In this document: piece after piece, positions 1 through 41,452 of the stretch
How positions within the stretch are numbered: position 1 is the first letter of the stretch
How the letters are laid out: each line of letters starts with the position of its first letter
Virus record (IMG/VR): IMGVR_UViG_3300032144_000028
Coordinates: 1 to 41,452 of that record
Length of the DNA stretch: 41,452 nt
From: a virus
Reading direction: 5' to 3' (one strand)
Translations under genes and position numbers: made by a program
The notes under the pieces: model-generated
What the model saw: only the letters and a program-made list of their open reading frames with translations
What the model was told of the DNA's origin: nothing
The model's database searches: none

Positions 1-127
1 GGGCGAGGCCTCGGCCACGCCGGACCTCGACGTCCCCGCGCTGCTCGAGCTGCGCGACGCGACGATCACCGCGGAGCTGGCGAACGGGAAGGTCGCCGTG
101 CTCCGCGACGCCTGGCAGGCCCAGGAG
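1..127. repeat. Terminal overlap, left copy (identical to 41326..41452)
   Basis: Read base by base: 1-127 (gggcgaggcctcggccacgccggacctcgacg...ctggcaggcccaggag) equals 41326-41452 exactly. 127 nt is a typical assembler k-mer length, so this marks a circularly closed contig of 41,325 unique bp. Confidence 0.9.
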
Positions 128-196
128 GGCACGCTGGGCACGGAGGAGGGGAACCTGCCCCTCCGCTTCGAGGGGCTCTCCCTCGAGTACACCTGA
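1..196 (+). CDS. Tail tube protein (Mu/FluMu gp40-type), C-terminal part; same gene as 41162..41452 across the circular junction
   Basis: Codons phased from base 2 run to TGA 194-196 (...GEASATPDLDVPALLELRDATITAELANGKVAVLRDAWQAQEGTLGTEEGNLPLRFEGLSLEYT*). This phase is continuous with the ORF starting ATG 41162 once the 127-nt overlap is merged. The gene lies between sheath and chaperone. Confidence 0.8.
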   Translation, partial: GEASATPDLDVPALLELRDATITAELANGKVAVLRDAWQAQEGTLGTEEGNLPLRFEGLSLEYT

Positions 197-240
197 CCGC
201 CTGACCGACGACGAGGGCCCCGCGCGGGGTCCAGGACGCC

Positions 241-963
241 ATGAACCAGCCGATCCCCGACGGGGTCCTGATCGACCCCTCGCGGCGCCTCCACGGCGCC
301 ACCGTGCCCCTGCGGCGCCCGGTCAAACACGGTGCCGCCATGCTCGAGCGCGTCGTCCTGGAGCCGCTCTCGGCCGCCCACGTGCGCAAGGCCCCCGACG
401 AGTGGGGTGAGACGGGGCCCGTGCTCGAGTTCGCCGGCGAGCTCTCCGGGCTGCCGCCCTCGGTCCTCGACCAGGTCGCCGGGGCGGACCTGGGCGAGCT
501 CGTGCGCGCGACCTTCCACGTGGCCTGGCCGATGCTCGACCTTCCGGTGCAGTGGGAGGCGGTCTGGGCCCGCCGGCGCGAGGCGGCGCTGGCCGGCGCG
601 CCCGGACACCGCCTCCGCGACGGCAAGCCCGAGGTCCTCGCCGAGGACGGCCTCGCCTGGCTCCCGGTCCCCCCGGGCCTGCCGGACGTAGCCGGCGGGC
701 ACGAGCTCGAGCTCGAGGCCCCGATCGCGCTCGAGCGCGACCAGGTCTCCCGGATGCGCTTCGAGGAGCTCACGGGCCGCGTGGCGCGCCGCTGCCCCAT
801 CGACGCCTTCCCGGTCAAGAAGCTGCCCTGGCTCGTCGAGGAGCTCACGGGGACGCCGCGCGCGGTCGTGGACCAGCTGAGGGGGCGCGACCTACACCGC
901 GCGCTCGCGCTCGCCCAGCTTTTCTTCTTGGCTATCCGAGGGACTACCGCGACCTCTGGGTAG
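241..963 (+). CDS. Tail assembly chaperone (P2 gpE / Mu gp41-like), tandem double-domain
   Basis: ATG 241, 240 aa, located between the tube and tape-measure genes. Two internally similar segments: ...LSGLPPSVLDQVAGADLGELVRATFHV... and ...LTGTPRAVVDQLRGRDLHRALALAQLF... Confidence 0.7.
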   Translation: MNQPIPDGVLIDPSRRLHGATVPLRRPVKHGAAMLERVVLEPLSAAHVRKAPDEWGETGPVLEFAGELSGLPPSVLDQVAGADLGELVRATFHVAWPMLDLPVQWEAVWARRREAALAGAPGHRLRDGKPEVLAEDGLAWLPVPPGLPDVAGGHELELEAPIALERDQVSRMRFEELTGRVARRCPIDAFPVKKLPWLVEELTGTPRAVVDQLRGRDLHRALALAQLFFLAIRGTTATSG

Positions 964-1088
964 CGCTCGCCTGGCGGCTCGGCACCCAGCCCTCGGAGCT
1001 CGATCGACTCCCGGGCTCGGAGCTTCTAGCCTGGTTCGCGGCGCTCGAGCGGCTGGACCAGCACCTCCGGCGCCGCCCCTCGCGGTAG
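919..1088 (+). CDS. Putative -1 frameshift extension of the tail assembly chaperone (gpE+E'/G-T analogue)
   Basis: The -1 frame is open across the frame-1 stop (TAG 961-963) and ends at TAG 1086-1088, 4 nt before the tape-measure GTG 1093. The T-rich run CTTTTCTTCTT (919-929) is the only slippery-looking stretch. Extension reads ...WVALAWRLGTQPSELDRLPGSELLAWFAALERLDQHLRRRPSR*. Confidence 0.45.
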
Positions 1089-1092
1089 ACCC

Positions 1093-2814
1093 GTGGCCCA
1101 GACCTTCCCCCTCTTCGTCCCGCTGACGCTGCTCGACCGCTTCTCGCGGCCGCTGGCGGCCGCAGGAGGCGCGCTCGAGGGCTTCGGCAAGAAGGCCGAG
1201 CGATTCGGGAAGAAGCTGACCGTGGGGCTCACGGTCCCGCTGGCGGCCTTCGGGACCCTGGCCGTGCGCACCGGCCTCGAGTACGAGCAGTCGCTGAACC
1301 GGGTCGAGGCGATCACCGGCGCGACCTCCGAGGAGATGGAAGGCCTCCGCCGTGCGGCGGAGGGGGCGCTCGGGACCAGCGGCATCCCGACCACGGCCCG
1401 GGCCTCGGCCGCCGCCATGGTCGTCCTGGCGCGCTCGGGGATGGCCGTCGGGGAGGTCCACGCGACCCTGCCCAAGGTGATCGACCTGGCCGCGGCCGCC
1501 TACGTCGACGAGGCCCGGGCGGCCGAGCTGACCGCGGACGTCCTCGACGTCTACCGCCTCTCCGCGGACGAGGCCGGCCGGGTGACCGACCTCCTGGCGC
1601 TCGGCGCGAACCGCTCCCAGCAGGAGCTCGAGGGCTTCGCCCAGGGGCTGATCGAGGGCGGCAAGGCGGCCAAGCCCTTCAATCAGGACCTCGAGTCGAC
1701 GGCGGCGATCCTGGACGTGCTGGCCGACGCCGGGTCCCAGGGGGCCGAGGGGGCGGGGCTCTACCGCCTGGCTCTCGCGAAGCTCGCCCGCCCGACCGGC
1801 GAGACCGAGCGCGCTCTGCGCCGGCTGCAGGTGCGCAAGGACGAGCTCTTCCGCGAGGACGGAGGCCTGCGGCAATTCGACGAGGTCCTGGAGACCCTCT
1901 CCGCGCGCGGCGCCACAGCGGGGGACGCCGTCGAGCTCTTCGGGACGCGGGCGGGTCCGGCGCTGGCGGCCCTGCTCGGCCCGGGCGCCGCGCGCGCGCG
2001 GGAGTTCGCCGAGGAGCTACGCGGCGCCGGCGGCTCGGCCGAGCAGTTCGCCGGGATCGCGCGCCAGGGTGCGGCCGGGCCGCTCAAGGACTTCCAGGTC
2101 CTCTGGGAGGCCCTGCTCGTCACGGTCGCCCGTTCCGGTCTCCTGGAGGCCCTCGGCTCGCTCGCGACGAGCGCCGGCGAGGTCCTCGGCGTCGTGGCCC
2201 AGCTGCCGCAGCCGGTCCTGCGCTGGGGCCTCGCGCTCGGCGCCGCGGCCGCCGCCCTCGGCCCGCTCCTCGTGGGCCTGGGCGCGACGCTGCAGGTCGT
2301 GGGGCCGCTGCTCGCCGCCCTGCCGAAGCTCGGTCTGGCGACGGCCGCGTTCCTCTCGACCCCCTTCGGGCTCGCCACGCTGGCCGTGGGGGCCCTGATC
2401 GCCGCCGGCGTCGCGCTCGTCGCGAACTGGGACTCGATCAAGGGGGCCGCCGCGAACGCCTGGGGCGCCGTCCGGGACGCCGTGGGCGGGGCCGTCGACT
2501 GGATCGGGGGCAAGCTCTCGGCCCTGAGCGGGCTCGTCCCGGACTGGCTCCGCGACCTCCTGGGGGGCGACGGGGGGGCGGCCGCGCCGACGGCGAGCCT
2601 GGGCGGCGGGGCGGCGCCCGCCTCGGTCGGCCCGGCGCGCCTCGAGGCGGCCGCGCGCGCCGGCACGGACGCCGGCCGGGCGCGGGTCGGGGGCACGGTG
2701 CGGGTCGAGTTCGAGAACGCCCCGCCCGGCACGCGCGTTTCCTCGCGCCGCGCCGGCGACGTGCCGCTCGACGTCGACGTCGGCTACAACCTCGCGGCCG
2801 GTCTCGCCGGCTAG
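1093..2814 (+). CDS. Tail tape measure protein
   Basis: GTG 1093, 573 aa. Has the conserved tape-measure core (...LEYEQSLNRVEAITGATSEEMEGLRRAAE...) and an Ala/Gly/Leu-rich hydrophobic block (...LGAAAAALGPLLVGLGATLQVVGPLLAALPKLGLATAAFL...). Sits right after the chaperone. Confidence 0.85.
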   Translation: MAQTFPLFVPLTLLDRFSRPLAAAGGALEGFGKKAERFGKKLTVGLTVPLAAFGTLAVRTGLEYEQSLNRVEAITGATSEEMEGLRRAAEGALGTSGIPTTARASAAAMVVLARSGMAVGEVHATLPKVIDLAAAAYVDEARAAELTADVLDVYRLSADEAGRVTDLLALGANRSQQELEGFAQGLIEGGKAAKPFNQDLESTAAILDVLADAGSQGAEGAGLYRLALAKLARPTGETERALRRLQVRKDELFREDGGLRQFDEVLETLSARGATAGDAVELFGTRAGPALAALLGPGAARAREFAEELRGAGGSAEQFAGIARQGAAGPLKDFQVLWEALLVTVARSGLLEALGSLATSAGEVLGVVAQLPQPVLRWGLALGAAAAALGPLLVGLGATLQVVGPLLAALPKLGLATAAFLSTPFGLATLAVGALIAAGVALVANWDSIKGAAANAWGAVRDAVGGAVDWIGGKLSALSGLVPDWLRDLLGGDGGAAAPTASLGGGAAPASVGPARLEAAARAGTDAGRARVGGTVRVEFENAPPGTRVSSRRAGDVPLDVDVGYNLAAGLAG

Positions 2815-2959
2815 TAGGCTCGGGCGCGCCGGCCCGCGGGCTCGGCGCTCGCCGCCGGGCGGGTGGCACGTCGCGTCGCGTCCTCGTCCCCCCGCCCGCT
2901 ACCCACGTGCTGGACACCGCGGTTCGCGTCGGCGCCGGGCTCGCGGCCGGCGCTCCGCC

Positions 2960-4168
2960 ATGCCCACCTGGAAGGAACGCCTGCGGCCCGCCTCGTTTTC
3001 CGGGGTCCTCTTCCACGTCCGCGACTCGGAGAACTCCGGCGGGCGCCGCGCGGCCCTGCACGAGTACCCGCTGCGCGACCTCCCCTTCCTCGAGGAGCTC
3101 GGGCGCGAGGCGCGCCGGGTGCTGGTCGACGGCTACCTCGTCGGCGACGACTACGCGGTCCGGCGCGACCAGCTGATCACGAAGTTCGAGACGGCCTCGC
3201 CGGGCTTCCCGCGCCGCCCGGGCCGGACGCTCGTCCACCCGACCCTCGGGGCGCTCAAGGTCCTCTGCACGTCGTTCCGGTTCCGCGAGACGCTCGACGA
3301 GGGGCGCATGGTCCGCTTCTCGGCGGAGTTCGTGGAGGTAGGGGAGGAGCTCGAGCCGGCGCCCGCGATCGAGCCGGCGGGAGCCGCCGACGCGGCCGCC
3401 GAGGATCTCGGCGCGGCGGGCGCGGCCGAGTTCGCCGGCGGGGTCGAGGTCGACGGCGTCGTCGAGCGCGCGCGCGAGGCGATCGCCGACGTCGTGCACG
3501 AGACCGTCGACCGCCTGCGGCGCCTGGACGTCTTCTCGGGCCCGACCCGGGACGTGACCCGCCTGGAGTCGCTCCTGACGGGCCTCGCGAACGAGGTCTC
3601 GACCCTGGTCTCTGCCCCGGCGGACCTCGCTGCGCGGGTCCTCCAGGCCCTCGACGCGGTGCTCGACGCGGCGAGCTCGCCGGCGGGGGCGCTGGAGGCC
3701 TACCGGGCCCTCTTCGAGTACCCGCCGATCGACGACGCCGGAGAGGGCCAGCAGGGGAGCTTCGCGCGGGAGAACCACCGACTGACGGCCGAGCTCGTGC
3801 GGGTGGCGGCCGTCGGGGGCGCCGTCCGCGCCGCCGCGCGCACCGATCACGAGACCCTCGAGGACGCCCAGGAGGTGCGCGCCGAGCTCGGGGCCGAGCT
3901 CGACCTCCTGGCGGAGGAGGTCGGGGACTCGGTCCTGGTCGAGCTCGAGGACCTGCGCGCGGTCCTCGGGCGCTCGGTCCCGCCGCCGGACGCGGACCTC
4001 CCGCGCCTGCGAACGATCGAGCTGGCCGAGACCCGGCCCGCGCTGGCGGTCGCGCACGAGCTCTATCCGGCCGAGCTCGGCCGCGACGAGGAGGTCGTGC
4101 GCCGGAACTCCGTCCGCCACCCCCTGCGGGTGCCCGGGCGCGTCCCCCTCCTCGTCCTCTCGAGGTGA
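2960..4168 (+). CDS. Mu gpN/gp43-like DNA circularisation (tail/baseplate) protein
   Basis: ATG 2960, 402 aa. N-terminus MPTWKERLRPASFSGVLFHVRDSENSGGRRAALHEYPLRDLPFLEELGR matches the DNA_circ_N-type signature. Follows the tape measure. Confidence 0.8.
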   Translation: MPTWKERLRPASFSGVLFHVRDSENSGGRRAALHEYPLRDLPFLEELGREARRVLVDGYLVGDDYAVRRDQLITKFETASPGFPRRPGRTLVHPTLGALKVLCTSFRFRETLDEGRMVRFSAEFVEVGEELEPAPAIEPAGAADAAAEDLGAAGAAEFAGGVEVDGVVERAREAIADVVHETVDRLRRLDVFSGPTRDVTRLESLLTGLANEVSTLVSAPADLAARVLQALDAVLDAASSPAGALEAYRALFEYPPIDDAGEGQQGSFARENHRLTAELVRVAAVGGAVRAAARTDHETLEDAQEVRAELGAELDLLAEEVGDSVLVELEDLRAVLGRSVPPPDADLPRLRTIELAETRPALAVAHELYPAELGRDEEVVRRNSVRHPLRVPGRVPLLVLSR

Positions 4169-4171
4169 CCC

Positions 4172-5233
4172 GTGGCCGACGTCCGCGGTGACGAGCTCGA
4201 GCTCCTGGTGGGGGGTGCCCGCTACACGGGCTGGGAGCGCCTCGAGGTCGTGCGCTCCCTCGAGGCCGCCTCGGGCGCCTTCGTGGTCGAGGTCGCCGAC
4301 CGGGGCCCCCTGGCCGTCCGAGCGGGCCAGGAGGTGACCGTGCGCCTGGCCGGCGCCGTGGTCGTCCGCGGGCACGTGGACGCCGTGGAGGCCCGCGGGG
4401 ACGCCCGCCGGCGCTCCTTCACGGTCTCCGGACGGGACCGCACCGCCGACCTGGTCGACTGCTCGGAGCTCTCGGAGCCCGGCGAGTGGTTCGACGTCGG
4501 CCTCCTCGAGCTCCTGAACCTGATCGCCGCACCCTTCGAGGTGGAGGTGGAGAGCCGCCTCGAGGAGACCCCCGACCCCTTCGCGCGCTTCGCCCGCCAG
4601 CCCGGGGAGAGCGCCTGGAGCGCTGTCGAACGCGCCTGCCGGCTGCGGGGTGTGCTCGTCCACTCCTCCGGCGACGGGCGCCTCCTGCTCGAGCGCCCCG
4701 GCCGCGGCCTCGCCGGCGTCGCCCTGCGCGAGGGCCGCAACGTCCTCTCCTGGGCCGTCTCCACCGACCTCCGCCAGCGCTTCTCGTCCTACGTCGTGCG
4801 CGCCCAGTCGCCCGGGTCGGACGACTTCTACGCCGACCAGGCGGCCCTGGTGGAGGCCGAGTCGGCCGACCCCGCCGTGGGGCGCTTCCGGCCCTTGCTC
4901 GTCCTCGCCGAGGGGGCGCTGGTCTTCGAGAACGCGCGCGACCGCGCGAACTGGGAGGCCACGGTCCGGGCGGCCCGGAGCGAGCGGACGGTGGTCACGG
5001 TCCAGGGCTGGCGCCAGGCGCCGGACGCACCCCTCTGGGACCTGAACCAGCTGGTGCACGTCGTCCTGCCGGCGCTCGAGCTCGACCAGGTCCTGCTCGT
5101 CCAGGAGCTGCGCTTCGCGCGCGACCTCGAGCAGGGCACCACGACCACGATCGGCCTCACGCGGCGCGACGCCTACGACCCCCAGCCGGAGGTCGACGAG
5201 CGCGACCAGCTCGAGTACGGGGAGGGGGACTGA
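4172..5233 (+). CDS. Mu gpP/gp44-like baseplate hub protein (late control D-like)
   Basis: GTG 4172, 353 aa (...LELLVGGARYTGWERLEVVRSLEAASGAFVVEV...VTVRLAGAVVVRGHVDAVE...). Position between the gp43- and gp45-like genes. Confidence 0.75.
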   Translation: MADVRGDELELLVGGARYTGWERLEVVRSLEAASGAFVVEVADRGPLAVRAGQEVTVRLAGAVVVRGHVDAVEARGDARRRSFTVSGRDRTADLVDCSELSEPGEWFDVGLLELLNLIAAPFEVEVESRLEETPDPFARFARQPGESAWSAVERACRLRGVLVHSSGDGRLLLERPGRGLAGVALREGRNVLSWAVSTDLRQRFSSYVVRAQSPGSDDFYADQAALVEAESADPAVGRFRPLLVLAEGALVFENARDRANWEATVRAARSERTVVTVQGWRQAPDAPLWDLNQLVHVVLPALELDQVLLVQELRFARDLEQGTTTTIGLTRRDAYDPQPEVDERDQLEYGEGD

Positions 5234-5796
5234 TGGACGTCCTCGGCGCCGTGCGGGCACTGGTGGCCCCGGTCCTGACCCGGGTCAAGCTCCTCGCCCA
5301 GCGCGCGGTCGTGCGCGCGAGCGACGACGCCCCGCGCGCGGCGACGCTCTCCCTCGCGGTCCTGGCGCGCGAGCAGCTGGCGCGGGTCGAGCGCTTCGCC
5401 CACTACGGCTTCACGAGCCGGCCCCCGACGGGGTCGGAGGCGATCGTCCTCTGCCTCGGCGGGAACCGCGACCACCCCGTCGTGGTGGCCGACGAGGACC
5501 GGCGCGAGCGCCCCGCCGGGGGTCTCGCCGAGGGCGAGGTCTGCGTCTACGCGGCCGGCGGGGCGCGGGTCTACCTGCGGGCGGACGGCTCGGTCGAGAT
5601 CGTCGCCCCGGGCGGGGTGCTCGTCTCGGGCGACGTCGAGGTGGACGGCGACCTGGGCGTCTCCGGGAACGTGACCGCCGCCGGCGACGTGGCGGACGGC
5701 GTGGGGACCCTGGCGGCCCTGCGCTCGGCCTACAACGTCCACGTGCACTCGGATCCGCAGGGCGGCTCGACCGGGCCGCCGGTCCCCACCGTGTAG
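5233..5796 (+). CDS. Mu gp45-like baseplate spike / assembly protein V
   Basis: ATG 5233 overlaps the upstream TGA (ATGA), 187 aa. Motif ...VERFAHYGFTSRPPTGSEAIVLCLGGNRDHPVVV...VHVHSDPQGGSTGPP. Confidence 0.8.
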   Translation: MDVLGAVRALVAPVLTRVKLLAQRAVVRASDDAPRAATLSLAVLAREQLARVERFAHYGFTSRPPTGSEAIVLCLGGNRDHPVVVADEDRRERPAGGLAEGEVCVYAAGGARVYLRADGSVEIVAPGGVLVSGDVEVDGDLGVSGNVTAAGDVADGVGTLAALRSAYNVHVHSDPQGGSTGPPVPTV

Positions 5797-5807
5797 GATC
5801 CGCGGCC

Positions 5808-6299
5808 GTGATCGACGTCGCCTTGGTGCCGGTCTCCGAGACCCTCGACCTCGTCCTCGAGGCCGGCGACCTCCGTCCCGAGGCGGGCCTGCGCACGGCC
5901 GTCCTGGTCTCGCTCTTCTCCGACGGCCTGGCGGACCCCGACGACGAGACCCCGGACGGGGGGCCGGACCGGCGGGGCTGGTGGGGGGCCGAGGTCCTGG
6001 ACGAGGACCGCGGGGACTTCTTCGGCTCGCGCCTCTGGCTCCTCGAGCGCGCTGCGCTGCGCGACGCGACGCTGGTCGAGGCGGAGTCCCACGTTCGCGA
6101 GGCCCTGGCCTGGCTCCTGCGGGAGGGCATCGCGGAGCGGGTCGACGTGACGGCCACGCGCCTCGACCGCGCGACCCTCTCGCTCGAGGTCCGCCTGGTG
6201 CGCGGGGCCGCGACGGAGCGCGCGGACCTCTGGTCGGCGGAGCTCGCCGAGACGGTCGAGGTCGGGCCGACCCGCTTCCGTCTGGTGGCGGTCCCCTAG
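5808..6299 (+). CDS. Mu gp46-like baseplate wedge protein (GP46 family, gpW-like)
   Basis: GTG 5808, 163 aa. ...LRTAVLVSLFSDGLADPDDETPDGGPDRRGWWGAEVLDEDRGDFFGSRLWLLERA... Confidence 0.75.
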   Translation: MIDVALVPVSETLDLVLEAGDLRPEAGLRTAVLVSLFSDGLADPDDETPDGGPDRRGWWGAEVLDEDRGDFFGSRLWLLERAALRDATLVEAESHVREALAWLLREGIAERVDVTATRLDRATLSLEVRLVRGAATERADLWSAELAETVEVGPTRFRLVAVP

Positions 6300-6318
6300 C
6301 TCCGGCATCCTCTCCGGG

Positions 6319-7383
6319 GTGACGTTCGCGCGGCCCACCCTCCCCGAGCTCGTCCAGCGCTCGGAGACCGAGCTCGCGACCCGGCTCGGCCTCGGCGCCC
6401 TGCTCGAGCGCAGCGTCCTCAAGGTGCTGGCGCGCACCTGGGCGGGCGGCCTGCACGGGGTGTACGGCTACCTCGACTGGGTGGCGCGCCAGGTCGTGCC
6501 GCTCTCGGCCGAGGCCGAGATCCTCGACCGCTGGGCCCAGCTCTTCGGGGTGACGCGCCGCGCCGCCGCCCGCGCCGCCGGCTCGGTCACCTTCACCGGG
6601 ACGAGCGGCGTCGCGGTCCCCCTCGGGACGGTCGTGCAGCGCGCCGACGGCCGGCGCTTCGCGACCACCGCCGGTGGCGTCCTCGCGGCCGGCACCCTGA
6701 CCCTGGCGGCCGAGGCCGAGCTGGCGGGCCTCGCCGGCAACACCGCCGCCGCGACGACGCTCTCCCTCGCGACCCCAATCGCCGGCGTGACCGCCGCCGT
6801 GGTCGCCGCCGGCGGGCTCGTGAACGGACTGGACCCCGAGACGGACCGCGAGCTGCGCGAGCGCCTGCAGGCCTTCGTCTCGGCGCGCCCGCAGGGCGGG
6901 AGCGTCGCCGATTACGAGGCCTGGGCGCGCGAGGTGCCCGGGGTGACGCGCGTCTTCGTGCTCGAGAACGGCATGGGCCTGGGCACCGTGATCGTCCTCT
7001 TCACGACCGACGACGACCCGGCCGGGCCGATCCCCAACATGGCGAAGGTCGACGAGGTCCTGGCCCGCCTGACGGACGAGACCCGCCGGGACTCGCGCCC
7101 CGTCTGCGCCGAGGTCTTCGTCGAGGCCCCGATCCCCCAGCCGGTCTCGGTGACGGTCGAGCTGACCCCGAACACCCTCGCCGTGCAGGAGGCCGTGACC
7201 GAGGCCCTGGCGGGCATGCTGCGCCGCGAGGGCCGCCCCGGCGGCACGATCCGGCGCGAGAAGTTCATCGAGGCGATCGCAACCGCCGCCGGCGAGCAGG
7301 ACCACGACCTGACCGTGCCCGCCGGCGACGTCGTCGTGGGGCCGACCAGCGTCCCCCTCCTCGACGTGGTGACCTTCCTGTAG
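6319..7383 (+). CDS. Baseplate J-like protein (Mu gp47-like)
   Basis: GTG 6319, 354 aa. ...ERSVLKVLARTWAGGLHGVYGYLDWVARQVVPLSAEAEILDRWAQLFGVTRRAAARAAGSVTFTG... Confidence 0.8.
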   Translation: MTFARPTLPELVQRSETELATRLGLGALLERSVLKVLARTWAGGLHGVYGYLDWVARQVVPLSAEAEILDRWAQLFGVTRRAAARAAGSVTFTGTSGVAVPLGTVVQRADGRRFATTAGGVLAAGTLTLAAEAELAGLAGNTAAATTLSLATPIAGVTAAVVAAGGLVNGLDPETDRELRERLQAFVSARPQGGSVADYEAWAREVPGVTRVFVLENGMGLGTVIVLFTTDDDPAGPIPNMAKVDEVLARLTDETRRDSRPVCAEVFVEAPIPQPVSVTVELTPNTLAVQEAVTEALAGMLRREGRPGGTIRREKFIEAIATAAGEQDHDLTVPAGDVVVGPTSVPLLDVVTFL

Positions 7384-7393
7384 GCGCCCCGCC

Positions 7394-8917
7394 GTGGACC
7401 AGATCGAGCTCACCGAGTTCCTGACGCCGGTCGTGGGCGCCGGAGTCTCGGTCGACTGGGACCTGACCGCCGGCGGGATCACCGAGCCGACCAAGGCGGC
7501 CGTGCTGCTCTACTCCGCCAGCGACGCCGACGACACCGACCACCCCAGCGCGCGCGTCGGGATCACTCTGGTCTCCTCCGAGAGCACCAACAAGGTCCAC
7601 TCGAACTGCGTCCTGGCCCGCGACGCCCTGGCGGCCCCGGACGCGCGGACGGCCGTCGGGGCCCGGGCCTGCTACGTACCCCGGGTTTCTGCGTTCCCCA
7701 CCCAGTTCGACCAGGACAACAGCTACCAGGCGGCGATCTCCGGCGGCTTCCGCTTCCGGACCACGATCGACCCTTTGGTCCGCAGCCGCGGCGCCGCCCT
7801 GATCCTGGCCGGGACCGGCATGCGGTCGTGGTCTGGATCCGCCGAGGCGACCACGACCCAGCAGGACGTCGACACCGGGCCGCTCCTGCCGACCGACCAG
7901 CGCTTCCGTCCGCACCTCCTGATCGTCGTGGCCACCAGGACCTCGGGGACCTCTGGCCAGATAGACGATGCGGCGATGGGAGTCGGCTTCGTAGTGGACG
8001 ACGGCGGCCCGACCCAGGTCTGTGCCTTCACGGACTGGGCCGACGCCACGGAGCCGAGCGACACCGACGGCGAGCTGCGCTCCGACGCCGGGGCCGCCGG
8101 TCTGCGCCCCTCGGCGCGCGGGACGCGAGTCCTGGTGACCTTCGAGTTCACGTCCACCGGGTTCAAGCACCAGGCGAGCGCCGACGACCTGTCCTTCACG
8201 TTCCTGGCGGTGCGGTTCGAGGCGGGGGCCCCCGGGATCTACGCCGGGAACCACGAGCTGAACGGGAGCACGAGCGAGCCGATCGTCCTACCCTTCGACC
8301 CGCACGCCGTGCTCGCCCTGAGCTCGCTCCTCGGTGGCCTGGACACGCCCGTCTCGAGCAGCGACGCCGGAGCCTTCGGGCTTTCTCTCTTCGGTCCCTC
8401 CTTCGAGCGCGCCTACTCCGCGCGCATGAAGCAGGGGGAGAGCACCTCGAGCGACGCCAGCTTCCGACAGGAGGCTGTGGCCGTCCTGACCCTGGACCAC
8501 CTGGGCGCCGTCGCGCGCCGAGGCACCTACGACGGTCCGGCCTCGCCCCACGGCTTCGTCCTCGACTTCACGTCGCCCGCCGCCGGCCACCTCACGATCC
8601 TGGCCCTCGCGCCGGTGGGTCTCGTGCCGGTGGACGCGGTCGAGCTCCCGCTGGTCCTGCCGGCGGTGACGATCGCGGGACTGATCACGCCGTCGCCGGT
8701 CGTCCTCGGACTCGGCGTCCCGGCGGCCATCGTCGTCCTGCCGCAGCAGCCGGCCCCGGCCGCGCTCGCGCTCCAGCTCCCGGCCCCGACGCTTTTCACC
8801 CCGAGTCCGATGGCCGTGCGGATCCCACCCGTCCTCGGGCCCAGCTACCACGCGAGCCTCGCCGCGCTCCTGCCGCGCGGGCTCGCCTGGAACCGCCGCG
8901 TGGAGGCCGAGACGTGA
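7394..8917 (+). CDS. Hypothetical structural protein; paralogue of the 16296..18815 product; Pro-rich repeats and a gp48-type N-terminal motif at its C-terminus
   Basis: GTG 7394, 507 aa with normal amino-acid composition. Its C-terminal third parallels the 839-aa protein (...GFVLDFTSPAAGHLTILALA... vs ...GFDVDVTDAAGGSRVVCYWAL...). This is followed by 3-4 PxPV..L.L.LPAP repeats and ends ...SYHASLAALLPRGLAWNRRVEAET*. Confidence 0.6.
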   Translation: MDQIELTEFLTPVVGAGVSVDWDLTAGGITEPTKAAVLLYSASDADDTDHPSARVGITLVSSESTNKVHSNCVLARDALAAPDARTAVGARACYVPRVSAFPTQFDQDNSYQAAISGGFRFRTTIDPLVRSRGAALILAGTGMRSWSGSAEATTTQQDVDTGPLLPTDQRFRPHLLIVVATRTSGTSGQIDDAAMGVGFVVDDGGPTQVCAFTDWADATEPSDTDGELRSDAGAAGLRPSARGTRVLVTFEFTSTGFKHQASADDLSFTFLAVRFEAGAPGIYAGNHELNGSTSEPIVLPFDPHAVLALSSLLGGLDTPVSSSDAGAFGLSLFGPSFERAYSARMKQGESTSSDASFRQEAVAVLTLDHLGAVARRGTYDGPASPHGFVLDFTSPAAGHLTILALAPVGLVPVDAVELPLVLPAVTIAGLITPSPVVLGLGVPAAIVVLPQQPAPAALALQLPAPTLFTPSPMAVRIPPVLGPSYHASLAALLPRGLAWNRRVEAET

Positions 8918-9525
8918 CCACGACGCTCCTCCGCGTCCTGCGCGCGCCGGCCGAGCTCCTGGCCCAGCTCGAGCTTCGCTCGCTCGACCTCCTCGAGGAG
9001 ACCGACGTGCGCACCACCGTCGAGCTGCTCCCCGAGTGGGCCGAGTGGCTGGGCCTGGCCGAAGACTGCACCGACGGCCTGCCGCAGACGACGCCCGAGC
9101 AGCGCTTCGCCGCCTACCGGAAGCTCACCACGCCGGGCGGACAGAACCGCTTCCACTACGTCGAGGTCGCCCAGGCGCTCGGCTACGACGTCGACCTCGA
9201 GGACCTGGTCGAGCTCCTCCCCTTCGTGGCGGAGGGCTCGGACGCCGAGGACCCCTGCTACGACGACGACTGGCGCTTCGTGCTCGAGGTGCACGCGCCG
9301 GAGGTGACGCCGCGCTTCGCGCGCGCCGGCGAGAGCGTCGCCGGCGAGCCCCTGGTCACCTTCGGGAACGAGCTCCTCTCCTGCACGCTCGACAACCTGA
9401 AGCCGGCGCACGTGCTCTTCCTCTACATCTTCGACAAGCCCTACGCTGGCTACGCCCCCTGGAACTTCGCGGCCCCCACCCCCGTCCAGCTGGGCCTCGT
9501 CCTGCCGATCCCCACCAGGAGCTGA
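8914..9525 (+). CDS. Mu gp48-like baseplate/tail protein (DUF2313 family), apparently lacking its own N-terminal motif
   Basis: GTG 8914 in a GTGA overlap, 203 aa. ...LLRVLRAPAELLAQLELRSLDLLEETDVRTTVELLPEWAEWLGLAEDC...PGGQNRFHYVEVAQALGYDV... Ends ...APTPVQLGLVLPIPTRS*. Confidence 0.75.
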   Translation: MTTTLLRVLRAPAELLAQLELRSLDLLEETDVRTTVELLPEWAEWLGLAEDCTDGLPQTTPEQRFAAYRKLTTPGGQNRFHYVEVAQALGYDVDLEDLVELLPFVAEGSDAEDPCYDDDWRFVLEVHAPEVTPRFARAGESVAGEPLVTFGNELLSCTLDNLKPAHVLFLYIFDKPYAGYAPWNFAAPTPVQLGLVLPIPTRS

Positions 9526-9528
9526 ACC

Positions 9529-10818
9529 ATGTTCCGGATCGACCACCCGACCCGCGCCGCCGCGCTGCCCTCCCCCGACCCGGTCGCGTCCCAGGGCTTC
9601 TTCACCAAGGGCGACCCGACGATGGCGGTGCCCGCCACGCGCGTCACCCAGGACTGGCTCAACGCGGTCCAGGAGGAGCTCGCCAACGCGATCGAGGCGG
9701 AAGGGGTCGTCCTCGACAAGGGGGACCGCAGGCAACTCTCCCGCGCGCTGCAGCGCACCCGAGGGGGTTCAGGTTTCTCCAACCTGATCCAAAACCCGGA
9801 GTTCGACGTGGCCCAGCGCGGCACCACCATCGCGATCAACCCCGGGAACCCTGGCTCCGGCACCTTCGCCCTTCTGCGCGGTCCCGACCGTTGGCGGTAC
9901 CGCCTCGGAGACGCGACGGACGAGGGCACGTGGAGCACCACGATCGACGCGATCAACACCCTCGGCGACGTCCCTAACTCCGGGGCGACCAGCTACGCGA
10001 CGCTGCAGCGCAACGGGACCTCCAGCAGCGGGGTTCGACCCGCCATCGAACAAGCGATCGAGGGTGTCCACCTCCTCTCCGGCGAGCCCGTCGTGTTGGC
10101 CTTCGATTGTCGCAAGCACCAGGTCAGCGATCCGGTTGGCGACATCGAGCTCGTGGAGCTCATTCAGGTCTTCGGACAGACTGGCTCGCCGAGCGCTCCC
10201 GTGACCACGGTCCTATCCTCGCCGCTCACGGGGTACGACGGCACCTGGCGGCGGTTCACCTTCACCGGCGTCCTGCCCTCGATCTCCGGGAAGACGATCA
10301 CCAACGGGCACCACCTTCTCCTCCGGATCCACTTCACCGACCAGACGGCGACGGCGCGGGTCGACGTGACGGGTTTCGTGATGCAGCGAGGCACGATCGA
10401 TCCCGGCTACACGAGCCGCGGGCGCGTTCTGGAGACGCTCCTCTGCTCGCGGTACTTCGAGAGCAGTCGCTACGGCGACGGTGCGGTTCCGACTCTTGCA
10501 TTCACCGCCGGCTGCGAGGAGGTCGGCCTCTGGGACACCGCCTTCGACGGCGCTGGCAAGGTGCGGACCCTTGGTCGGCGATTCCTGGTCCCGAAGTACG
10601 CGCGCAACGCCTCCGTCGTCCTGCCTACGGTCACGTGGCGGGGCACCAACGGGTCGGACGACTTCGTCACGGAAGGTGCCTCGACCCACCACCCCGTGAC
10701 GTCGGCCGACGTGACCTTCGATCACTCCGGGTTCCCGGAGATCACCTCCCCGCCCGCCGGCGGGACGCTGCGCCAGTTCCGGGGTTACTTCTACGCCGAG
10801 GCCGAAATCCTGGCGTGA
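9529..10818 (+). CDS. Tail fibre protein
   Basis: ATG 9529 preceded by AGGAG, 429 aa. N-terminus MFRIDHPTRAAALPSPDPVASQGFFTKGDPTMAVPATRVTQDWLNAVQEELANAIEAEG is the recurrent myophage fibre anchor motif. The C-terminal ~330 aa is unrecognised and visibly less GC-rich. Confidence 0.8.
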   Translation: MFRIDHPTRAAALPSPDPVASQGFFTKGDPTMAVPATRVTQDWLNAVQEELANAIEAEGVVLDKGDRRQLSRALQRTRGGSGFSNLIQNPEFDVAQRGTTIAINPGNPGSGTFALLRGPDRWRYRLGDATDEGTWSTTIDAINTLGDVPNSGATSYATLQRNGTSSSGVRPAIEQAIEGVHLLSGEPVVLAFDCRKHQVSDPVGDIELVELIQVFGQTGSPSAPVTTVLSSPLTGYDGTWRRFTFTGVLPSISGKTITNGHHLLLRIHFTDQTATARVDVTGFVMQRGTIDPGYTSRGRVLETLLCSRYFESSRYGDGAVPTLAFTAGCEEVGLWDTAFDGAGKVRTLGRRFLVPKYARNASVVLPTVTWRGTNGSDDFVTEGASTHHPVTSADVTFDHSGFPEITSPPAGGTLRQFRGYFYAEAEILA

Positions 10819-11153
10819 TGGAGCCCTCGACCTTCGCCCTGCGCGCGCTCGCGCTACTCGCGGTGCTCGTCGGCCTGCTCCAGGCCTTCGGCGTGCTCGC
10901 CTGGTACGCCGGCGCCCGGCTCGTGACGCCCCCCAAGACCTGGCACGTGGTCTCCGTGGCGATCGGCTGGACGCTGATCCAGGTCTTCGCGCTGATCGGA
11001 CTCGCCCGGACCTGGATCGACGTGCCCCTGCCGCCTGGGCTCCGGGCATGCTTCGCGCTAGTCGGCCAGGCCTTCGTGATCTACGGGACCCACCAGCTCT
11101 TCTGGGCCGCCCGCCGGCGTGAGCGGCGCGAGGGTGCAGGAGGATCCGCGTGA
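10818..11153 (+). CDS. Membrane protein, three predicted TM helices, charged C-terminus (class I holin-like topology)
   Basis: ATG 10818 in an ATGA overlap, 111 aa. Hydrophobic segments ALRALALLAVLVGLLQAFGVLAW, VVSVAIGWTLIQVFALIGLA and LRACFALVGQAFVIYG, then a RRRERRE tail. Confidence 0.6.
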   Translation: MEPSTFALRALALLAVLVGLLQAFGVLAWYAGARLVTPPKTWHVVSVAIGWTLIQVFALIGLARTWIDVPLPPGLRACFALVGQAFVIYGTHQLFWAARRRERREGAGGSA

Positions 11154-11443
11154 CCGACCTCGGCCCCTGGATCGCCGTCGCCTCGCTGACGATCTCGCTC
11201 TCGGTGCTCGTCTTCGGGGCGATCCAGTACCGGCGCGTTGCCCGCAAGGACTACGTGGACGAGCTCGAGCGCGAGCTGCGCCGGATCGAGGCCCGCACGA
11301 CGGAGTGCGAGGTCGCCCGAGAAGCCCTGGCCCGGAAGGTGGAGGAGTGCGAAGAGGAGCGGGGGCGCCTGGAGCGGCGCACCTTCGAGCTGCTCTCCGA
11401 GCTCCACCAGCGGCCCAGCGGTCCCACGCAGCCGGCCTTCTAG
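11150..11443 (+). CDS. N-terminally anchored coiled-coil protein (i-spanin-like architecture)
   Basis: GTG 11150 in a GTGA overlap, 97 aa. TM segment WIAVASLTISLSVLVFGAI, then a charged heptad-like region ...DELERELRRIEARTTECEVAREALARKVEECEEERGRLERR... Confidence 0.55.
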   Translation: MTDLGPWIAVASLTISLSVLVFGAIQYRRVARKDYVDELERELRRIEARTTECEVAREALARKVEECEEERGRLERRTFELLSELHQRPSGPTQPAF

Positions 11444-11847
11444 CCGCGCCGGCGCGGCGCGCGGACTTCCTGGACGACCACCGGGAAGAGCGCCTCCACC
11501 AGGCGCTTCTTCACGCGGTAGGCCTCGGTCGCGTGCCCCTTCACGTCCTCGAAGGTGACCCGCCCGTCGGCCCAGAAGACGGCGAAGTCCGCCACGTAGC
11601 GCACGCCGCCCGGTAGGTGAAAGGGCACCTGGCGCAGCGTGAAGCGCACGGCTCCCGCCGCGCGGAGCTCCTCGAGCTCGACCCAGCGACGCGCCTCGGC
11701 CTTCGACCCGAAGAGCGTCCCGCCGACCGTGCGCTCGGCCGCCGGCGAGACCCCGTACTTGTGGCCGCGCGAGCCGCCCCGCCGCCGGCGCGACTCGGCC
11801 AAGGCCGCCTCGAGGGCCGCGCGGCCGGTCAGTCGAGGAGCTTCCAA
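11440..11847 (-). CDS. DUF1064-family protein (phage nuclease-like)
   Basis: 135 aa. ...HKYGVSPAAERTVGGTLFGSKAEARRWVELEELRAAGAVRFTLRQVPFHLPGGVRYVADFAVFWADGRVTFEDVKGHATEAYRVKKRL... fits the remembered DUF1064 pattern (KY..dG..F.SK.Ea.....L......I......Q..f.L....Y..DF......G...eDvKG......K.kl). Confidence 0.6.
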   Translation of the reverse strand: MEAPRLTGRAALEAALAESRRRRGGSRGHKYGVSPAAERTVGGTLFGSKAEARRWVELEELRAAGAVRFTLRQVPFHLPGGVRYVADFAVFWADGRVTFEDVKGHATEAYRVKKRLVEALFPVVVQEVRAPRRRG

Positions 11848-12029
11848 CGCGGGTCCCTATCCCGGTTCGAGGTGGCCCGCTCCGCGCGGCCCTCGGTCTC
11901 GAGGACGCGCAGGGCCGCGTGGACCGCGGCCGCGGGGAGGCGCAGCGCGCGCGCGAGCTCGCGCTCGGAGACGATCCCCTCCCCTAGGGCCCGCAGGACC
12001 ACGTCCAGGCGCTCGCGCGTCACGATCAC
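11829..12029 (-). CDS. Small winged-helix DNA-binding protein
   Basis: 66 aa. ...VLRALGEGIVSERELARALRLPAAAVHAALRVLETEGRAER... is a MarR/ArsR-like wHTH layout. Confidence 0.5.
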   Translation of the reverse strand: MIVTRERLDVVLRALGEGIVSERELARALRLPAAAVHAALRVLETEGRAERATSNRDRDPRWKLLD

Positions 12030-12053
12030 CGCTCGCGAGGATACCCGGGCGGG

Positions 12054-12338
12054 CTACGCGAGGGGCTCCCCGAGATGGAGGCGGCGGAACTGGGTGCGGT
12101 CGTCCAGGGCCGCCTGGAAGGAGTCGTGCTCGCGCGAGAAGCGCCGCCAGTCGGTCAAGCACCAGGTCCCGGACCGCTTGCGCAGCAGGGCTACCTGGCT
12201 CGAGAGCGGGTAGGACTCGGCCGGCTCGGCGAGCTCGCGGGCGAGGTCCAGGTTCACCTGGACAGACGTCGAGGCGGTCGGCTGCGCCTCGGATCGAGCC
12301 GCGAAGGCCCAAGAGAGGAGATCGCGGAGGAGCTTCAC
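12054..12338 (-). CDS. Hypothetical protein
   Basis: GTG 12338 in a GTGA overlap with the upstream small ORF, 94 aa, balanced composition. Confidence 0.5.
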   Translation of the reverse strand: MKLLRDLLSWAFAARSEAQPTASTSVQVNLDLARELAEPAESYPLSSQVALLRKRSGTWCLTDWRRFSREHDSFQAALDDRTQFRRLHLGEPLA

Positions 12339-12475
12339 TGGAGCGTCTCCCGGCGCCGGACGGACTCCAGCAGCTCGAAGTGAGCGAAGAAGACCCGGAT
12401 GGTGAACCAGGCCCCGAGCAGCGAACCCAGGAAGGCCGCCGCCATGGTGAGGCCGGCGAAGGCGTAGATGTTCAC
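12335..12475 (-). CDS. Small single-TM membrane protein (46 aa)
   Basis: GTG 12475 in a GTGA overlap. VNIYAFAGLTMAAAFLGSLLGAWFTIRVFFAHFELLESVRRRETLQ*. The longer 96-aa version in the ORF track adds only an Arg/Pro/Gly-rich N-terminus. Confidence 0.45.
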   Translation of the reverse strand: MNIYAFAGLTMAAAFLGSLLGAWFTIRVFFAHFELLESVRRRETLQ

Positions 12476-12651
12476 GACGCGGAGCCCTCCAGCTGACGAG
12501 CCCGGGCCCAGTGGGCGAGGACCAGCCCCGCCGAGAGCGTTGCCCAGGCGAGGCACTGGCCGGGCGCCCCGAGGGCGCTCGCCACGGCGAAGGCGAAGCT
12601 GGAGAGCGCCTGGACGGCGGCGCACCCTCGGTGGAAGGCGGCGCCGATCAC
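12472..12651 (-). CDS. Small two-TM membrane protein (59 aa), not in the supplied ORF track
   Basis: Hand translation of the minus strand from GTG 12651 (GTGA overlap with the stop of 12648..12833): VIGAAFHRGCAAVQALSSFAFAVASALGAPGQCLAWATLSAGLVLAHWARARQLEGSAS*. Confidence 0.4.
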   Translation of the reverse strand: MIGAAFHRGCAAVQALSSFAFAVASALGAPGQCLAWATLSAGLVLAHWARARQLEGSAS

Positions 12652-12833
12652 GAGACCCTCCGGACGCGCAGCGTCGGCTGGGCGCGGTCCCGCAGCTCGC
12701 GGCGGGCGAGGTGCGCGAGCGCCTCCCGGCCGATCCGGCTCGCCTCGGTCTCGAGGGCGCGGGCGCCCCGCGTCCGCAGCTCGTGCAGCTTCTCCTCCAG
12801 CTCGATCCCCCGCAGCGCTTCTTCGACGGTCAT
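12648..12833 (-). CDS. Small charged helical protein (61 aa)
   Basis: ATG 12833 preceded on the minus strand by GGAAGGAAACGACC. MTVEEALRGIELEEKLHELRTRGARALETEASRIGREALAHLARRELRDRAQPTLRVRRVS*. The track ORF 12648..13091 extends upstream with junk-like sequence. Confidence 0.5.
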   Translation of the reverse strand: MTVEEALRGIELEEKLHELRTRGARALETEASRIGREALAHLARRELRDRAQPTLRVRRVS

Positions 12834-13018
12834 GGTCGTTTCCTTCCGTGTGCCCCTGGGTTGCGTCTTCCGGGTCTCCCCGGCCTGAGACCTACTTCGG
12901 ACCTCGGGCTCACGCAGCTCGAGCGGAACGGGGGTATCTTTCGTCCGGCGGCGCGCGGTGCAGGGATTGCCGCGCGGCCGCCGGCGGGCTCCGGCCCTCG
13001 GTCTTCTCGGCACGCGCA

Positions 13019-13057
13019 GGAGGGGGAAAGACCTCCCCCCTCCCCCCCACTCCCTCC
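13019..13057 (-). other. G-tract (minus strand) / hairpin element in the largest non-coding gap
   Basis: The + strand reads GGAGGGGG-aaagacctc-CCCCCTCC (13019-13043). This runs into cctcccccctcccccccactccctcc (13032-13057), so the minus strand carries four or more G3+ runs. Confidence 0.3.
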
Positions 13058-13085
13058 GACACGCGCGGAGCCGGGGCCTCGGGAT

Positions 13086-13114
13086 GGACACGAAGAAGAC
13101 GCCGAGGCGTCTCC
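13086..13114 (-). terminator. Candidate intrinsic terminator after the 13141..13668 gene
   Basis: The minus-strand RNA would fold GGAGACGC-cucg-GCGUCUUC (8 bp including one G-U), followed by UUCGUGUCC, 27 nt past the stop codon. The U tract is poor. Confidence 0.3.
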
Positions 13115-13140
13115 AGCCGGGGAGCCGGGGCCCGCTTCTT

Positions 13141-13668
13141 TCAGAGGTTCGGCGGGCCCTGAAGCAGGACCTGGACGCTCGTCACGCCGATCCCGGCCGC
13201 GGCCGTCGCGACGCCGATCGTCCGGTTGCCGGCCGAGGTCGTCGTCACCTCGCCGGCGCCGGCGTCCCAGTAGATGCGCTGGTGCAACGTGATCGCGTCC
13301 CCGGAGACCTTGGGCAGGAGGAACGTCCCGCGCACCTGCAGCGTCGCCGGCTGGCCCGTCAGGACCGAGGCCTTCACCACCCCGAAGGCGTCGCCCGAGA
13401 GGAGCCCCTCGCCGGCGGTGAGGTCCGCGGGCGCGGTGAAGACGAGCTCGGTCCCGGCGACGCGAGCCGCGAGGGCGAGGATCGCCGAACGCACCTGGGT
13501 CGCGTCGAGCCTGTCGAGCGCGAGGCCCTCGGCCTCGACCAGGCCAGCGAGCTCCTCCTGCAGGGCGTTGAGCCAGTCGGGCGAGATCACCGTCCCCTGG
13601 ACCCCGGCGAAGGGGTTCCCTCCCACCCAGGTCCCCGCCACGGAGCCGGGGGAGTCGATGCGGAACAT
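13141..13668 (-). CDS. Chimeric protein: tail-fibre N-terminal anchor motif fused to a DUF2190 (head decoration-like) domain
   Basis: 175 aa. N-terminus MFRIDSPGSVAGTW...TVISPDWLNALQEELAGLVEAEGLAL parallels 9529..10818. The C-terminus ...VRGTFLLPKVSGDAITLHQRIYWDAGAGEVTTTSAGNRTIGVATAAAGIGVTSVQVLL parallels 38019..38369 (...KGVVRLPKSTSDAITAGARVFWDNTAKEIRAASAAGRFMIGTAETAQ...). Confidence 0.75.
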   Translation of the reverse strand: MFRIDSPGSVAGTWVGGNPFAGVQGTVISPDWLNALQEELAGLVEAEGLALDRLDATQVRSAILALAARVAGTELVFTAPADLTAGEGLLSGDAFGVVKASVLTGQPATLQVRGTFLLPKVSGDAITLHQRIYWDAGAGEVTTTSAGNRTIGVATAAAGIGVTSVQVLLQGPPNL

Positions 13669-13674
13669 GCCGAG

Positions 13675-13684
13675 AGGGTAGCCT
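13675..13684. promoter_or_regulatory. Back-to-back -10-like hexamers (minus TACCCT, plus TAGCCT) in a 23-bp divergent gap
   Basis: The + strand reads cat-gccgag-AGGGTAGCCT-cgggccc-atg. TACCCT lies 6 nt upstream of ATG 13668 (minus) and TAGCCT lies 7 nt upstream of ATG 13692 (plus). Both fit TAnnnT, and there is no room for a Shine-Dalgarno leader. Confidence 0.45.
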
Positions 13685-13691
13685 CGGGCCC

Positions 13692-14993
13692 ATGCTCAAG
13701 CACCTCTCCCGACTCGTCGCCCTGGTCCTCTGCGCCGTCGCCTGGGGCCAGGAGACCCCCCGCTACTTCGAGGTCCTGATCCCAGAGGGGAGCTCGACCG
13801 GTTTCTCGATCGACGCGAAGAGTCCCCACCAGACCCGGTACTACTCGAGCACGGCCGGACTCGAGCGCGTCGTCGGGCAGAGCCTCGGCGGGATCCCGCC
13901 CGAGCAGCTCGAAGGCGCCCGGGTCGCGGTGCGCGCGAGCCTGCGCGCCCAGGCCGCCCCGGGCTCCTTCTGGCTCGACCGCGGCTTCGACGGGGTGCGC
14001 TTCCGCGGGGCGGGCCTCGACCGCTCCCGCCTCCGGGCGCCGCCGGGCACCGACCAGACGGTGCTGGTCGACCGCCACCAGGGCGCCGTCCTCCTCGAGG
14101 CCGTCACGGTCCACGCCGGGCCGCGCCAGGCGGTCTTCTTCGGCCTCGAGCACAAGGGCGATCCGATCCTCGACCGCTTCGAGCTGCTCATGCGCGACGC
14201 CAAGGTCGTCGCGGACCCCCCGACGGACGGGAACCCCCACTCCACCGTCTGGGGGCTCTTCGCGTACCAGGCGGACGTCACCCTCGAGCGGGTCGAGCTC
14301 GACCTCCTCTTCTCGGCCGAGCACGCCTCCTACTGGCACGGCTTCGCGAAGTACGGCCTGCGGTGGAAGAACGTCAAGGCGCGCGCCGGCGCCGAGGTCT
14401 GCAAGGTCCGGAGCAGCCCCAGCGAGACGGACTGGGTCGCCGGCGCGACGATCGAGCTGCGGGGGTGCCGGATCGAGGACTGGTTCCACCCGGAGAGGTC
14501 CTGGCGCGGCGGGGCCGGGCTCGTGGTCCAGGGTTCGGGCTGCGCTGTGCTGGTCGAGCGCTGCGTCTTCCTCGGCAACGCCGGCAACCGCTCGCGCTGC
14601 ATCATGGTCGACGACTCCGGCGGGGACTTCTTCGGCTACCCCTCGGGCGCGGTGGGCGTCGGGGCCGCCAACGGCCCGGTGGTCGTGCGCGACTCGGGGC
14701 TCTTCGGCGGGCCGGCGCTCGACTCCGGGCTCGCGATCCTGGCCCGGGTCGGCAACTTCGCGGGCTCGTCGCGGCCGTGCGCCCCGCGCGTCCGCTTCTC
14801 CCGCTGCGCCCTGATCGGCGCCGGCGTGCAGCTCCAGCTGGGGGACGTCCCCGCCGGCAAGACCCGCGTGGTCGGCTGCAACACCGAGGCGATCCTCGAG
14901 CTCGTGAAGGGACTCGGGTACCCCTACGAGCCCGAGGGCGTGATCGCGCTCCGGGACCGCCTGGCGAAGATCTCCGAGGGCCTGGTGCGGTAG
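13692..14993 (+). CDS. Secreted protein with signal peptide; possible parallel beta-helix (glycanase-like) fold
   Basis: ATG 13692, 433 aa. N-terminus MLKHLSRLVALVLCAVAWGQETP. The C-terminal half is repetitive and Cys/Gly/Asn-rich (...GCAVLVERCVFLGNAGNRSRCIMVDD...VVVRDSGLFGG...VRFSRCALIGAG...). The fold call is tentative. Confidence 0.6.
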   Translation: MLKHLSRLVALVLCAVAWGQETPRYFEVLIPEGSSTGFSIDAKSPHQTRYYSSTAGLERVVGQSLGGIPPEQLEGARVAVRASLRAQAAPGSFWLDRGFDGVRFRGAGLDRSRLRAPPGTDQTVLVDRHQGAVLLEAVTVHAGPRQAVFFGLEHKGDPILDRFELLMRDAKVVADPPTDGNPHSTVWGLFAYQADVTLERVELDLLFSAEHASYWHGFAKYGLRWKNVKARAGAEVCKVRSSPSETDWVAGATIELRGCRIEDWFHPERSWRGGAGLVVQGSGCAVLVERCVFLGNAGNRSRCIMVDDSGGDFFGYPSGAVGVGAANGPVVVRDSGLFGGPALDSGLAILARVGNFAGSSRPCAPRVRFSRCALIGAGVQLQLGDVPAGKTRVVGCNTEAILELVKGLGYPYEPEGVIALRDRLAKISEGLVR

Positions 14994-15020
14994 CCTGTCC
15001 GGGTCCCCAAGGAGACCTCC

Positions 15021-15236
15021 ATGACCGAGAAGCACGATAGCACCACCTTTCAGAGCGGGGAGGGGAAGCTGACGCTGGCCGGCGTCGTGACGAGCGTCGT
15101 CGCCCTGGCCGCGGACAACGCCCAGGCCCTGAACCTCGACTCCGGCGAGCGGAAGATCGTCCTCCTGGGTGCCATCGCCCAGGTGGTCGTCCTGACGATC
15201 GCGCGGACCGTCCTGAAGGTCCTGCGCCGGGCCTAG
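15021..15236 (+). CDS. Small membrane protein (holin-like, two hydrophobic segments)
   Basis: ATG 15021 preceded by AAGGAGA, 71 aa. ...LTLAGVVTSVVALAA...IVLLGAIAQVVVLTIARTVLKVLRRA*. Confidence 0.55.
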   Translation: MTEKHDSTTFQSGEGKLTLAGVVTSVVALAADNAQALNLDSGERKIVLLGAIAQVVVLTIARTVLKVLRRA

Positions 15237-15727
15237 CCCGCCGGCGGCGGGCTGCTCCCCTTCGGGCGCCGGCGCCGCGCCGGGGCGGGCCCGTCCTCGG
15301 CGTCCTCGTCGGAGGCGAAGGGGAGCGGCGGCTGCACGACCTTGGCGTGCAGGTCGAGCTCGAGCGCTTCCCCGTCGACGGCGGCCAGGAGGAACTCGAG
15401 GAGCTCGCGCGGCTCGCGGACGTCCTCGCGGGCGAGCACGAGCGCGAGCACGACCTTGGGCTTCTCGTCGTCGCCGGTCGGCAGGACGAGCTTCGCCCCG
15501 CGGAGCTTGACGATCCCCTTCCAGGAGGCCTCGCCGTCCTCCCAGGAGAGCTCGACCTCGACGGCCTCGCCGGCGGACGCGGCCGCGAAGGCGAGGACCT
15601 TCGACGGGGTCGGCCCGGAGTAGACGAGGGGGAACGCGACCTGGGTAACGCGAGACTCTCCGCCGGTCGCGGGGAGCGAGAGACTCGCAGACTGCGCCCG
15701 GACGGGCGCTTCGAGGCTGGACACCAT
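15233..15727 (-). CDS. Hypothetical protein
   Basis: 164 aa with balanced composition (K, E, V, L rich), unlike the overlapping + frame ORFs. ATG 15727 has TACGAT 7 nt upstream. Its stop shares the tetranucleotide CTAG with the stop of 15021..15236. Confidence 0.55.
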   Translation of the reverse strand: MVSSLEAPVRAQSASLSLPATGGESRVTQVAFPLVYSGPTPSKVLAFAAASAGEAVEVELSWEDGEASWKGIVKLRGAKLVLPTGDDEKPKVVLALVLAREDVREPRELLEFLLAAVDGEALELDLHAKVVQPPLPFASDEDAEDGPAPARRRRPKGSSPPPAG

Positions 15728-15734
15728 GGGGAGG

Positions 15735-15740
15735 ATCGTA
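15735..15740 (-). promoter_or_regulatory. -10-like hexamer TACGAT, 7 nt upstream of ATG 15727 (leaderless-type start)
   Basis: The minus strand reads ...gcggtTACGATcctccccATG, with no Shine-Dalgarno sequence. Confidence 0.4.
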
Positions 15741-15745
15741 ACCGC

Positions 15746-15773
15746 TTGAACGGGGGGGCGGGGTCCCTATGCT
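15746..15773 (+). promoter_or_regulatory. Sigma70-like promoter candidate TTGAAC-N16-TATGCT
   Basis: TTGAAC at 15746-15751, a 16-nt G-rich spacer, then TATGCT at 15768-15773. It lies 58 nt upstream of ATG 15832, at the head of a + strand gene block that follows a minus-strand gene. Confidence 0.45.
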
Positions 15774-15831
15774 CCTCGGTCGAGCCCCACCCCGTCCCGC
15801 CGACCCTCCCGAGCCCCCACCAGAGACCTCG

Positions 15832-16269
15832 ATGAGCTTCGTCTACCAGCGCCCCAAGGAGCTGCTCGCGACGGCGGCCCTCAACCTGGGCACCGCGGAC
15901 CTGCGCGTCGCCCTGGTGATGACCAACACCACGACGGACACGGAGAAGGCCGCCAACACCTTCGCCGGCTTCACCACGCTCGACGAGTGCGACGGGGCGA
16001 ACTACGCCCGCGTCGACCTCGCCGGCGTGACGACCGTCCGGGACGACGGGAACCTGATCGTCTACCTCGACGCGAACGACGCCGTCTTCACCAACCTGGG
16101 CGCGGGGACGCGGCAGAACCAGGCGGCGCTGCTCCACGTGCACAATGCGACGCCCGGCCTCGAGGTCCCGGTGGCCTTCATCGACACGGGCGGGTTCCCC
16201 TTCGACGGCACCGGCGCGAACAACACGATCCAGTGGGCCGCGCTGGGGATCCTCCAGCTGACCGGCTGA
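15832..16269 (+). CDS. Hypothetical protein (tail-fibre-cluster associated)
   Basis: ATG 15832 (the track ORF starts at 15769 with a Pro-rich extension), 145 aa. ...ADLRVALVMTNTTTDTEKAANTFAGFTTLDECDGANYARVDLAGVTTVRDDGNLIVYLDANDAVFTNLGAGTRQNQAALL... Confidence 0.6.
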   Translation: MSFVYQRPKELLATAALNLGTADLRVALVMTNTTTDTEKAANTFAGFTTLDECDGANYARVDLAGVTTVRDDGNLIVYLDANDAVFTNLGAGTRQNQAALLHVHNATPGLEVPVAFIDTGGFPFDGTGANNTIQWAALGILQLTG

Positions 16270-16295
16270 CGGCCGGCTGAGGGCCGAGGCTCCCC

Positions 16296-18815
16296 GTGGC
16301 GCTCGACTACGGGATGCGGGTCGTCCACTTCCGACCCGGCATCGGCGAGATCTACGAGCGGGACCTGATCTCGGCCCACGCGACGACGCCGGCGACGGCC
16401 GGCACCTTCACGATCACCGTCGACGGGCAGACGACGGCCGGGATCGCCTTCGACGCCCTGCCCTCGGCCGTGCAGTCGGCCCTCGAGGCCCTGAGCAACG
16501 TCGCGCCGGGCGACGTCGCCTGCTCGATGCTCTCCGGCACCGACCTGGGCGACGCCGGCGCGGTCCTGGTGATCGTCTGGGGCGGGGCCTTCGCCGGCGT
16601 CGACCCGGTCGTGACGGCGAACTTCGCGGGGCTCACGGGGAACCCGCACACCTTCGAGGCCCGCCTGCGCCAGGTCATCCGGATCCCCTCCGGCTACGGC
16701 GCCGACAAGACGATCCTCGCCGCTCGCTTTCGCATGGGCGGGGCCGCGGCCCTGGACACGATCGAGGCCACCGCGCGGATGTTCCTCGGCGTCGCGGACG
16801 CGACCAGCCAGTTCTCCCTGAGCTCGTCGGCCGAGGACAACGTCCTCCCCTCTTCCGCGAACGCCGGTTACCAGGTCGACACGGACTCCGTGCTGCGCAC
16901 GCCGACCGGGCACTGCTCCCGGATCGAGTTCGCCACCGGCGACGGTTCGGTCGAGGTCTCCTGGCGCGGGACCCTGCCCAACCTCCGAGCCTCGGTGGCC
17001 CTGTGGTTCGGGGACGACCTCGAGGCCAAGGTGGGCACCGTCGCCGGCTCGTCCACCCAGGACGCCTCCGTCGACTTCGACCCGGACTTCGCGAACGACC
17101 CGGTCCTCGTCGAGGTTTTCTCGGTGGGCCAGGCCTTCTCCGCCAACGGCTCCGGGAACGAGGCCATGATCTCGGCGGGCTCCGCCGGCCGAGCCTCCTC
17201 CACGATCACGAGCTCGTGCTTCGTCGTCTGCGCCGAGCACCAGCAGAGCCCGAGCTCCTCCGGGCTCGTTGGCGTCTCGGGTAGGAGCGCGGTCCGCCTG
17301 ACGAGCAACGGCGGGACGGTCACCCAGGGGGCCGGGCTCGAGGTGACGAAGATGCTCGCCGGGGAGCTCGAGTTCACCACCCGGGACGCGGCCGAGTCGC
17401 TCTCGGCGATGTTCCTCGTCGTGGCTGTCCCCGGCGGGGTGCGCGGGGTCTCGATCGCCGAGACGCAGGCCGTCGGCACGACCGGCGTGAAGAACTTCGA
17501 CTCGGTTGGCTTCCTGCCCATGGCGTGCGGCGTCGCGTCGGGCCGCACGGCCTCCGTTGGGACGGTCGGCTCCGGGCAGGGGAACCTGAGCTACGGCGCC
17601 GCCGACGGGACCTCCCAGGGGTGCTCGGGCTGGCGCGCGCGCGACAACCAGACCTCGAGCACGGAGACGCAGTCGATCACCTCGGAGACCCGCCTGGTCG
17701 ACGTGCTCGACGGGGACGCGGCCCACGACTGGATCGGCGTCTTCGACGGCTTCACCGAGGACGGGTTCGACGTCGACGTCACCGACGCGGCCGGCGGCTC
17801 GCGCGTCGTCTGCTACTGGGCTCTCGAGAAGCTCGTCCGCGTGGACCCCGACCCGGTCGAGCTCGACCTGGTCCTGCCCGCGCCCGCGATCCTGGTCGAG
17901 CTCGACCCGACCCCGGTCGGGCTCCCGCTCGTGCTGCCCGCGCCGGCGCTCCTGGCGACGCTCACGCCGGCGCCGGTCGACCTGGCCCTCGCCCTACCCG
18001 CGCCCCAGCTCCTCTCGACCGAGACGCCCGCGCCGGTGGAGCTGCCCCTGGTCCTGCCGGCGCCGGCGCTGCTCGTCACGCTGACGCCGGCGCCCGTCGA
18101 GCTCGCCCTGGTGCTCCCTGCGCCCGCGCTCCTGGTCGAGCTCGAGCCCGACCCCGTCGACCTGGCGCTCGTCCTCCCCGCGCCGCAGCTCCTCGCGACG
18201 GAGACGCCGGCGCCGATCGAGCTCGAGCTCGTCCTTCCGGCCCCCACGGTGCTCGAGGCCGGCGAGCAGTCGCCCTTCCCCGTCGAGCTCGACCTGGTCC
18301 TGCCGGCGCCGGCGCTGCTCGTCACGCTGACGCCGGCGCCCGTCGAGCTCGCCCTGGTGCTCCCCGCGCCGGCGCTCCTGGTCGAGCTCGAGCCCGACCC
18401 CGTCGACCTGGCGCTCGTCCTCCCGGCCCCGCAGCTCCTCGTCTCGGAGACGCCGGCGCCGGTCGAGCTCGTGCTGGTCCTCCCGGCGCCGACCCTGATC
18501 CTCGCCGAGGCGGAGACCCCCGCCCCGGTCGAGCTCGCGCTCGCGCTCCCCCCGCCGGCGCGCCTGCTCGAGCTCACGCCGGCCGCGGCCGTGCTCTCGC
18601 TGGTGGTCCCCGCGACGCAGGTCCTCGGCGTCCTCACCCCGGCCTCGGTCGAGCTCGCGCTCGTGGTTCCGAGCCCCTTCCTCGGGCGCCGGGTCGGGAT
18701 CGAGCTCGTCGCCGAGGTCCACCGATCCGCCTCGGCGACGGCCGAGACGGCCCGGGACTTGAGCCTCGTCGCGCCGACCCCGCGCGCGCTCGAACTCGCG
18801 GCGTCCCTGGAGTAG
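16296..18815 (+). CDS. Large repeat-containing structural (fibre-like) protein
   Basis: GTG 16296, 839 aa. A ~515-aa Ser/Thr/Gly/Ala-rich globular part is followed by 14 tandem 20-residue repeats (consensus TPAPVELxLVLPAPxLLxxL) and a ~40-aa tail. Confidence 0.75.
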   Translation: MALDYGMRVVHFRPGIGEIYERDLISAHATTPATAGTFTITVDGQTTAGIAFDALPSAVQSALEALSNVAPGDVACSMLSGTDLGDAGAVLVIVWGGAFAGVDPVVTANFAGLTGNPHTFEARLRQVIRIPSGYGADKTILAARFRMGGAAALDTIEATARMFLGVADATSQFSLSSSAEDNVLPSSANAGYQVDTDSVLRTPTGHCSRIEFATGDGSVEVSWRGTLPNLRASVALWFGDDLEAKVGTVAGSSTQDASVDFDPDFANDPVLVEVFSVGQAFSANGSGNEAMISAGSAGRASSTITSSCFVVCAEHQQSPSSSGLVGVSGRSAVRLTSNGGTVTQGAGLEVTKMLAGELEFTTRDAAESLSAMFLVVAVPGGVRGVSIAETQAVGTTGVKNFDSVGFLPMACGVASGRTASVGTVGSGQGNLSYGAADGTSQGCSGWRARDNQTSSTETQSITSETRLVDVLDGDAAHDWIGVFDGFTEDGFDVDVTDAAGGSRVVCYWALEKLVRVDPDPVELDLVLPAPAILVELDPTPVGLPLVLPAPALLATLTPAPVDLALALPAPQLLSTETPAPVELPLVLPAPALLVTLTPAPVELALVLPAPALLVELEPDPVDLALVLPAPQLLATETPAPIELELVLPAPTVLEAGEQSPFPVELDLVLPAPALLVTLTPAPVELALVLPAPALLVELEPDPVDLALVLPAPQLLVSETPAPVELVLVLPAPTLILAEAETPAPVELALALPPPARLLELTPAAAVLSLVVPATQVLGVLTPASVELALVVPSPFLGRRVGIELVAEVHRSASATAETARDLSLVAPTPRALELAASLE
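17844..18695 (+). repeat. In-frame tandem array, 14 units of ~60 bp (20 aa; two units are 22 aa)
   Basis: Units read off the translation: DPDPVELDLVLPAPAILVEL / DPTPVGLPLVLPAPALLATL / TPAPVDLALALPAPQLLSTE / TPAPVELPLVLPAPALLVTL / ... / TPASVELALVVPSPFLGRRV. Confidence 0.85.
18024..18515 (+). repeat. Higher-order duplication: two 246-bp (4-unit) copies
   Basis: 18048-18196 and 18294-18442 are nearly identical at the DNA level (offset 246 bp, a handful of substitutions). The encoded LVLPAPALLVTLTPAPVELALVLPAPALLVELEPDPVDLALVLPAPQLL occurs twice verbatim. Confidence 0.85.
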
Positions 18816-18827
18816 CCTCGGGCCCGC

Positions 18828-19268
18828 GTGAGCTGCAAGCTGCCTCGCCTGGTCCTCGGCTCCCGGAACGCCCGGATCGCGTTCCAGGTGAAGGAGCGGA
18901 ACGCGCAGGGGAAGCTCGTCCCGGTGGACCTGACGGCGGCCGCGACCCCGCCCGGGTACGTGACGGCCTACTTCCGCAAGCCCAGCGGGGCCCTCGTCAT
19001 GGTCCCCTGCGAGGTCGAGTCGCCGGCCTCGAACGGCGTCGCGCGCTACCTGACGGAGCCCGGCTTCCTGGACGAGTTCGGGGACTGGGAGGCCCAGGCG
19101 CACGTGCACCTCGCCGGCGCCCCGGCCCTCGGCTTCGGCCTCTTCGTCTCGGAGGTCGTGCGCTTCGTCGTCGTCGAGCAGCTCCGGCCCTTCTCCCCCG
19201 CGGACGAGCCCTTCCCCGTGGCCGCCACCCTCCTCCCCCTGGCCCTTCCCCAACCCACCGTCTCGTGA
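18828..19268 (+). CDS. Hypothetical tail-associated protein, possibly Ig-like (BppU_N-like) domain
   Basis: GTG 18828, 146 aa. ...IAFQVKERNAQGKLVPVDLTAAATPPGYVTAYFRKPSGALVMVPCEVESPASNGVARYLTEPGFLDEFGDWEAQAHV... Ends with ...EPFPVAATLLPLALPQPTVS*. Confidence 0.5.
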   Translation: MSCKLPRLVLGSRNARIAFQVKERNAQGKLVPVDLTAAATPPGYVTAYFRKPSGALVMVPCEVESPASNGVARYLTEPGFLDEFGDWEAQAHVHLAGAPALGFGLFVSEVVRFVVVEQLRPFSPADEPFPVAATLLPLALPQPTVS

Positions 19269-19651
19269 GAACCACCGCCCTCCTCCTCCTCGCCCTGCTC
19301 GCCGCCTGCGCCGGCCCCTCGAACGGCCTCGTGGCCCACGTCACCTCGAGCGGCGTCGGCGACGCGAGGACCGACGGCGACGTCGTCGTGGTCGTCGGCG
19401 ACGTCTCGGCCGCGCTGGGCGTGCGCACGCTCTCCGGGCTCCCGATCTTCCTCGTGCCCCCGATGCCGCTCGACCGCGCCGAGTGGTACGTGCGCAGCGG
19501 CGAGCGGGGCTACGAGCGCCGCGCCCCGCTCGCCGAGCCCCTGCCCCACTGGGTGCGCCCGCTCTACCTCGACGCCGAGCTCGAGCGCCTGCAGGGGCTC
19601 GGCATCTTCCTCGCCTTCGACCCGCCGCCGCCCCTCGACCCCGAGCAGTGA
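19265..19651 (+). CDS. Lipoprotein
   Basis: GTG 19265 in a GTGA overlap, 128 aa. N-terminus VRTTALLLLALLAACAGPSNG has a hydrophobic core plus the lipobox LAAC. It is the last 128 codons of the long track ORF 17525..19651. Confidence 0.6.
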   Translation: MRTTALLLLALLAACAGPSNGLVAHVTSSGVGDARTDGDVVVVVGDVSAALGVRTLSGLPIFLVPPMPLDRAEWYVRSGERGYERRAPLAEPLPHWVRPLYLDAELERLQGLGIFLAFDPPPPLDPEQ

Positions 19652-19689
19652 TCGGCCGACGCCCCTCCCGAGCCCCTGGAGCTCCTCCC

Positions 19690-20895
19690 ATGGACGTCCT
19701 CATGCTGGCCTGGGACGACGTCTCCCGGGTCGACGCCACCCCCGAGGTCTGCCCGTCCCTGGCCGCGTTCCGCGCGCAGGGCCTCGACCTGCGCCTCGCC
19801 TTCGCCAACCCGGTCTGTTCCCAGTCTCGCGCGGTCGTGACCTTCGGCGCCCAGGGGCGGACGCTGGGGATCCTGCTGGCCATGAACCCCGAGGAGCCGG
19901 ACGGGCCGATCCCGCCGGCCTCCTGGCCGACCCTCCCCGGAGTGCTCGCGGGCGCCGGCTACGCGACGGCGCTGGTCGGGAAGTGGCACCTCGGTCGCGC
20001 GCCGAGCGGCGCCCAGCCAGCCATGGCGCCGATCGAGCGGGGCTACCAGACCTGGCTCGCCGGCACGCTCGCGAACCTGGCGCCGCCCGACCCGCCGCTG
20101 GGCCTCCCGAGCTACCGCCGCTGGCTGCGGCACGACGCGACCGCCGCCGGATGGACGGCGGCCGAGGAGACGAAGTACGCGACCCTCGCCCAGGTCGAAG
20201 AGGCGGAGGCCTGGTGGGTCGCCAACGCCGGCGCCCCGCGCTTTCTCCACGTGTCCCTGAACGAGCCCCATGGGCCCTTCACGCTCGGGATCCCCTCCGA
20301 GCTGCTCGCCGGCTGGCCCGCCCCGACGACCATGTCGAACACGCGCGCGCGCTTCCTGGCGAAGCTCCGCGCCGCCGACGTCGTCCTGGGCCGCCTGCTC
20401 GCGCTCCCCGGCGTCGAGGATGCCCTCGTCTTGCTCTACGCGGACAACGGCACCGCGTCCCACGCGGCCGGGCCGACCGAGGATCCCGAGAAGCTGAAGA
20501 CCACCACCTTCGAGGGCGGGATCCACGTCCCGGCGGCCTCGCGCTACCCCGGCGGCCCGGTCGGCGGCTCCTACGGCCAGCTCGTGCACCTGGTCGACCT
20601 CCCGCGCTTCGTGCTCGAGACCCTCGGCGTCCCGGTCCCCGCCGAGTGGGACGGTGTCACCCAGCCGCCCCGGACGCACGTGATCGCCGAGGCCGAGCTC
20701 GCCGACGGGACGCTCGAGCAGTGCGCGCGCATCGCCGACTGGAAGCTGCGCGCGCGCACCCCGCCCGGGGGCACCAAGCTCGAGGAGCTCTACGACCTCG
20801 CGAACGACCCGAGCGAGGTCTCCCCGGTGCCGCTCGGCCAGGCGAACCCGACGCTGCTCGCCGGGCTGCGCTCGGTGCTCTATCCGGCCCCCTGA
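19690..20895 (+). CDS. Sulfatase-family (alkaline phosphatase superfamily) protein with a non-canonical CSQSR active-site motif
   Basis: ATG 19690, 401 aa. Ordered landmarks: MLAWDD, PVCSQSR (Cys codon 19816-19818), GKWHLG, LNEPHGPF, YADNGT, EGGIHVPA, LVDLPRFVLETLGVP, LYDLANDPSEV. No signal peptide. Confidence 0.75.
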   Translation: MDVLMLAWDDVSRVDATPEVCPSLAAFRAQGLDLRLAFANPVCSQSRAVVTFGAQGRTLGILLAMNPEEPDGPIPPASWPTLPGVLAGAGYATALVGKWHLGRAPSGAQPAMAPIERGYQTWLAGTLANLAPPDPPLGLPSYRRWLRHDATAAGWTAAEETKYATLAQVEEAEAWWVANAGAPRFLHVSLNEPHGPFTLGIPSELLAGWPAPTTMSNTRARFLAKLRAADVVLGRLLALPGVEDALVLLYADNGTASHAAGPTEDPEKLKTTTFEGGIHVPAASRYPGGPVGGSYGQLVHLVDLPRFVLETLGVPVPAEWDGVTQPPRTHVIAEAELADGTLEQCARIADWKLRARTPPGGTKLEELYDLANDPSEVSPVPLGQANPTLLAGLRSVLYPAP

Positions 20896-20910
20896 GGCGG
20901 CGGGGCGCCC

Positions 20911-21384
20911 GTGCAGGGGAACGACGACCTCGACGCCCCGGTCTCCCGGCGCGAGTTCGAGGCGCGCATGGACGCCCTCGCGGCCTCCGTGCACGAGCTC
21001 AAGGACGAGCTCGCCAAGCGCTCCCCGGGCCTCGGGAACGTGCTGACGCTGGTCGCCATGGGGGTCACGGTCGTCGTCACCACGGTCCAGTCCTTCTCGC
21101 GCGTGAACTCCCTCGAGGAGTGGCGCGCCGCCCACGGGCGCTTCTCCGAGGAGAAGGCCGGCGCCCTCGACTCCGCGGTCTCGGACCTCCGCTCACGCCT
21201 GCGGGCCCTCGAGAAGGCCATCGAGGAGCAGGAGATGCAGCACCGCTGGATGGCCGACGTCACCAACCTCCGAGACCAGGAGCTCGAGCGGCTCCTGCGC
21301 CTCAAGCACCCGGAGGTGCCCGCGAGCGACTACTGGCCCCTGGGCGAGATCGGCCGGGCGGTCGGGGCCTCGGGAGGGCAGTGA
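20911..21384 (+). CDS. Membrane protein with central TM helix flanked by coiled-coil segments
   Basis: GTG 20911, 157 aa. ...LGNVLTLVAMGVTVVVTTVQSF... flanked by ...FEARMDALAASVHELKDELAK... and ...LRSRLRALEKAIEEQEMQHR... Confidence 0.55.
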   Translation: MQGNDDLDAPVSRREFEARMDALAASVHELKDELAKRSPGLGNVLTLVAMGVTVVVTTVQSFSRVNSLEEWRAAHGRFSEEKAGALDSAVSDLRSRLRALEKAIEEQEMQHRWMADVTNLRDQELERLLRLKHPEVPASDYWPLGEIGRAVGASGGQ

Positions 21385-21566
21385 AGGGCGTCCGAAAAGC
21401 CCCGGTCGGCTCCAGGTACGAGGTGCGTCTCGTCGAAAGGTGGGGCATGAACAAGCGCCTGCTCTCCCTGCTCGCCCTCGCGGTCCTGGTCGTCTCCGGC
21501 GTCTCCTTCGCGGTCGCGAAGGTGGAAGCCCTGCGCACCCAGGTCGCGACGGCGAACCTGCGGTAG
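21381..21566 (+). CDS. Small membrane-anchored protein (61 aa from GTG 21381, or 39 aa from ATG 21447)
   Basis: GTGA overlap at 21381. The internal ATG 21447 is preceded by GAAAGGTGGGG. ...MNKRLLSLLALAVLVVSGVSFAVAKVEALRTQVATANLR*. Confidence 0.45.
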   Translation: MKGVRKAPVGSRYEVRLVERWGMNKRLLSLLALAVLVVSGVSFAVAKVEALRTQVATANLR

Positions 21567-21713
21567 GATCTTCCTCCCTGATAGCGGGCCCCTCCCGGCG
21601 GTGTGCGTGACCAGCACGAGCGCCCCGCCTCGCGCGGAGGGGTGGCCCTGGTAGTGGGCCTGCATGTGCGAGCGGCGCTCCCGGCGCCGAGATCGGCTGG
21701 CCCGGGGCACCCT

Positions 21714-22490
21714 TCAGGATTCGTGGCGCGAGAGCCAGGCCGGCGGCCAGTGGCGATCGACGACCCGGGCCGTCCAGGCGCGGGGGTGGGACGGGTAGCA
21801 GCGGCGCGCCTCCGCCAGGGCCTCGGCGCGCGTCCGGTAGAGAAAGAACGAGGTGGCCACGTCCAGGGGGTGCGCGCCCCAGCGCCAGCAACCCTCGGTG
21901 TCCTCGGCCACCCCGGCGTCCAGGGCGCGCCGCGCGGCCCGCAGGAACGCCACGGCCTCCTCGGCGTTGTCCCGGTCGTTCCAGCAGGTGGAGCGCCTGG
22001 AGGGGTGCGGGAGGAGCCCCACGAGCTCGCCGCCGGCGAGCCGCGACCAGGAGCAGAAGGGGGCGTCCTCGAGGTCGAAGGCGCGCGCGACCGTGCGCCC
22101 CAGCAGGAGCAGCGGGGCCTCCTCGGCTCGCGCCGCGGACAGGAGCTCCGCCGCCCGCGGCCGGAGGCGATCGTCGGACCAGGGGCGCTCGCTCCAGGGG
22201 ACGTCCTGGAGGTTCCGCAGGGCGTAGCGGGAGCGGCCCTCGGCGCGCCATGGGACGAGGCCCTCGGGCCAGGGCTCGTCCAGGAGGCCCGCCAGGCGCC
22301 GCCCCACGGCCCCGGTGATCGCAAGGCGCGCCATCATGCGCTCGGCCTTGCGGACCCCCAGGCGCGCGCAGGCGGGGAACCAGACGGAGTCGGACGGGCC
22401 CTCACCCACGACGTGGAGCCGGGTCGGCGGTTTTTCCGGGGCGGATTCGGGCACGTGGACAACTCCCCTCGCGCGGCCGGTTCGCGTCAC
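21714..22490 (-). CDS. Uracil-DNA glycosylase-superfamily-like protein (tentative)
   Basis: 258 aa. The motif order resembles family 4/5 UDGs: ...LHVVGEGPSD... (GEGPG position), ...GRRLAGLL..., ...YALRNLQDVP..., ...LLLLGRTVARAF..., ...LLPHPSRRSTCWN... (HPS motif). An alternative GTG start at 22454 has AGGGGAG 8 nt upstream. Confidence 0.45.
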   Translation of the reverse strand: MTRTGRARGVVHVPESAPEKPPTRLHVVGEGPSDSVWFPACARLGVRKAERMMARLAITGAVGRRLAGLLDEPWPEGLVPWRAEGRSRYALRNLQDVPWSERPWSDDRLRPRAAELLSAARAEEAPLLLLGRTVARAFDLEDAPFCSWSRLAGGELVGLLPHPSRRSTCWNDRDNAEEAVAFLRAARRALDAGVAEDTEGCWRWGAHPLDVATSFFLYRTRAEALAEARRCYPSHPRAWTARVVDRHWPPAWLSRHES

Positions 22491-22750
22491 GAACTTGCCA
22501 CACCTAGCAGAAGATGGAATCGGGAACCCTGCCGATGCCGGAGGACGGTCCGGGCGCTCCGGGCCCCCGTCTCGGAACTTACCCCCTTGCGGCCCTGCGG
22601 GACCCGGCTACCCTCGGGCTTCGCTCCGTCGCGACGCGGTCGCGGGCGCGTGCCCTCCCCTCCGGGTCGGCCGCCTCCGCCCCGGGCCGAGGGCGGTCCG
22701 CCCGGCTGGCGCCGGGCGGCCCTCGGTGGCCGTCGTCGTGCCGTTCTGCC

Positions 22751-23722
22751 ATGAACCAGACGACGAGCACCTCGGCGCAGCCTACCACGCGGGTCCTCCC
22801 GCGGCTCCTGCCGTTCGAGCCCCTCGACGCGCTCGCGGCGCGCTCCCGGCGTCTGGCCGACCTGGTGGAGTCGATCTCCAGGAGGAGGGACGTGCGCGAG
22901 CTGCGCGCGCGCCTGCTCGTGCTCCTGCTCGAGCTCCGCTGCCCCGTCGGGGCGCGCCCACGCAAACCCTGGTACGTGCCCGGCGCCGTCGCGCGTCTCG
23001 GCGTGGAGGGCCTCCGGCGCGCCTGGCGGGCCTACCACGGGGGGGAGCCCCCCTGCGCCAGGACGCTGCGGGCCCACCTGGGCCTGCTCGAGCGGGTGCG
23101 GGCCGTCGGGCGCCAGCCCGGGGACTGGGTAGATGGCGAGCTGCCGGCGGAGGGCGCCTGGCGCCCCCGGCACGCGGACACGATCCACGTCCTGGAGGAC
23201 GAGGCGGCCGCCGAGGCCTGGGGCGCGCGCGTCGCCCCGGCCCTGGCCGCGCACCGGGACCTGCGCCGCAACCCGGACCGCTGGCGCCGCCTGGTGGGGC
23301 GCTGGCGCGGGCCCATCGGGCGCCAGCTGGACCTCTTCGACCCCGCTGGGCGCCCCGCGGGCTCGCCGGAGGGCCTGCCCGATCGCGTGGGTGAGGATCG
23401 CCCCGCGGGAGAGGCCCTCGCCCGCCGGCTGGCCAGCCTCGCCCAGGCGCGCTCCCAGGAGGTCCTGGACGTCCTGGCCGCCGCGCGCGACGCCGGGGCC
23501 CACCTGCGGGGGAGGGCCAGCTTCGAGCTCGCCGCGGACCGCCGGCGGGCCTTCGGGGCGGCGGCGCTGCTCGCCCGGGCCCTGGCGCGGGGCGACTGGG
23601 TGCGGAACCGGGCCGCCTGGCTGGTGCGGGCCTTCCGGTTGGCGGGGGCGGGCGAACTCGACCGTGCGGCGGCCTGGGCGGCCGGGTACGGTTCGGATCC
23701 GAGGAAGGGACGACCGAAGTGA
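22751..23722 (+). CDS. Hypothetical early protein (first gene of the + strand early block)
   Basis: ATG 22751 preferred over the track start 22514, whose extra 79 aa are Gly/Pro/Arg/Ser-rich. 323 aa, no family recognised. Confidence 0.55.
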   Translation: MNQTTSTSAQPTTRVLPRLLPFEPLDALAARSRRLADLVESISRRRDVRELRARLLVLLLELRCPVGARPRKPWYVPGAVARLGVEGLRRAWRAYHGGEPPCARTLRAHLGLLERVRAVGRQPGDWVDGELPAEGAWRPRHADTIHVLEDEAAAEAWGARVAPALAAHRDLRRNPDRWRRLVGRWRGPIGRQLDLFDPAGRPAGSPEGLPDRVGEDRPAGEALARRLASLAQARSQEVLDVLAAARDAGAHLRGRASFELAADRRRAFGAAALLARALARGDWVRNRAAWLVRAFRLAGAGELDRAAAWAAGYGSDPRKGRPK

Positions 23723-24090
23723 CCAGCCAGACCGAGCGCATCTTCGTCGCCCTCGAGCGGCGCCCCGTGGACGAGGTCCAGCTCTACGAGCTCGTGCACC
23801 GCGACGGCGGGAGCGTCGACGACTTCCTCGGGTTCCAGGACGTCCTCGCGGGGCTCGTCCGCGCCGGCCTGGTCGAGCGCACGGACCACCTCGGGCGGCG
23901 CTCGCGCGACCGGGGCCGGTTCCTCCTCGTCGGCCTCACGACGGCGGGCGCGGCGGCCGCGCGCGACCGCGTCCGGGTGCGCGCCCTCGCCCTCGAGGAG
24001 GAAGCGCGCCGGGCCGAGCGCCGCGCTCGCCTCCGCTTCCGCTGGGTCGCGCGCCTCCTCGGCGCCCTGCGTCGGAGGTTCGCGCGGTGA
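23719..24090 (+). CDS. Winged-helix-like small protein
   Basis: GTG 23719 in a GTGA overlap, 123 aa. ...ERIFVALERRPVDEVQLYELVHRDGG...FQDVLAGLVRAGLVERTD... followed by a basic helical tail. Confidence 0.5.
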   Translation: MTSQTERIFVALERRPVDEVQLYELVHRDGGSVDDFLGFQDVLAGLVRAGLVERTDHLGRRSRDRGRFLLVGLTTAGAAAARDRVRVRALALEEEARRAERRARLRFRWVARLLGALRRRFAR

Positions 24091-24890
24091 GCGCCGCCCC
24101 CTCCCGCAACCGCCTCACCTGGGCGCTGCTCCTCGTCGCGCTCTCCGGCGCCTGGTGGCTAGCCTTCGAGGCCGGCCGCGCGACGCGGCGTGCCGTCGAT
24201 CGCCGACGGATCGAGGCCGAGCCGCGCCTCCAGCTCGAACCGGGTGCCGGGGCGGTTCCCCCGGCCCTTCTTCCGGCCGTCCCAGGCGCGCGAGGCTCCG
24301 ACGCGCGCTCGGCCCCGGCTCCGGCACCCGGCCTTCCTCCTCCCGCCCACGTCCTCGAGGCCGGCGAGGCCCTCGACGCCCCGACCTTGCCCGCCGTCGC
24401 GCCCGAGGACCTCGGCCTCGAGGCGCTCGCTAGGGCCACGGTCGACCTCTGGGCCCAGGAGGAGTTCGACGCCCTGACGTCCGAGGAGCGGCGCGCGCTC
24501 CTCCCGATCGACGACACGCTACCGGTGGCGCCCGGCCGCCTTTCCGCGATGTTCGGCCGGCCCACCCACGAGGAGGTCGCGCGCGCCGCGCGCGCCCCCG
24601 AGGTGCTCGAGGCCCAGCGGGTCTTCGAGCAGCTCGACCTCGCCCTGGCCGAGCTGCAGGGGGCGCCGCGCGCGCGCCGAGCCGCCGGCTTCGAGCGGAC
24701 GCTCGAGGCCCTGCGCCGCGCGCGGGACGTCGCCTACCTCGACCTCGCGCGGGCCTGCGACCGCCTCGGCGGGTTCCGCGACTGGGAGACGCTCGCCCGC
24801 CTCTACCTCGCCTGGTCCGCGCGCGGTGCGGGGCCCTGGCGCGAACCCCCCGGGGCGACTCCCGCCGGCGGGGGCGATCGAGACCCCTGA
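24087..24890 (+). CDS. N-terminally membrane-anchored hypothetical protein
   Basis: GTG 24087 in a GTGA overlap, 267 aa. TM segment LTWALLLVALSGAWWLAF, a Pro/Ala-rich linker, then a helical C-terminal domain. Confidence 0.5.
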   Translation: MSAAPSRNRLTWALLLVALSGAWWLAFEAGRATRRAVDRRRIEAEPRLQLEPGAGAVPPALLPAVPGARGSDARSAPAPAPGLPPPAHVLEAGEALDAPTLPAVAPEDLGLEALARATVDLWAQEEFDALTSEERRALLPIDDTLPVAPGRLSAMFGRPTHEEVARAARAPEVLEAQRVFEQLDLALAELQGAPRARRAAGFERTLEALRRARDVAYLDLARACDRLGGFRDWETLARLYLAWSARGAGPWREPPGATPAGGGDRDP

Positions 24891-24905
24891 CACGAAAGGA
24901 AGACG

Positions 24906-25454
24906 ATGCGAAGCGCACGAGCTTGGCCCAGCCTGGTCCTCGGCGCGTTCCTGGCCCTCGCGGGGCGCGCGCAGGCTGGTGGAGAGGTGGGCGACGGGAC
25001 CCGGTGGACCGGGGGAGGTGGGGACGAGACCGTGACGGTCAACGTCACCCAGCACTCCTCGGCGAACTCCGCCTCGGTCACGTTCACCGACTCGAACGGC
25101 ACCAGCCCGGCCGCCTCCGGGACCCTCGGGCCGAACAGCTCCGAGGAGAACCCGACCGCGACCGAGTCCGGCGAGGGCCGGACGCCCGGCGCCGAGGGCG
25201 AGACCTACCGCGTGAAGGAGGGCAAGCCCCAGCGGAAGGGCTCGGACGGCGTCTGGCGCAACATGAAGCCCTGGAAGAAGAAGGGCACCCAGGGCGGAAG
25301 CCTCTACGAGAGCCTCGTGGCCGGCCAGCCGGCGCCCCGGGACGGGGTGCTGCGCGCGTCCGGCATGGACGACCTGCCGATCAAGCAGGGTGTCCCGGCG
25401 CCGTGGGCCGGGGTGCTCGGACCCGGCGAAGAAGTGACCAGCCTGCCCCAGTGA
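24906..25454 (+). CDS. Secreted low-complexity protein
   Basis: ATG 24906 preceded by GAAAGGAAG, 182 aa. Signal peptide MRSARAWPSLVLGAFLALAGRAQA, then a Gly/Ser/Thr/Glu-rich and Lys-rich region. Confidence 0.6.
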   Translation: MRSARAWPSLVLGAFLALAGRAQAGGEVGDGTRWTGGGGDETVTVNVTQHSSANSASVTFTDSNGTSPAASGTLGPNSSEENPTATESGEGRTPGAEGETYRVKEGKPQRKGSDGVWRNMKPWKKKGTQGGSLYESLVAGQPAPRDGVLRASGMDDLPIKQGVPAPWAGVLGPGEEVTSLPQ

Positions 25455-25469
25455 CCCCTGCGCCCGCCG

Positions 25470-25697
25470 GTGGGCCTTGTACGCCGGCACGCCTCCTTGA
25501 GCCCGAAGTCCCGCCGCCTGCTCCAGCTCGTCCTGACCGCCCTCGCCGCTGGCGCCACCACGGCCGCCCTCGACTGGGCCTCCGCGCGCTGGGAGGCGCG
25601 GCCGACGGAGCCCGCCGCGGCGAAACCCACGCGAGAACTCCGGGGGCGCGTCCTTGGCCTGCGCTGGGCCGAGCGCCCGGCCGAGCCCCGCCGGTAG
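25470..25697 (+). CDS. Small membrane protein (tentative)
   Basis: GTG 25470, 75 aa. Hydrophobic segment LLQLVLTALAAGATTAAL. Fits snugly between neighbouring genes. Confidence 0.35.
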   Translation: MGLVRRHASLSPKSRRLLQLVLTALAAGATTAALDWASARWEARPTEPAAAKPTRELRGRVLGLRWAERPAEPRR

Positions 25698-25701
25698 CGC
25701 C

Positions 25702-26013
25702 GTGGACTTCCCCGAGCTGGTGCTCGCCCTGGGCGAGTACGAGGTCCGCGCGGACCAGCTGCGACGCAGGTCGCCCTGCCGGACCTGCGGCGCACCTATC
25801 GTCTGGCACGAGACCACCGCGGGCCGGCGCATGCCCCTCGCCGCCCGAACCGGGCGCGCCTGCCGGTGCCCGGACTGCCTCGGGGCCGAGCAGCGCATCG
25901 CCTGCGCGCGCTGCCGGGGCGTCGGCCTCGTGTTTGCCGTCCTGAACCACTGGGCCGACTGCCCCCGTCCGCCCGCGCGCCGCGCCGTGGAGCCCGGCCA
26001 GCCAGGCGAGTAG
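25702..26013 (+). CDS. Cys-rich zinc-ribbon-like protein
   Basis: GTG 25702, 103 aa. ...SPCRTCGAPIVWHETTAGRRMPL...CRCPDC...CARCRG...NHWADCP... Confidence 0.5.
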   Translation: MDFPELVLALGEYEVRADQLRRRSPCRTCGAPIVWHETTAGRRMPLAARTGRACRCPDCLGAEQRIACARCRGVGLVFAVLNHWADCPRPPARRAVEPGQPGE

Positions 26014-26063
26014 GCTCGTCCCGCGACCCCGCTCGAACCACCCTCCACGAGACACCTCCTCCG

Positions 26064-26318
26064 ATGTCCAAAGAACCGAAGCCCAGCGCCAAGGCCGGCG
26101 ACCAGGTCCTGGTCCGCTACCTGGAGAACCCCAACGCCGTGCTCCGCGAGCGCCCCGGGCGCGTCGTGCGCGCGGTCGGCGACCTCCTCGACGTCGAGGT
26201 CGAGCGCCCGCGAGCCGTGCCGGTGCGCCTCTTCGGCATACCGCTGCACGAGGGCGAGGCCACCGGCGCGACCCTCCGCCCGCACTGGGCGCCGCTGCCG
26301 ACGCCGGCGAAGAAGTAG
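26064..26318 (+). CDS. Hypothetical protein
   Basis: ATG 26064, 84 aa. MSKEPKPSAKAGDQVLVRYLENPNAVLRERPGRVVRAVGDLLDVEVERPRAVPVRLFGIPLHEGE... has a small beta-barrel-like pattern. Confidence 0.5.
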   Translation: MSKEPKPSAKAGDQVLVRYLENPNAVLRERPGRVVRAVGDLLDVEVERPRAVPVRLFGIPLHEGEATGATLRPHWAPLPTPAKK

Positions 26319-26321
26319 GCC

Positions 26322-26939
26322 GTGGCCGACCAGGCCCGCCTCGAGGTGCGGGTCGACCCGCGCGAGCTCGTGCGCTTCTCTCGCACCATGGAGCTCTGGG
26401 CCCGCGACCAGCTCCCCTTCGCAACGGCCGCGGCGCTCACGGACACGGCCAAGGACGCCACCTCCTACGTCCGCAACGGCCTCGTGGAGAGCTTCAAGGT
26501 GCGCAACCCGGGCCTGCGCAACGGGATCCAGTTCGAGCCGGCGGACAAGCGCGGCCGGCCGATCACCGCCAAGGTCGGGGTGCGCCCGTGGGCCTCCTTC
26601 CTCGTCTTCCACGCGATCGGAGGCCTCAAGAGGGCCAAGACGGGCCGCGTCGCCGTGCCCTCTCGACTGGTCCAGCGAACGAGCTCCGGTCGGGTCGCCG
26701 CCAAGCACCGCCCGAGGAAGCTGCGCGAGAAGAAGTCCCTGATTCAGCCGCTGGTGGACGAGCGCGGGCTGATCGCCCTCAAGAACCGCAAGGGCGTGAC
26801 GGTCTTCTACCGGCTGGTCGCCAGCGCCAGGATCGAGCCGCGCTGGCCCTTTCAGCGGCAGGTCGAGGAGACGGTGTCCGCTCGCCTGGGCCAGCATTTC
26901 AACCGGCGGGCCGAGGAGGCCCTCCGCACCGCTCGCTAG
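26322..26939 (+). CDS. Hypothetical protein
   Basis: GTG 26322, 205 aa, balanced composition (...LPFATAAALTDTAKDATSYVRNGLVESFKVRNPGLRNGIQFEPADKRGRPITAKVGVRPWASFLVFHAIGG...). No family assigned with confidence. Confidence 0.55.
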   Translation: MADQARLEVRVDPRELVRFSRTMELWARDQLPFATAAALTDTAKDATSYVRNGLVESFKVRNPGLRNGIQFEPADKRGRPITAKVGVRPWASFLVFHAIGGLKRAKTGRVAVPSRLVQRTSSGRVAAKHRPRKLREKKSLIQPLVDERGLIALKNRKGVTVFYRLVASARIEPRWPFQRQVEETVSARLGQHFNRRAEEALRTAR

Positions 26940-26965
26940 CGGTGGAGGGGCGGAGAGGCGTCGGC

Positions 26966-27157
26966 CTAATCCAGGGGCGTCACGTGTCGCACCTCGATCT
27001 CGTGAGGCTCGCCATCCCCCCCCTGGACGAGCATCGGAGCCACGATCGGCACGGGAGCCACGACGAGCGAGGCGTGGGCCTTGAGCCAGGCGGCCACCTG
27101 GTCGACCGTGCCTGAGACGCCGACCCCGCAGCGCGCGCAGTCGGCCGCGAGGATCAC
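26966..27157 (-). CDS. Hypothetical small protein (63 aa)
   Basis: GTG 27157 in a GTGA overlap with the stop of 27154..27453. VILAADCARCGVGVSGTVDQVAAWLKAHASLVVAPVPIVAPMLVQGGDGEPHEIEVRHVTPLD*. These are the only plausible codons of the 485-aa track ORF 26966..28423. Confidence 0.4.
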   Translation of the reverse strand: MILAADCARCGVGVSGTVDQVAAWLKAHASLVVAPVPIVAPMLVQGGDGEPHEIEVRHVTPLD

Positions 27158-27453
27158 GCCTGGAACTCCTCGGGGAATGCCCAGGCGAGGCAGCCCGGGC
27201 CGTTCGCGCGCGACCAGTGGGGCAGGTCGAGCCGCGCACGGACGACCCCCTGCCCATGGGCCCAGGCCTCGCGCGTGAGGGCCTGGCGCGGATCGCCTTC
27301 GCCGACGACCACGAGGTCGACCGTCTCGCCGTCCGCGTGGACGTGCATGACGAAGGCGCCGCGGACGGGCGAGCCGCTGGGGACGTACAGGACGCGCTCG
27401 CCGAGCTTCGGCGCGCGCGGGGGAGTCAGGCGGGGGCGTTGCGTTGTGTCCAT
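27154..27453 (-). CDS. Hypothetical protein (small beta-barrel-like)
   Basis: ATG 27453, 99 aa. ...KLGERVLYVPSGSPVRGAFVMHVHADGETVDLVVVGEG... TAGCAT lies 5 nt upstream of the ATG. Confidence 0.5.
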   Translation of the reverse strand: MDTTQRPRLTPPRAPKLGERVLYVPSGSPVRGAFVMHVHADGETVDLVVVGEGDPRQALTREAWAHGQGVVRARLDLPHWSRANGPGCLAWAFPEEFQA

Positions 27454-27458
27454 GGGGG

Positions 27459-27464
27459 CATGCT
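27459..27464 (-). promoter_or_regulatory. -10-like hexamer TAGCAT, 5 nt upstream of ATG 27453 (leaderless-type start)
   Basis: The minus strand reads ...gacgctcgTAGCATgccccATG. A possible -35 TTCCCA lies 18 nt upstream. Confidence 0.35.
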
Positions 27465-27568
27465 ACGAGCGTCCTGGGCGGGGTGGGAAGGGAAGGCCCA
27501 CGCGGGTCCCTTTCGCACCAGTAAAAACGCAGGTGACGCGAGACTGCCGAAGATCTCCAGTCACGCCC

Positions 27569-27600
27569 GGTTGCACGTAGGTTGCACCCTGAGGTAGGCT
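27569..27600 (+). promoter_or_regulatory. Direct repeat GGTTGCAC-gta-GGTTGCAC plus -10-like TAGGCT; promoter/operator candidate
   Basis: GGTTGCAC at 27569-27576 and 27580-27587 (11-bp phasing). The first TTGCAC, an 18-nt spacer and TAGGCT (27595-27600) form a -35/-10 pair. TAGGCT is 9 nt upstream of ATG 27610. Confidence 0.45.
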
Positions 27601-27609
27601 CTGCCCGCC

Positions 27610-27957
27610 ATGAACGAAGCTGCCGACGGATCCGGCGCGCCGCGCGCGCTGGACCAGACCCGCTACTCCGCCCAGGTTCGAGCCCTCGCCGACGCGCTCC
27701 GCGAGGCGCACCAGGTCGTCGCGCCGATCGACCTCGGCCGGCTCGGGGACCTCCTCGAGCGCGCCGACGCCTTCGGACCGCTCCTGCACCCGAGCCAGTG
27801 GATCGCGGCGAACCACCGCGGCCAGCTCGAACTGCAGCGGGCCCTCTTCCGCTGGGCCGCCGAGACGCTGCGCGCCTTCCACGAGTGCAGACGTATCCAC
27901 GAGGGCCGGAAGGCCTCGCTCGAGACGGGCCCGCGCGGCCGGAGGGCCGCCCGGTGA
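27610..27957 (+). CDS. Hypothetical protein
   Basis: ATG 27610, 115 aa, helical-looking. First gene after the divergent control region. Confidence 0.55.
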   Translation: MNEAADGSGAPRALDQTRYSAQVRALADALREAHQVVAPIDLGRLGDLLERADAFGPLLHPSQWIAANHRGQLELQRALFRWAAETLRAFHECRRIHEGRKASLETGPRGRRAAR

Positions 27958-28310
27958 GCCTCCCGCCGAGCGCGCGTCGAGATCTTCGTACTTGGGGCGC
28001 GTCCGTAGGCCTCCCCGCCAGCGTGCGCAGCGCACTCAAGGCCGCCGGCATACCGCCGGACGGAGTCGACGCCGCACTCTGTGACGTCCTGCTCGAGCGA
28101 TGTACGCAGGCGGTGGAGTGGGGCGGCGTCGAGCACGACGACCTGCACGTTCCGAGCGAGTGGCTGGCGTTCCTCCTGAAGCAGATCGCGAAGGCGGCCG
28201 AGGACCCAGAGCCGGGCTCCGGCGAGTTCCGCGGCCGGCTCGTGCGGATCGCCGCGCTCGCGCTCGCCGCGATCGAATCGCAGGACCGCCTGACCGAGGC
28301 CGGGCAGTGA
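27954..28310 (+). CDS. Hypothetical protein (weak MazG/DUF550-like C-terminal helices)
   Basis: GTG 27954 in a GTGA overlap, 118 aa. ...EWLAFLLKQIAKAAEDPEPGSGEFRGRLVRIAALALAAIESQDRL... Confidence 0.4.
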   Translation: MSLPPSARRDLRTWGASVGLPASVRSALKAAGIPPDGVDAALCDVLLERCTQAVEWGGVEHDDLHVPSEWLAFLLKQIAKAAEDPEPGSGEFRGRLVRIAALALAAIESQDRLTEAGQ

Positions 28311-28450
28311 ACAGCAGGGAGGAGATCCTCGAGGCCGCACGTATCGCTCGCCAGGCGAGGGTCGCGATCTTCGGCGAGCTCTTCCTCGCCGAGCTCCACG
28401 ACGCCGTGGAGCTCCGCGACCAACGCGGTGGCTCGTCAAGGTCCGACTGA
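28307..28450 (+). CDS. Small hypothetical protein (47 aa)
   Basis: GTG 28307 in a GTGA overlap. VNSREEILEAARIARQARVAIFGELFLAELHDAVELRDQRGGSSRSD*. Confidence 0.3.
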   Translation: MNSREEILEAARIARQARVAIFGELFLAELHDAVELRDQRGGSSRSD

Positions 28451-28463
28451 AGAGGCCGACAGC

Positions 28464-28787
28464 ATGAGAGACGTGCTTCCCCCCAAGCCCCAGGCCGCGG
28501 GCGACTCGCCCCCGCAGATCCGCTTGCTCCCGGTGATCGTCGCCGAGGTGTCCCGCAACTGGAAGATCGGGACCCTTCAGCCTGGGGAGCAGAGGCACGC
28601 GATCTCCGCCGACTTCGAGGCCGTGATCGACGCCAACCAGGCCCGCGGGTACGCGCTTCGCGACTGGCGCCTGACCCAGACCTGGGTGCCCTTCCCGGAG
28701 CCGCACCTGGTCGAGACGATCGTGGCCGTGTTCGAGCTGCGTTACATCACGATCACGAAGGACAGCGGACTCGGTCCGAGCGCCTGA
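28464..28787 (+). CDS. Hypothetical protein
   Basis: ATG 28464 preceded by GAAGAGG (the track start GTG 28428 would overlap the previous gene), 107 aa. Visibly lower GC than its surroundings. Confidence 0.5.
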   Translation: MRDVLPPKPQAAGDSPPQIRLLPVIVAEVSRNWKIGTLQPGEQRHAISADFEAVIDANQARGYALRDWRLTQTWVPFPEPHLVETIVAVFELRYITITKDSGLGPSA

Positions 28788-29104
28788 TGGAGGTCCTCGC
28801 CGTCCTCGTCTACCGGCCGGTGGACCGGGTTCCGCCGGAGGTCCTCCTGGTCCGGCCAACCTGGGAGCTCTCCCCGGAGTCGATCGTCCAGCTACTCGCC
28901 ACGCGCTGGCGGTCCCGGGTCCACGCCCCCGCCAGCCCTGAGATCCTCGGCGAGGCGCTCGATCGGCTCGGGCTCGCGGACGGGGGACTTCAGAGGCTCT
29001 TGGCTGCGATGGAGGTGGAACTCGCGAACGGCCGCCCGACGGGCCGGTCCGGCCACCACCAGGGGCTGGTCGTCGCGCTCGAGCTGCTCGAGGTGCACGG
29101 GTGA
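28787..29104 (+). CDS. Hypothetical protein
   Basis: ATG 28787 in an ATGA overlap, 105 aa. Confidence 0.5.
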   Translation: MEVLAVLVYRPVDRVPPEVLLVRPTWELSPESIVQLLATRWRSRVHAPASPEILGEALDRLGLADGGLQRLLAAMEVELANGRPTGRSGHHQGLVVALELLEVHG

Positions 29105-29421
29105 GGGCTGTCCGAGAGGCGATCGAGCGACTCGCCGACGACCTCGCCCGGCTGGTCGTCCAGGGCGTCCACGAGGACCTGGGCGCGCTCGTCGGATCGG
29201 TCGACCCGCCAGCTCCGCGGCCGCGCCGGCGCCGGAAGCGACGTGCGACCAAGACGAAGCGGACGCCTGAGCAGCGTTCGGGGCCCACCCTCCCGACGAC
29301 CGGCGTCTCGGGCGAGGCGACGACGATCCTCCACTCCGGCGGCCTTGAGGCTGCAGCCCCCCGGCGCGCCGCCCGAGCGGAGCCTGAGGAGGAGTACGAC
29401 CCGGAGCTCGAGTGGGGATGA
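29101..29421 (+). CDS. Hypothetical protein with a basic central stretch
   Basis: GTG 29101 in a GTGA overlap, 106 aa. ...PRPRRRRKRRATKTKRTPEQR... Confidence 0.45.
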   Translation: MRAVREAIERLADDLARLVVQGVHEDLGALVGSVDPPAPRPRRRRKRRATKTKRTPEQRSGPTLPTTGVSGEATTILHSGGLEAAAPRRAARAEPEEEYDPELEWG

Positions 29422-30026
29422 GCGCCGCCCGGACCGCTACCGAGCTGCTCTCCCCCCGGGCCTTCGGCCTGGCCCTGGGAGTCACCCGCCAGGCCGTCAT
29501 GAAGGCCATCGTGGCTGGGCGCCTGCGCGCGAGCCTCTCTCGCTGCGAGCGGACCGGCCGGCACCTCGTCGACCTCGAGCTCGGGCGGCAGGAGTGGCGC
29601 GACTGGACGGACCCGGCCAAGCAGAAGGACCGGGCGGAGCCCGCCCGCGGCGGGAGGCCGAAGAAGGGCGCCGCCGCGACCCCGTCCATGTTCGACCCAG
29701 ACTCCGTGAAGGCCCAGGCCGTGCGCACGACGCTCGCGACGACGCGCACCGAGCAGGTGGCCCTCGACGTCGAGCTCAAGCGCCTGGAGCTGGCCCAGCG
29801 GCAGGGGGCCCTCGTCGACCGGCGCGAGGTGCAGCGCGAGGCCTTCCGGCTGGCGCGCGCCGTGCGCGACCGCCTGCAGGCGATCCCGGACCGCATCGCC
29901 GCCAACCTGGCCGCCCTCGAGAAACCCGGTCAGGTGCACCAGGCCCTGGCCGAGGAGATCGCCCGCGCCCTCGAGACCCTCGGGCGCGAGGAGGAAGGAC
30001 TCGAGGGTCCGAGAGGACGCGCATGA
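29418..30026 (+). CDS. terS: Terminase small subunit (lambda Nu1-like)
   Basis: ATG 29418 in an ATGA overlap (GTG 29412 is also possible), ~202 aa. N-terminal wHTH ...LLSPRAFGLALGVTRQAVMKAIVAGRL... The C-terminus ...VELKRLELAQRQGALVDRREVQREAFRLARAVRDRLQAIPDRIAANL fits the Nu1-type small terminase layout. Lies upstream of the large terminase. Confidence 0.65.
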   Translation: MSAARTATELLSPRAFGLALGVTRQAVMKAIVAGRLRASLSRCERTGRHLVDLELGRQEWRDWTDPAKQKDRAEPARGGRPKKGAAATPSMFDPDSVKAQAVRTTLATTRTEQVALDVELKRLELAQRQGALVDRREVQREAFRLARAVRDRLQAIPDRIAANLAALEKPGQVHQALAEEIARALETLGREEEGLEGPRGRA

Positions 30027-31594
30027 AGAAGCAGGCCAAGAAGAAGCCCGAGGTCCCCGCCACCGAGCTCGGCGTTCAACCTGAGGCGGGACTCCCCCCG
30101 CCCCCGGTGCGCGGTGGGCTGCAGGAGCTCTTCCTGGACGAGCTCCGGCCGTGGCCCGGGAACCGCGACCTCGGCGACCTGGCCGAGCTCGTCGAGAGCG
30201 TCCGCGCCCAGGGCGTGCTCCAGCCGGTCCTCGTCCGCCCGCACCCGGAGGACGCGGCCGCCTACCAGGTCGTGGCCGGGCACCGGCGCGTCGAGGCGGC
30301 GCGCCGCGCGAAGCTCCAGCGCGTGCCGGCGCTCGTGCGCGACCTCGACGACCGCCAGGCCCTCGAGATCCAGCTGGTCGAGAACCTGCAGCGGCGCGAC
30401 CTCCACCCCCTCGAGGAGGCCGAGGGCTACGAGCTGCTCGTCCAAAAGCACGGCCACTCGGCCGAGTCGCTGGCGGCGCGGGTCGGGCGCTCGAAGGCCT
30501 ACGTCTACGCCCGGCTCAAGCTGCTTGACCTCGGGAAGGAGGCCCGCACCGCCTTCCGGGCGGGCAAGGTCGAGGCCTCGGTGGCGCTCCTGCTCGCGCG
30601 CGTCCCCGCCCCCCTGCAGGCCGAGGCCGTCGAGGCGGTCCTCTACTACTGGGGCGAGGACCAGCCCCCCACCTTCCGCGAGGCCTCCGAGGTCCTGCGG
30701 ACCCGGTTCATGCTCCGCCTCGACCAGGCGCCCTTCGACCGGAAGGACGCCGAGCTCGTGCCGGAGGCCGGCGCCTGCGGCCCCTGCCCGCGGCGGACCG
30801 GGAACCAGCCCGACCTCTTCGGGGACGTCGGCAAGGCCGACCACTGCACCGACCCGACGTGCTTCGCGAAGAAGAAGGCGGCCCACTTCGTGCGCCTCGA
30901 GGCCGCGGCCGTCGCCGAGAACCGCAAGGTGTTCACCGGCAAGGCCGCGACGAAGGCCCTGCACGACCCGGCCTGGGTGGACCCCGACGCGGAGCTCGCC
31001 TCGCTCGACTGGAAGAAGCCCCGCCAGGTCCTGAAGAAGAAGCTCCCGCCGGCGGCCGTCGCGATCACGGATCGCGGGGCGAAGGAGCTGGTGTCCAGGA
31101 AGGAGCTCGAGCAGGCGCTCAAGGAGGCCGGCTTCAAGCCCAAGAAGAGGGCCGCGCCGGCGAACCTCGGCGGGGACGACTACGGGAAGAAGCTCCGGGC
31201 CAAGCGGGCCGAGTGCCGGGCGCTGGTCGAGGCCTGCCTCGCGGTGAGCGTCTCGCTGCCGCTGGCCGACGCCGCGGCGATCCTCGCCGACTACGTCCTG
31301 GAGGAGGTCGGTGCCGACGTGAGGAAGCGCCTCCTCTCGGCCGCTGGCGAGCAGGGCCACGACCTGCGCCCGCTGCGCAAGAAGGTCGGCCCGGCCGGGG
31401 AGCTCCGGCTCGCCCTCGAGGCGGTCTTCGAGTCCTCCACCGAAGCCTCCCCATGGGTCTCTGGCTGGGTCCGGCCGGTGCTCGCGCGCGCCATGAAGAC
31501 GCTCGGCGTCGACGCCAAGGCGGTGCTGGCCGCGGCCCGGAAGGCCGCGAAGTCGAAGGACTCGAAGAAGAAGGGCCGCGGTGGGAAGGCCTGA
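30023..31594 (+). CDS. ParB/Srx N-terminal-domain protein with Cys-cluster and long basic C-terminal region
   Basis: ATG 30023 in an ATGA overlap, 523 aa. ParB box region ...VLQPVLVRPHPEDAAAYQVVAGHRRVEAARRAKLQRVPALVRDLDDRQALEIQLVENLQRRDLHPLEEAEGY...GRSKAYVYARLKLL... Then ...EAGACGPCPRRTGNQPDLFGDVGKADHCTDPTCFAKKK... Confidence 0.8.
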   Translation: MKKQAKKKPEVPATELGVQPEAGLPPPPVRGGLQELFLDELRPWPGNRDLGDLAELVESVRAQGVLQPVLVRPHPEDAAAYQVVAGHRRVEAARRAKLQRVPALVRDLDDRQALEIQLVENLQRRDLHPLEEAEGYELLVQKHGHSAESLAARVGRSKAYVYARLKLLDLGKEARTAFRAGKVEASVALLLARVPAPLQAEAVEAVLYYWGEDQPPTFREASEVLRTRFMLRLDQAPFDRKDAELVPEAGACGPCPRRTGNQPDLFGDVGKADHCTDPTCFAKKKAAHFVRLEAAAVAENRKVFTGKAATKALHDPAWVDPDAELASLDWKKPRQVLKKKLPPAAVAITDRGAKELVSRKELEQALKEAGFKPKKRAAPANLGGDDYGKKLRAKRAECRALVEACLAVSVSLPLADAAAILADYVLEEVGADVRKRLLSAAGEQGHDLRPLRKKVGPAGELRLALEAVFESSTEASPWVSGWVRPVLARAMKTLGVDAKAVLAAARKAAKSKDSKKKGRGGKA

Positions 31595-31901
31595 GGGTTG
31601 CTCGCGGTGCACCGCCCGCGCGCGCCGCACGGGGGAGCGGCGCCAGCGCTGCCGGGGCTGCGCCGGCGCCTGGGCCACCTTTCAGGCGAGCGCGCGCCAG
31701 CTGATCGACCTCCACGCCGAGCCGGCCCAGGTCCTCGTCGAGCACGACGCCAGCGGCTTCACGGTCCGCCGCTCCCAGGACGTGGCGCCGACCGCGGCCT
31801 GGTTCGAGCCATGGCTCTACCTGCACGCGCGCGGGCTCGCCGTCCTGACCCACGGCCCGGACGGGAAGCTCGCGTCGATCCGATTCTGGGCGACGTGGTG
31901 A
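31581..31901 (+). CDS. Small protein with N-terminal C4 zinc-ribbon-like motif
   Basis: GTG 31581 is the only start in frame, 106 aa. CSRC-x17-CRGC, then ...LIDLHAEPAQVLVEHDASGFTVRRSQDVAPTAAWFEPWLYLHARGLAVLTHGPDGKLASIRFWATW*. Its stop overlaps the terminase GTG (GTGA). Confidence 0.45.
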   Translation: MGRPEGCSRCTARARRTGERRQRCRGCAGAWATFQASARQLIDLHAEPAQVLVEHDASGFTVRRSQDVAPTAAWFEPWLYLHARGLAVLTHGPDGKLASIRFWATW

Positions 31902-33850
31902 GCTCGGCCCAGGCCTACCGCGAGGCCTTCCTCCGGGGCCTGCGCCCCGATCCCCGGATCACGGTCTCCGAGTGGGCCGACCGCCACCGCCTGCTCAGCC
32001 GCCGTAGCTCCCCCGAGCCTGGGCCCTGGCGCACGGCGCGCACGCCCTACTTGCGCGAGATCATGGACTGCCTCTCGAGCACGTCCGAGGTCGAGGTGCT
32101 GGTCTTCCAGAAGGGGAGCCAGATCGGGGGCACGGAGGTCCTGAACAACTGGATCGGCTACGTGATCGACCACTGCCCCGGGCCGATGATGGTCGTGATG
32201 CCCACCGAGGGCGTGCAGAAGCGCAAGTCGCGCCAGACCCTAGACGCGCTGATCGAGGACACCCCCCGGATCGCGAGCAAGGTCGCCGCCAAGAAGAGCC
32301 GCGACCCCGGGAACACGACGCTCATGAAGGTCTTCCCCGGGGGCATGCTGGTCCTCGCCTCGGCCCAGTCGGCGGCCGAGCTCCGCTCGACCAGCATCCG
32401 CTTCCTCGGGCTCGACGAGATCGACGCCTACCCGGCCGAGCTCGACGGAGAGGGCGACCCGGACGAGCTCGCCGAGCGGGGCACGCACACCTTCGCCGGG
32501 CGGAAGATCTACCGGGTGTCGACGCCCACGATCGAGGGGCGCTCGCGGATCGCGCGCGCCTTCCTCGAGACGGACCGCCGCTACTACCACGTGCCCTGCC
32601 CCCTCTGCGGGGCGATGCAGCGGATCTCCTGGCCGCAGGTGCGCTGGGAGCAGAAGGACGACGAGAGCGTCGAGCACGTCGTCCGCGAGCTCCGCGAGCG
32701 CCGGCGCGAGGCCTGGCTGGAGTGCGAGGCCTGCCACGGGCGGATCGACGAGCACTGGAAGGACCAGATGCTCGCCGCCGGCGTCTGGATCCCCGAGGAG
32801 CCGGGCCTGGGCCAGCGCGTGCGCGGGTACCACCTCTCGGCGCTCTACTCGCCCCTGGGCATGTATTCCTGGACGCAGAGCGTCGTGCGCTTCCTGCGCT
32901 CCAAGGGGCATCCCTCGCGCCTGCGGGTCTGGGTGAACCAGGACCTGGGCGAGACCTGGAAGGAGAAGGGCGACGCGCCCGAGTGGCGCCGGATCTACGA
33001 GCTGCGCGAGAGCTACCCCCTCGGGGTCGTGCCCGCCGGCGCGGCGATCCTGACCGCCGGCGTGGACGTCCAGGCGGACCGCTTCGAGTACGAGGTGGTC
33101 GCCTGGGGCCCTGGGCTCGAGAGCTGGTCGATTCAGTACGTCGTGCACCCCTGCGACCCGACCAAGGTCGAGAGCTGGGCCGAGCTCGACCGCCTGCTCG
33201 CGCGCGAGTTCCACTTCGCCGACGGACGCACCGCGACGCGCCTCGCCGGCATGGCCGTCGACACCGGGTACGAGGCGCAGAAGGTCTACGGCTGGGCGCG
33301 CCGCTACGGGCGCAGCGCGCGGCTCTTCCTGGTCAAGGGCCGCACCGGGACGAGGGTGCCGGTCGGCGTCCCCAAACCGGTCGACGTCGAGGTGGGCGGC
33401 CGGCGCCTGAAGCGCGGCGTGCGCCTCTGGCACGTCGACACGGGGATCCTGAAGGAGGAGCTCTACGAGAACCTCGAGCTGCGCCCGCCGGTCGAGCCGG
33501 GGGCTGCCTTCCCCGAGGGCTACTGCCACTTCCCGCAGTACGGCCCGGAGCACTTCAAGGGCCTGACGGCCGAGATCCTGGTCCGCCGGCGGCTCAAGGG
33601 CGGGAACGTCGTCCTGGAGTGGGACAAGGTCCGCGAGCGGAACGAGCAGCTCGACTGCCGCGTCTACGCGCGCGCCGCCGCCTACGTCCTTGGCGCGGAC
33701 CGCTGGAGCGGGCAGGATTGGGCCGCGGCGAGGACCCTGGTCGTCCAGGCCCCCCCGCTCGGCCCGCCGACCGCGCCTCCGCCCGGCCCGCCGACCAAGG
33801 ACGGGGGCGGACGACGACCCGACAGCCGATGGCGACGTTTTCGCAGGTAG
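31898..33850 (+). CDS. terL: Terminase large subunit (lambda gpA family)
   Basis: GTG 31898 (or 31895), ~650 aa. ...ITVSEWADRHRLLSRRSSPEPGPWRTARTPYLREIMDCLS...VLVFQKGSQIGGTEVLNNWIGYVIDHCPGPMMVVMPT...YHVPCPLCGAMQRISW... Confidence 0.9.
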   Translation: MSSAQAYREAFLRGLRPDPRITVSEWADRHRLLSRRSSPEPGPWRTARTPYLREIMDCLSSTSEVEVLVFQKGSQIGGTEVLNNWIGYVIDHCPGPMMVVMPTEGVQKRKSRQTLDALIEDTPRIASKVAAKKSRDPGNTTLMKVFPGGMLVLASAQSAAELRSTSIRFLGLDEIDAYPAELDGEGDPDELAERGTHTFAGRKIYRVSTPTIEGRSRIARAFLETDRRYYHVPCPLCGAMQRISWPQVRWEQKDDESVEHVVRELRERRREAWLECEACHGRIDEHWKDQMLAAGVWIPEEPGLGQRVRGYHLSALYSPLGMYSWTQSVVRFLRSKGHPSRLRVWVNQDLGETWKEKGDAPEWRRIYELRESYPLGVVPAGAAILTAGVDVQADRFEYEVVAWGPGLESWSIQYVVHPCDPTKVESWAELDRLLAREFHFADGRTATRLAGMAVDTGYEAQKVYGWARRYGRSARLFLVKGRTGTRVPVGVPKPVDVEVGGRRLKRGVRLWHVDTGILKEELYENLELRPPVEPGAAFPEGYCHFPQYGPEHFKGLTAEILVRRRLKGGNVVLEWDKVRERNEQLDCRVYARAAAYVLGADRWSGQDWAAARTLVVQAPPLGPPTAPPPGPPTKDGGGRRPDSRWRRFRR

Positions 33851-34074
33851 ACCTGGACCGCCTCGAGCGGGCGATCGCCTCCGGGGCCCTGACCGTCCGG
33901 TACGACGACGGCCGCCAGGTCACCTACCGCTCCCTCGAGGAGCTCTTCCAGGCCCGCAACCTCGTCCGCCGGTGCCTCGGCCTCGACGCCGGCCCGACCC
34001 GCAAGGTCGCGGCCCACTCGAAGGGCGTCGAAGGGCCGATCGGCGGGGACCACTTCTGGACCCGGATCCCGTGA
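33829..34074 (+). CDS. Head-tail joining protein (lambda gpW-like)
   Basis: ATG 33829, 81 aa. MATFSQVDLDRLERAIASGALTVRYDDGRQVTYRSLEELFQARNLVRRCL... Lies between terminase and portal, as in lambda. Confidence 0.7.
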   Translation: MATFSQVDLDRLERAIASGALTVRYDDGRQVTYRSLEELFQARNLVRRCLGLDAGPTRKVAAHSKGVEGPIGGDHFWTRIP

Positions 34075-35750
34075 ACCCCCTCGACCGGCTGATCGCCTCG
34101 GTGGCCCCGCGCCTCGCCTACCAGCGGGCGGTCGCGCGCGTGCGCCTCGAGGCCCTCGAGCGAGGCCGCGACCGGACGCGGCGCTACGAGGGGGCCGACC
34201 GCGGCCGCCGCACCCAGGGCTGGACCACCTTCGACTCCTCGCCCGTGGCCGCCACGCGCGGGGCCCTCCACGACCTGCGCGCGCGCTGCCGGGACCTGCG
34301 CCGGAACAACCCCTGGGCCCAGACGGCGGTGCGCGAGCTCGCCGCCAACGTGGCCGGGATCGGCGTGCGCCCGCGCTTCACACACGAGTCCGACGCCGAG
34401 CTCCGGCGCGCCACCGAGGCCTGGGACGAGTGGGCCTCGACGACCCAGGCGGACGCCGCCGGCCGCGAGACCTTCTTCGGCATGCAGGCGGCCGCCTTCG
34501 AGGGCGTCGTCGACGGGGGCGAGACCCTCGTCCGTCGGCGGATGCGCCGGCTCGACGACCCCCTGGCCGTCCCGCTGCAGGTCCAGCTGCTCGAGGGCGA
34601 CCACGTGGACACGCTGCGCGACCTCGAGCGGGACGCCAACGGGAACCGCGTCGTCCAGGGCGTCGCCTTCGACGCGATCGGCCGCCGCTCCGGCTACTGG
34701 CTCTTCCCCGACCACCCCGGCGACCTCTACAGCACGGGGACCTTCCTCGAGAGCCGCTTCGTCCCGGCCGAGGAGGTGCGCCACCTCTACCGCGCCGACC
34801 GGGTGGGCCAGGTGCGCGGCGTCCCCTGGGGGGCCGTCGTCGCGCTGCGCCTCCACGACTTCGACGCCTACGAGGACAACGAGCAGCTGCGCATGGTCGT
34901 CGCGACGAGCTTCGCCGGCTTCGTGCACGACCTCTCGGGGGCCGACGCCTCCTTCAGCAGCGGCGTCGGGACGCCCGGCCAGGTCGCCGCCCGGAACGAG
35001 CTCGGCCAGCCCATCGACGAGATCCAGGCGGGGACGATCGAGCACCTCGCAGAGGGGAAGACGATCGACTTCACCAGCCCCCCGCAAAACGAGGGGTTCG
35101 AGGCCTTCGCCCGGGTCCAGCTGCGCGCGATCGCCAAGGGCTACGGGCCCCCCGCCTGGCTGATCTCCGGGGACCTCTCGCAGGTGAACTTCTCCTCGAT
35201 CCGCGCGGACTGGATCGCCTTCAACCGCAACGTCGAGGTCTGGCGCCAGCGCGTCCTGATCGCCCACTTCTGCGACCCGGTCCTGCGCTGGTGGCGCTCC
35301 GCCGCCGAGCTCGTGGACGTCCTGACCCCCGGCCGGGCCGACCCCGCGCGCCTGCGCTGGGAGTGGATCCCGCCCCGGCGCGAGATGCTCGACCCGCGTA
35401 CCGAGGTCATGGCGGAGATCGAGGCCGTGCGGGCCGGGTTCAAGTCCCTGACCCAGGTCGTCTCGTCCCTCGGGACCGACCCGGAGCGCGTGCTGCAGGC
35501 GCTGGCGGACGACCTGGCGACGGCGCGCAAGCTCGGGCTCCGGCTCTCGACGGACGCCGGCAACCCCGGCCCGGGCCGGGTCGGGACGGTCAACGGGAAC
35601 GGCTCCTCGAAGCCCTCGGGCGCGGCCTCGGAGGAGGACGACGACGCCGAGGCCGAGGAGGAGGACCGCCTGGCGCGGGCCCTGCTCGAGCGCCTCCGCT
35701 CGCGCGGGCTCTCGACCGCCGAGGCGGTCGGGCTCCTCGTCGGCCCTTGA
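34071..35750 (+). CDS. Portal protein (lambda gpB family)
   Basis: GTG 34071 in a GTGA overlap, 559 aa. ...RRYEGADRGRRTQGWTTFDSSPVAATRGALHDLRARCRDLRRNNPWAQTAVRELAANVAGIGVRPRF... Confidence 0.85.
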   Translation: MNPLDRLIASVAPRLAYQRAVARVRLEALERGRDRTRRYEGADRGRRTQGWTTFDSSPVAATRGALHDLRARCRDLRRNNPWAQTAVRELAANVAGIGVRPRFTHESDAELRRATEAWDEWASTTQADAAGRETFFGMQAAAFEGVVDGGETLVRRRMRRLDDPLAVPLQVQLLEGDHVDTLRDLERDANGNRVVQGVAFDAIGRRSGYWLFPDHPGDLYSTGTFLESRFVPAEEVRHLYRADRVGQVRGVPWGAVVALRLHDFDAYEDNEQLRMVVATSFAGFVHDLSGADASFSSGVGTPGQVAARNELGQPIDEIQAGTIEHLAEGKTIDFTSPPQNEGFEAFARVQLRAIAKGYGPPAWLISGDLSQVNFSSIRADWIAFNRNVEVWRQRVLIAHFCDPVLRWWRSAAELVDVLTPGRADPARLRWEWIPPRREMLDPRTEVMAEIEAVRAGFKSLTQVVSSLGTDPERVLQALADDLATARKLGLRLSTDAGNPGPGRVGTVNGNGSSKPSGAASEEDDDAEAEEEDRLARALLERLRSRGLSTAEAVGLLVGP

Positions 35751-35782
35751 ACCCGGGGCCCGGGGCGGGGAGGATCCCGGGC

Positions 35783-37960
35783 GTGAGCAAGGCCGTCCTA
35801 GCCCGCCCCGCCGTCCTGGAGACCACCGGGCTCGAGGGCCACGAGTTCCGCCTGGCGGAGTCGCGGCCCTCGGTCCGCGCCGAGATCCTGGCCGAGTCGA
35901 TCCGCGAGGAGGCGGACGGCTCGCTCCTCCTTCGCCTGCGCGTCGCCAGCGCCTACCCCGTGCGGCGCTGGGGCTACTTCGACGGCGGGCTCGAGGAGTT
36001 CGAGGAGGTCCTCTCCTTCGACGCCGGCGCGCACCGCGACGAGCGCCTGGCCTCGGGCCGCACGCCGCTCCTTTCGGCGCACTCGACCTGGTCGCTCGAC
36101 AGCGTCCTCGGCGTCGTGTTCGACCCGACCTGGAACCGCGAGGAGGGCTACGTCGAGGCCGCCTGCCGGATCTCCGCGCGCGAGGAGCTCGCCGGCCTGC
36201 GCAAGGACGTGCGCTCGCGCATCGTCGTCAACACCTCCGCCGGCTACCGCGTGTACCAGTACCGCGACGTGACGCAGAAGGGCGATCCGCGCCGGCGTCT
36301 GCTCGCGATCGACTGGGAGATCCGCGAGTGCTCCCTGGTGCCGATCGGCGCCGACCCGACCAGCTCCACCCGCTCGGCGCCCCAAGGGCCCGAAGAGCGG
36401 GCGGAGACCGCTACCCTCTGGACCCCTCCCAAACCCCGAGAGCGAACGATGGACCCCGAGCTGGAGACGACCCCCGCCCCCGCCGCGAGCGCGACCCCGG
36501 CGACCCAGGAACCGACGCGCGCCGCCCCGGCGGCCGCGCCCGCCCCGGCGCCCGCGGCCCCCGCGCCGTCGGCTCCGGTCGACCCGGCCGCGACCGAGCG
36601 CGCGCGCCAGCGCGGGATCCGCACGAAGCTGCGCGCGGCGGGCCTCCCCGTCGACGGCGAGCTCGCCACGCGGCTCCTCGACGAGGGTGTCCCGCTCGAG
36701 CGGGCGACCTCCGACATCCTCGACGCGGTCACGCGGCGCGACGGCGCGCTCGAGACCCGCGGCGAGGTCGCGGTGGGCGTCTCCGACGCGGACCGTTTCC
36801 TCGGCCAGATCGAGGACGTGATCGCGCAGCGCACGATCCGGAACCTCCTGACGACCGAGGAGCGCGCCGCGCTCGACAAGCGCCTGCAGGGGAACCCCCT
36901 GGTGCACCGGCGCCTGCTCTTCATCGGCGAGCGCTACCTCGAGGTCGTGCACGGCGCGCGCGACCTGGGACGGCTCAACGCCATGGAGCTCGCGACGCAG
37001 GTCCTCTTCCACCGCCGCGACCCCGGCGCCATGGCGCGCTCGGCCCCCGGCTTCCACGTGACGAGCGACTTCGCCTCGGTGCTGGCGAACGTGGCCAACA
37101 AGGGCCTGCAGCGGATGTTCATGATGACCCCGGACACCTACTCGCAGTGGGTCGTCTTCGGGACGCTGCCCGACTTCAAGCAGTCGAAGCGCGTGAACCT
37201 GGGCGACGCCCCGCGCCTCGTGCGCAAGCCCGAGGGTGGCGAGGTGAGCTTCGGGGCCGTCGGGGAGAAGGGCGAGAACGTCCAGCTCCTGACCTACGCC
37301 CGGGCGCTGGCGATCTCCCGCGAGAGCCTGGTGAACGACGACCTGGGCGCGTTCATGCGCTTCCCGCGCGCCTTCGGCGGGGCCTCCAAGCAGCTGATCG
37401 CGGACCTCGTCTACTCGGTCCTGACGGCGAACGCCGCCCTGTCGGACGGCTTCGCCCTGTTCGACGCCACCAACCACGGCAACCTCGTGACCGGCGCCGG
37501 GAACAGCCTCTCGGCCGCCGGCGTCGCCGCCCTGACCAACGTGCGGGCGCTGGCCCGCCGCCAGAAGGGGATCACCCCGGGCAACAACGAGACGCCCTTC
37601 TTCCTCTCGGTCGACCTCCCGCACCTGCGCGTCCCGGAGAACCTCGAGACGGCGGCCCAGCAGCTGACGACCTCGATCCAGGCCCAGCAGGTCGGCAACG
37701 TCAACCCCTTCCAGGGGGCGTTCCGCTCGGTCATGGCCGAGCCGCGCCTCGGGGCCGTGTCGCAGGCCGCCTTCTACCTGATGACGGACCCCGCGATGAT
37801 GGACACGATCGAGGTGGACTTCCTCGAGGGCGAGCAGGGCCCGGTGATCGAGTCCCGCATGTCGTGGACGAGCGAGGGCGTCGAGATGAAGTGCCGCCTC
37901 GACGTCGGCGTCGCCGCGACCGAGTACCGCGGCCTCTACAAGAACGAGGGCACGACCTGA
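35783..37960 (+). CDS. Fused prohead serine protease (HK97/S78-like) - Pro/Ala linker/scaffold - major capsid protein
   Basis: GTG 35783 preceded by GGGGAGGA, 725 aa. Protease part ...TPLLSAHSTWSLDSVLG...VVNTSAGYRVYQY...IRECSLVPIGADP... Linker ...TPAPAASATPATQEPTRAAPAAAPAPAPAAPAPSAP... C-terminal ~430 aa is capsid-like (...SDFASVLANVANKGLQRMFMMTPDTYSQWV...LTYARALAISRESLVNDDLGAF...). In-frame internal ATG at 36449. Confidence 0.8.
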   Translation: MSKAVLARPAVLETTGLEGHEFRLAESRPSVRAEILAESIREEADGSLLLRLRVASAYPVRRWGYFDGGLEEFEEVLSFDAGAHRDERLASGRTPLLSAHSTWSLDSVLGVVFDPTWNREEGYVEAACRISAREELAGLRKDVRSRIVVNTSAGYRVYQYRDVTQKGDPRRRLLAIDWEIRECSLVPIGADPTSSTRSAPQGPEERAETATLWTPPKPRERTMDPELETTPAPAASATPATQEPTRAAPAAAPAPAPAAPAPSAPVDPAATERARQRGIRTKLRAAGLPVDGELATRLLDEGVPLERATSDILDAVTRRDGALETRGEVAVGVSDADRFLGQIEDVIAQRTIRNLLTTEERAALDKRLQGNPLVHRRLLFIGERYLEVVHGARDLGRLNAMELATQVLFHRRDPGAMARSAPGFHVTSDFASVLANVANKGLQRMFMMTPDTYSQWVVFGTLPDFKQSKRVNLGDAPRLVRKPEGGEVSFGAVGEKGENVQLLTYARALAISRESLVNDDLGAFMRFPRAFGGASKQLIADLVYSVLTANAALSDGFALFDATNHGNLVTGAGNSLSAAGVAALTNVRALARRQKGITPGNNETPFFLSVDLPHLRVPENLETAAQQLTTSIQAQQVGNVNPFQGAFRSVMAEPRLGAVSQAAFYLMTDPAMMDTIEVDFLEGEQGPVIESRMSWTSEGVEMKCRLDVGVAATEYRGLYKNEGTT

Positions 37961-38018
37961 GTCGGCCCCCACGCCCAGCGAACCCAACCCCCCAAGGAAC
38001 CAAGAAGAGACCTCTCCC

Positions 38019-38369
38019 ATGCGCGTCTACCTCCACGAAGGATGCAAGTCCGAGCAGGTGGCCCCGGCTGGTGGCGTGACCGCCGGCCTCGGCTACGTGA
38101 TCGGCGCGAACACCTTCCTCGTCGCCGAGGGCTCGGCCGCCGCCGGCGAGCGCTTCGTCGGGCTCCGCAAGGGCGTCGTCCGCCTGCCGAAGAGCACCTC
38201 GGACGCGATCACCGCCGGCGCCCGGGTCTTCTGGGACAACACCGCCAAGGAGATCCGCGCCGCCTCGGCCGCGGGTCGCTTCATGATCGGGACCGCCGAG
38301 ACCGCCCAGATCGCCGCCGACCTCTTCGTCGACGTGCTCCTGGACGGGATCTCGACCGTCGCCGTCTGA
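38019..38369 (+). CDS. DUF2190-family head decoration/cement protein
   Basis: ATG 38019, 116 aa. ...GVTAGLGYVIGANTFLVAEGSAAAGERFVGLRKGVVRLPKSTSDAITAGARVFWDNTAKEI...IGTAE... Directly after the capsid gene. Confidence 0.75.
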   Translation: MRVYLHEGCKSEQVAPAGGVTAGLGYVIGANTFLVAEGSAAAGERFVGLRKGVVRLPKSTSDAITAGARVFWDNTAKEIRAASAAGRFMIGTAETAQIAADLFVDVLLDGISTVAV

Positions 38370-38391
38370 ACCGGGGCGAACCTCCCTCGTC

Positions 38392-38439
38392 GGGCCGGCG
38401 CCCTCGCGGTTCCCGCGCGGCGCCGGCCCGCTTCCTTCT
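38392..38439 (+). terminator. Strong GC hairpin with pyrimidine/T-containing tail (terminator or attenuator candidate)
   Basis: GGGCCGGCGCC (38392-38402) pairs perfectly with GGCGCCGGCCC (38419-38429). An inner CGCGG/CCGCG pair lies in the loop. Followed by GCTTCCTTCT, located between the decoration and neck genes. Confidence 0.5.
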
Positions 38440-38444
38440 GACTG

Positions 38445-38828
38445 ATGAGCTGGAGAGACCACGCCGACCTCGCCCAGGAGGTGATCCTGGACGCCTTCGC
38501 CGACCGGGACCCGGCCGGCGTCCTCTCCGTCACCTACGAGCCCGAGGGGGGCGTCGCCCGTCCGATCCGGGCGATCTTCCGCGAGCCCCACGAGGAGCTC
38601 GCCCTCGACCCCCTGCAGGCGCCGGTCTCCATGTGGCGCCCGCGCCTCGGGGTGAAGATCGCGGACCTCCTGCCGGACTGGCCGATCCCGCGCGGCTCGC
38701 GCTTCGTGATCCGACGCCCGCCCGCCGGCGACCCCCGCGACGACGCCTCGGAGGGCCGCTACGAGGTCGTCGACCGCCAGATCGACGGGGAGGGCCTCGT
38801 CGAGCTCTACCTGCGCCTCAAGGACTGA
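38445..38828 (+). CDS. Putative head-tail connector/neck protein
   Basis: ATG 38445, 127 aa. Assigned by position between the head and tail modules. ...RPIRAIFREPHEELALDPLQAPVSMWRPRLGVKIADL...RYEVVDRQIDGEGLVELYLRLKD*. Confidence 0.45.
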   Translation: MSWRDHADLAQEVILDAFADRDPAGVLSVTYEPEGGVARPIRAIFREPHEELALDPLQAPVSMWRPRLGVKIADLLPDWPIPRGSRFVIRRPPAGDPRDDASEGRYEVVDRQIDGEGLVELYLRLKD

Positions 38829-39443
38829 ATGTCGCTCGAGCGCCGCACCCTCCGCTGCTTCTTCGCCGAGGCCCTTAAGGGGCGCACGGTCGCCGGCCAG
38901 AACGTGGTGCCGCAGCGGTCGGACCCGATCCTGCCGGACGTCGAGCTGGACGGGGTCGAGGTCTTCGCCTCCCTCATGGTCTACACGCTCGCCGAAGAGG
39001 TCGAGCGCCACGCCGACACGCCCCGGACCTACGCCCGGACGGTCGACCTGGCCGTCGAGGTCTTCGCCCAGCAAGGTCCCGAGGCAGACGCCCAGGCCCT
39101 CGAGGACCTGATCGACGACGTCTGCGACCAGGTCGAGTGCGTCGTCGACCCGCTGATCCCCCAGCTCTCGCGCGTGGAGCTCCCCGGGACCGGGACGACT
39201 CTCTCGGTGAACCCCTCCCGCTCCACCCTGGCCCGGGTCGAGCTCGACTTCGACTCCCGGGGGGCGAAGCTCTCGGGGGCCGCTCGCCTCGTCTGGCGGA
39301 TCGTCTACTCGACCGAGGTTGACGAGCGGGAGCAGGCCCGGGCGACGGACCTCGAGACCGTCCGCGTCACCTACCGCTTCCCCCCTCCCGACCCGGCCAC
39401 GCCGCCGGCCGCGGAGGATGCAATCGACCTCGCCGGTGGGTAG
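38829..39443 (+). CDS. Putative neck/tail terminator protein (Mu gp37 position)
   Basis: ATG 38829 immediately after the upstream TGA, 204 aa. Assigned mainly by position before the gp38-like and sheath genes. Confidence 0.4.
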   Translation: MSLERRTLRCFFAEALKGRTVAGQNVVPQRSDPILPDVELDGVEVFASLMVYTLAEEVERHADTPRTYARTVDLAVEVFAQQGPEADAQALEDLIDDVCDQVECVVDPLIPQLSRVELPGTGTTLSVNPSRSTLARVELDFDSRGAKLSGAARLVWRIVYSTEVDEREQARATDLETVRVTYRFPPPDPATPPAAEDAIDLAGG

Positions 39444-39455
39444 GGTGAGCGCGCG

Positions 39456-39677
39456 ATGAGCGAGCGCGCCACCCTCCGACCCGCCCGCGCCGGGCTGATC
39501 GTCCCGGACCCCGACCACGGCGGCCTGCCGCTCCCGAGCACGGGCCGCGAGCTCGTCCTCTCGAGCTACTGGCGAAGGCGCCTCGCCGACGGCGACGTGG
39601 TCGTCGTGACCCCGCCCGCCGAGCGCCCGACCGAGCACCGCCCGACCCTCCGGGGCGACAAGCCCGCCAAGTCCTAG
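39456..39677 (+). CDS. DUF2635 / FluMu gp38-like protein
   Basis: ATG 39456, 73 aa. ...GLIVPDPDHGGLPLPSTGRELVLSSYWRRRLADGDVVVV... Immediately upstream of the sheath, as in Mu-like tails. Confidence 0.65.
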   Translation: MSERATLRPARAGLIVPDPDHGGLPLPSTGRELVLSSYWRRRLADGDVVVVTPPAERPTEHRPTLRGDKPAKS

Positions 39678-39680
39678 CCC

Positions 39681-41153
39681 ATGGTCACCTTCAACCAGGT
39701 CCCGCCCTCGACGCGCGTCCCCTTCGTCTTCGTCGAGATCGACCCCTCGCGCGCGCAGAGCGGGCCGACGATCCAGGAGTACCGCGCGGCGCTGATCGGG
39801 CAGAAGCTGCCCACGACGCCGGTCGCCGAGAACGTGCCGACGCTCGTCACCTCGGCGGACCAGGCCGGGCTCGCCTTCGGCTTCGGCTCGATCCTGCACG
39901 GCATGGCGATCGCCTGGTTCCGGGCGAACCAGTCGACCGAGGTCTGGTGCGTCGGCGTGGAGGACGCCGGCGGCGCGACCAAGGGCACGAAGACCCTGAC
40001 CGTGACCGGGCCCGCCACCGCGGCCGGCACCCTCTTCCTCTACGTGGCCGGCCGCCGGATCGCGGTGGCCGTGGCCTCGGGCGACTCGGCGAACACGATC
40101 GCGGCCAGCATCGACGCGGCGATCGCGGCGAGCGAGTTCGCCGACGAGCTGCCGGTGACCTCCGGCGTCGCGACCAACGTCGTGACCCTGACGGCCCGCA
40201 ACGGCGGCACCCAGGGGAACTCGATCGACGTCCGCTTCAATCACCTGACCGGCGAGGTCTTCCCGACGGGCGTCTCGGTCGCCGTCGCGACCGGCGCCTC
40301 CGGCGCGACGGACCCGACCCTGGGCAACGCGCTCGCCGCCCTCGGTGCCAGGCAGTACCACGTCCTCGCGGTCGGCCTGAACGACGCCACCTCGATCGGG
40401 GCCGTCGACGCCGAGCTCGCCTCGCGCTTCGGGCCCTCGGTGCAGCTCGAGGGGCACGCCTTCTACGGCAAGGCGGACACCCACGCGAACCTGGTCACCT
40501 TCGGGGACGGGCTGAACTCGAAGCACACCACGGTCGTCGGCCTGAAGGCCCCGCTCTCGCCGACCTGGGAACTGGCGGCCTCCGTCGCCGGCGTCGTGGC
40601 CTTCTTCGGCCAGGCGGACCCGGCGCGCCCCTTCAAGACGCTCGAGCTCCCCGGCTTCGTCGGGCCGGCCCTGGCGGACCGCTTCACGCTCACCGAGCGC
40701 GACCTCCTGCTCAAGAACGGGATCGCGACCGCGGTGGTCGACGACGTCGGCGTCGCGCGTTGCGAGCGCCTGATCACGACCTGGCAGACCAACGCCACCG
40801 GCGCCGCGGACGTCTCCTTCCTGGACGTGAACACGCTGCTCACGCTCTCTTACCTGCGCTTCGACCTGCGCACGCGCTTCCAGACGACGTTCCCGCGCCA
40901 CAAGCTGGCCGACGACGGCACGCGCTACGGGCCGGGCCAGCCGATCGTCACCCCGAAGGTGGCGCGCGCCTTCTGCGCGACGCTCTTCCGCTCGTGGGAG
41001 GAGCTCGGCCTGGTCGAGGGCTTCGACCAGTTCGTGCGCGACCTGGTCGTCGAGCGCAACGCGACGGACCGCAACCGGCTCGACCTGCTCCTCCCGCCCG
41101 ACCTCGTGAACCAGCTGCAGGTCACGGGCGTCTCCCTCCAGTTCCTCCTCTGA
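39681..41153 (+). CDS. Contractile tail sheath protein (Mu gpL / FluMu gp39-like)
   Basis: ATG 39681, 490 aa. MVTFNQVPPSTRVPFVFVEIDPSRAQSGPTIQEYRAALIGQK...LTVTGPATAAGTLFLYVAGRRIAVAVASGDSANTIAASIDAAI...TLTARNGGTQGNSIDVRFN... Confidence 0.85.
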   Translation: MVTFNQVPPSTRVPFVFVEIDPSRAQSGPTIQEYRAALIGQKLPTTPVAENVPTLVTSADQAGLAFGFGSILHGMAIAWFRANQSTEVWCVGVEDAGGATKGTKTLTVTGPATAAGTLFLYVAGRRIAVAVASGDSANTIAASIDAAIAASEFADELPVTSGVATNVVTLTARNGGTQGNSIDVRFNHLTGEVFPTGVSVAVATGASGATDPTLGNALAALGARQYHVLAVGLNDATSIGAVDAELASRFGPSVQLEGHAFYGKADTHANLVTFGDGLNSKHTTVVGLKAPLSPTWELAASVAGVVAFFGQADPARPFKTLELPGFVGPALADRFTLTERDLLLKNGIATAVVDDVGVARCERLITTWQTNATGAADVSFLDVNTLLTLSYLRFDLRTRFQTTFPRHKLADDGTRYGPGQPIVTPKVARAFCATLFRSWEELGLVEGFDQFVRDLVVERNATDRNRLDLLLPPDLVNQLQVTGVSLQFLL

Positions 41154-41161
41154 GCTGACCC

Positions 41162-41452
41162 ATGGCCTCCCGCATCGGTGGCACCCTCTTCGTGGCCTAC
41201 AACGGCCAGCGCCTCTCCGTGCGCGGCAACTGGAGCGTCGGCTTCGGACGGCCCAAGCGCGAGGCGGTCGTCGGCATGGACGGCGTCCACGGCTACAAGG
41301 AGATGCCCCAGGTCGGCTTCATCGAGGGCGAGGCCTCGGCCACGCCGGACCTCGACGTCCCCGCGCTGCTCGAGCTGCGCGACGCGACGATCACCGCGGA
41401 GCTGGCGAACGGGAAGGTCGCCGTGCTCCGCGACGCCTGGCAGGCCCAGGAG
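41162..41452 (+). CDS. Tail tube protein, N-terminal part (continues at 1..196 after removing the 127-nt overlap)
   Basis: ATG 41162. MASRIGGTLFVAYNGQRLSVRGNWSVGFGRPKREAVVGMDGVHGYKEMPQVGFIEGEASATPDLDVP... The merged product is about 120 aa. Confidence 0.8.
   Translation, partial: MASRIGGTLFVAYNGQRLSVRGNWSVGFGRPKREAVVGMDGVHGYKEMPQVGFIEGEASATPDLDVPALLELRDATITAELANGKVAVLRDAWQAQE
41326..41452. repeat. Terminal overlap, right copy (identical to 1..127)
   Basis: Same 127-nt string as the window start. Confidence 0.9.

Follow-up and report, generated by a model that had tools for sequence, protein, structure and literature searches.

In tailed phages, the building blocks of the head and those of the tail are commonly regarded as belonging to separate pools. 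What, then, is a capsid decoration domain doing behind the N-terminal anchor of a tail fibre, as appears to be the case in the minus-strand gene at 13141-13668 of a viral sequence of 41,452 bp (74% GC), referred to throughout as the window? A preliminary description of this locus had proposed that the gene places a head-cement fold on a fibre anchor, and that it thereby reuses a capsid domain as a tail-tip or receptor-binding module. As discussed below, the chimera itself is confirmed by Pfam, by BLASTP and by a profile match to Mu gp49, whereas the suggested role at the tail tip fares less well.

The window carries an exact 127-bp repeat at both ends, which makes it most likely that this is the complete genome of a phage, assembled as a circle. 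Its recognised genes include those for the small and large terminase subunits, the portal, a PF09956 cement protein following the capsid region, and the tail sheath. A Mu-type baseplate follows, for which the Pfam families recorded in syntenic relatives are DNA_circ_N (gp43), gp44, gp45, gp46, Baseplate_J (gp47) and gp48. The last of these is of particular relevance here: the window's gp48-like product matches Mu gp48 (9ki1_a) in a phmmer comparison (E 1.7e-5) that leaves the docking loop region outside the alignment, and PF10076 is recorded on the syntenic gp48-like genes of the relatives L001, L006 and L007. An Rfam search found no RNA gene in the window, and the sole tRNA call falls inside a coding gene.

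The frame at 13141-13668 is a real gene. The open reading frame listing gives a product of 175 aa starting with ATG and identical to the sequence quoted in the preliminary description; third-position GC across the frame is 0.94-1.00 (about 0.95) in the correct phase; and 21 full-length homologues, at 55-81% identity, are found in soil and other metagenomes (see Table 1 for the coordinates of this and related features). A terminator-like hairpin just 3' of the gene, which was also read directly from the sequence (one such site observed near the gene against 0.4 expected from shuffles), suggests a monocistronic unit; a scan for sigma-70 promoters found no site around the gene. In the close subfamily of the protein, the C-terminal GPPNL tail has three invariant columns (G171, P172 and P173), followed by two residues, N174 and L175, that are conserved in at least 90% of members. 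This tail is confined to the close subfamily and is missing from more distant fused relatives.

Table 1. Features of the window discussed in the text
Feature	Position	Strand	Remarks
Baseplate wedge protein BW3, Mu gp48-like, on which both N-modules putatively dock	8914..9525	+	phmmer
Main 429-aa tail fibre, with the other N-module copy at residues 1-79	9529..10818	+	BLASTP, HMM scan
Terminator-like hairpin with T-rich tail, 24 nt past the stop codon of the 175-aa gene	13101..13117	-	
Complete gene for the 175-aa two-module protein	13141..13668	-	ATG at 13668, TGA stop ending at 13141
C-terminal tail (LLQGPPNL), residues 169-175, and stop codon	13141..13164	-	
PF09956 Phage_cement_2 (DUF2190) domain, residues 74-168, predicted decoration-protein fold	13165..13449	-	
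Mu gp49 (S)-type tail-fibre N-terminal module, residues 1-72, putative baseplate-docking trimer	13453..13668	-	
433-aa neighbour (p433), divergent, start codons 23 bp apart, signal-peptide or lipobox-like N-terminus	13692..14993	+	
Standalone 116-aa PF09956 cement (head decoration) protein, directly after the capsid gene	38019..38369	+	Paralogue of the C-terminal domain

The C-terminal half of the protein belongs to the PF09956 family (Phage_cement_2, formerly DUF2190). Residues 79-171 align by BLASTP with the window's standalone cement protein (37/96 identities, 39%, E 1e-10), and the stretch LPKVSGDAITLHQRIYWDAGAGEV / LPKSTSDAITAGARVFWDNTAKEI, which the preliminary description had quoted for its match to the capsid decoration protein, falls inside this alignment. 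The PF09956 profile scores 72.7 bits on the 175-aa protein (E 3.5e-20; residues 74-168 against profile positions 6-102 of 103) and 64.9 bits on its 116-aa paralogue, the Pfam gathering threshold being 24 bits, while PHROG 122 (head decoration) also matches both proteins, with an E value of 1.3e-18 for the longer one. In an AF2 monomer model with a mean pLDDT of 83, the C-terminal domain reaches 90-96; residues 1-30 remain at 43-62, as would be expected if this stretch folds only within an intertwined trimer. Foldseek matches the modelled C-terminal domain to the decoration protein gp48 of phage phiCD508 (PDB 9GAY; E 1.4e-7, TMt 0.70, rmsd 1.9 Å over 102 columns). Other fold matches include HFTV1 capsid chains and the base of the phi29 head fibre gp8.5 (E 8e-4, 13% identity, a likeness at the level of the fold only), with lambda gpD and P21 SHP as weaker ones. 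The domain is predicted, on the basis of this model, to have the fold of a trimeric decoration protein of the phiCD508 type.

Such likenesses might suggest that the 175-aa protein is itself located on the capsid, as a second decoration protein or a head-fibre-like appendage whose PF09956 domain would sit on the three-fold sites, as that of the standalone paralogue presumably does, with the N-terminal module pointing outward. The C-terminal domain is, after all, a bona fide family member; every strong structural match is to a capsid decoration protein, the base of phi29 gp8.5 included; BFVD holds 'head fibre' and 'capsid fibre' proteins with a cement fold; and phages with two decoration proteins are reported to exist (PMC11821841). 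What sits in front of the domain argues otherwise. The gp48 protein of phiCD508, present in 420 copies per capsid and described as trimer-forming, has an N-terminal arm (PMC11948020), and in Pam3 the free N-terminal loop of the cement protein gp6 makes most of the capsid contacts (PMC9942802). The 175-aa protein has no such free arm; its place is held by a folded, conserved fibre module of 72 residues with two predicted helices. More generally, the fused domain shares its family and predicted fold with standalone PF09956 members, such as phiCD508 gp48 and the window's own 116-aa protein, but these are about 105-125 aa long, are encoded beside the major capsid gene and keep a free N-terminal arm, whereas the fused domain follows a fibre anchor, has its gene near those for the tail and falls in a separate clade.

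The fibre character of the N-terminal module is apparent from several comparisons. BLASTP aligns residues 1-63 with residues 1-74 of the window's 429-aa fibre (31/74 identities, 42%, E 1e-14), and as this match is significant under composition-based statistics, the similarity is not compositional. The preliminary description was thus right about the resemblance, although it drew the module too short, at residues 1-50 instead of about 1-72; and the two outcomes that it had named as fatal to its proposal – a C-terminal half without a significant DUF2190 match, or an N-terminal similarity due to composition – are the opposite of what was found. Among the PHROGs, the N-terminal half matches about a dozen tail-fibre families, including 2617, 1858, 6859 and 6683 (E 8e-13 to 3e-6). 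A profile built from both fused proteins and genuine fibres has 10 invariant positions, which suggests that the docking function has been retained.

When compared with the PDB, the same profile finds the Mu tail fibre S (gp49; 5yvq_A / 9ki1) at residues 2-79 with an E value of 1.5e-6, the matches to the individual entries covering residues 2-68 to 2-79, and there is no other credible match in that database. In the AF2 model, the corresponding fold match is weak (Foldseek E 0.24 to 9ki1_j, which we take to be the gp49 N-terminus). Cryo-EM of Mu has shown that the gp49 N-terminus is a trimer anchored on the docking loop of gp48 (residues 133-155), and gp49 residues 2-79 fall inside the N-terminal part modelled as docked on this baseplate protein (PMC11915804).

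When all six frames of the window were scanned with HMMs, the N-terminal module and the PF09956 module were each found exactly twice. Elsewhere, the N-terminal module also heads the proteins P0026 (185 aa), which ends in a Gp53-like_C domain (PF21882), and P0027 (275 aa), which ends in Gly_rich_2 (PF21722), and it is a promiscuous fibre anchor, heading proteins whose C-termini differ considerably. Both resemble the 175-aa protein in that a Mu-S-type anchor of ~75 aa is followed by a small C-terminal domain; this domain is of a recognised fibre type in P0026 and P0027, whereas in the 175-aa protein it has a capsid decoration fold. As the two N-module regions of the window are inverted relative to each other, an invertible segment similar to the G segment of Mu was also considered. 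The two regions share only a 67-nt stretch with 78% complementarity, however, and the idea was set aside because each of the two genes already has a full N-terminus.

By its sequence, then, the product of the 13141-13668 gene is a two-module chimera, in which a tail-fibre N-terminal anchor is followed by a PF09956 cement-fold domain. It resembles Mu gp49 (protein S; PDB 5YVQ / 9KI1) in the homology of the N-terminal ~70-80 residues, and the window phage resembles Mu in having a baseplate of the gp43-gp48 type, including a counterpart of the gp48 protein that in Mu bears the fibre-docking loop. Nonetheless, gp49, at 504 aa, possesses a shaft and a C-terminal receptor-binding domain and has gp50 as its chaperone, whereas the window protein has only 175 aa, lacks a shaft and carries a capsid-cement fold at its end, and no gp50-like gene was recognised in the window. 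A known precedent for a decoration-type trimeric base and a fibre-like element in one polypeptide is phi29 gp8.5 (PDB 6QYY / 6QVK). Unlike in the window protein, its base is N-terminal and its fibre C-terminal; it is located on the capsid and has no homology to the Mu-S anchor. The reversed order of the domains speaks against a similar capsid location for the 175-aa protein.

The position of the gene points in the same direction. It lies about 24 kb from the capsid region, its cement paralogue being next to the capsid gene; in none of the lineages does the fused gene adjoin a capsid gene, and it is found in or near tail-fibre clusters instead, which again argues against the capsid. In L008, L027 and L028, it is co-directional with the cluster of baseplate and fibre genes and lies within this cluster or downstream of it, L008 and L028 even having a short fused gene, a gene for 66-79 aa and a long fused gene in a row. 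In L009, it is on the same strand as the tail cluster but farther downstream, after HU- and ParB-like genes.

In the window lineage, by contrast with these, the gene is on the opposite strand, 2.3 kb past the fibre gene and outside the late structural operon. The order conserved in the window, L001-L004, L006 and L007 runs from the baseplate to the fibre, a few small genes and an opposite-strand DUF1064 resolvase-like gene; next in the window lineage come about 300 bp of conserved non-coding sequence and the fused gene. Beside the latter is a divergent gene for a protein of 433-587 aa (p433 in the window), separated from it by a gap of only 23-56 bp. N-terminal hydrophobic segments are present in five p433 homologues. 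The adjacency of the two genes is conserved, though a functional link between them is only a lead.

This neighbourhood – small genes, the DUF1064 gene and a gene for a probably exported protein – counts against a role at the baseplate, and could be taken to mean that the 175-aa protein is not part of the virion at all. It might be an intracellular regulator, or a decoy whose fibre anchor lets it fill gp48-type docking sites and thereby, for instance, control when fibres attach or spoil the baseplates of superinfecting relatives, or the product of a moron-like gene without a role in the particle. A gene outside the late operon that apparently forms its own transcription unit, as the terminator-like hairpin indicates, would agree with this, as would a protein that has neither a shaft nor a recognisable receptor-binding domain. 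We nevertheless regard such a role as very unlikely, given that the fused gene is co-directional with tail genes in other lineages, that both of its domains are strongly and equally conserved, and that its long relatives with an enzyme-like distal region, introduced below, make sense only as virion fibres.

How the protein evolves is informative about the role that the preliminary description had assigned to it. As summarised in Table 2, its identity between related phages is similar to that of baseplate core proteins, rather than to that of the main fibre.

Table 2. Identity of window proteins to their counterparts in two related lineages
Protein	Window vs L001	Window vs L004
Fused protein	74%	55%
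gp43-like	67%	not compared
gp44-like	72%	not compared
gp47-like	76%	55%
Main 429-aa fibre	36%	36%
p433	36-38%	no match
p839	33%	repeats only

Within the fused family, mean pairwise identity is 63% for the N-terminal and 66% for the C-terminal half. Conservation at the level of the baseplate core, equal in both halves, suggests that the protein contacts conserved partners and is not a diversifying receptor-binding tip, and the shaft and fast-diverging receptor-binding domain typical of a Mu gp49-type fibre are both lacking. A reading as a tail-tip or receptor-binding module is thus not supported, in view of the slow rate (74% identity, as against 36% for the fibre), of the even distribution of changes over the two halves and, as described next, of relatives in which the domain is internal.

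The fused architecture turns out to be widespread. An exhaustive HMMER search covering 1.84 billion cluster representatives yielded 8,580 matches; when 189 proteins, including the best 150 of these matches, were reclassified with separate HMMs for the N- and C-terminal modules, they comprised 63 short fused proteins (about 170-215 aa), four long fused ones, 94 cement proteins with a single domain and 17 with two or three in tandem. The fused type thus makes up 67 protein clusters or more. A tree of 197 PF09956 domains built by neighbour joining, from a sample biased towards the query sequence, places 62 of the 67 fused-type ones in a single clade with 64 tips, which indicates that the 175-aa gene is not a recent duplication of the phage's own cement gene. 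These sequences point to an old, established family that apparently goes back to a single invention. That fused-type C-terminal domains form a clade of their own, and share only about 39% identity with the cognate cement protein, is a further difficulty for a location on the capsid.

The long fused forms are P0077 (771 aa), P0090 (576 aa), P0096 (586 aa) and P0139 (1,534 aa); in each, a PF09956 match above threshold lies at about residues 74-174, and the chain continues beyond it. On this sequence evidence, the cement-like domain is internal in all four and cannot be their distal tip. P0077 resembles PF00884 sulfatases and has a formylglycine-type (CxPxR) sulfatase motif, CAPTR...SG; its residues 185-405 are homologous (E 5e-7) to a PF00884 sulfatase encoded beside the short fused gene in L009. 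The C-termini of P0090 and P0096 are rich in short repeats and are possibly beta-propeller-like. Sulfatase-like or repeat-rich distal regions would be at home in tail fibres, and together with the missing arm, the order of the domains, the gene's position and the separate clade, they make a capsid-located 175-aa protein, in our judgement, decidedly unlikely.

Database records of the fused family bear only the labels 'DUF2190 family protein' or 'predicted RecA/RadA family phage recombinase'. None of 50,697 GenBank phage records searched by tblastn covers 80% or more of the 175-aa protein. GTDB representative genomes, queried with exact peptide patterns that may miss relatives, yielded only ordinary fibres or standalone cement genes, and a fold search of BFVD gave good matches only to standalone DUF2190 proteins of about 110 aa, the full architecture not being found there. 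Literature searches for DUF2190, PF09956, Phage_cement_2 or beta-tulip in combination with tail fiber found no paper describing it either. While the modular plan of Mu-type fibres is already known, the combination of anchor and cement domain therefore appears to be new, as far as published descriptions go. The preliminary description, which likewise knew of none, stands on this point as far as these searches reach; the uniqueness or recent origin that it implied is at odds with a family of at least 67 clusters, nearly all in one clade.

What might the protein do? In the account that we consider the probable one, the 175-aa protein is a stubby trimer docked on the baseplate, in which the cement-like domain serves as a knob or collar and not as a hypervariable receptor tip. 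Three N-terminal modules (residues 1-72) would assemble like the gp49 N-terminus of Mu, and this trimer would plug onto the fibre-docking loop of the gp48-like wedge protein, at the same type of site as the 429-aa fibre. The PF09956 domain would have been co-opted to form a compact, trimeric knob or collar directly behind the anchor. The PF09956 fold forms very stable trimers on capsids, and since the homologues of both anchor and cement domain are trimeric, a trimeric knob is geometrically compatible with a trimeric fibre anchor. The 175-aa form would end after the knob, with its conserved GPPNL tail, whereas in longer relatives the anchor-plus-collar unit would bear additional distal regions, one of them sulfatase-like and two repeat-rich. 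That the unit is extended in this way suggests a conserved module for mounting on the baseplate instead of a fast-evolving receptor-binding tip. Trimerisation of the 175-aa protein, its docking on the gp48-like protein and its presence in the virion are what we infer from these homologies. As a single gp48-like docking protein is evident, the 429-aa fibre and the 175-aa protein would need to divide six sites between them or compete for these. The pair p839 and p150 was considered as a second docking system of the gp48-like kind and rejected: a comparison of p150 with the gp48-like protein shows no similarity (E 1.4), and the partial paralogy of p839 to p507 is uninformative on docking.

A variant of this account would make the stubby trimer on the baseplate an adaptor, recruiting a separately encoded partner – for instance through its GPPNL tail or its cement-like surface – and so doing non-covalently what the long relatives do through covalent fusion to their cargo. 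It would explain why a sulfatase is fused in P0077 but adjacent to the short fused gene in L009, and why in three lineages a short fused gene has a gene for a protein of 430-590 aa beside it (p433 and its homologues, the L009 sulfatase, and L027_451). A conserved protein next to a variable neighbour (74% versus 36% identity) is also a pattern of branched receptor-binding systems, such as those of SP6/K1-5 and G7C. The gp37-type anchors or adaptors of SP6/K1-5 are small and conserved, have a fibre-type N-terminal anchor and mount variable enzymatic partners on the tail; they nonetheless differ from the proteins discussed here in showing no sequence relationship to them and in belonging to a podovirus tail in place of a Mu-type baseplate, with partner binding purely hypothetical in the present case.

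The neighbours themselves do not fit an adaptor well. All three families start with signal-peptide or lipobox-like hydrophobic N-termini, from which export from the cell would be predicted and not assembly onto cytoplasmic virions; they are mutually non-homologous, and their orientation to the fused gene is divergent, convergent or tandem. The GPPNL tail, moreover, is restricted to the close subfamily. For the window itself, p433 as virion cargo was rejected, as it has no homology to any long fused C-terminal region (best E 0.078) and carries an export-type N-terminus. On balance, the adaptor variant seems unlikely to us, and a baseplate-docked trimer ending in its cement-like knob is the reading that the data support best.

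Several implications follow at the level of the family. The labels 'DUF2190', 'head decoration' and 'RecA/RadA recombinase' are misleading for the fused subfamily, and a rule requiring both domains would correct them. A self-trimerising baseplate plug of 175 aa could also serve as a display scaffold. On a more speculative note, and with only a slim chance of being right, the anchor-plus-cement unit could be a general, so far unrecognised mounting platform of Mu-type myophages for the display of baseplate cargo, either fused to it, as with the sulfatase-like or repeat-rich region of the long forms, or bound non-covalently by short forms such as the 175-aa protein. What the short forms capture might be the product of the neighbouring gene, recurrently one bearing a signal peptide; if true, a single host-recognition module would unite an exported enzyme acting on the host surface with a virion appendage. 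Current models are not overturned by the fused family. What it adds is an instance of a capsid decoration fold being taken over, apparently once, into tail-fibre-type proteins and then being given enzyme-like distal regions, and a compact, conserved unit of anchor and trimeriser of this kind could account for the way in which accessory enzymes are carried on the minimal baseplate of some Mu-like phages.

The window begins and ends with the same 127 bp, an exact direct repeat (1-127 = 41326-41452), and the contig probably represents a complete, circularly assembled phage genome of ~41.3 kb, in which the head genes at the right end would lead into the tail genes at the left end. A 79-nt tRNA-Gly(CCC) called by ARAGORN lies on the opposite strand of a coding gene; because Rfam gives no support for it at this position, the call is probably a false positive within GC-rich coding sequence.

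On the tail side, the 507-aa protein and the 839-aa product of 16296-18815 have a ~230-aa domain and proline-rich repeats in common (E = 3e-13). In L004, a member of the window lineage, a 507-aa-type protein and the gp48-like protein form one 712-aa ORF, and this single reading frame indicates that the BW3 wedge protein carries the 507-aa-type protein as an extension of its N-terminus. An accessory set of three genes, kept in all lineages, probably encodes a second fibre or spike system. Its first product (145-166 aa; 92% identity between the window and L001) belongs to PHROG 644, of unknown function, the large product is variable (521-2,216 aa) and the third measures 110-150 aa; proline-rich 'LVLPAPxLL' repeats occur in the large protein of at least the window, L008, L009 and L027.

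The N-module coding regions of the main fibre gene and the fused gene, lying in opposite orientation, form a 67-nt inverted repeat with 78% complementarity. This repeat reflects protein homology; as a crossover site it seems too diverged. Single chains with two or three tandem PF09956 domains also exist: the listed matches of the HMMER search include P0044 and P0080, of 333 and 332 aa, as well as 15 shorter proteins (213-239 aa). A covalent PF09956 triple could replace a trimeric cement unit.

Directly 3' of the main fibre gene lie two ORFs. By eye, the product of the first looks like a multi-pass membrane protein and that of the second like a small protein that combines a single hydrophobic segment with a coiled-coil-like tail; both may be lysis genes. 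Neither ORF was recognisable as a Mu gp50-like fibre chaperone. In two other lineages (L008 and L028), the long fused fibre gene is directly followed by a gene of the PF24729 Acb2/Tad1-hairpin family, which we take to be sponges for anti-phage signalling nucleotides.

Between the 3' end of the short fused gene and the small-gene/DUF1064 cluster, of which it lies upstream, a non-coding gap of ~300 bp holds a conserved block with the consensus GAAACCTACCCCC.TT.CGCTCAGG.TGCGTT.GC...CGTCCGA.GTA.GTC. The block has no Rfam match and is probably a promoter or operator.

Coordinates of the features discussed, in the window and in related phage genomes (L numbers)
Feature	Genome	Position	Strand
507-aa protein gene, between gp47-like and gp48-like genes	Window	7394-8917	
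712-aa ORF	L004	9042-11180	
67-nt inverted repeat	Window	9652-9718, 13512-13578	
ORFs 3' of main fibre gene	Window	10830-11153, 11150-11443	+
Conserved non-coding block	Window	about 12850-12960	-
	L001	10700-10850	
	L006	8700-8860	
	L007	3700-3830	
p433 family neighbour	Window	13692-14993	+
	L001	8394-9944	
	L006	6448-7905	
	L007	1369-3024	
PF00884 sulfatase neighbour, CSPTR motif	L009	10609-11973	
L027_451 neighbour	L027	10555-11910	
PF24729 gene	L008	12279-12557	
	L028	8590-8898	
Accessory set	Window	15769-16269, 16296-18815, 18816-19268	+
	L008	5575-8434	
	L009	2029-5619	
	L027	2336-9995	
	L028	1440-5278	
tRNA-Gly(CCC) call	Window	38465-38543	-
Gene containing tRNA call	Window	38445-38828	+

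In three separate lineages, the short fused gene is adjoined by a gene for a 430-590-aa protein – the p433 family, the L009 sulfatase and L027_451, respectively – whose N-terminus resembles a signal peptide or lipobox in every case, and no homology links the three to one another. The three products may be exported host-surface enzymes whose genes are retained beside a fibre gene, much as T5 keeps its lipoprotein gene llp next to the gene for the receptor-binding protein.

Follow-up and report, generated by a model that had tools for sequence, protein, structure and literature searches.

The virus genome analysed here encodes an 839-aa protein carrying a Pro-punctuated array of 14 tandem units, an array that lies far beyond chance. 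As judged from sequence comparison, the repeat is a member of a widespread class that is undescribed in the families we tested and is not confined to this protein. We lean towards reading the array as a structured β-repeat stalk, anchored at its C-terminal end and displaying a distal β-rich domain, with a copy number that shifts by unequal recombination.

Anatomy of the repeat array

The window (the whole stretch of DNA that was analysed, 41,452 nucleotides) represents a circular myophage genome of ~41.3 kb with a Mu-like baseplate, closed by a 127-bp terminal overlap. It encodes a tape measure, hub, wedge, Baseplate J, gp48, fibre, sheath, portal and terminase. The GC content of the phage is 74%, and the nearest cultured terminases, with ~50% identity to its own, are those of Wolbachia phage WO. 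The features discussed below are collected in Table 1.

Table 1 Coordinates of the repeat-bearing gene, its domains and its genomic context in the window
Feature	Position (nt)	Strand	Details
Baseplate J (Mu gp47-like) wedge protein	6319..7383	+	context
Paralogue, between Baseplate J and gp48	7394..8917	+	507 aa; β-rich domain and ~3.5 Pro-repeat units
Pro-repeat units of the paralogue	about 8618-8818	+	
Mu gp48-like baseplate wedge protein	8914..9525	+	203 aa; GTGA overlap with the stop of the paralogue
C-terminal unit of the gp48-like protein	about 9469-9522	+	PxP-strand-PxP-like; APTPVQLGLVLPIPTRS
Conventional tail fibre protein	9529..10818	+	429 aa; context
Upstream partner	15832..16269	+	145 aa; phrog_644 family (function unassigned); conserved
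Repeat-bearing ORF	16296..18815	+	839 aa; GTG start
N-terminal surface-display module	16368..16640	+	~90 aa; residues ~25-115
β-rich middle domain	16641..17840	+	residues 116-515; common to the core family and the paralogue at 7394-8917
Pro-punctuated array	17841..18692	+	residues 516-799; 14 units (28 half-units)
Higher-order copy 1	18021..18266	+	units 4-7; 246 bp
Higher-order copy 2	18267..18512	+	units 8-11; 246 bp
Conserved C-terminal tail	18693..18812	+	residues 800-839; ends in Glu; candidate anchor
Downstream cassette ORF	18828..19268	+	146 aa; conserved; function unassigned

A first-pass annotation of the window had described fourteen tandem Pro-rich units in strict 20-residue (60-bp) phase, making up a third of the protein. 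Translation gives the 14 units, at 17841-18692, Tandem Repeats Finder and shuffled sequences bear out the repeat, and the array does account for 284 of the 839 residues (34%). The array is indeed phased, but the strict 20-residue rule does not hold, since the repeat has a 10-residue base period, units 7 and 11 extend to 22 aa, and units 13 and 14 are degenerate. Each half-unit comprises a PxP followed by a 7-residue strand, and the 20-aa unit consists of two alternating half-unit types, A (P-[A/D]-P-V-[E/D]-L-x-L-V-L) and B (P-A-P-x-L-L-V-[T/E]-[L/E]-[T/E]). PxP occurs 24 times at 10-residue spacing, with two 2-residue insertions only. Across the 12 regular A half-units, P1, P3, L6, L8 and L10 are invariant (12/12) and V4 is found in 11/12. 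The composition of the array is 25% Leu, 20% Pro, 15.5% Ala, 13% Val and 1.4% Gly, with almost no Asn.

Tandem Repeats Finder reported a period of 60 with 13.2 copies (17853-18658, score 457) and a period of 246 with 2.8 copies (17856-18538, score 896), while autocorrelation peaked at 10, 20 and 40, with no peak at 15-16. A DNA pattern of six PxP motifs at strict 10-codon spacing gave 12 matches in the window, all of them within the array, and none in 100 dinucleotide-preserving shuffles. When the same pattern was run on genome and viral contigs, almost all of the matches listed were simple (Pro-X)n tracts. The GC3 of the ORF is 0.98 overall and 0.96-0.99 all along its length; because it is 0.99 within the array, the array frame is genuinely coding.

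A recent in-frame duplication

Units 4-7 and 8-11 had been proposed to form two 246-bp copies with near-identical cores, the product of a recent event, and our data agree. The copies are identical at 214 of 246 positions and their cores (18048-18196 and 18294-18442) at 144 of 149. It is the 22-aa length of units 7 and 11 that gives a higher-order period of 246 rather than 240. The duplication is in frame, and the codon differences in the core comprise four synonymous and zero non-synonymous changes; these are small numbers, but they support a duplication that is recent relative to the other units.

Short-read metagenomes classically misassemble tandem repeats, and the duplication, or the entire array length, might be suspected of being an assembly artefact. 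We consider this extremely improbable. The longest exact run common to both copies is 72 bp, which is shorter than 127, the final k that the terminal overlap implies, and no 127-mer therefore recurs across the copies. Furthermore, 32 of the 246 positions distinguish the copies, neither the reading frame nor GC3 is disturbed, and the identical 839-aa sequence is recorded on two contigs in the protein database.

A widespread repeat class in phage tail proteins

The first-pass annotation had suggested a profile search for the 20-mer consensus. An exhaustive HMMER search was needed to find the repeat class; word-indexed homology searches using the whole protein, the middle domain or the family alignment missed it, giving matches to the N-terminal module only, or none. 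The exhaustive search found the repeat in 184 protein clusters (50% identity) at E≤1e-3, with unit lengths of 20, 22 and 23 aa. Clearly phased arrays with one of these periods were seen in 100 of the 149 clusters among the matches listed (184 in total). The class consensus has the core (L/V)-T-P-x-P-V-x-h-x-h-x-h-P-A-P, followed by a variable second strand segment of 7-10 residues, and all 12 regular units of the 839-aa protein fit it (12/12). All three unit-length classes (20, 22 and 23 aa) preserve the strand pattern, and the second half of the unit is variable, at 10-13 residues.

Seven genomic contexts were inspected, and all seven are phage tail or structural modules. The repeat is found in a large protein of an SU10-like podophage structural module and in the last large gene after the tape measure of a siphophage-like element, and it is often paired with ConA/LamG lectin-like domains. 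The class is apparently concentrated in phages of uncultured hosts, and those examined most closely are high-GC.

The suggestion that the repeat matches no described family also held. Pfam, NCBIfam, PHROGs and PDB sequences contain nothing that matches the array (PDB at E≤10), and the collagen G-X-Y pattern is absent. The 839-aa protein returned zero Pfam and zero NCBIfam families; PHROGs matched it only in the N-terminal module (residues 29-116), and no PHROG covered the repeat in nine relatives. Among ~50,000 GenBank phage records, tblastn found neither the repeat nor the upstream partner, with the caveat that the BLAST low-complexity filter may mask array matches.

Domain organisation and genomic context

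We defined a core family by homology over a middle domain of ~400 aa, a Pro array and a conserved Arg-periodic tail. The 839-aa protein fits this definition and the protein of L248 is likewise included; local phmmer matches within the core family were to P0033, P0031, P0013, P0017, P0008 and P0011 (E 1.8e-19 to 6e-4). The other members have 5-11 units, compared with 14 in the 839-aa protein. No close relatives of the latter were found in IMG/VR searches with single proteins or in a metagenome search, and its 90% cluster has one member.

The globular part of the protein is N-terminal and the array C-terminal. Other core-family members do not have the N-terminal module, whose tandem copies are found in large proteins from metagenomes. 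The module also has homologues among add-on domains, both in a phage major tail protein and in a tail-sheath family. The middle domain is all-β in the AlphaFold2 model, with pLDDT 60-89 in many blocks. After the array, the 10-residue rhythm runs on into the last 40 residues, with Arg standing where PxP was.

Between L248 and the window, the upstream partner is 92% identical, whereas the repeat protein is ~32% identical and has 8 units versus 14. The partner is conserved at 92% identity in related phages and 43-46% in an unrelated podophage. The partner and the repeat protein were considered as an obligate pair, which was rejected, as a check of 56 viral loci with the partner showed a Pro-repeat protein after it only in L248/249, L270/271 and L280. 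Also rejected was the idea that the downstream 146-aa protein has a single repeat unit at its C-terminus; the unit HMM gave no match.

The cassette containing the 839-aa protein lies at the end of the late region, adjoining a lipoprotein (19265-19651) and a sulfatase that both resemble accessory genes. The same linkage is seen again in L001, L002 and L004, and in L002 and L004 non-structural genes, including a methyltransferase and reverse-strand ORFs, lie between the cassette and the baseplate genes. These arrangements would fit a non-virion accessory (moron) module on the host envelope, in which the repeat protein would be cell-surface or envelope-spanning; alongside the repeat protein, such a module would include its partner, the 146-aa ORF, the lipoprotein and the sulfatase. 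We regard this as highly improbable, however. Neither the 839-aa protein nor its relatives show a signal peptide or transmembrane segment on visual inspection, tail tube and sheath proteins carry the N-terminal module, distant members of the class sit in structural modules, and a paralogue lies inside the baseplate operon, where in L002 it is fused to gp48.

A baseplate paralogue linked to gp48

The 839-aa protein and this paralogue align with an hhalign probability of 97.4% (E 1.4e-11, 352 columns) and with 34% identity over 234 aa by BLASTP; the homology covers the β-rich domain and extends into the Pro units without losing register. The last residues of the paralogue, LLPRGLAWNRR, are the N-terminal motif of the gp48 domain. 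In L002, the paralogue and the gp48 domain form one polypeptide, wherein the Pro array directly adjoins the gp48 domain and the phrog_203 'baseplate wedge' match starts at residue 512, right after the array. In the window and in L004 the pair is encoded by overlapping genes (GTGA/ATGA), with the N-terminal motif of gp48 left on the paralogue. The product of 8914-9525 matches PF10076, the Mu gp48 / P2 gpI family, with 62.6 bits (cut-off 37.4; E 5e-17). At the sequence level, the L002 fusion and the split motif in the window link the paralogue to a baseplate component, and the fusion indicates that the C-terminal end of the array protein is the baseplate-proximal end. From context and homology, we infer that the 839-aa protein may itself be attached to the virion. 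Its polarity, with a C-terminal anchor and an N-terminal globular part, the reverse of classical fibres, is one that we infer from the paralogue only; the C-terminal tail of the 839-aa protein is unlike the gp48-type end of the paralogue.

Proteins of the gp48 / P2 gpI family are fibre-docking wedge proteins, present in one copy per wedge (PMC11915804; bioRxiv 10.64898/2026.09.14.750843), so a gp48-fused array such as that of L002 cannot be a simple homotrimer. The C-terminal region of P2 gpI is proposed to hold the fibre via a β-sheet with two fibre chains, in a 'rope-like' interface (bioRxiv 10.64898/2026.09.14.750843). In the gp48-like proteins of the window, L002, L004 and L307-L310 we see a C-terminal extension of ~30 aa that ends in a PxP-strand-PxP-like unit. 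This extension is absent from the other 76 gp48 homologues and is thus clade-specific.

These observations, together with an array that is very hydrophobic and poorly modelled as a monomer, would be consistent with a hetero-oligomeric assembly code, in which strands of different proteins co-stack by β-sheet augmentation into a multi-chain 'rope'. The single gp48 C-terminal unit, the ~3.5 units of the paralogue and the 14 of the 839-aa protein would then both attach the protein to the wedge and form the stalk; the proposal is compatible with the stalk explanation. We consider it rather unlikely. The gp48 unit gives a weak match to the unit HMM (independent E-value 0.05, 8.3 bits), and repeat-bearing proteins occur in other phage types without gp48. 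The gp48 unit and array proteins co-occur within one clade only, so their co-occurrence is phylogenetically confounded and is not independent evidence. The most far-reaching form of the idea, that the Pro-punctuated strand is a portable inter-protein code and that the gp48 unit nucleates an in-register hetero-oligomeric β 'rope' with the arrays of one or more peripheral proteins, its recombination-reset length governing how far the binding domains reach and its anchoring being C-terminal, we would call speculative and unlikely.

Structural reading of the array

AlphaFold2 monomer models gave the array a pLDDT of ~30 with a 9-sequence alignment, and of 45 (pTM 0.36) with a 31-sequence alignment; at pLDDT ~30-45, the models establish no fold for it. 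In the low-confidence array model, the A strand appears as a β-strand exactly every 20 residues, giving 12 rungs. Fold searches with the full-length model returned no decisive match (TM-scores ≤0.2 on the query). Weak hints were to jelly-roll folds in the PDB and to phage minor-tail, DUF7483 and ConA-like folds in BFVD.

Low pLDDT in both runs, a Pro content of one residue in five and a variable copy number could also describe a disordered or polyproline-II-like flexible tether with no defined stacked structure, for which the Pro/Thr linkers of glycoside hydrolases and the Pro-rich spacer of TonB offer analogues. Known flexible Pro linkers are hydrophilic, however, whereas this array is rich in Leu, Val and Ala, with invariant hydrophobics at alternate positions that are kept across divergent unit classes, and a chain so hydrophobic would not remain solvated. 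That all four codon differences in the duplicated core are synonymous, albeit small numbers, likewise speaks against a tether, which we judge distinctly unlikely. The invariant strand hydrophobics, the Leu/Val richness and the pattern kept across classes instead argue for β structure.

In the stalk reading that we favour, the 839-aa protein would be a virion protein at the baseplate periphery of a myophage with a Mu-like baseplate, most likely acting in host recognition or adhesion. Each half-unit would form a PxP corner and then a 7-residue β-strand with alternating hydrophobics, and successive units would stack in register. The short Arg-periodic tail would be the virion-proximal end, with the β-rich middle domain and the N-terminal display module held out distally. 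Unit number would set the reach of this presumed β-stack, and unequal recombination, whether between 60-bp units or between 4-unit (246-bp) blocks, would alter it in frame. Against the stalk reading stand the low pLDDT, the position of the L002 and L004 cassettes away from the baseplate genes, and the accessory-like lipoprotein and sulfatase neighbours, as do the tail that differs from the paralogue's gp48-type end and the presumed reversal of classical fibre polarity. The first-pass annotation had suggested a new fibre or stalk building block. Since the array sits in a phage tail-module protein, that reading is a reasonable one, but the repeat belongs to a class of 184 clusters and the protein is not built like a classical fibre.

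Implications

Phages draw on a limited number of known shaft and stalk folds to build the proteins with which they recognise hosts. In an atlas of E. coli phage fibres, the 16 classes cover only ~24% of annotated fibres (PMC12143355). As the present repeat class is common in metagenomic phages yet absent from Pfam, NCBIfam, PHROGs, the PDB and the GenBank phage records searched, it represents a sizeable unannotated part of the tail-protein repertoire, and a profile of it would allow annotation pipelines to flag tail- or baseplate-associated proteins. The simple, strictly periodic sequence is attractive for structure determination and for engineering of stalk length. The gp48 fusion gives a concrete attachment model, with polarity reversed compared to classical fibres. 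If the 'rope' proposal were true, it would mean a new fold and a new attachment logic for contractile-tail baseplates, common to myo-, podo- and siphophage lineages.

Comparison with known systems

The array is not collagen-like, having 1.4% Gly, a period of 10/20 rather than 3, and no match to Pfam Collagen. A closer comparison is with triple-stranded β-helix shafts, such as those of T4 gp5 (C-terminal VxGxxxxx octapeptides; trimeric and intertwined), gp12 and the endosialidase stalk, which are elongated and rigid and whose length scales with repeat number. The array resembles T4 gp5-type shafts in its 8-10-residue strand-plus-corner repeats, its alternating inward hydrophobics and its association with baseplate proteins. 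It differs in having PxP corners and no conserved Gly, a base period of 10 instead of 8, a 20-aa two-strand super-period, and no sequence similarity, including to PDB sequences; fusion of its paralogue to the once-per-wedge gp48 also argues against an obligate homotrimer.

The triple β-spiral of adenovirus fibre, reovirus sigma1 and PRD1 P5 has 15-16-residue repeats with a conserved Pro/Gly turn, and its repeat number varies between strains and sets shaft length. Both the spiral and the array are pseudo-repeats that pair two short strands, with hydrophobics at alternate positions and a turn residue that is conserved. The array, however, has a period of 20-23 with no peak at 15-16, two PxP corners per unit and no Pfam or PDB match to the spiral. 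The spiral lies between an N-terminal anchor and a C-terminal knob, whereas the array is C-terminal to its globular domain.

Two-sheet β-solenoids include curli CsgA (19-23-aa repeats) and the RTX β-roll (2 x 9 residues). Here the likeness is a unit of ~20 residues with two strands of differing character, which would explain the A/B alternation, and the low-confidence AlphaFold2 model stacks the A strands with one rung per unit. The S-x5-Q-x-G-x-G-N-x-A-x3-Q motif of CsgA and the GGxGxDxUx motif of RTX, with its Ca2+ sites, are absent from the array, and β-solenoids are usually modelled confidently by AlphaFold2, which the array was not (pLDDT 45, pTM 0.36).

Ig-like tail decoration domains and the BACON repeats of crAss-like phages are accessory, surface-exposed, modular and quick to change in copy number. 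This description also suits the behaviour of the N-terminal module in the 839-aa protein. Ig-like and BACON repeats are whole domains of ~80-100 aa, whereas the Pro repeat is a 20-aa sub-domain unit.

Lastly, fibre attachment by gpI/gp48 in P2 and Mu involves the same wedge family, PF10076, with peripheral proteins bound by β-strands to a flexible part of gp48/gpI, either the C-terminal region or a loop. In those two phages, what binds is the N-terminus of a trimeric fibre of the classical kind, whereas in the window (by the split motif) and L002 (by the fusion) the Pro-repeat protein lies N-terminal to gp48.

Anatomy of the repeat array

As the window (41,452 bp) has ~74% GC and many spurious ORFs, real ORFs were picked by third-codon-position GC (GC3). 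The gene encoding the 839-aa repeat protein has a GC3 of 0.98, reaching 0.99 inside the repeat. Tandem Repeats Finder returned two periods, of 60 bp (13.2 copies) and 246 bp (2.8 copies). The phased Pro-rich repeat reported in the first-pass annotation was confirmed with small corrections: there are 14 units, at residues 516-799, and the basic period is in fact 10 residues, with 24 PxP motifs at 10-residue spacing and only two 2-residue insertions. A half-unit A, P-[A/D]-P-V-[E/D]-L-x-L-V-L, alternates with a half-unit B, P-A-P-x-L-L-V-[T/E]-[L/E]-[T/E]. All 12 regular A halves have P1, P3, L6, L8 and L10, and 11 of them also have V4. The array is composed of 25% Leu, 20% Pro, 15.5% Ala and 13% Val, with 1.4% Gly. 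Searched as a DNA pattern, six phased PxP motifs gave 12 matches in the array and none in 100 shuffles.

Coordinates of features in the window and in related phage loci
Feature	Window	Related loci or proteins
Terminal overlap	1-127 = 41326-41452	
Tape measure	1093-2814	
Hub proteins	2960-5233	
Wedge	5808-6299	
Baseplate J	6319-7383	
507-aa protein	7394-8917 (+)	
gp48 domain, split/joined	8852-8965	L004 1030-1140; L002 1831-1950
gp48-like	8914-9525	
gp48-like C-terminal extension	9469-9522	L002, L004, L307-L310
Tail fibre	9529-10818	
Phage_cement_2	13141-13695 (-)	L002, L004
Upstream partner	15832-16269 (+)	L248-L303
Repeat protein	16296-18815 (+)	
N-terminal module	16368-16640	P0002-P0007
Repeat array	17841-18692	
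60-bp period	17853-18658	
Units 4-7	18021-18266	
Units 8-11	18267-18512	
Probable lipoprotein	19265-19651	L001 4527-4937
Sulfatase family	~19690-20895	L001, L002, L004
CarboxypepD_reg-like protein		L004 9650-9994
Terminase	31598-33850	
Portal	33690-35750	
Sheath	39681-41153	

A widespread repeat class

Word-indexed searches gave matches confined to the N-terminal module, or none. An exhaustive phmmer search, in which 1.84 billion representatives were compared with residues 505-839, brought up 184 proteins at E<=1e-3, 44 of them at <=1e-10. Clearly phased arrays are present in 100 of the 149 matches listed, with periods of 20 (38 proteins), 22 (40), 23 (15), 10 (6) and 24 residues (1). These classes have in common the core (L/V)-T-P-x-P-V-x-h-x-h-x-h-P-A-P, while the second half-unit varies in length and sequence, and ConA/LamG lectin folds are among the domains that partner the repeat. 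In five matched proteins (P0037, P0044, P0083, P0114 and P0155) the 10-residue repeats are almost perfect: autocorrelation at lag 10 reaches 0.8-0.9, and there are as many as 42 PxP motifs. Such proteins may represent a younger or simpler version of this strand-corner repeat.

Pfam, NCBIfam and PHROGs contain no family that spans the repeat, and PDB sequences gave no match to it. Searching ~50,000 GenBank phages by tblastn retrieved neither the repeat nor its partner, although the low-complexity filter of BLAST may mask array matches. A literature search for the motif found no description, and a recent atlas of fibre structures nowhere mentions proline (PMC12143355).

Predicted structure

An AF2 model of the full protein (9-sequence alignment) gave an all-β middle domain at moderate confidence and an array with pLDDT ~30. 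For the array and tail (31 sequences), pLDDT was 45 and pTM 0.36. The array model has the A strand as a β-strand every 20 residues, in 12 rungs, which suggests, if unreliably, an in-register stacking of A strands. Fold searches gave no decisive match. Large hydrophobic residues strictly alternate in the 7-residue strands, and this is kept across classes, which argues against a flexible Pro linker and for a buried-core β structure. For such a buried-core array, a two-sheet solenoid, an intertwined homo-oligomer and a hetero-oligomeric rope are all candidates.

Duplication and probable growth of the array

The 246-bp higher-order duplication claimed earlier is borne out: units 4-7 and units 8-11 are identical at 214/246 positions, and their cores at 144/149. 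Four codons differ within the near-identical core, all four synonymously. We also see a weaker, older relation at offset 240, linking units 1-4 to units 5-8, and the array seems to have grown through successive 4-unit duplications. Subtracting the duplication leaves the protein with 10 units, a number typical of its core family (5-11). The longest exact internal repeat in the array is 72 bp. With an exact 127-bp terminal overlap and a tube gene that spans the junction, the window closes into a circle and is a complete phage genome of ~41.3 kb. Since this overlap is the mark of a circular assembly made with k=127, every 127-mer across the duplicate copies would be unique, making assembly collapse or expansion of the duplicated block unlikely.

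Core family and neighbouring genes

A ~400-aa middle domain is common to seven relatives (P0033, P0031, P0013, P0017, P0008, P0011 and P0085), and P0009 was added to this core family through alignment. All members comprise a β-rich domain, a variable number of units and a ~40-residue tail with an Arg every 10 residues. Within the family, only the window protein has an extra N-terminal module of ~85-90 aa (TGGTFTLTxxGQTTAxIAxxASAAxVQxALExLSNIAxGDVxV), which is absent from Pfam. Large metagenomic proteins carry this module in 3-6 tandem copies. It is also appended to a Nocardia phage 'major tail protein' and to a Streptomyces phage protein, is present in a tail-sheath PHROG, and thus behaves like a surface decoration domain.

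The relatives lie in syntenic cassettes of Mu-like-baseplate phages, in which a partner of ~146 aa (phrog_644) comes first, followed by the repeat protein and then a ~146-aa ORF, with a sulfatase nearby. The 145-aa partner in the window is strongly conserved and has MTNTT.DT...TLDE as an invariant motif. Between the window and the related locus L248 it is 92% identical, compared to only ~32% for the repeat protein. It is found in at least 56 IMG/VR contigs, where the next gene is usually unrelated and variable. This pattern suggests that the partner may be a conserved adaptor ahead of swappable distal proteins. More distant repeat proteins occur in the structural module of an SU10-like podophage, as the last large gene past the tape measure in a siphophage-like element of a MAG, and in two further phage-like operons.

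In L004, the gene just upstream of the repeat protein encodes a 114-aa CarboxypepD_reg-like protein. Its C-terminal GSPD[VI]AGT[ST]VNTLVGS motif is also found at the C-terminal end of P0012, a distant repeat protein, and this suggests, from sequence, shuffling of a domain between separate and fused forms. The sulfatase-family gene of the window (PF00884) likely starts at MDVLMLAWDD, and has the active-site signature CSQSR as against the canonical C-x-P-x-R; a sulfatase gene also lies close to the cassette in L001, in L004 and, on the opposite strand, in L002. A probable lipoprotein gene (signal peptide, lipobox LLAAC), with a homologue in L001, is hidden within the long spurious ORF 17525-19651. 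A Phage_cement_2 (head decoration) gene sits amid the tail-fibre/accessory region, as it does in L002 and L004. Among cultured phages, the lambda-type large terminase is closest to those of Wolbachia phage WO (~50% identity) and Ralstonia phages.

A link to the baseplate wedge

An HMM of the repeat unit matched a 507-aa protein whose gene lies between Baseplate J and gp48. Its hhalign match to the family (probability 97.4%, E 1.4e-11, 352 columns) spans the β-rich domain and continues in register into ~3.5 Pro units, and on this alignment the protein is a paralogue of the repeat protein. Its L002 orthologue is one 735-aa polypeptide comprising the β-rich domain, ~5 Pro units and a gp48 domain, with phrog_203 (baseplate-wedge) matching residues 512-702. 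In the window and L004, the paralogue and gp48-like genes instead overlap (GTGA/ATGA), and the first gp48-domain residues, 'LLPRGLAW', sit on the paralogue C-terminus, consistent with a Pfam match of the 203-aa gp48-like protein that begins only at profile position 20. Judged by these three loci, genes have been either split or joined at the baseplate wedge (Mu gp48 domain).

In Mu there is one gp48 per wedge, and the fibre docks on it (PMC11915804); in P2, the C-terminal region of the gp48 homologue gpI grips the fibre by 'rope-like' β-sheet contacts (bioRxiv 10.64898/2026.09.14.750843). Together with the fused and split genes, this indicates that, in the paralogue at least, the Pro array connects the wedge protein to a distal β-rich domain, so that the C-terminal end of the array would there be proximal. 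A C-terminal extension of ~30 aa (DKPYxGYAPW...PxxxxxxLxLPxPxR[ST]) is restricted to the gp48-like proteins of this clade and absent from the 76 more distant gp48 homologues; it ends in one unit-like strand, APTPVQLGLVLPIPTRS. This hints, as a weak signal from one lineage, that the extension may co-stack with repeat units.

The proposal that the array is a new fibre or stalk building block stands in part. The array represents a so far undescribed repeat of stalk type in phage tail-module proteins. It is one member of a broad class (184 proteins) rather than an isolated case, and compared with classical fibres its architecture runs in reverse.

Follow-up and report, generated by a model that had tools for sequence, protein, structure and literature searches.

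What does a sulfatase-type protein whose nucleophile motif reads C-S-Q-S-R do in a tailed phage, and can a protein with this motif be an active enzyme? The question is raised by g21 (19690..20895, + strand), a gene for a leaderless 401-aa protein of the S1-type (formylglycine-type) sulfatase fold, which lies with fiber-like genes in the window (the whole stretch of 41,452 nt that was analyzed). In g21, a known kind of enzyme comes with an altered motif. The reading that we develop below, held with somewhat less than even confidence, is that g21 is an active sulfatase with unusual maturation requirements, working together with the fiber cassette on a sulfated glycan of the host envelope.

The gene and its phage genome

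The window is a circular assembly (~41.3 kb) of a Mu-like myovirus genome with a full set of structural genes (terminase, portal, capsid, sheath, tape measure, and baseplate), and g21 is therefore phage-borne, as proposed in the initial annotation of this DNA. A promoter and terminator scan of 15700–22600 gave no sites and is uninformative at 74% GC.

That g21 is a real 401-aa gene is clear from the codon-position GC (third-position values of 0.93–1.00 throughout 19690–20895) and from a second contig, where an independent public gene call gives the identical 401-aa product and where the neighbors of 146, 128, 157, 61, 246, and 323 aa are repeated. A ribosome-binding-site-like GGAG (19678..19681, + strand), read from the sequence, stands 8 nt 5′ of the ATG. 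A longer in-frame ORF beginning at GTG 19483 was rejected on three grounds: over the added stretch, the codon-position GC is that of the lipoprotein gene g20, which overlaps it; all of the close homologs (34/34) have their start at one common position, M-x-D-[VIL]-L-L-V; and no signal-peptide-like sequence was found upstream. This upstream sequence and the N-termini of the homologs agree with the absence of a leader peptide noted initially.

An S1 sulfatase fold with a complete catalytic set

The sulfatase landmarks listed in the initial annotation are all present: WDD (residues 8–10), PVCSQSR (41–47), GKWHLG (97–102), PHGPF (193–197), ADNGT (251–255), GGIHVP (276–281), and LYDL..DP.E (367–376). 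Against PF00884, g21 scores 69.8 bits with a cut-off of 25 (Pfam, E 3.3e-19). With phmmer, 47 PDB sequences are matched (best 6e-17), all described as sulfatases by their depositors, and the profile of the clade to which g21 belongs matches 72 sulfatases of the PDB below 1e-10. The AF2 model (pLDDT 96.3) predicts an alkaline-phosphatase-superfamily alpha/beta fold with a C-terminal subdomain, nearest to solved S1 sulfatases. In Foldseek, every one of the top 50 matches to this model is an S1 sulfatase (E to 7e-24, TM 0.72–0.80), and the best TM-scores (0.77–0.80) are those of ARSB and of carrageenan and mucin sulfatases. The best matches are thus genuine S1 sulfatases and not other members of the superfamily, which the initial annotation had considered as well; phosphonate monoester hydrolases are found among neither the sequence nor the fold matches. 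In the model, the 401 residues appear to belong wholly to the sulfatase fold, with no recognizable virion-anchoring or extra domain. Because the identity to any characterized enzyme is only 20%–30% (the nearest solved ones being S1_19, S1_16, and GALNS-like), g21 is assigned to no SulfAtlas subfamily.

Ten canonical catalytic or metal residues occur in g21 (D9, D10, C43, R47, K98, H100, H194, D252, N253, and K270). All ten are invariant in 34 homologs with an average column identity of 52%, which argues for purifying selection on them, and nearly all of 240 relatives retain them. A loss of active-site residues besides the Pro, another outcome considered at the start, is not seen: each of them aligns and is invariant in the clade. 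D9 and D10 (codons 19714..19719, + strand, like all those that follow), the first two metal ligands, are at the end of strand β-1. The nucleophile precursor Cys and the Arg of the C43-S44-Q45-S46-R47 motif (19816..19830) align with the GALNS motif. K98-W99-H100 (19981..19989) contains the sulfatase-type Lys/His pair of PROSITE PS00149, which aligns with K140/H142 of GALNS, and the g21 sequence G-Y-A-T-A-L-V-G-K-W-H fits that pattern. The catalytic H194 (20269..20271) aligns with the His of the GALNS “THAP,” the metal ligands D252-N253 (20443..20448) with the D-N of “SDNG,” and the catalytic K270 (20497..20499), before T-T-T-F-E-G-G-I-H-V-P, with the Lys of “GKQTTFEGG.” In the arylsulfatase PAS of Pseudomonas aeruginosa, the equivalents of K98, H100, H194, and K270 are K113, H115, H211, and K375.

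A pairwise phmmer alignment placed “WDD” on the second, non-liganding Asp, as if the canonical DD were missing. This was overturned by a 114-sequence alignment, by the clade profile aligned to the DD of 7STT and 6BIA, and by the model, where strand 3–8 is followed by DD; D9/D10 is the canonical metal pair. The loop after it is ~5 residues shorter than in canonical sulfatases.

Thus, in fold, in domain organization, and in its full set of catalytic and metal residues, g21 corresponds to a formylglycine-dependent (S1) sulfatase. With solved S1 sulfatases (human GALNS 4FDI and ARSB 1FSU, the Pseudoalteromonas S1_19 carrageenan sulfatases 6PSM and 6B0J/6BIA, and the bacterial GalNAc-6-sulfatase 7STT), it has in common the two-subdomain fold of alkaline-phosphatase type (TM 0.77–0.80), the ten residues, the PS00149 signature (G-Y-x-T-x-x-V-G-K-W-H), and a C-terminal element, L-Y-D-L-x-x-D-P-x-E. 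It differs from them by the Gln at +2, the absence of a leader, a length (401 aa) at the bottom of the family's size range, and its occurrence in a tailed phage.

Gln at position +2 and formylglycine maturation

The Gln replacing Pro is located exactly as claimed initially (Q45 = CAG, 19822–19824). Among 4058 sequences in SulfAtlas, position +2 is Pro in 87%, Ala in 9%, and any other residue in <1% each (PMC5066984). In the clade of g21, defined by neighbor joining, Gln is present in 37 of the 41 members (the four exceptions being P, P, H, and L), with Cys43 invariant in 41/41; in the set of 34 homologs, Q45 is conserved to ≥90%, and C43 and R47 do not vary. The CAG codon is one transversion away from CCG (Pro). 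Since 37/41 members keep the Gln, and CAG is one step from the CCG favored in these genomes of 64%–74% GC, the Gln would be selected and not a product of decay. In the wider and mostly secreted sister families, the +2 residue varies (among A, S, T, V, L, and I), which suggests that the lineage may be matured without a strict requirement for Pro. The Gln is not needed for the association with fiber-like genes, since a related leaderless phage sulfatase (L093) retains C-S-P-S-R beside a g18-like gene.

Of the two known maturation routes, that of FGE needs C-x-P-x-R and that of anSME needs C/S-x-P/A-x-R. Pro (or Ala) at +2 is regarded as a key recognition element for both (PMC2459300). The downstream L-T-G-R element is degenerate in the clade (x-F-G-x, with F for T in g21), and the tail [LIVMFW](2)-[TAR]-G of PROSITE PS00523 is unmatched in g21, which reads V-T-F-G. 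With Pro/Ala absent at +2 and L-T-G-R degenerate, an efficient formation of formylglycine in g21 is not assured. The C-x-A-x-R and S-x-P-x-R sulfatases matured by anSME offer a precedent for a deviating +2 residue or nucleophile handled by a different maturase (PMC2459300), but Ala is the only alternative to Pro accepted at +2, and no anSME or FGE gene accompanies g21. We did not find an FGE-sulfatase or radical-SAM maturase domain in the scanned proteins of the window, nor an unannotated ORF big enough for a maturase in its gene-poor stretches, and no maturase gene is recorded at loci L001–L007.

Were the change from Pro to Gln to block formylglycine formation, g21 could be without catalysis and bind sulfated glycans as a Ca2+-dependent lectin, serving as an adhesin beside the fibers. 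The +2 Pro is a recognized determinant for the known maturases (PMC2459300), and both the lack of a maturase in the phage and the linkage to fiber-like genes would suit such a protein; substrate binding by unmatured or Cys-mutant sulfatases does occur, an example being the C77S complex 6PSM. We nevertheless consider a binding-only role quite improbable. Cys43, although unneeded in a lectin, is invariant in 41/41 members, the general acid/base residues and not just the sulfate or metal ligands are all invariant, and the variability at +2 in the sister families suggests that Pro is not strictly required for maturation.

The Gln could also mark, within the same fold, a shift to the hydrolysis of a phosphonate monoester, a phosphodiester, or another ester (maybe a host signaling or defense molecule), with either formylglycine or plain Cys as nucleophile. 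Through its Gln at +2, g21 fails PROSITE PS00523 and the [PA] position of SulfAtlas (PMC5066984). PAS variants with phenylphosphonic acid and bromophenol phenylphosphonate are among the fold matches. S1-like enzymes are, besides, catalytically promiscuous. Phosphonate monoester hydrolases and phosphodiesterases belong to the same superfamily and share the concept of a Cys-derived nucleophile; the PMH of Rhizobium leguminosarum is an example with a formylglycine nucleophile. However, phosphonate monoester hydrolases reportedly replace the K-x-H and D-N residues of sulfatases, and g21 keeps both in the sulfatase type (K98-x-H100 and D252-N253). The top 50 fold matches contain no non-sulfatase structure of the alkaline phosphatase superfamily, PADLOC gave no match to defense or anti-defense families, and the reversion to Pro within the clade (P0022 and P0125) argues for an unchanged chemistry. 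A change of chemistry is, in our estimate, unlikely. The three options left by the initial annotation (desulfatase, other hydrolase, and binding-only domain) are not separated computationally, with the phosphonate-hydrolase option made less likely by the conserved K-x-H and D-N. The active sulfatase remains the reading followed here.

Neighboring genes and conserved synteny

Upstream of g21, the fiber-like block described in the initial annotation is present in the order given there: a repeat protein (g18), g19, and a lipoprotein (g20), all on the + strand. The 839-aa g18 (16296..18815) has a small N-terminal domain of virion-decoration type, a central domain (residues ~126–520), and a C-terminal repeat array, P-V-E-L-x-L-V-L-P-A-P (TRF). 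Its N-terminal domain matches the tail-tip-cage protein gp23 of 9D93 and tail PHROGs, and a search for g18 homologs brought back only this domain of ~80 aa. The 146-aa g19 (18828..19268), termed Ig-like at first, has no Pfam or PHROG match and is 62% identical to a product in the syntenic phage L004. The predicted lipoprotein g20 (128 aa, 19265..19651), which the public gene call also gives as a 128-aa gene, has an L-A-A-C lipobox, a Pro-rich C-terminus, and no family match.

On the other side, the 157-aa g22 (20911..21384, + strand) starts 16 nt 3′ of g21 and has one transmembrane segment (residues ~43–60), a coiled-coil-like C-terminal half, and no significant family match. It is followed by a 61-aa ORF with one hydrophobic segment (21381..21566, + strand; public gene call and codon-position GC), the last gene of the + strand block. 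A lysis cassette in which g20 would be the o-spanin and g22 the i-spanin was considered but is not supported: in other phages, neither gene goes with the sulfatase, a lipobox is missing from the 61-aa ORF, and no gene was recognized as an endolysin.

A second fiber-like gene, g8 (507 aa, 7394..8917, + strand), lies between the baseplate J-like g7 and the wedge gene g9 (PHROG matches of g7 and g9). It is a paralog of g18 over residues 257–481 (33.8% identity over 234 aa) and shares the C-terminal repeat motif. For g8, just three homologs were found, and its AF2 model, with a pLDDT of 35.5, is too poor to be used; sequence searches of the PDB with g8 and g14 gave nothing useful. Both proteins look virion-borne: g8 is placed within the row of baseplate genes, and g18 shares its N-terminal domain with a tail-tip protein of solved structure and with tail PHROGs.

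In at least nine divergent phage contigs, a g18 homolog adjoins the sulfatase. In BLASTP, the central domain of g18 matches the sulfatase's neighbor gene in L001, L003, L004, L006, L088, L091, and L093 (and in L007 via L001). The g18-like gene begins 2–16 nt after the sulfatase in L001, L003, L006, and L007, adjoins it in L088, L091, and L093, and is two to three genes upstream of it in the window and in L004. Homologs of g8 are present in the sulfatase cassette of five phage contigs (L001, L003, L007, L088, and L089). Otherwise, these phages have hardly any genes in common with the window, and neither g20 nor g22 accompanies the sulfatase in them. In L001-type phages, the cassette lies between terminase and recombination genes and not in an obvious tail module. 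Judged by gene order, g21 is co-inherited with fiber-like genes (g18-like and often g8-like) in divergent phages. The link between g21 and the fiber-like block, first drawn from the window, is strengthened by this conservation over unrelated phage backbones.

The same synteny bears on a role in auxiliary metabolism, where g21 would be a cytoplasmic aryl- or alkyl-sulfate esterase scavenging S or C for replication. The model here is the AtsA (PAS, 1HDH) of P. aeruginosa, a leaderless and cytoplasmic Cys-type S1 enzyme with the same catalytic residues as g21 and one of its structural matches. AtsA belongs to the sulfate-starvation response. The absence of a leader and the completeness of the catalytic set in g21 are consistent with such a role. 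Yet PAS is chromosomal, is 536 aa long, and has a canonical C-x-P-x-R, whereas g21 is linked to fiber-like genes; the sulfatase consistently adjoins these and not transport or metabolic genes. In addition, g21 is minimal (401 aa) and lacks the large insertions that AtsA has in its substrate pocket (TM-score of only 0.57 when normalized to the 536-aa target), and we found no literature linking arylsulfatase to viral auxiliary metabolism. A scavenging role is on these grounds improbable.

A leaderless enzyme could instead act inside the cell, removing sulfate from glycan or lipid precursors before their export. The cell would then lose its receptor, with superinfection exclusion as a result or with progeny no longer trapped on debris. 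Such an editing of the receptor would agree with the absence of a signal peptide in 40/41 clade members, with the neighboring lipoprotein (g20) and membrane protein (g22), and with the linkage to genes of receptor-binding type, since the specificity of the enzyme would have to match the fibers. Receptor-modifying morons are commonly found beside fiber genes. On the other hand, other phages have the sulfatase without g20 and g22, none of the genes identified in the window is one for lysogeny, and the tight coupling to a big, structural-looking gene suggests late co-expression. We think it unlikely that g21 acts on precursors in this way.

Occurrence of the leaderless clade

The clade is leaderless in 40 of its 41 members, versus mostly leader-bearing cellular relatives. 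Its proteins have been seen so far solely on metagenomic contigs of ≤48 kb, and the 12 genomic contexts examined are all phage-like or IMG/VR contigs. In a scan of 185,579 species genomes, the 600 matches listed were all of ≤32% identity. The same scan on metagenomes likewise had matches of ≤32% among the 600 listed, though clade members exist in JGI metagenomes; the absence from cell genomes is read from the exclusive sightings on metagenomic contigs of ≤48 kb and not from the species-genome scan.

Among cultured phages, a gene comparable to g21 appears to be absent, the GenBank phage records (50,697) giving one weak sulfatase match only. In BFVD, we did not observe a sulfatase fold from a tailed phage; the only viral sulfatase folds there are from giant eukaryotic viruses (Yasminevirus, Tetraselmis virus 1, and Satyrvirus), which are 13%–15% identical to g21 and have no relation to the fiber cassettes of tailed phages. 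Nothing was found on phage sulfatases in the literature searched, and the papers listed there on fibers and depolymerases do not contain the word sulfatase. The initial view that phage sulfatases are essentially undescribed fits all of these searches. Sulfatase domains in giant proteins were also considered as phage polyvalent proteins and rejected; their motifs are canonical, they have signal peptides, and they resemble multi-sulfatases of cells.

A possible role in host recognition

If g21 is an active sulfatase of the host-recognition cassette, it would be made late, in the cytoplasm of the infected cell and together with the fiber-like proteins. Its Cys43 would be converted to formylglycine by a host system tolerating Gln at +2, a host system being proposed because the phage encodes no recognizable maturase. 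Outside the cell, either bound to the virion or freed at lysis, the enzyme would hydrolyze sulfate esters of an envelope glycan (capsule or EPS, LPS, or glycolipid) of a high-GC and probably diderm host. The desulfation may expose or create the receptor for fibers of g18/g8 type, or may remove a barrier or decoy. As such, g21 would be a receptor-modifying enzyme matched to the receptor-binding proteins of its phage.

The proposed logic, a glycan-modifying enzyme encoded beside receptor-binding proteins, would be shared with tailspike depolymerases and O-antigen deacetylases, such as gp63.1 of phage G7C, which is reportedly an O-antigen deacetylase. Those phage enzymes are glycosidases, lyases, or SGNH esterases and are usually anchored by a fused domain, whereas g21 has no anchor.

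More speculatively, and with doubts that clearly outweigh our confidence, g21 may represent the first sulfatase-type receptor-modifying phage enzyme, carried in a portable host-recognition cassette for uncultured high-GC bacteria of soil and water. The C-S-Q-S-R motif would then stand for a third maturation route, or for catalysis or binding with an unmodified Cys. Desulfation would join the remodeling of cell surfaces by phages, now consisting of glycan cleavage and deacetylation, and sulfated envelope glycans would be phage receptors or barriers in uncultured bacteria of soil and water.

Both the definition of the family and the “aldehyde tag” that maturases recognize are taken to include the Pro or Ala at +2; the clade conserves Gln there and keeps all catalytic residues. 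If these proteins are active, the known maturases may be more permissive than supposed; alternatively, the clade would provide a natural set of substrates for finding the third bacterial maturation system long inferred. As a minimal, leaderless S1 sulfatase of 401 aa, g21 could also be a useful scaffold.

The g21 gene and its start codon

The phage sulfatase gene, g21 (19690–20895, plus strand), encodes 401 aa with the motif C43-S44-Q45-S46-R47. The window has 74% GC and long spurious ORFs in every frame; in the g21 frame, GC is 0.93–1.00 at third positions and about 0.5 at second positions over the full span. On a second contig, a public gene caller gives the identical 401-aa product with matching neighbors. 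An in-frame GTG at 19483 was rejected as start, since the codon signal in that stretch belongs to g20, a lipoprotein gene that overlaps it (19265–19651, plus strand), and since all close homologs begin at the M-x-D-[VIL]-L-L-V position. The type I sulfatase landmarks listed in the initial annotation are all found in the sequence, where the Gln45 codon reads CAG (19822–19824).

Sulfatase fold and catalytic residues

Against Pfam Sulfatase, g21 scores 69.8 bits (E = 3.3e-19; cut-off 25). With phmmer, g21 matches 47 entries among the PDB sequences, all named as sulfatases by their depositors (the best is human GALNS, 6e-17), and the profile of the phage clade matches 72 PDB sulfatases below 1e-10 (top 1e-37). 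The AlphaFold2 model, with a 114-sequence alignment as input, has a pLDDT of 96.3 and a pTM of 0.94. In a Foldseek search of the PDB with this model, the top 50 are formylglycine-dependent sulfatases only (TM-scores 0.72–0.80), including ARSB, carrageenan S1_19/S1_15/S1_16, mucin and GAG sulfatases, PAS, and ARSA; no phosphatase, NPP, phosphoethanolamine transferase, or phosphonate hydrolase is found among them.

In the phmmer alignment with GALNS, C43 falls on the formylglycine position, R47 on the motif Arg, K98/H100 on K140/H142, H194 on the His of T-H-A-P, D252/N253 on the D-N of S-D-N-G, and K270 on the Lys preceding T-T-F-E-G-G. The N-terminal register of this pairwise alignment is wrong according to the multiple alignment, the profile alignment to 7STT/6BIA, and the model. 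These three agree on D9/D10 as the canonical metal-binding pair, with a shorter loop after it; in the model, D9-D10 directly follow a strand at residues 3–8. The initial annotation had named two outcomes that would speak against a sulfatase: best matches to other members of the alkaline phosphatase superfamily, or loss of active-site residues besides Pro. Given the PDB sequence, fold, and residue alignments, neither is the case, the sequence and fold matches being sulfatases and the eight residues from C43 to K270 all aligning. The finding is real, and its first interpretation is supported. Apart from Pro or Ala at +2 (two residues after the motif Cys), g21 has every testable defining feature of the type I, formylglycine-dependent (S1) sulfatases, formylglycine formation and activity being predicted, and it would be expected to work like one.

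Glutamine at +2 as a clade character

Among 5.8 billion proteins, 34 clusters (37–64% identity, 383–409 aa) emerge from a word-indexed search, and beyond them there is a sharp fall to ordinary cellular sulfatases. In the alignment of the 34 clusters, D9, D10, C43, R47, K98, H100, H194, D252, N253, and K270 are invariant, the catalytic set being under purifying selection, and Q45 is conserved to at least 90%. An unmatured adhesin binding sulfate would fit some of the evidence, but the invariance of Cys43 argues against a pure lectin.

A full pass with HMMER, covering 1.84 billion representatives, gave further relatives. At +2, 240 single-domain sequences were tallied, with Pro in 155, Gln in 42, Ala in 12, Leu and Ser in 5 each, Thr and Val in 3 each, and His, Ile, Gly, and Arg in 1 each. 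The clade, taken as the smallest neighbor-joining group holding all 34 clusters, has 41 tips, with Gln in 37, Pro in 2, His in 1, and Leu in 1. A leader is absent, as in g21, from 40 of the 41 members; Gln is coupled to the leaderless state (38/4 vs. 28/153, Fisher p ~1e-20, with shared ancestry left uncorrected). At the canonical Thr of the downstream L-T-G-R element, 40 of the 42 Gln sequences have Phe or Tyr, a replacement also frequent in the Pro-type sister group.

Among 4058 S1 sequences of SulfAtlas, position +2 is Pro in 87% and Ala in 9%, with each other residue below 1%, and the updated signature permits [PA] alone (PMC5066984). The substrate motif of the maturase FGE is C-x-P-x-R, and those of anSME are S-x-P-x-R and C-x-A-x-R (PMC2459300). 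Set against these rules, the Gln conserved in the clade makes C-S-Q-S-R, at the sequence level, a conserved deviation from a feature that defines the family, and a natural exception to the textbook motif. The CAG codon is one step from the GC-favored CCG, yet it is kept at 64%–74% GC, which implies selection for Gln. Other ester substrates with a changed chemistry would also fit part of the data; against this, K-x-H and D-N are retained, and the two Pro reversions within the clade argue for unchanged chemistry.

Phage origin of the clade

The first 127 bp of the window are identical to the last (1–127 and 41326–41452), pointing to a circular assembly of ~41.3 kb. The tail-tube gene, whose start is at 41162, crosses the junction; the window is a complete phage genome. 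Structural genes were assigned with PHROG and Pfam: g34 (lambda-type large terminase), g35 (portal), g36 (35747–37960, plus strand; 737 aa, a fusion of head-maturation protease and major capsid protein, PHROG 4523), g40 (sheath), g2 (tape measure), g3–g7 and g9 (baseplate proteins of Mu gp45/gp46 and J/I types), and g10 (tail fiber). Just upstream of the terminase region, g33 (30023–31594, plus strand) encodes a 523-aa ParB-N/HTH protein. The closest cultured terminases (44%–50% identity) belong to phages of Wolbachia, Ralstonia, and Rhodobacter, which suggests a diderm host. ARAGORN places a tRNA-Gly(CCC) at 38465–38543 (minus strand), opposite g38, a region with good support as coding; at 74% GC this call is probably spurious.

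All recovered contexts of clade members are phage-like. Among these contigs, L001 and L002 have terminase, ERF, YqaJ, and HNH genes, and L003 encodes a giant ParB/LPD38 protein. L004 shows synteny with the window, and L006 and L007 are likewise phage-like. The Gln motif occurs on four IMG/VR viral contigs, as C-S-Q-S-R in L088, L089, and L091 and as C-G-Q-S-R in L090. Among the matches listed, clade proteins come only from metagenomic contigs of at most 48 kb and from no named isolate, which is not equivalent to absence from cellular genomes. Pattern-based locus scans of genomes and, as a control, of metagenomes each list 600 matching stretches; known metagenomic clade members are missing from those of the control, and negatives from these scans do not amount to absence. 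The 50,697 GenBank phage records give just one sulfatase match (25% identity, uncultured fecal phage), and BFVD holds sulfatase folds from giant eukaryotic viruses alone. As far as the searched phage, structure, and literature collections show, this is the first described phage lineage of S1-type sulfatases.

Fiber-like neighbors of the sulfatase

The window and the L001-type phages have few genes in common besides the sulfatase and homologs of g18 (16296–18815, plus strand; 839-aa repeat protein) and g8 (7394–8917, plus strand; 507 aa). The g18 homology runs through the central domain (residues ~126–520). In L001, L003, L006, and L007, the g18-like gene begins 2–16 nt past the sulfatase stop, and it is directly downstream also in L088, L091, and L093; in both L004 and the window, it precedes the sulfatase by two to three small genes. 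The g8 gene sits between a baseplate J-like gene and a wedge gene, and is paralogous to g18 over ~230 residues, with the P-V-E-L-x-L-V-L-P-A-P repeat common to both. A small N-terminal domain of g18 (residues ~30–77, 16380–16530) is also present in two proteins of the solved phage entries 9D93 and 9D9W (the "tail tip cage gp23" and a major capsid protein), in tail PHROGs, and in proteins with Pfam Phage_tube_2; this is apparently a mobile domain that decorates the virion surface. With this virion-type domain and the g18/g8 neighborhood, the cassette resembles a portable module that combines virion surface proteins with an enzyme.

The P-V-E-L-x-L-V-L-P-A-P repeats of g18 are encoded by a periodic 60/120/246-bp array (17853–18664), and the motif is found also at the C-termini of g8 (~8640–8900), g9, and g19; possible roles are in assembly or attachment, or as a hotspot of recombination. 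A further gene, g14 (13692–14993, plus strand), encodes 433 aa with a signal-peptide-like N-terminus, for which a search for a family match gave none. In the unrelated contig L003, the only L001-type phage with a homolog of g14, this homolog is located 1.5 kb ahead of the sulfatase; in L004, the homolog is fused to a baseplate-J-like segment. Two genes, at 9529–10818 (plus strand) and 13141–13668 (minus strand), have in common a tail-fiber N-terminus of ~70 aa (MFRID..., 42% identical) and flank a DUF1064 gene and ~1.3 kb of small ORFs only; the shorter ends in a head-decoration-like domain (PHROG 122). The pair could represent alternative fibers or what is left of an invertible or exchangeable segment.

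A possible role at the cell surface

No maturase gene was found among the window proteins and ORFs, so conversion of Cys43 would fall to the host, through a system accepting Gln. The enzyme would then be active and act with the fibers on a sulfated envelope glycan, either virion-borne or after release by lysis. To this combined reading we give slightly less than an even chance. Editing of receptor precursors inside the cell and sulfur scavenging each fit some of the evidence as well. The finding suggests that phage enzymes modifying the surface may include a new class.

Other phage sulfatases and related proteins

Phage sulfatases are not confined to the Gln type, since canonical motifs occur in two further contigs. 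L093 (IMGVR_UViG_3300018079_000030, 9713–11158) has a leaderless C-S-P-S-R sulfatase directly upstream of its g18-like gene, and L092 (IMGVR_UViG_3300037264_000545, 653–1978) a C-G-P-A-R sulfatase with a membrane or signal leader. Bacterial STAND defense NTPases with formylglycine-generating-enzyme-like sensor domains have been reported (PMC13581612); that the change from Pro to Gln is an escape from such sensors is pure speculation. The HMMER pass also gave, outside the window, a 2712-aa protein (P0126) with five tandem sulfatase domains. The nucleophile Cys is replaced in four of them (R-G-A-P-S-R, N-G-F-P-S-R, N-G-A-P-T-R), which are possibly pseudo-enzyme binding modules, and the last has N-C-S-P-S-R.
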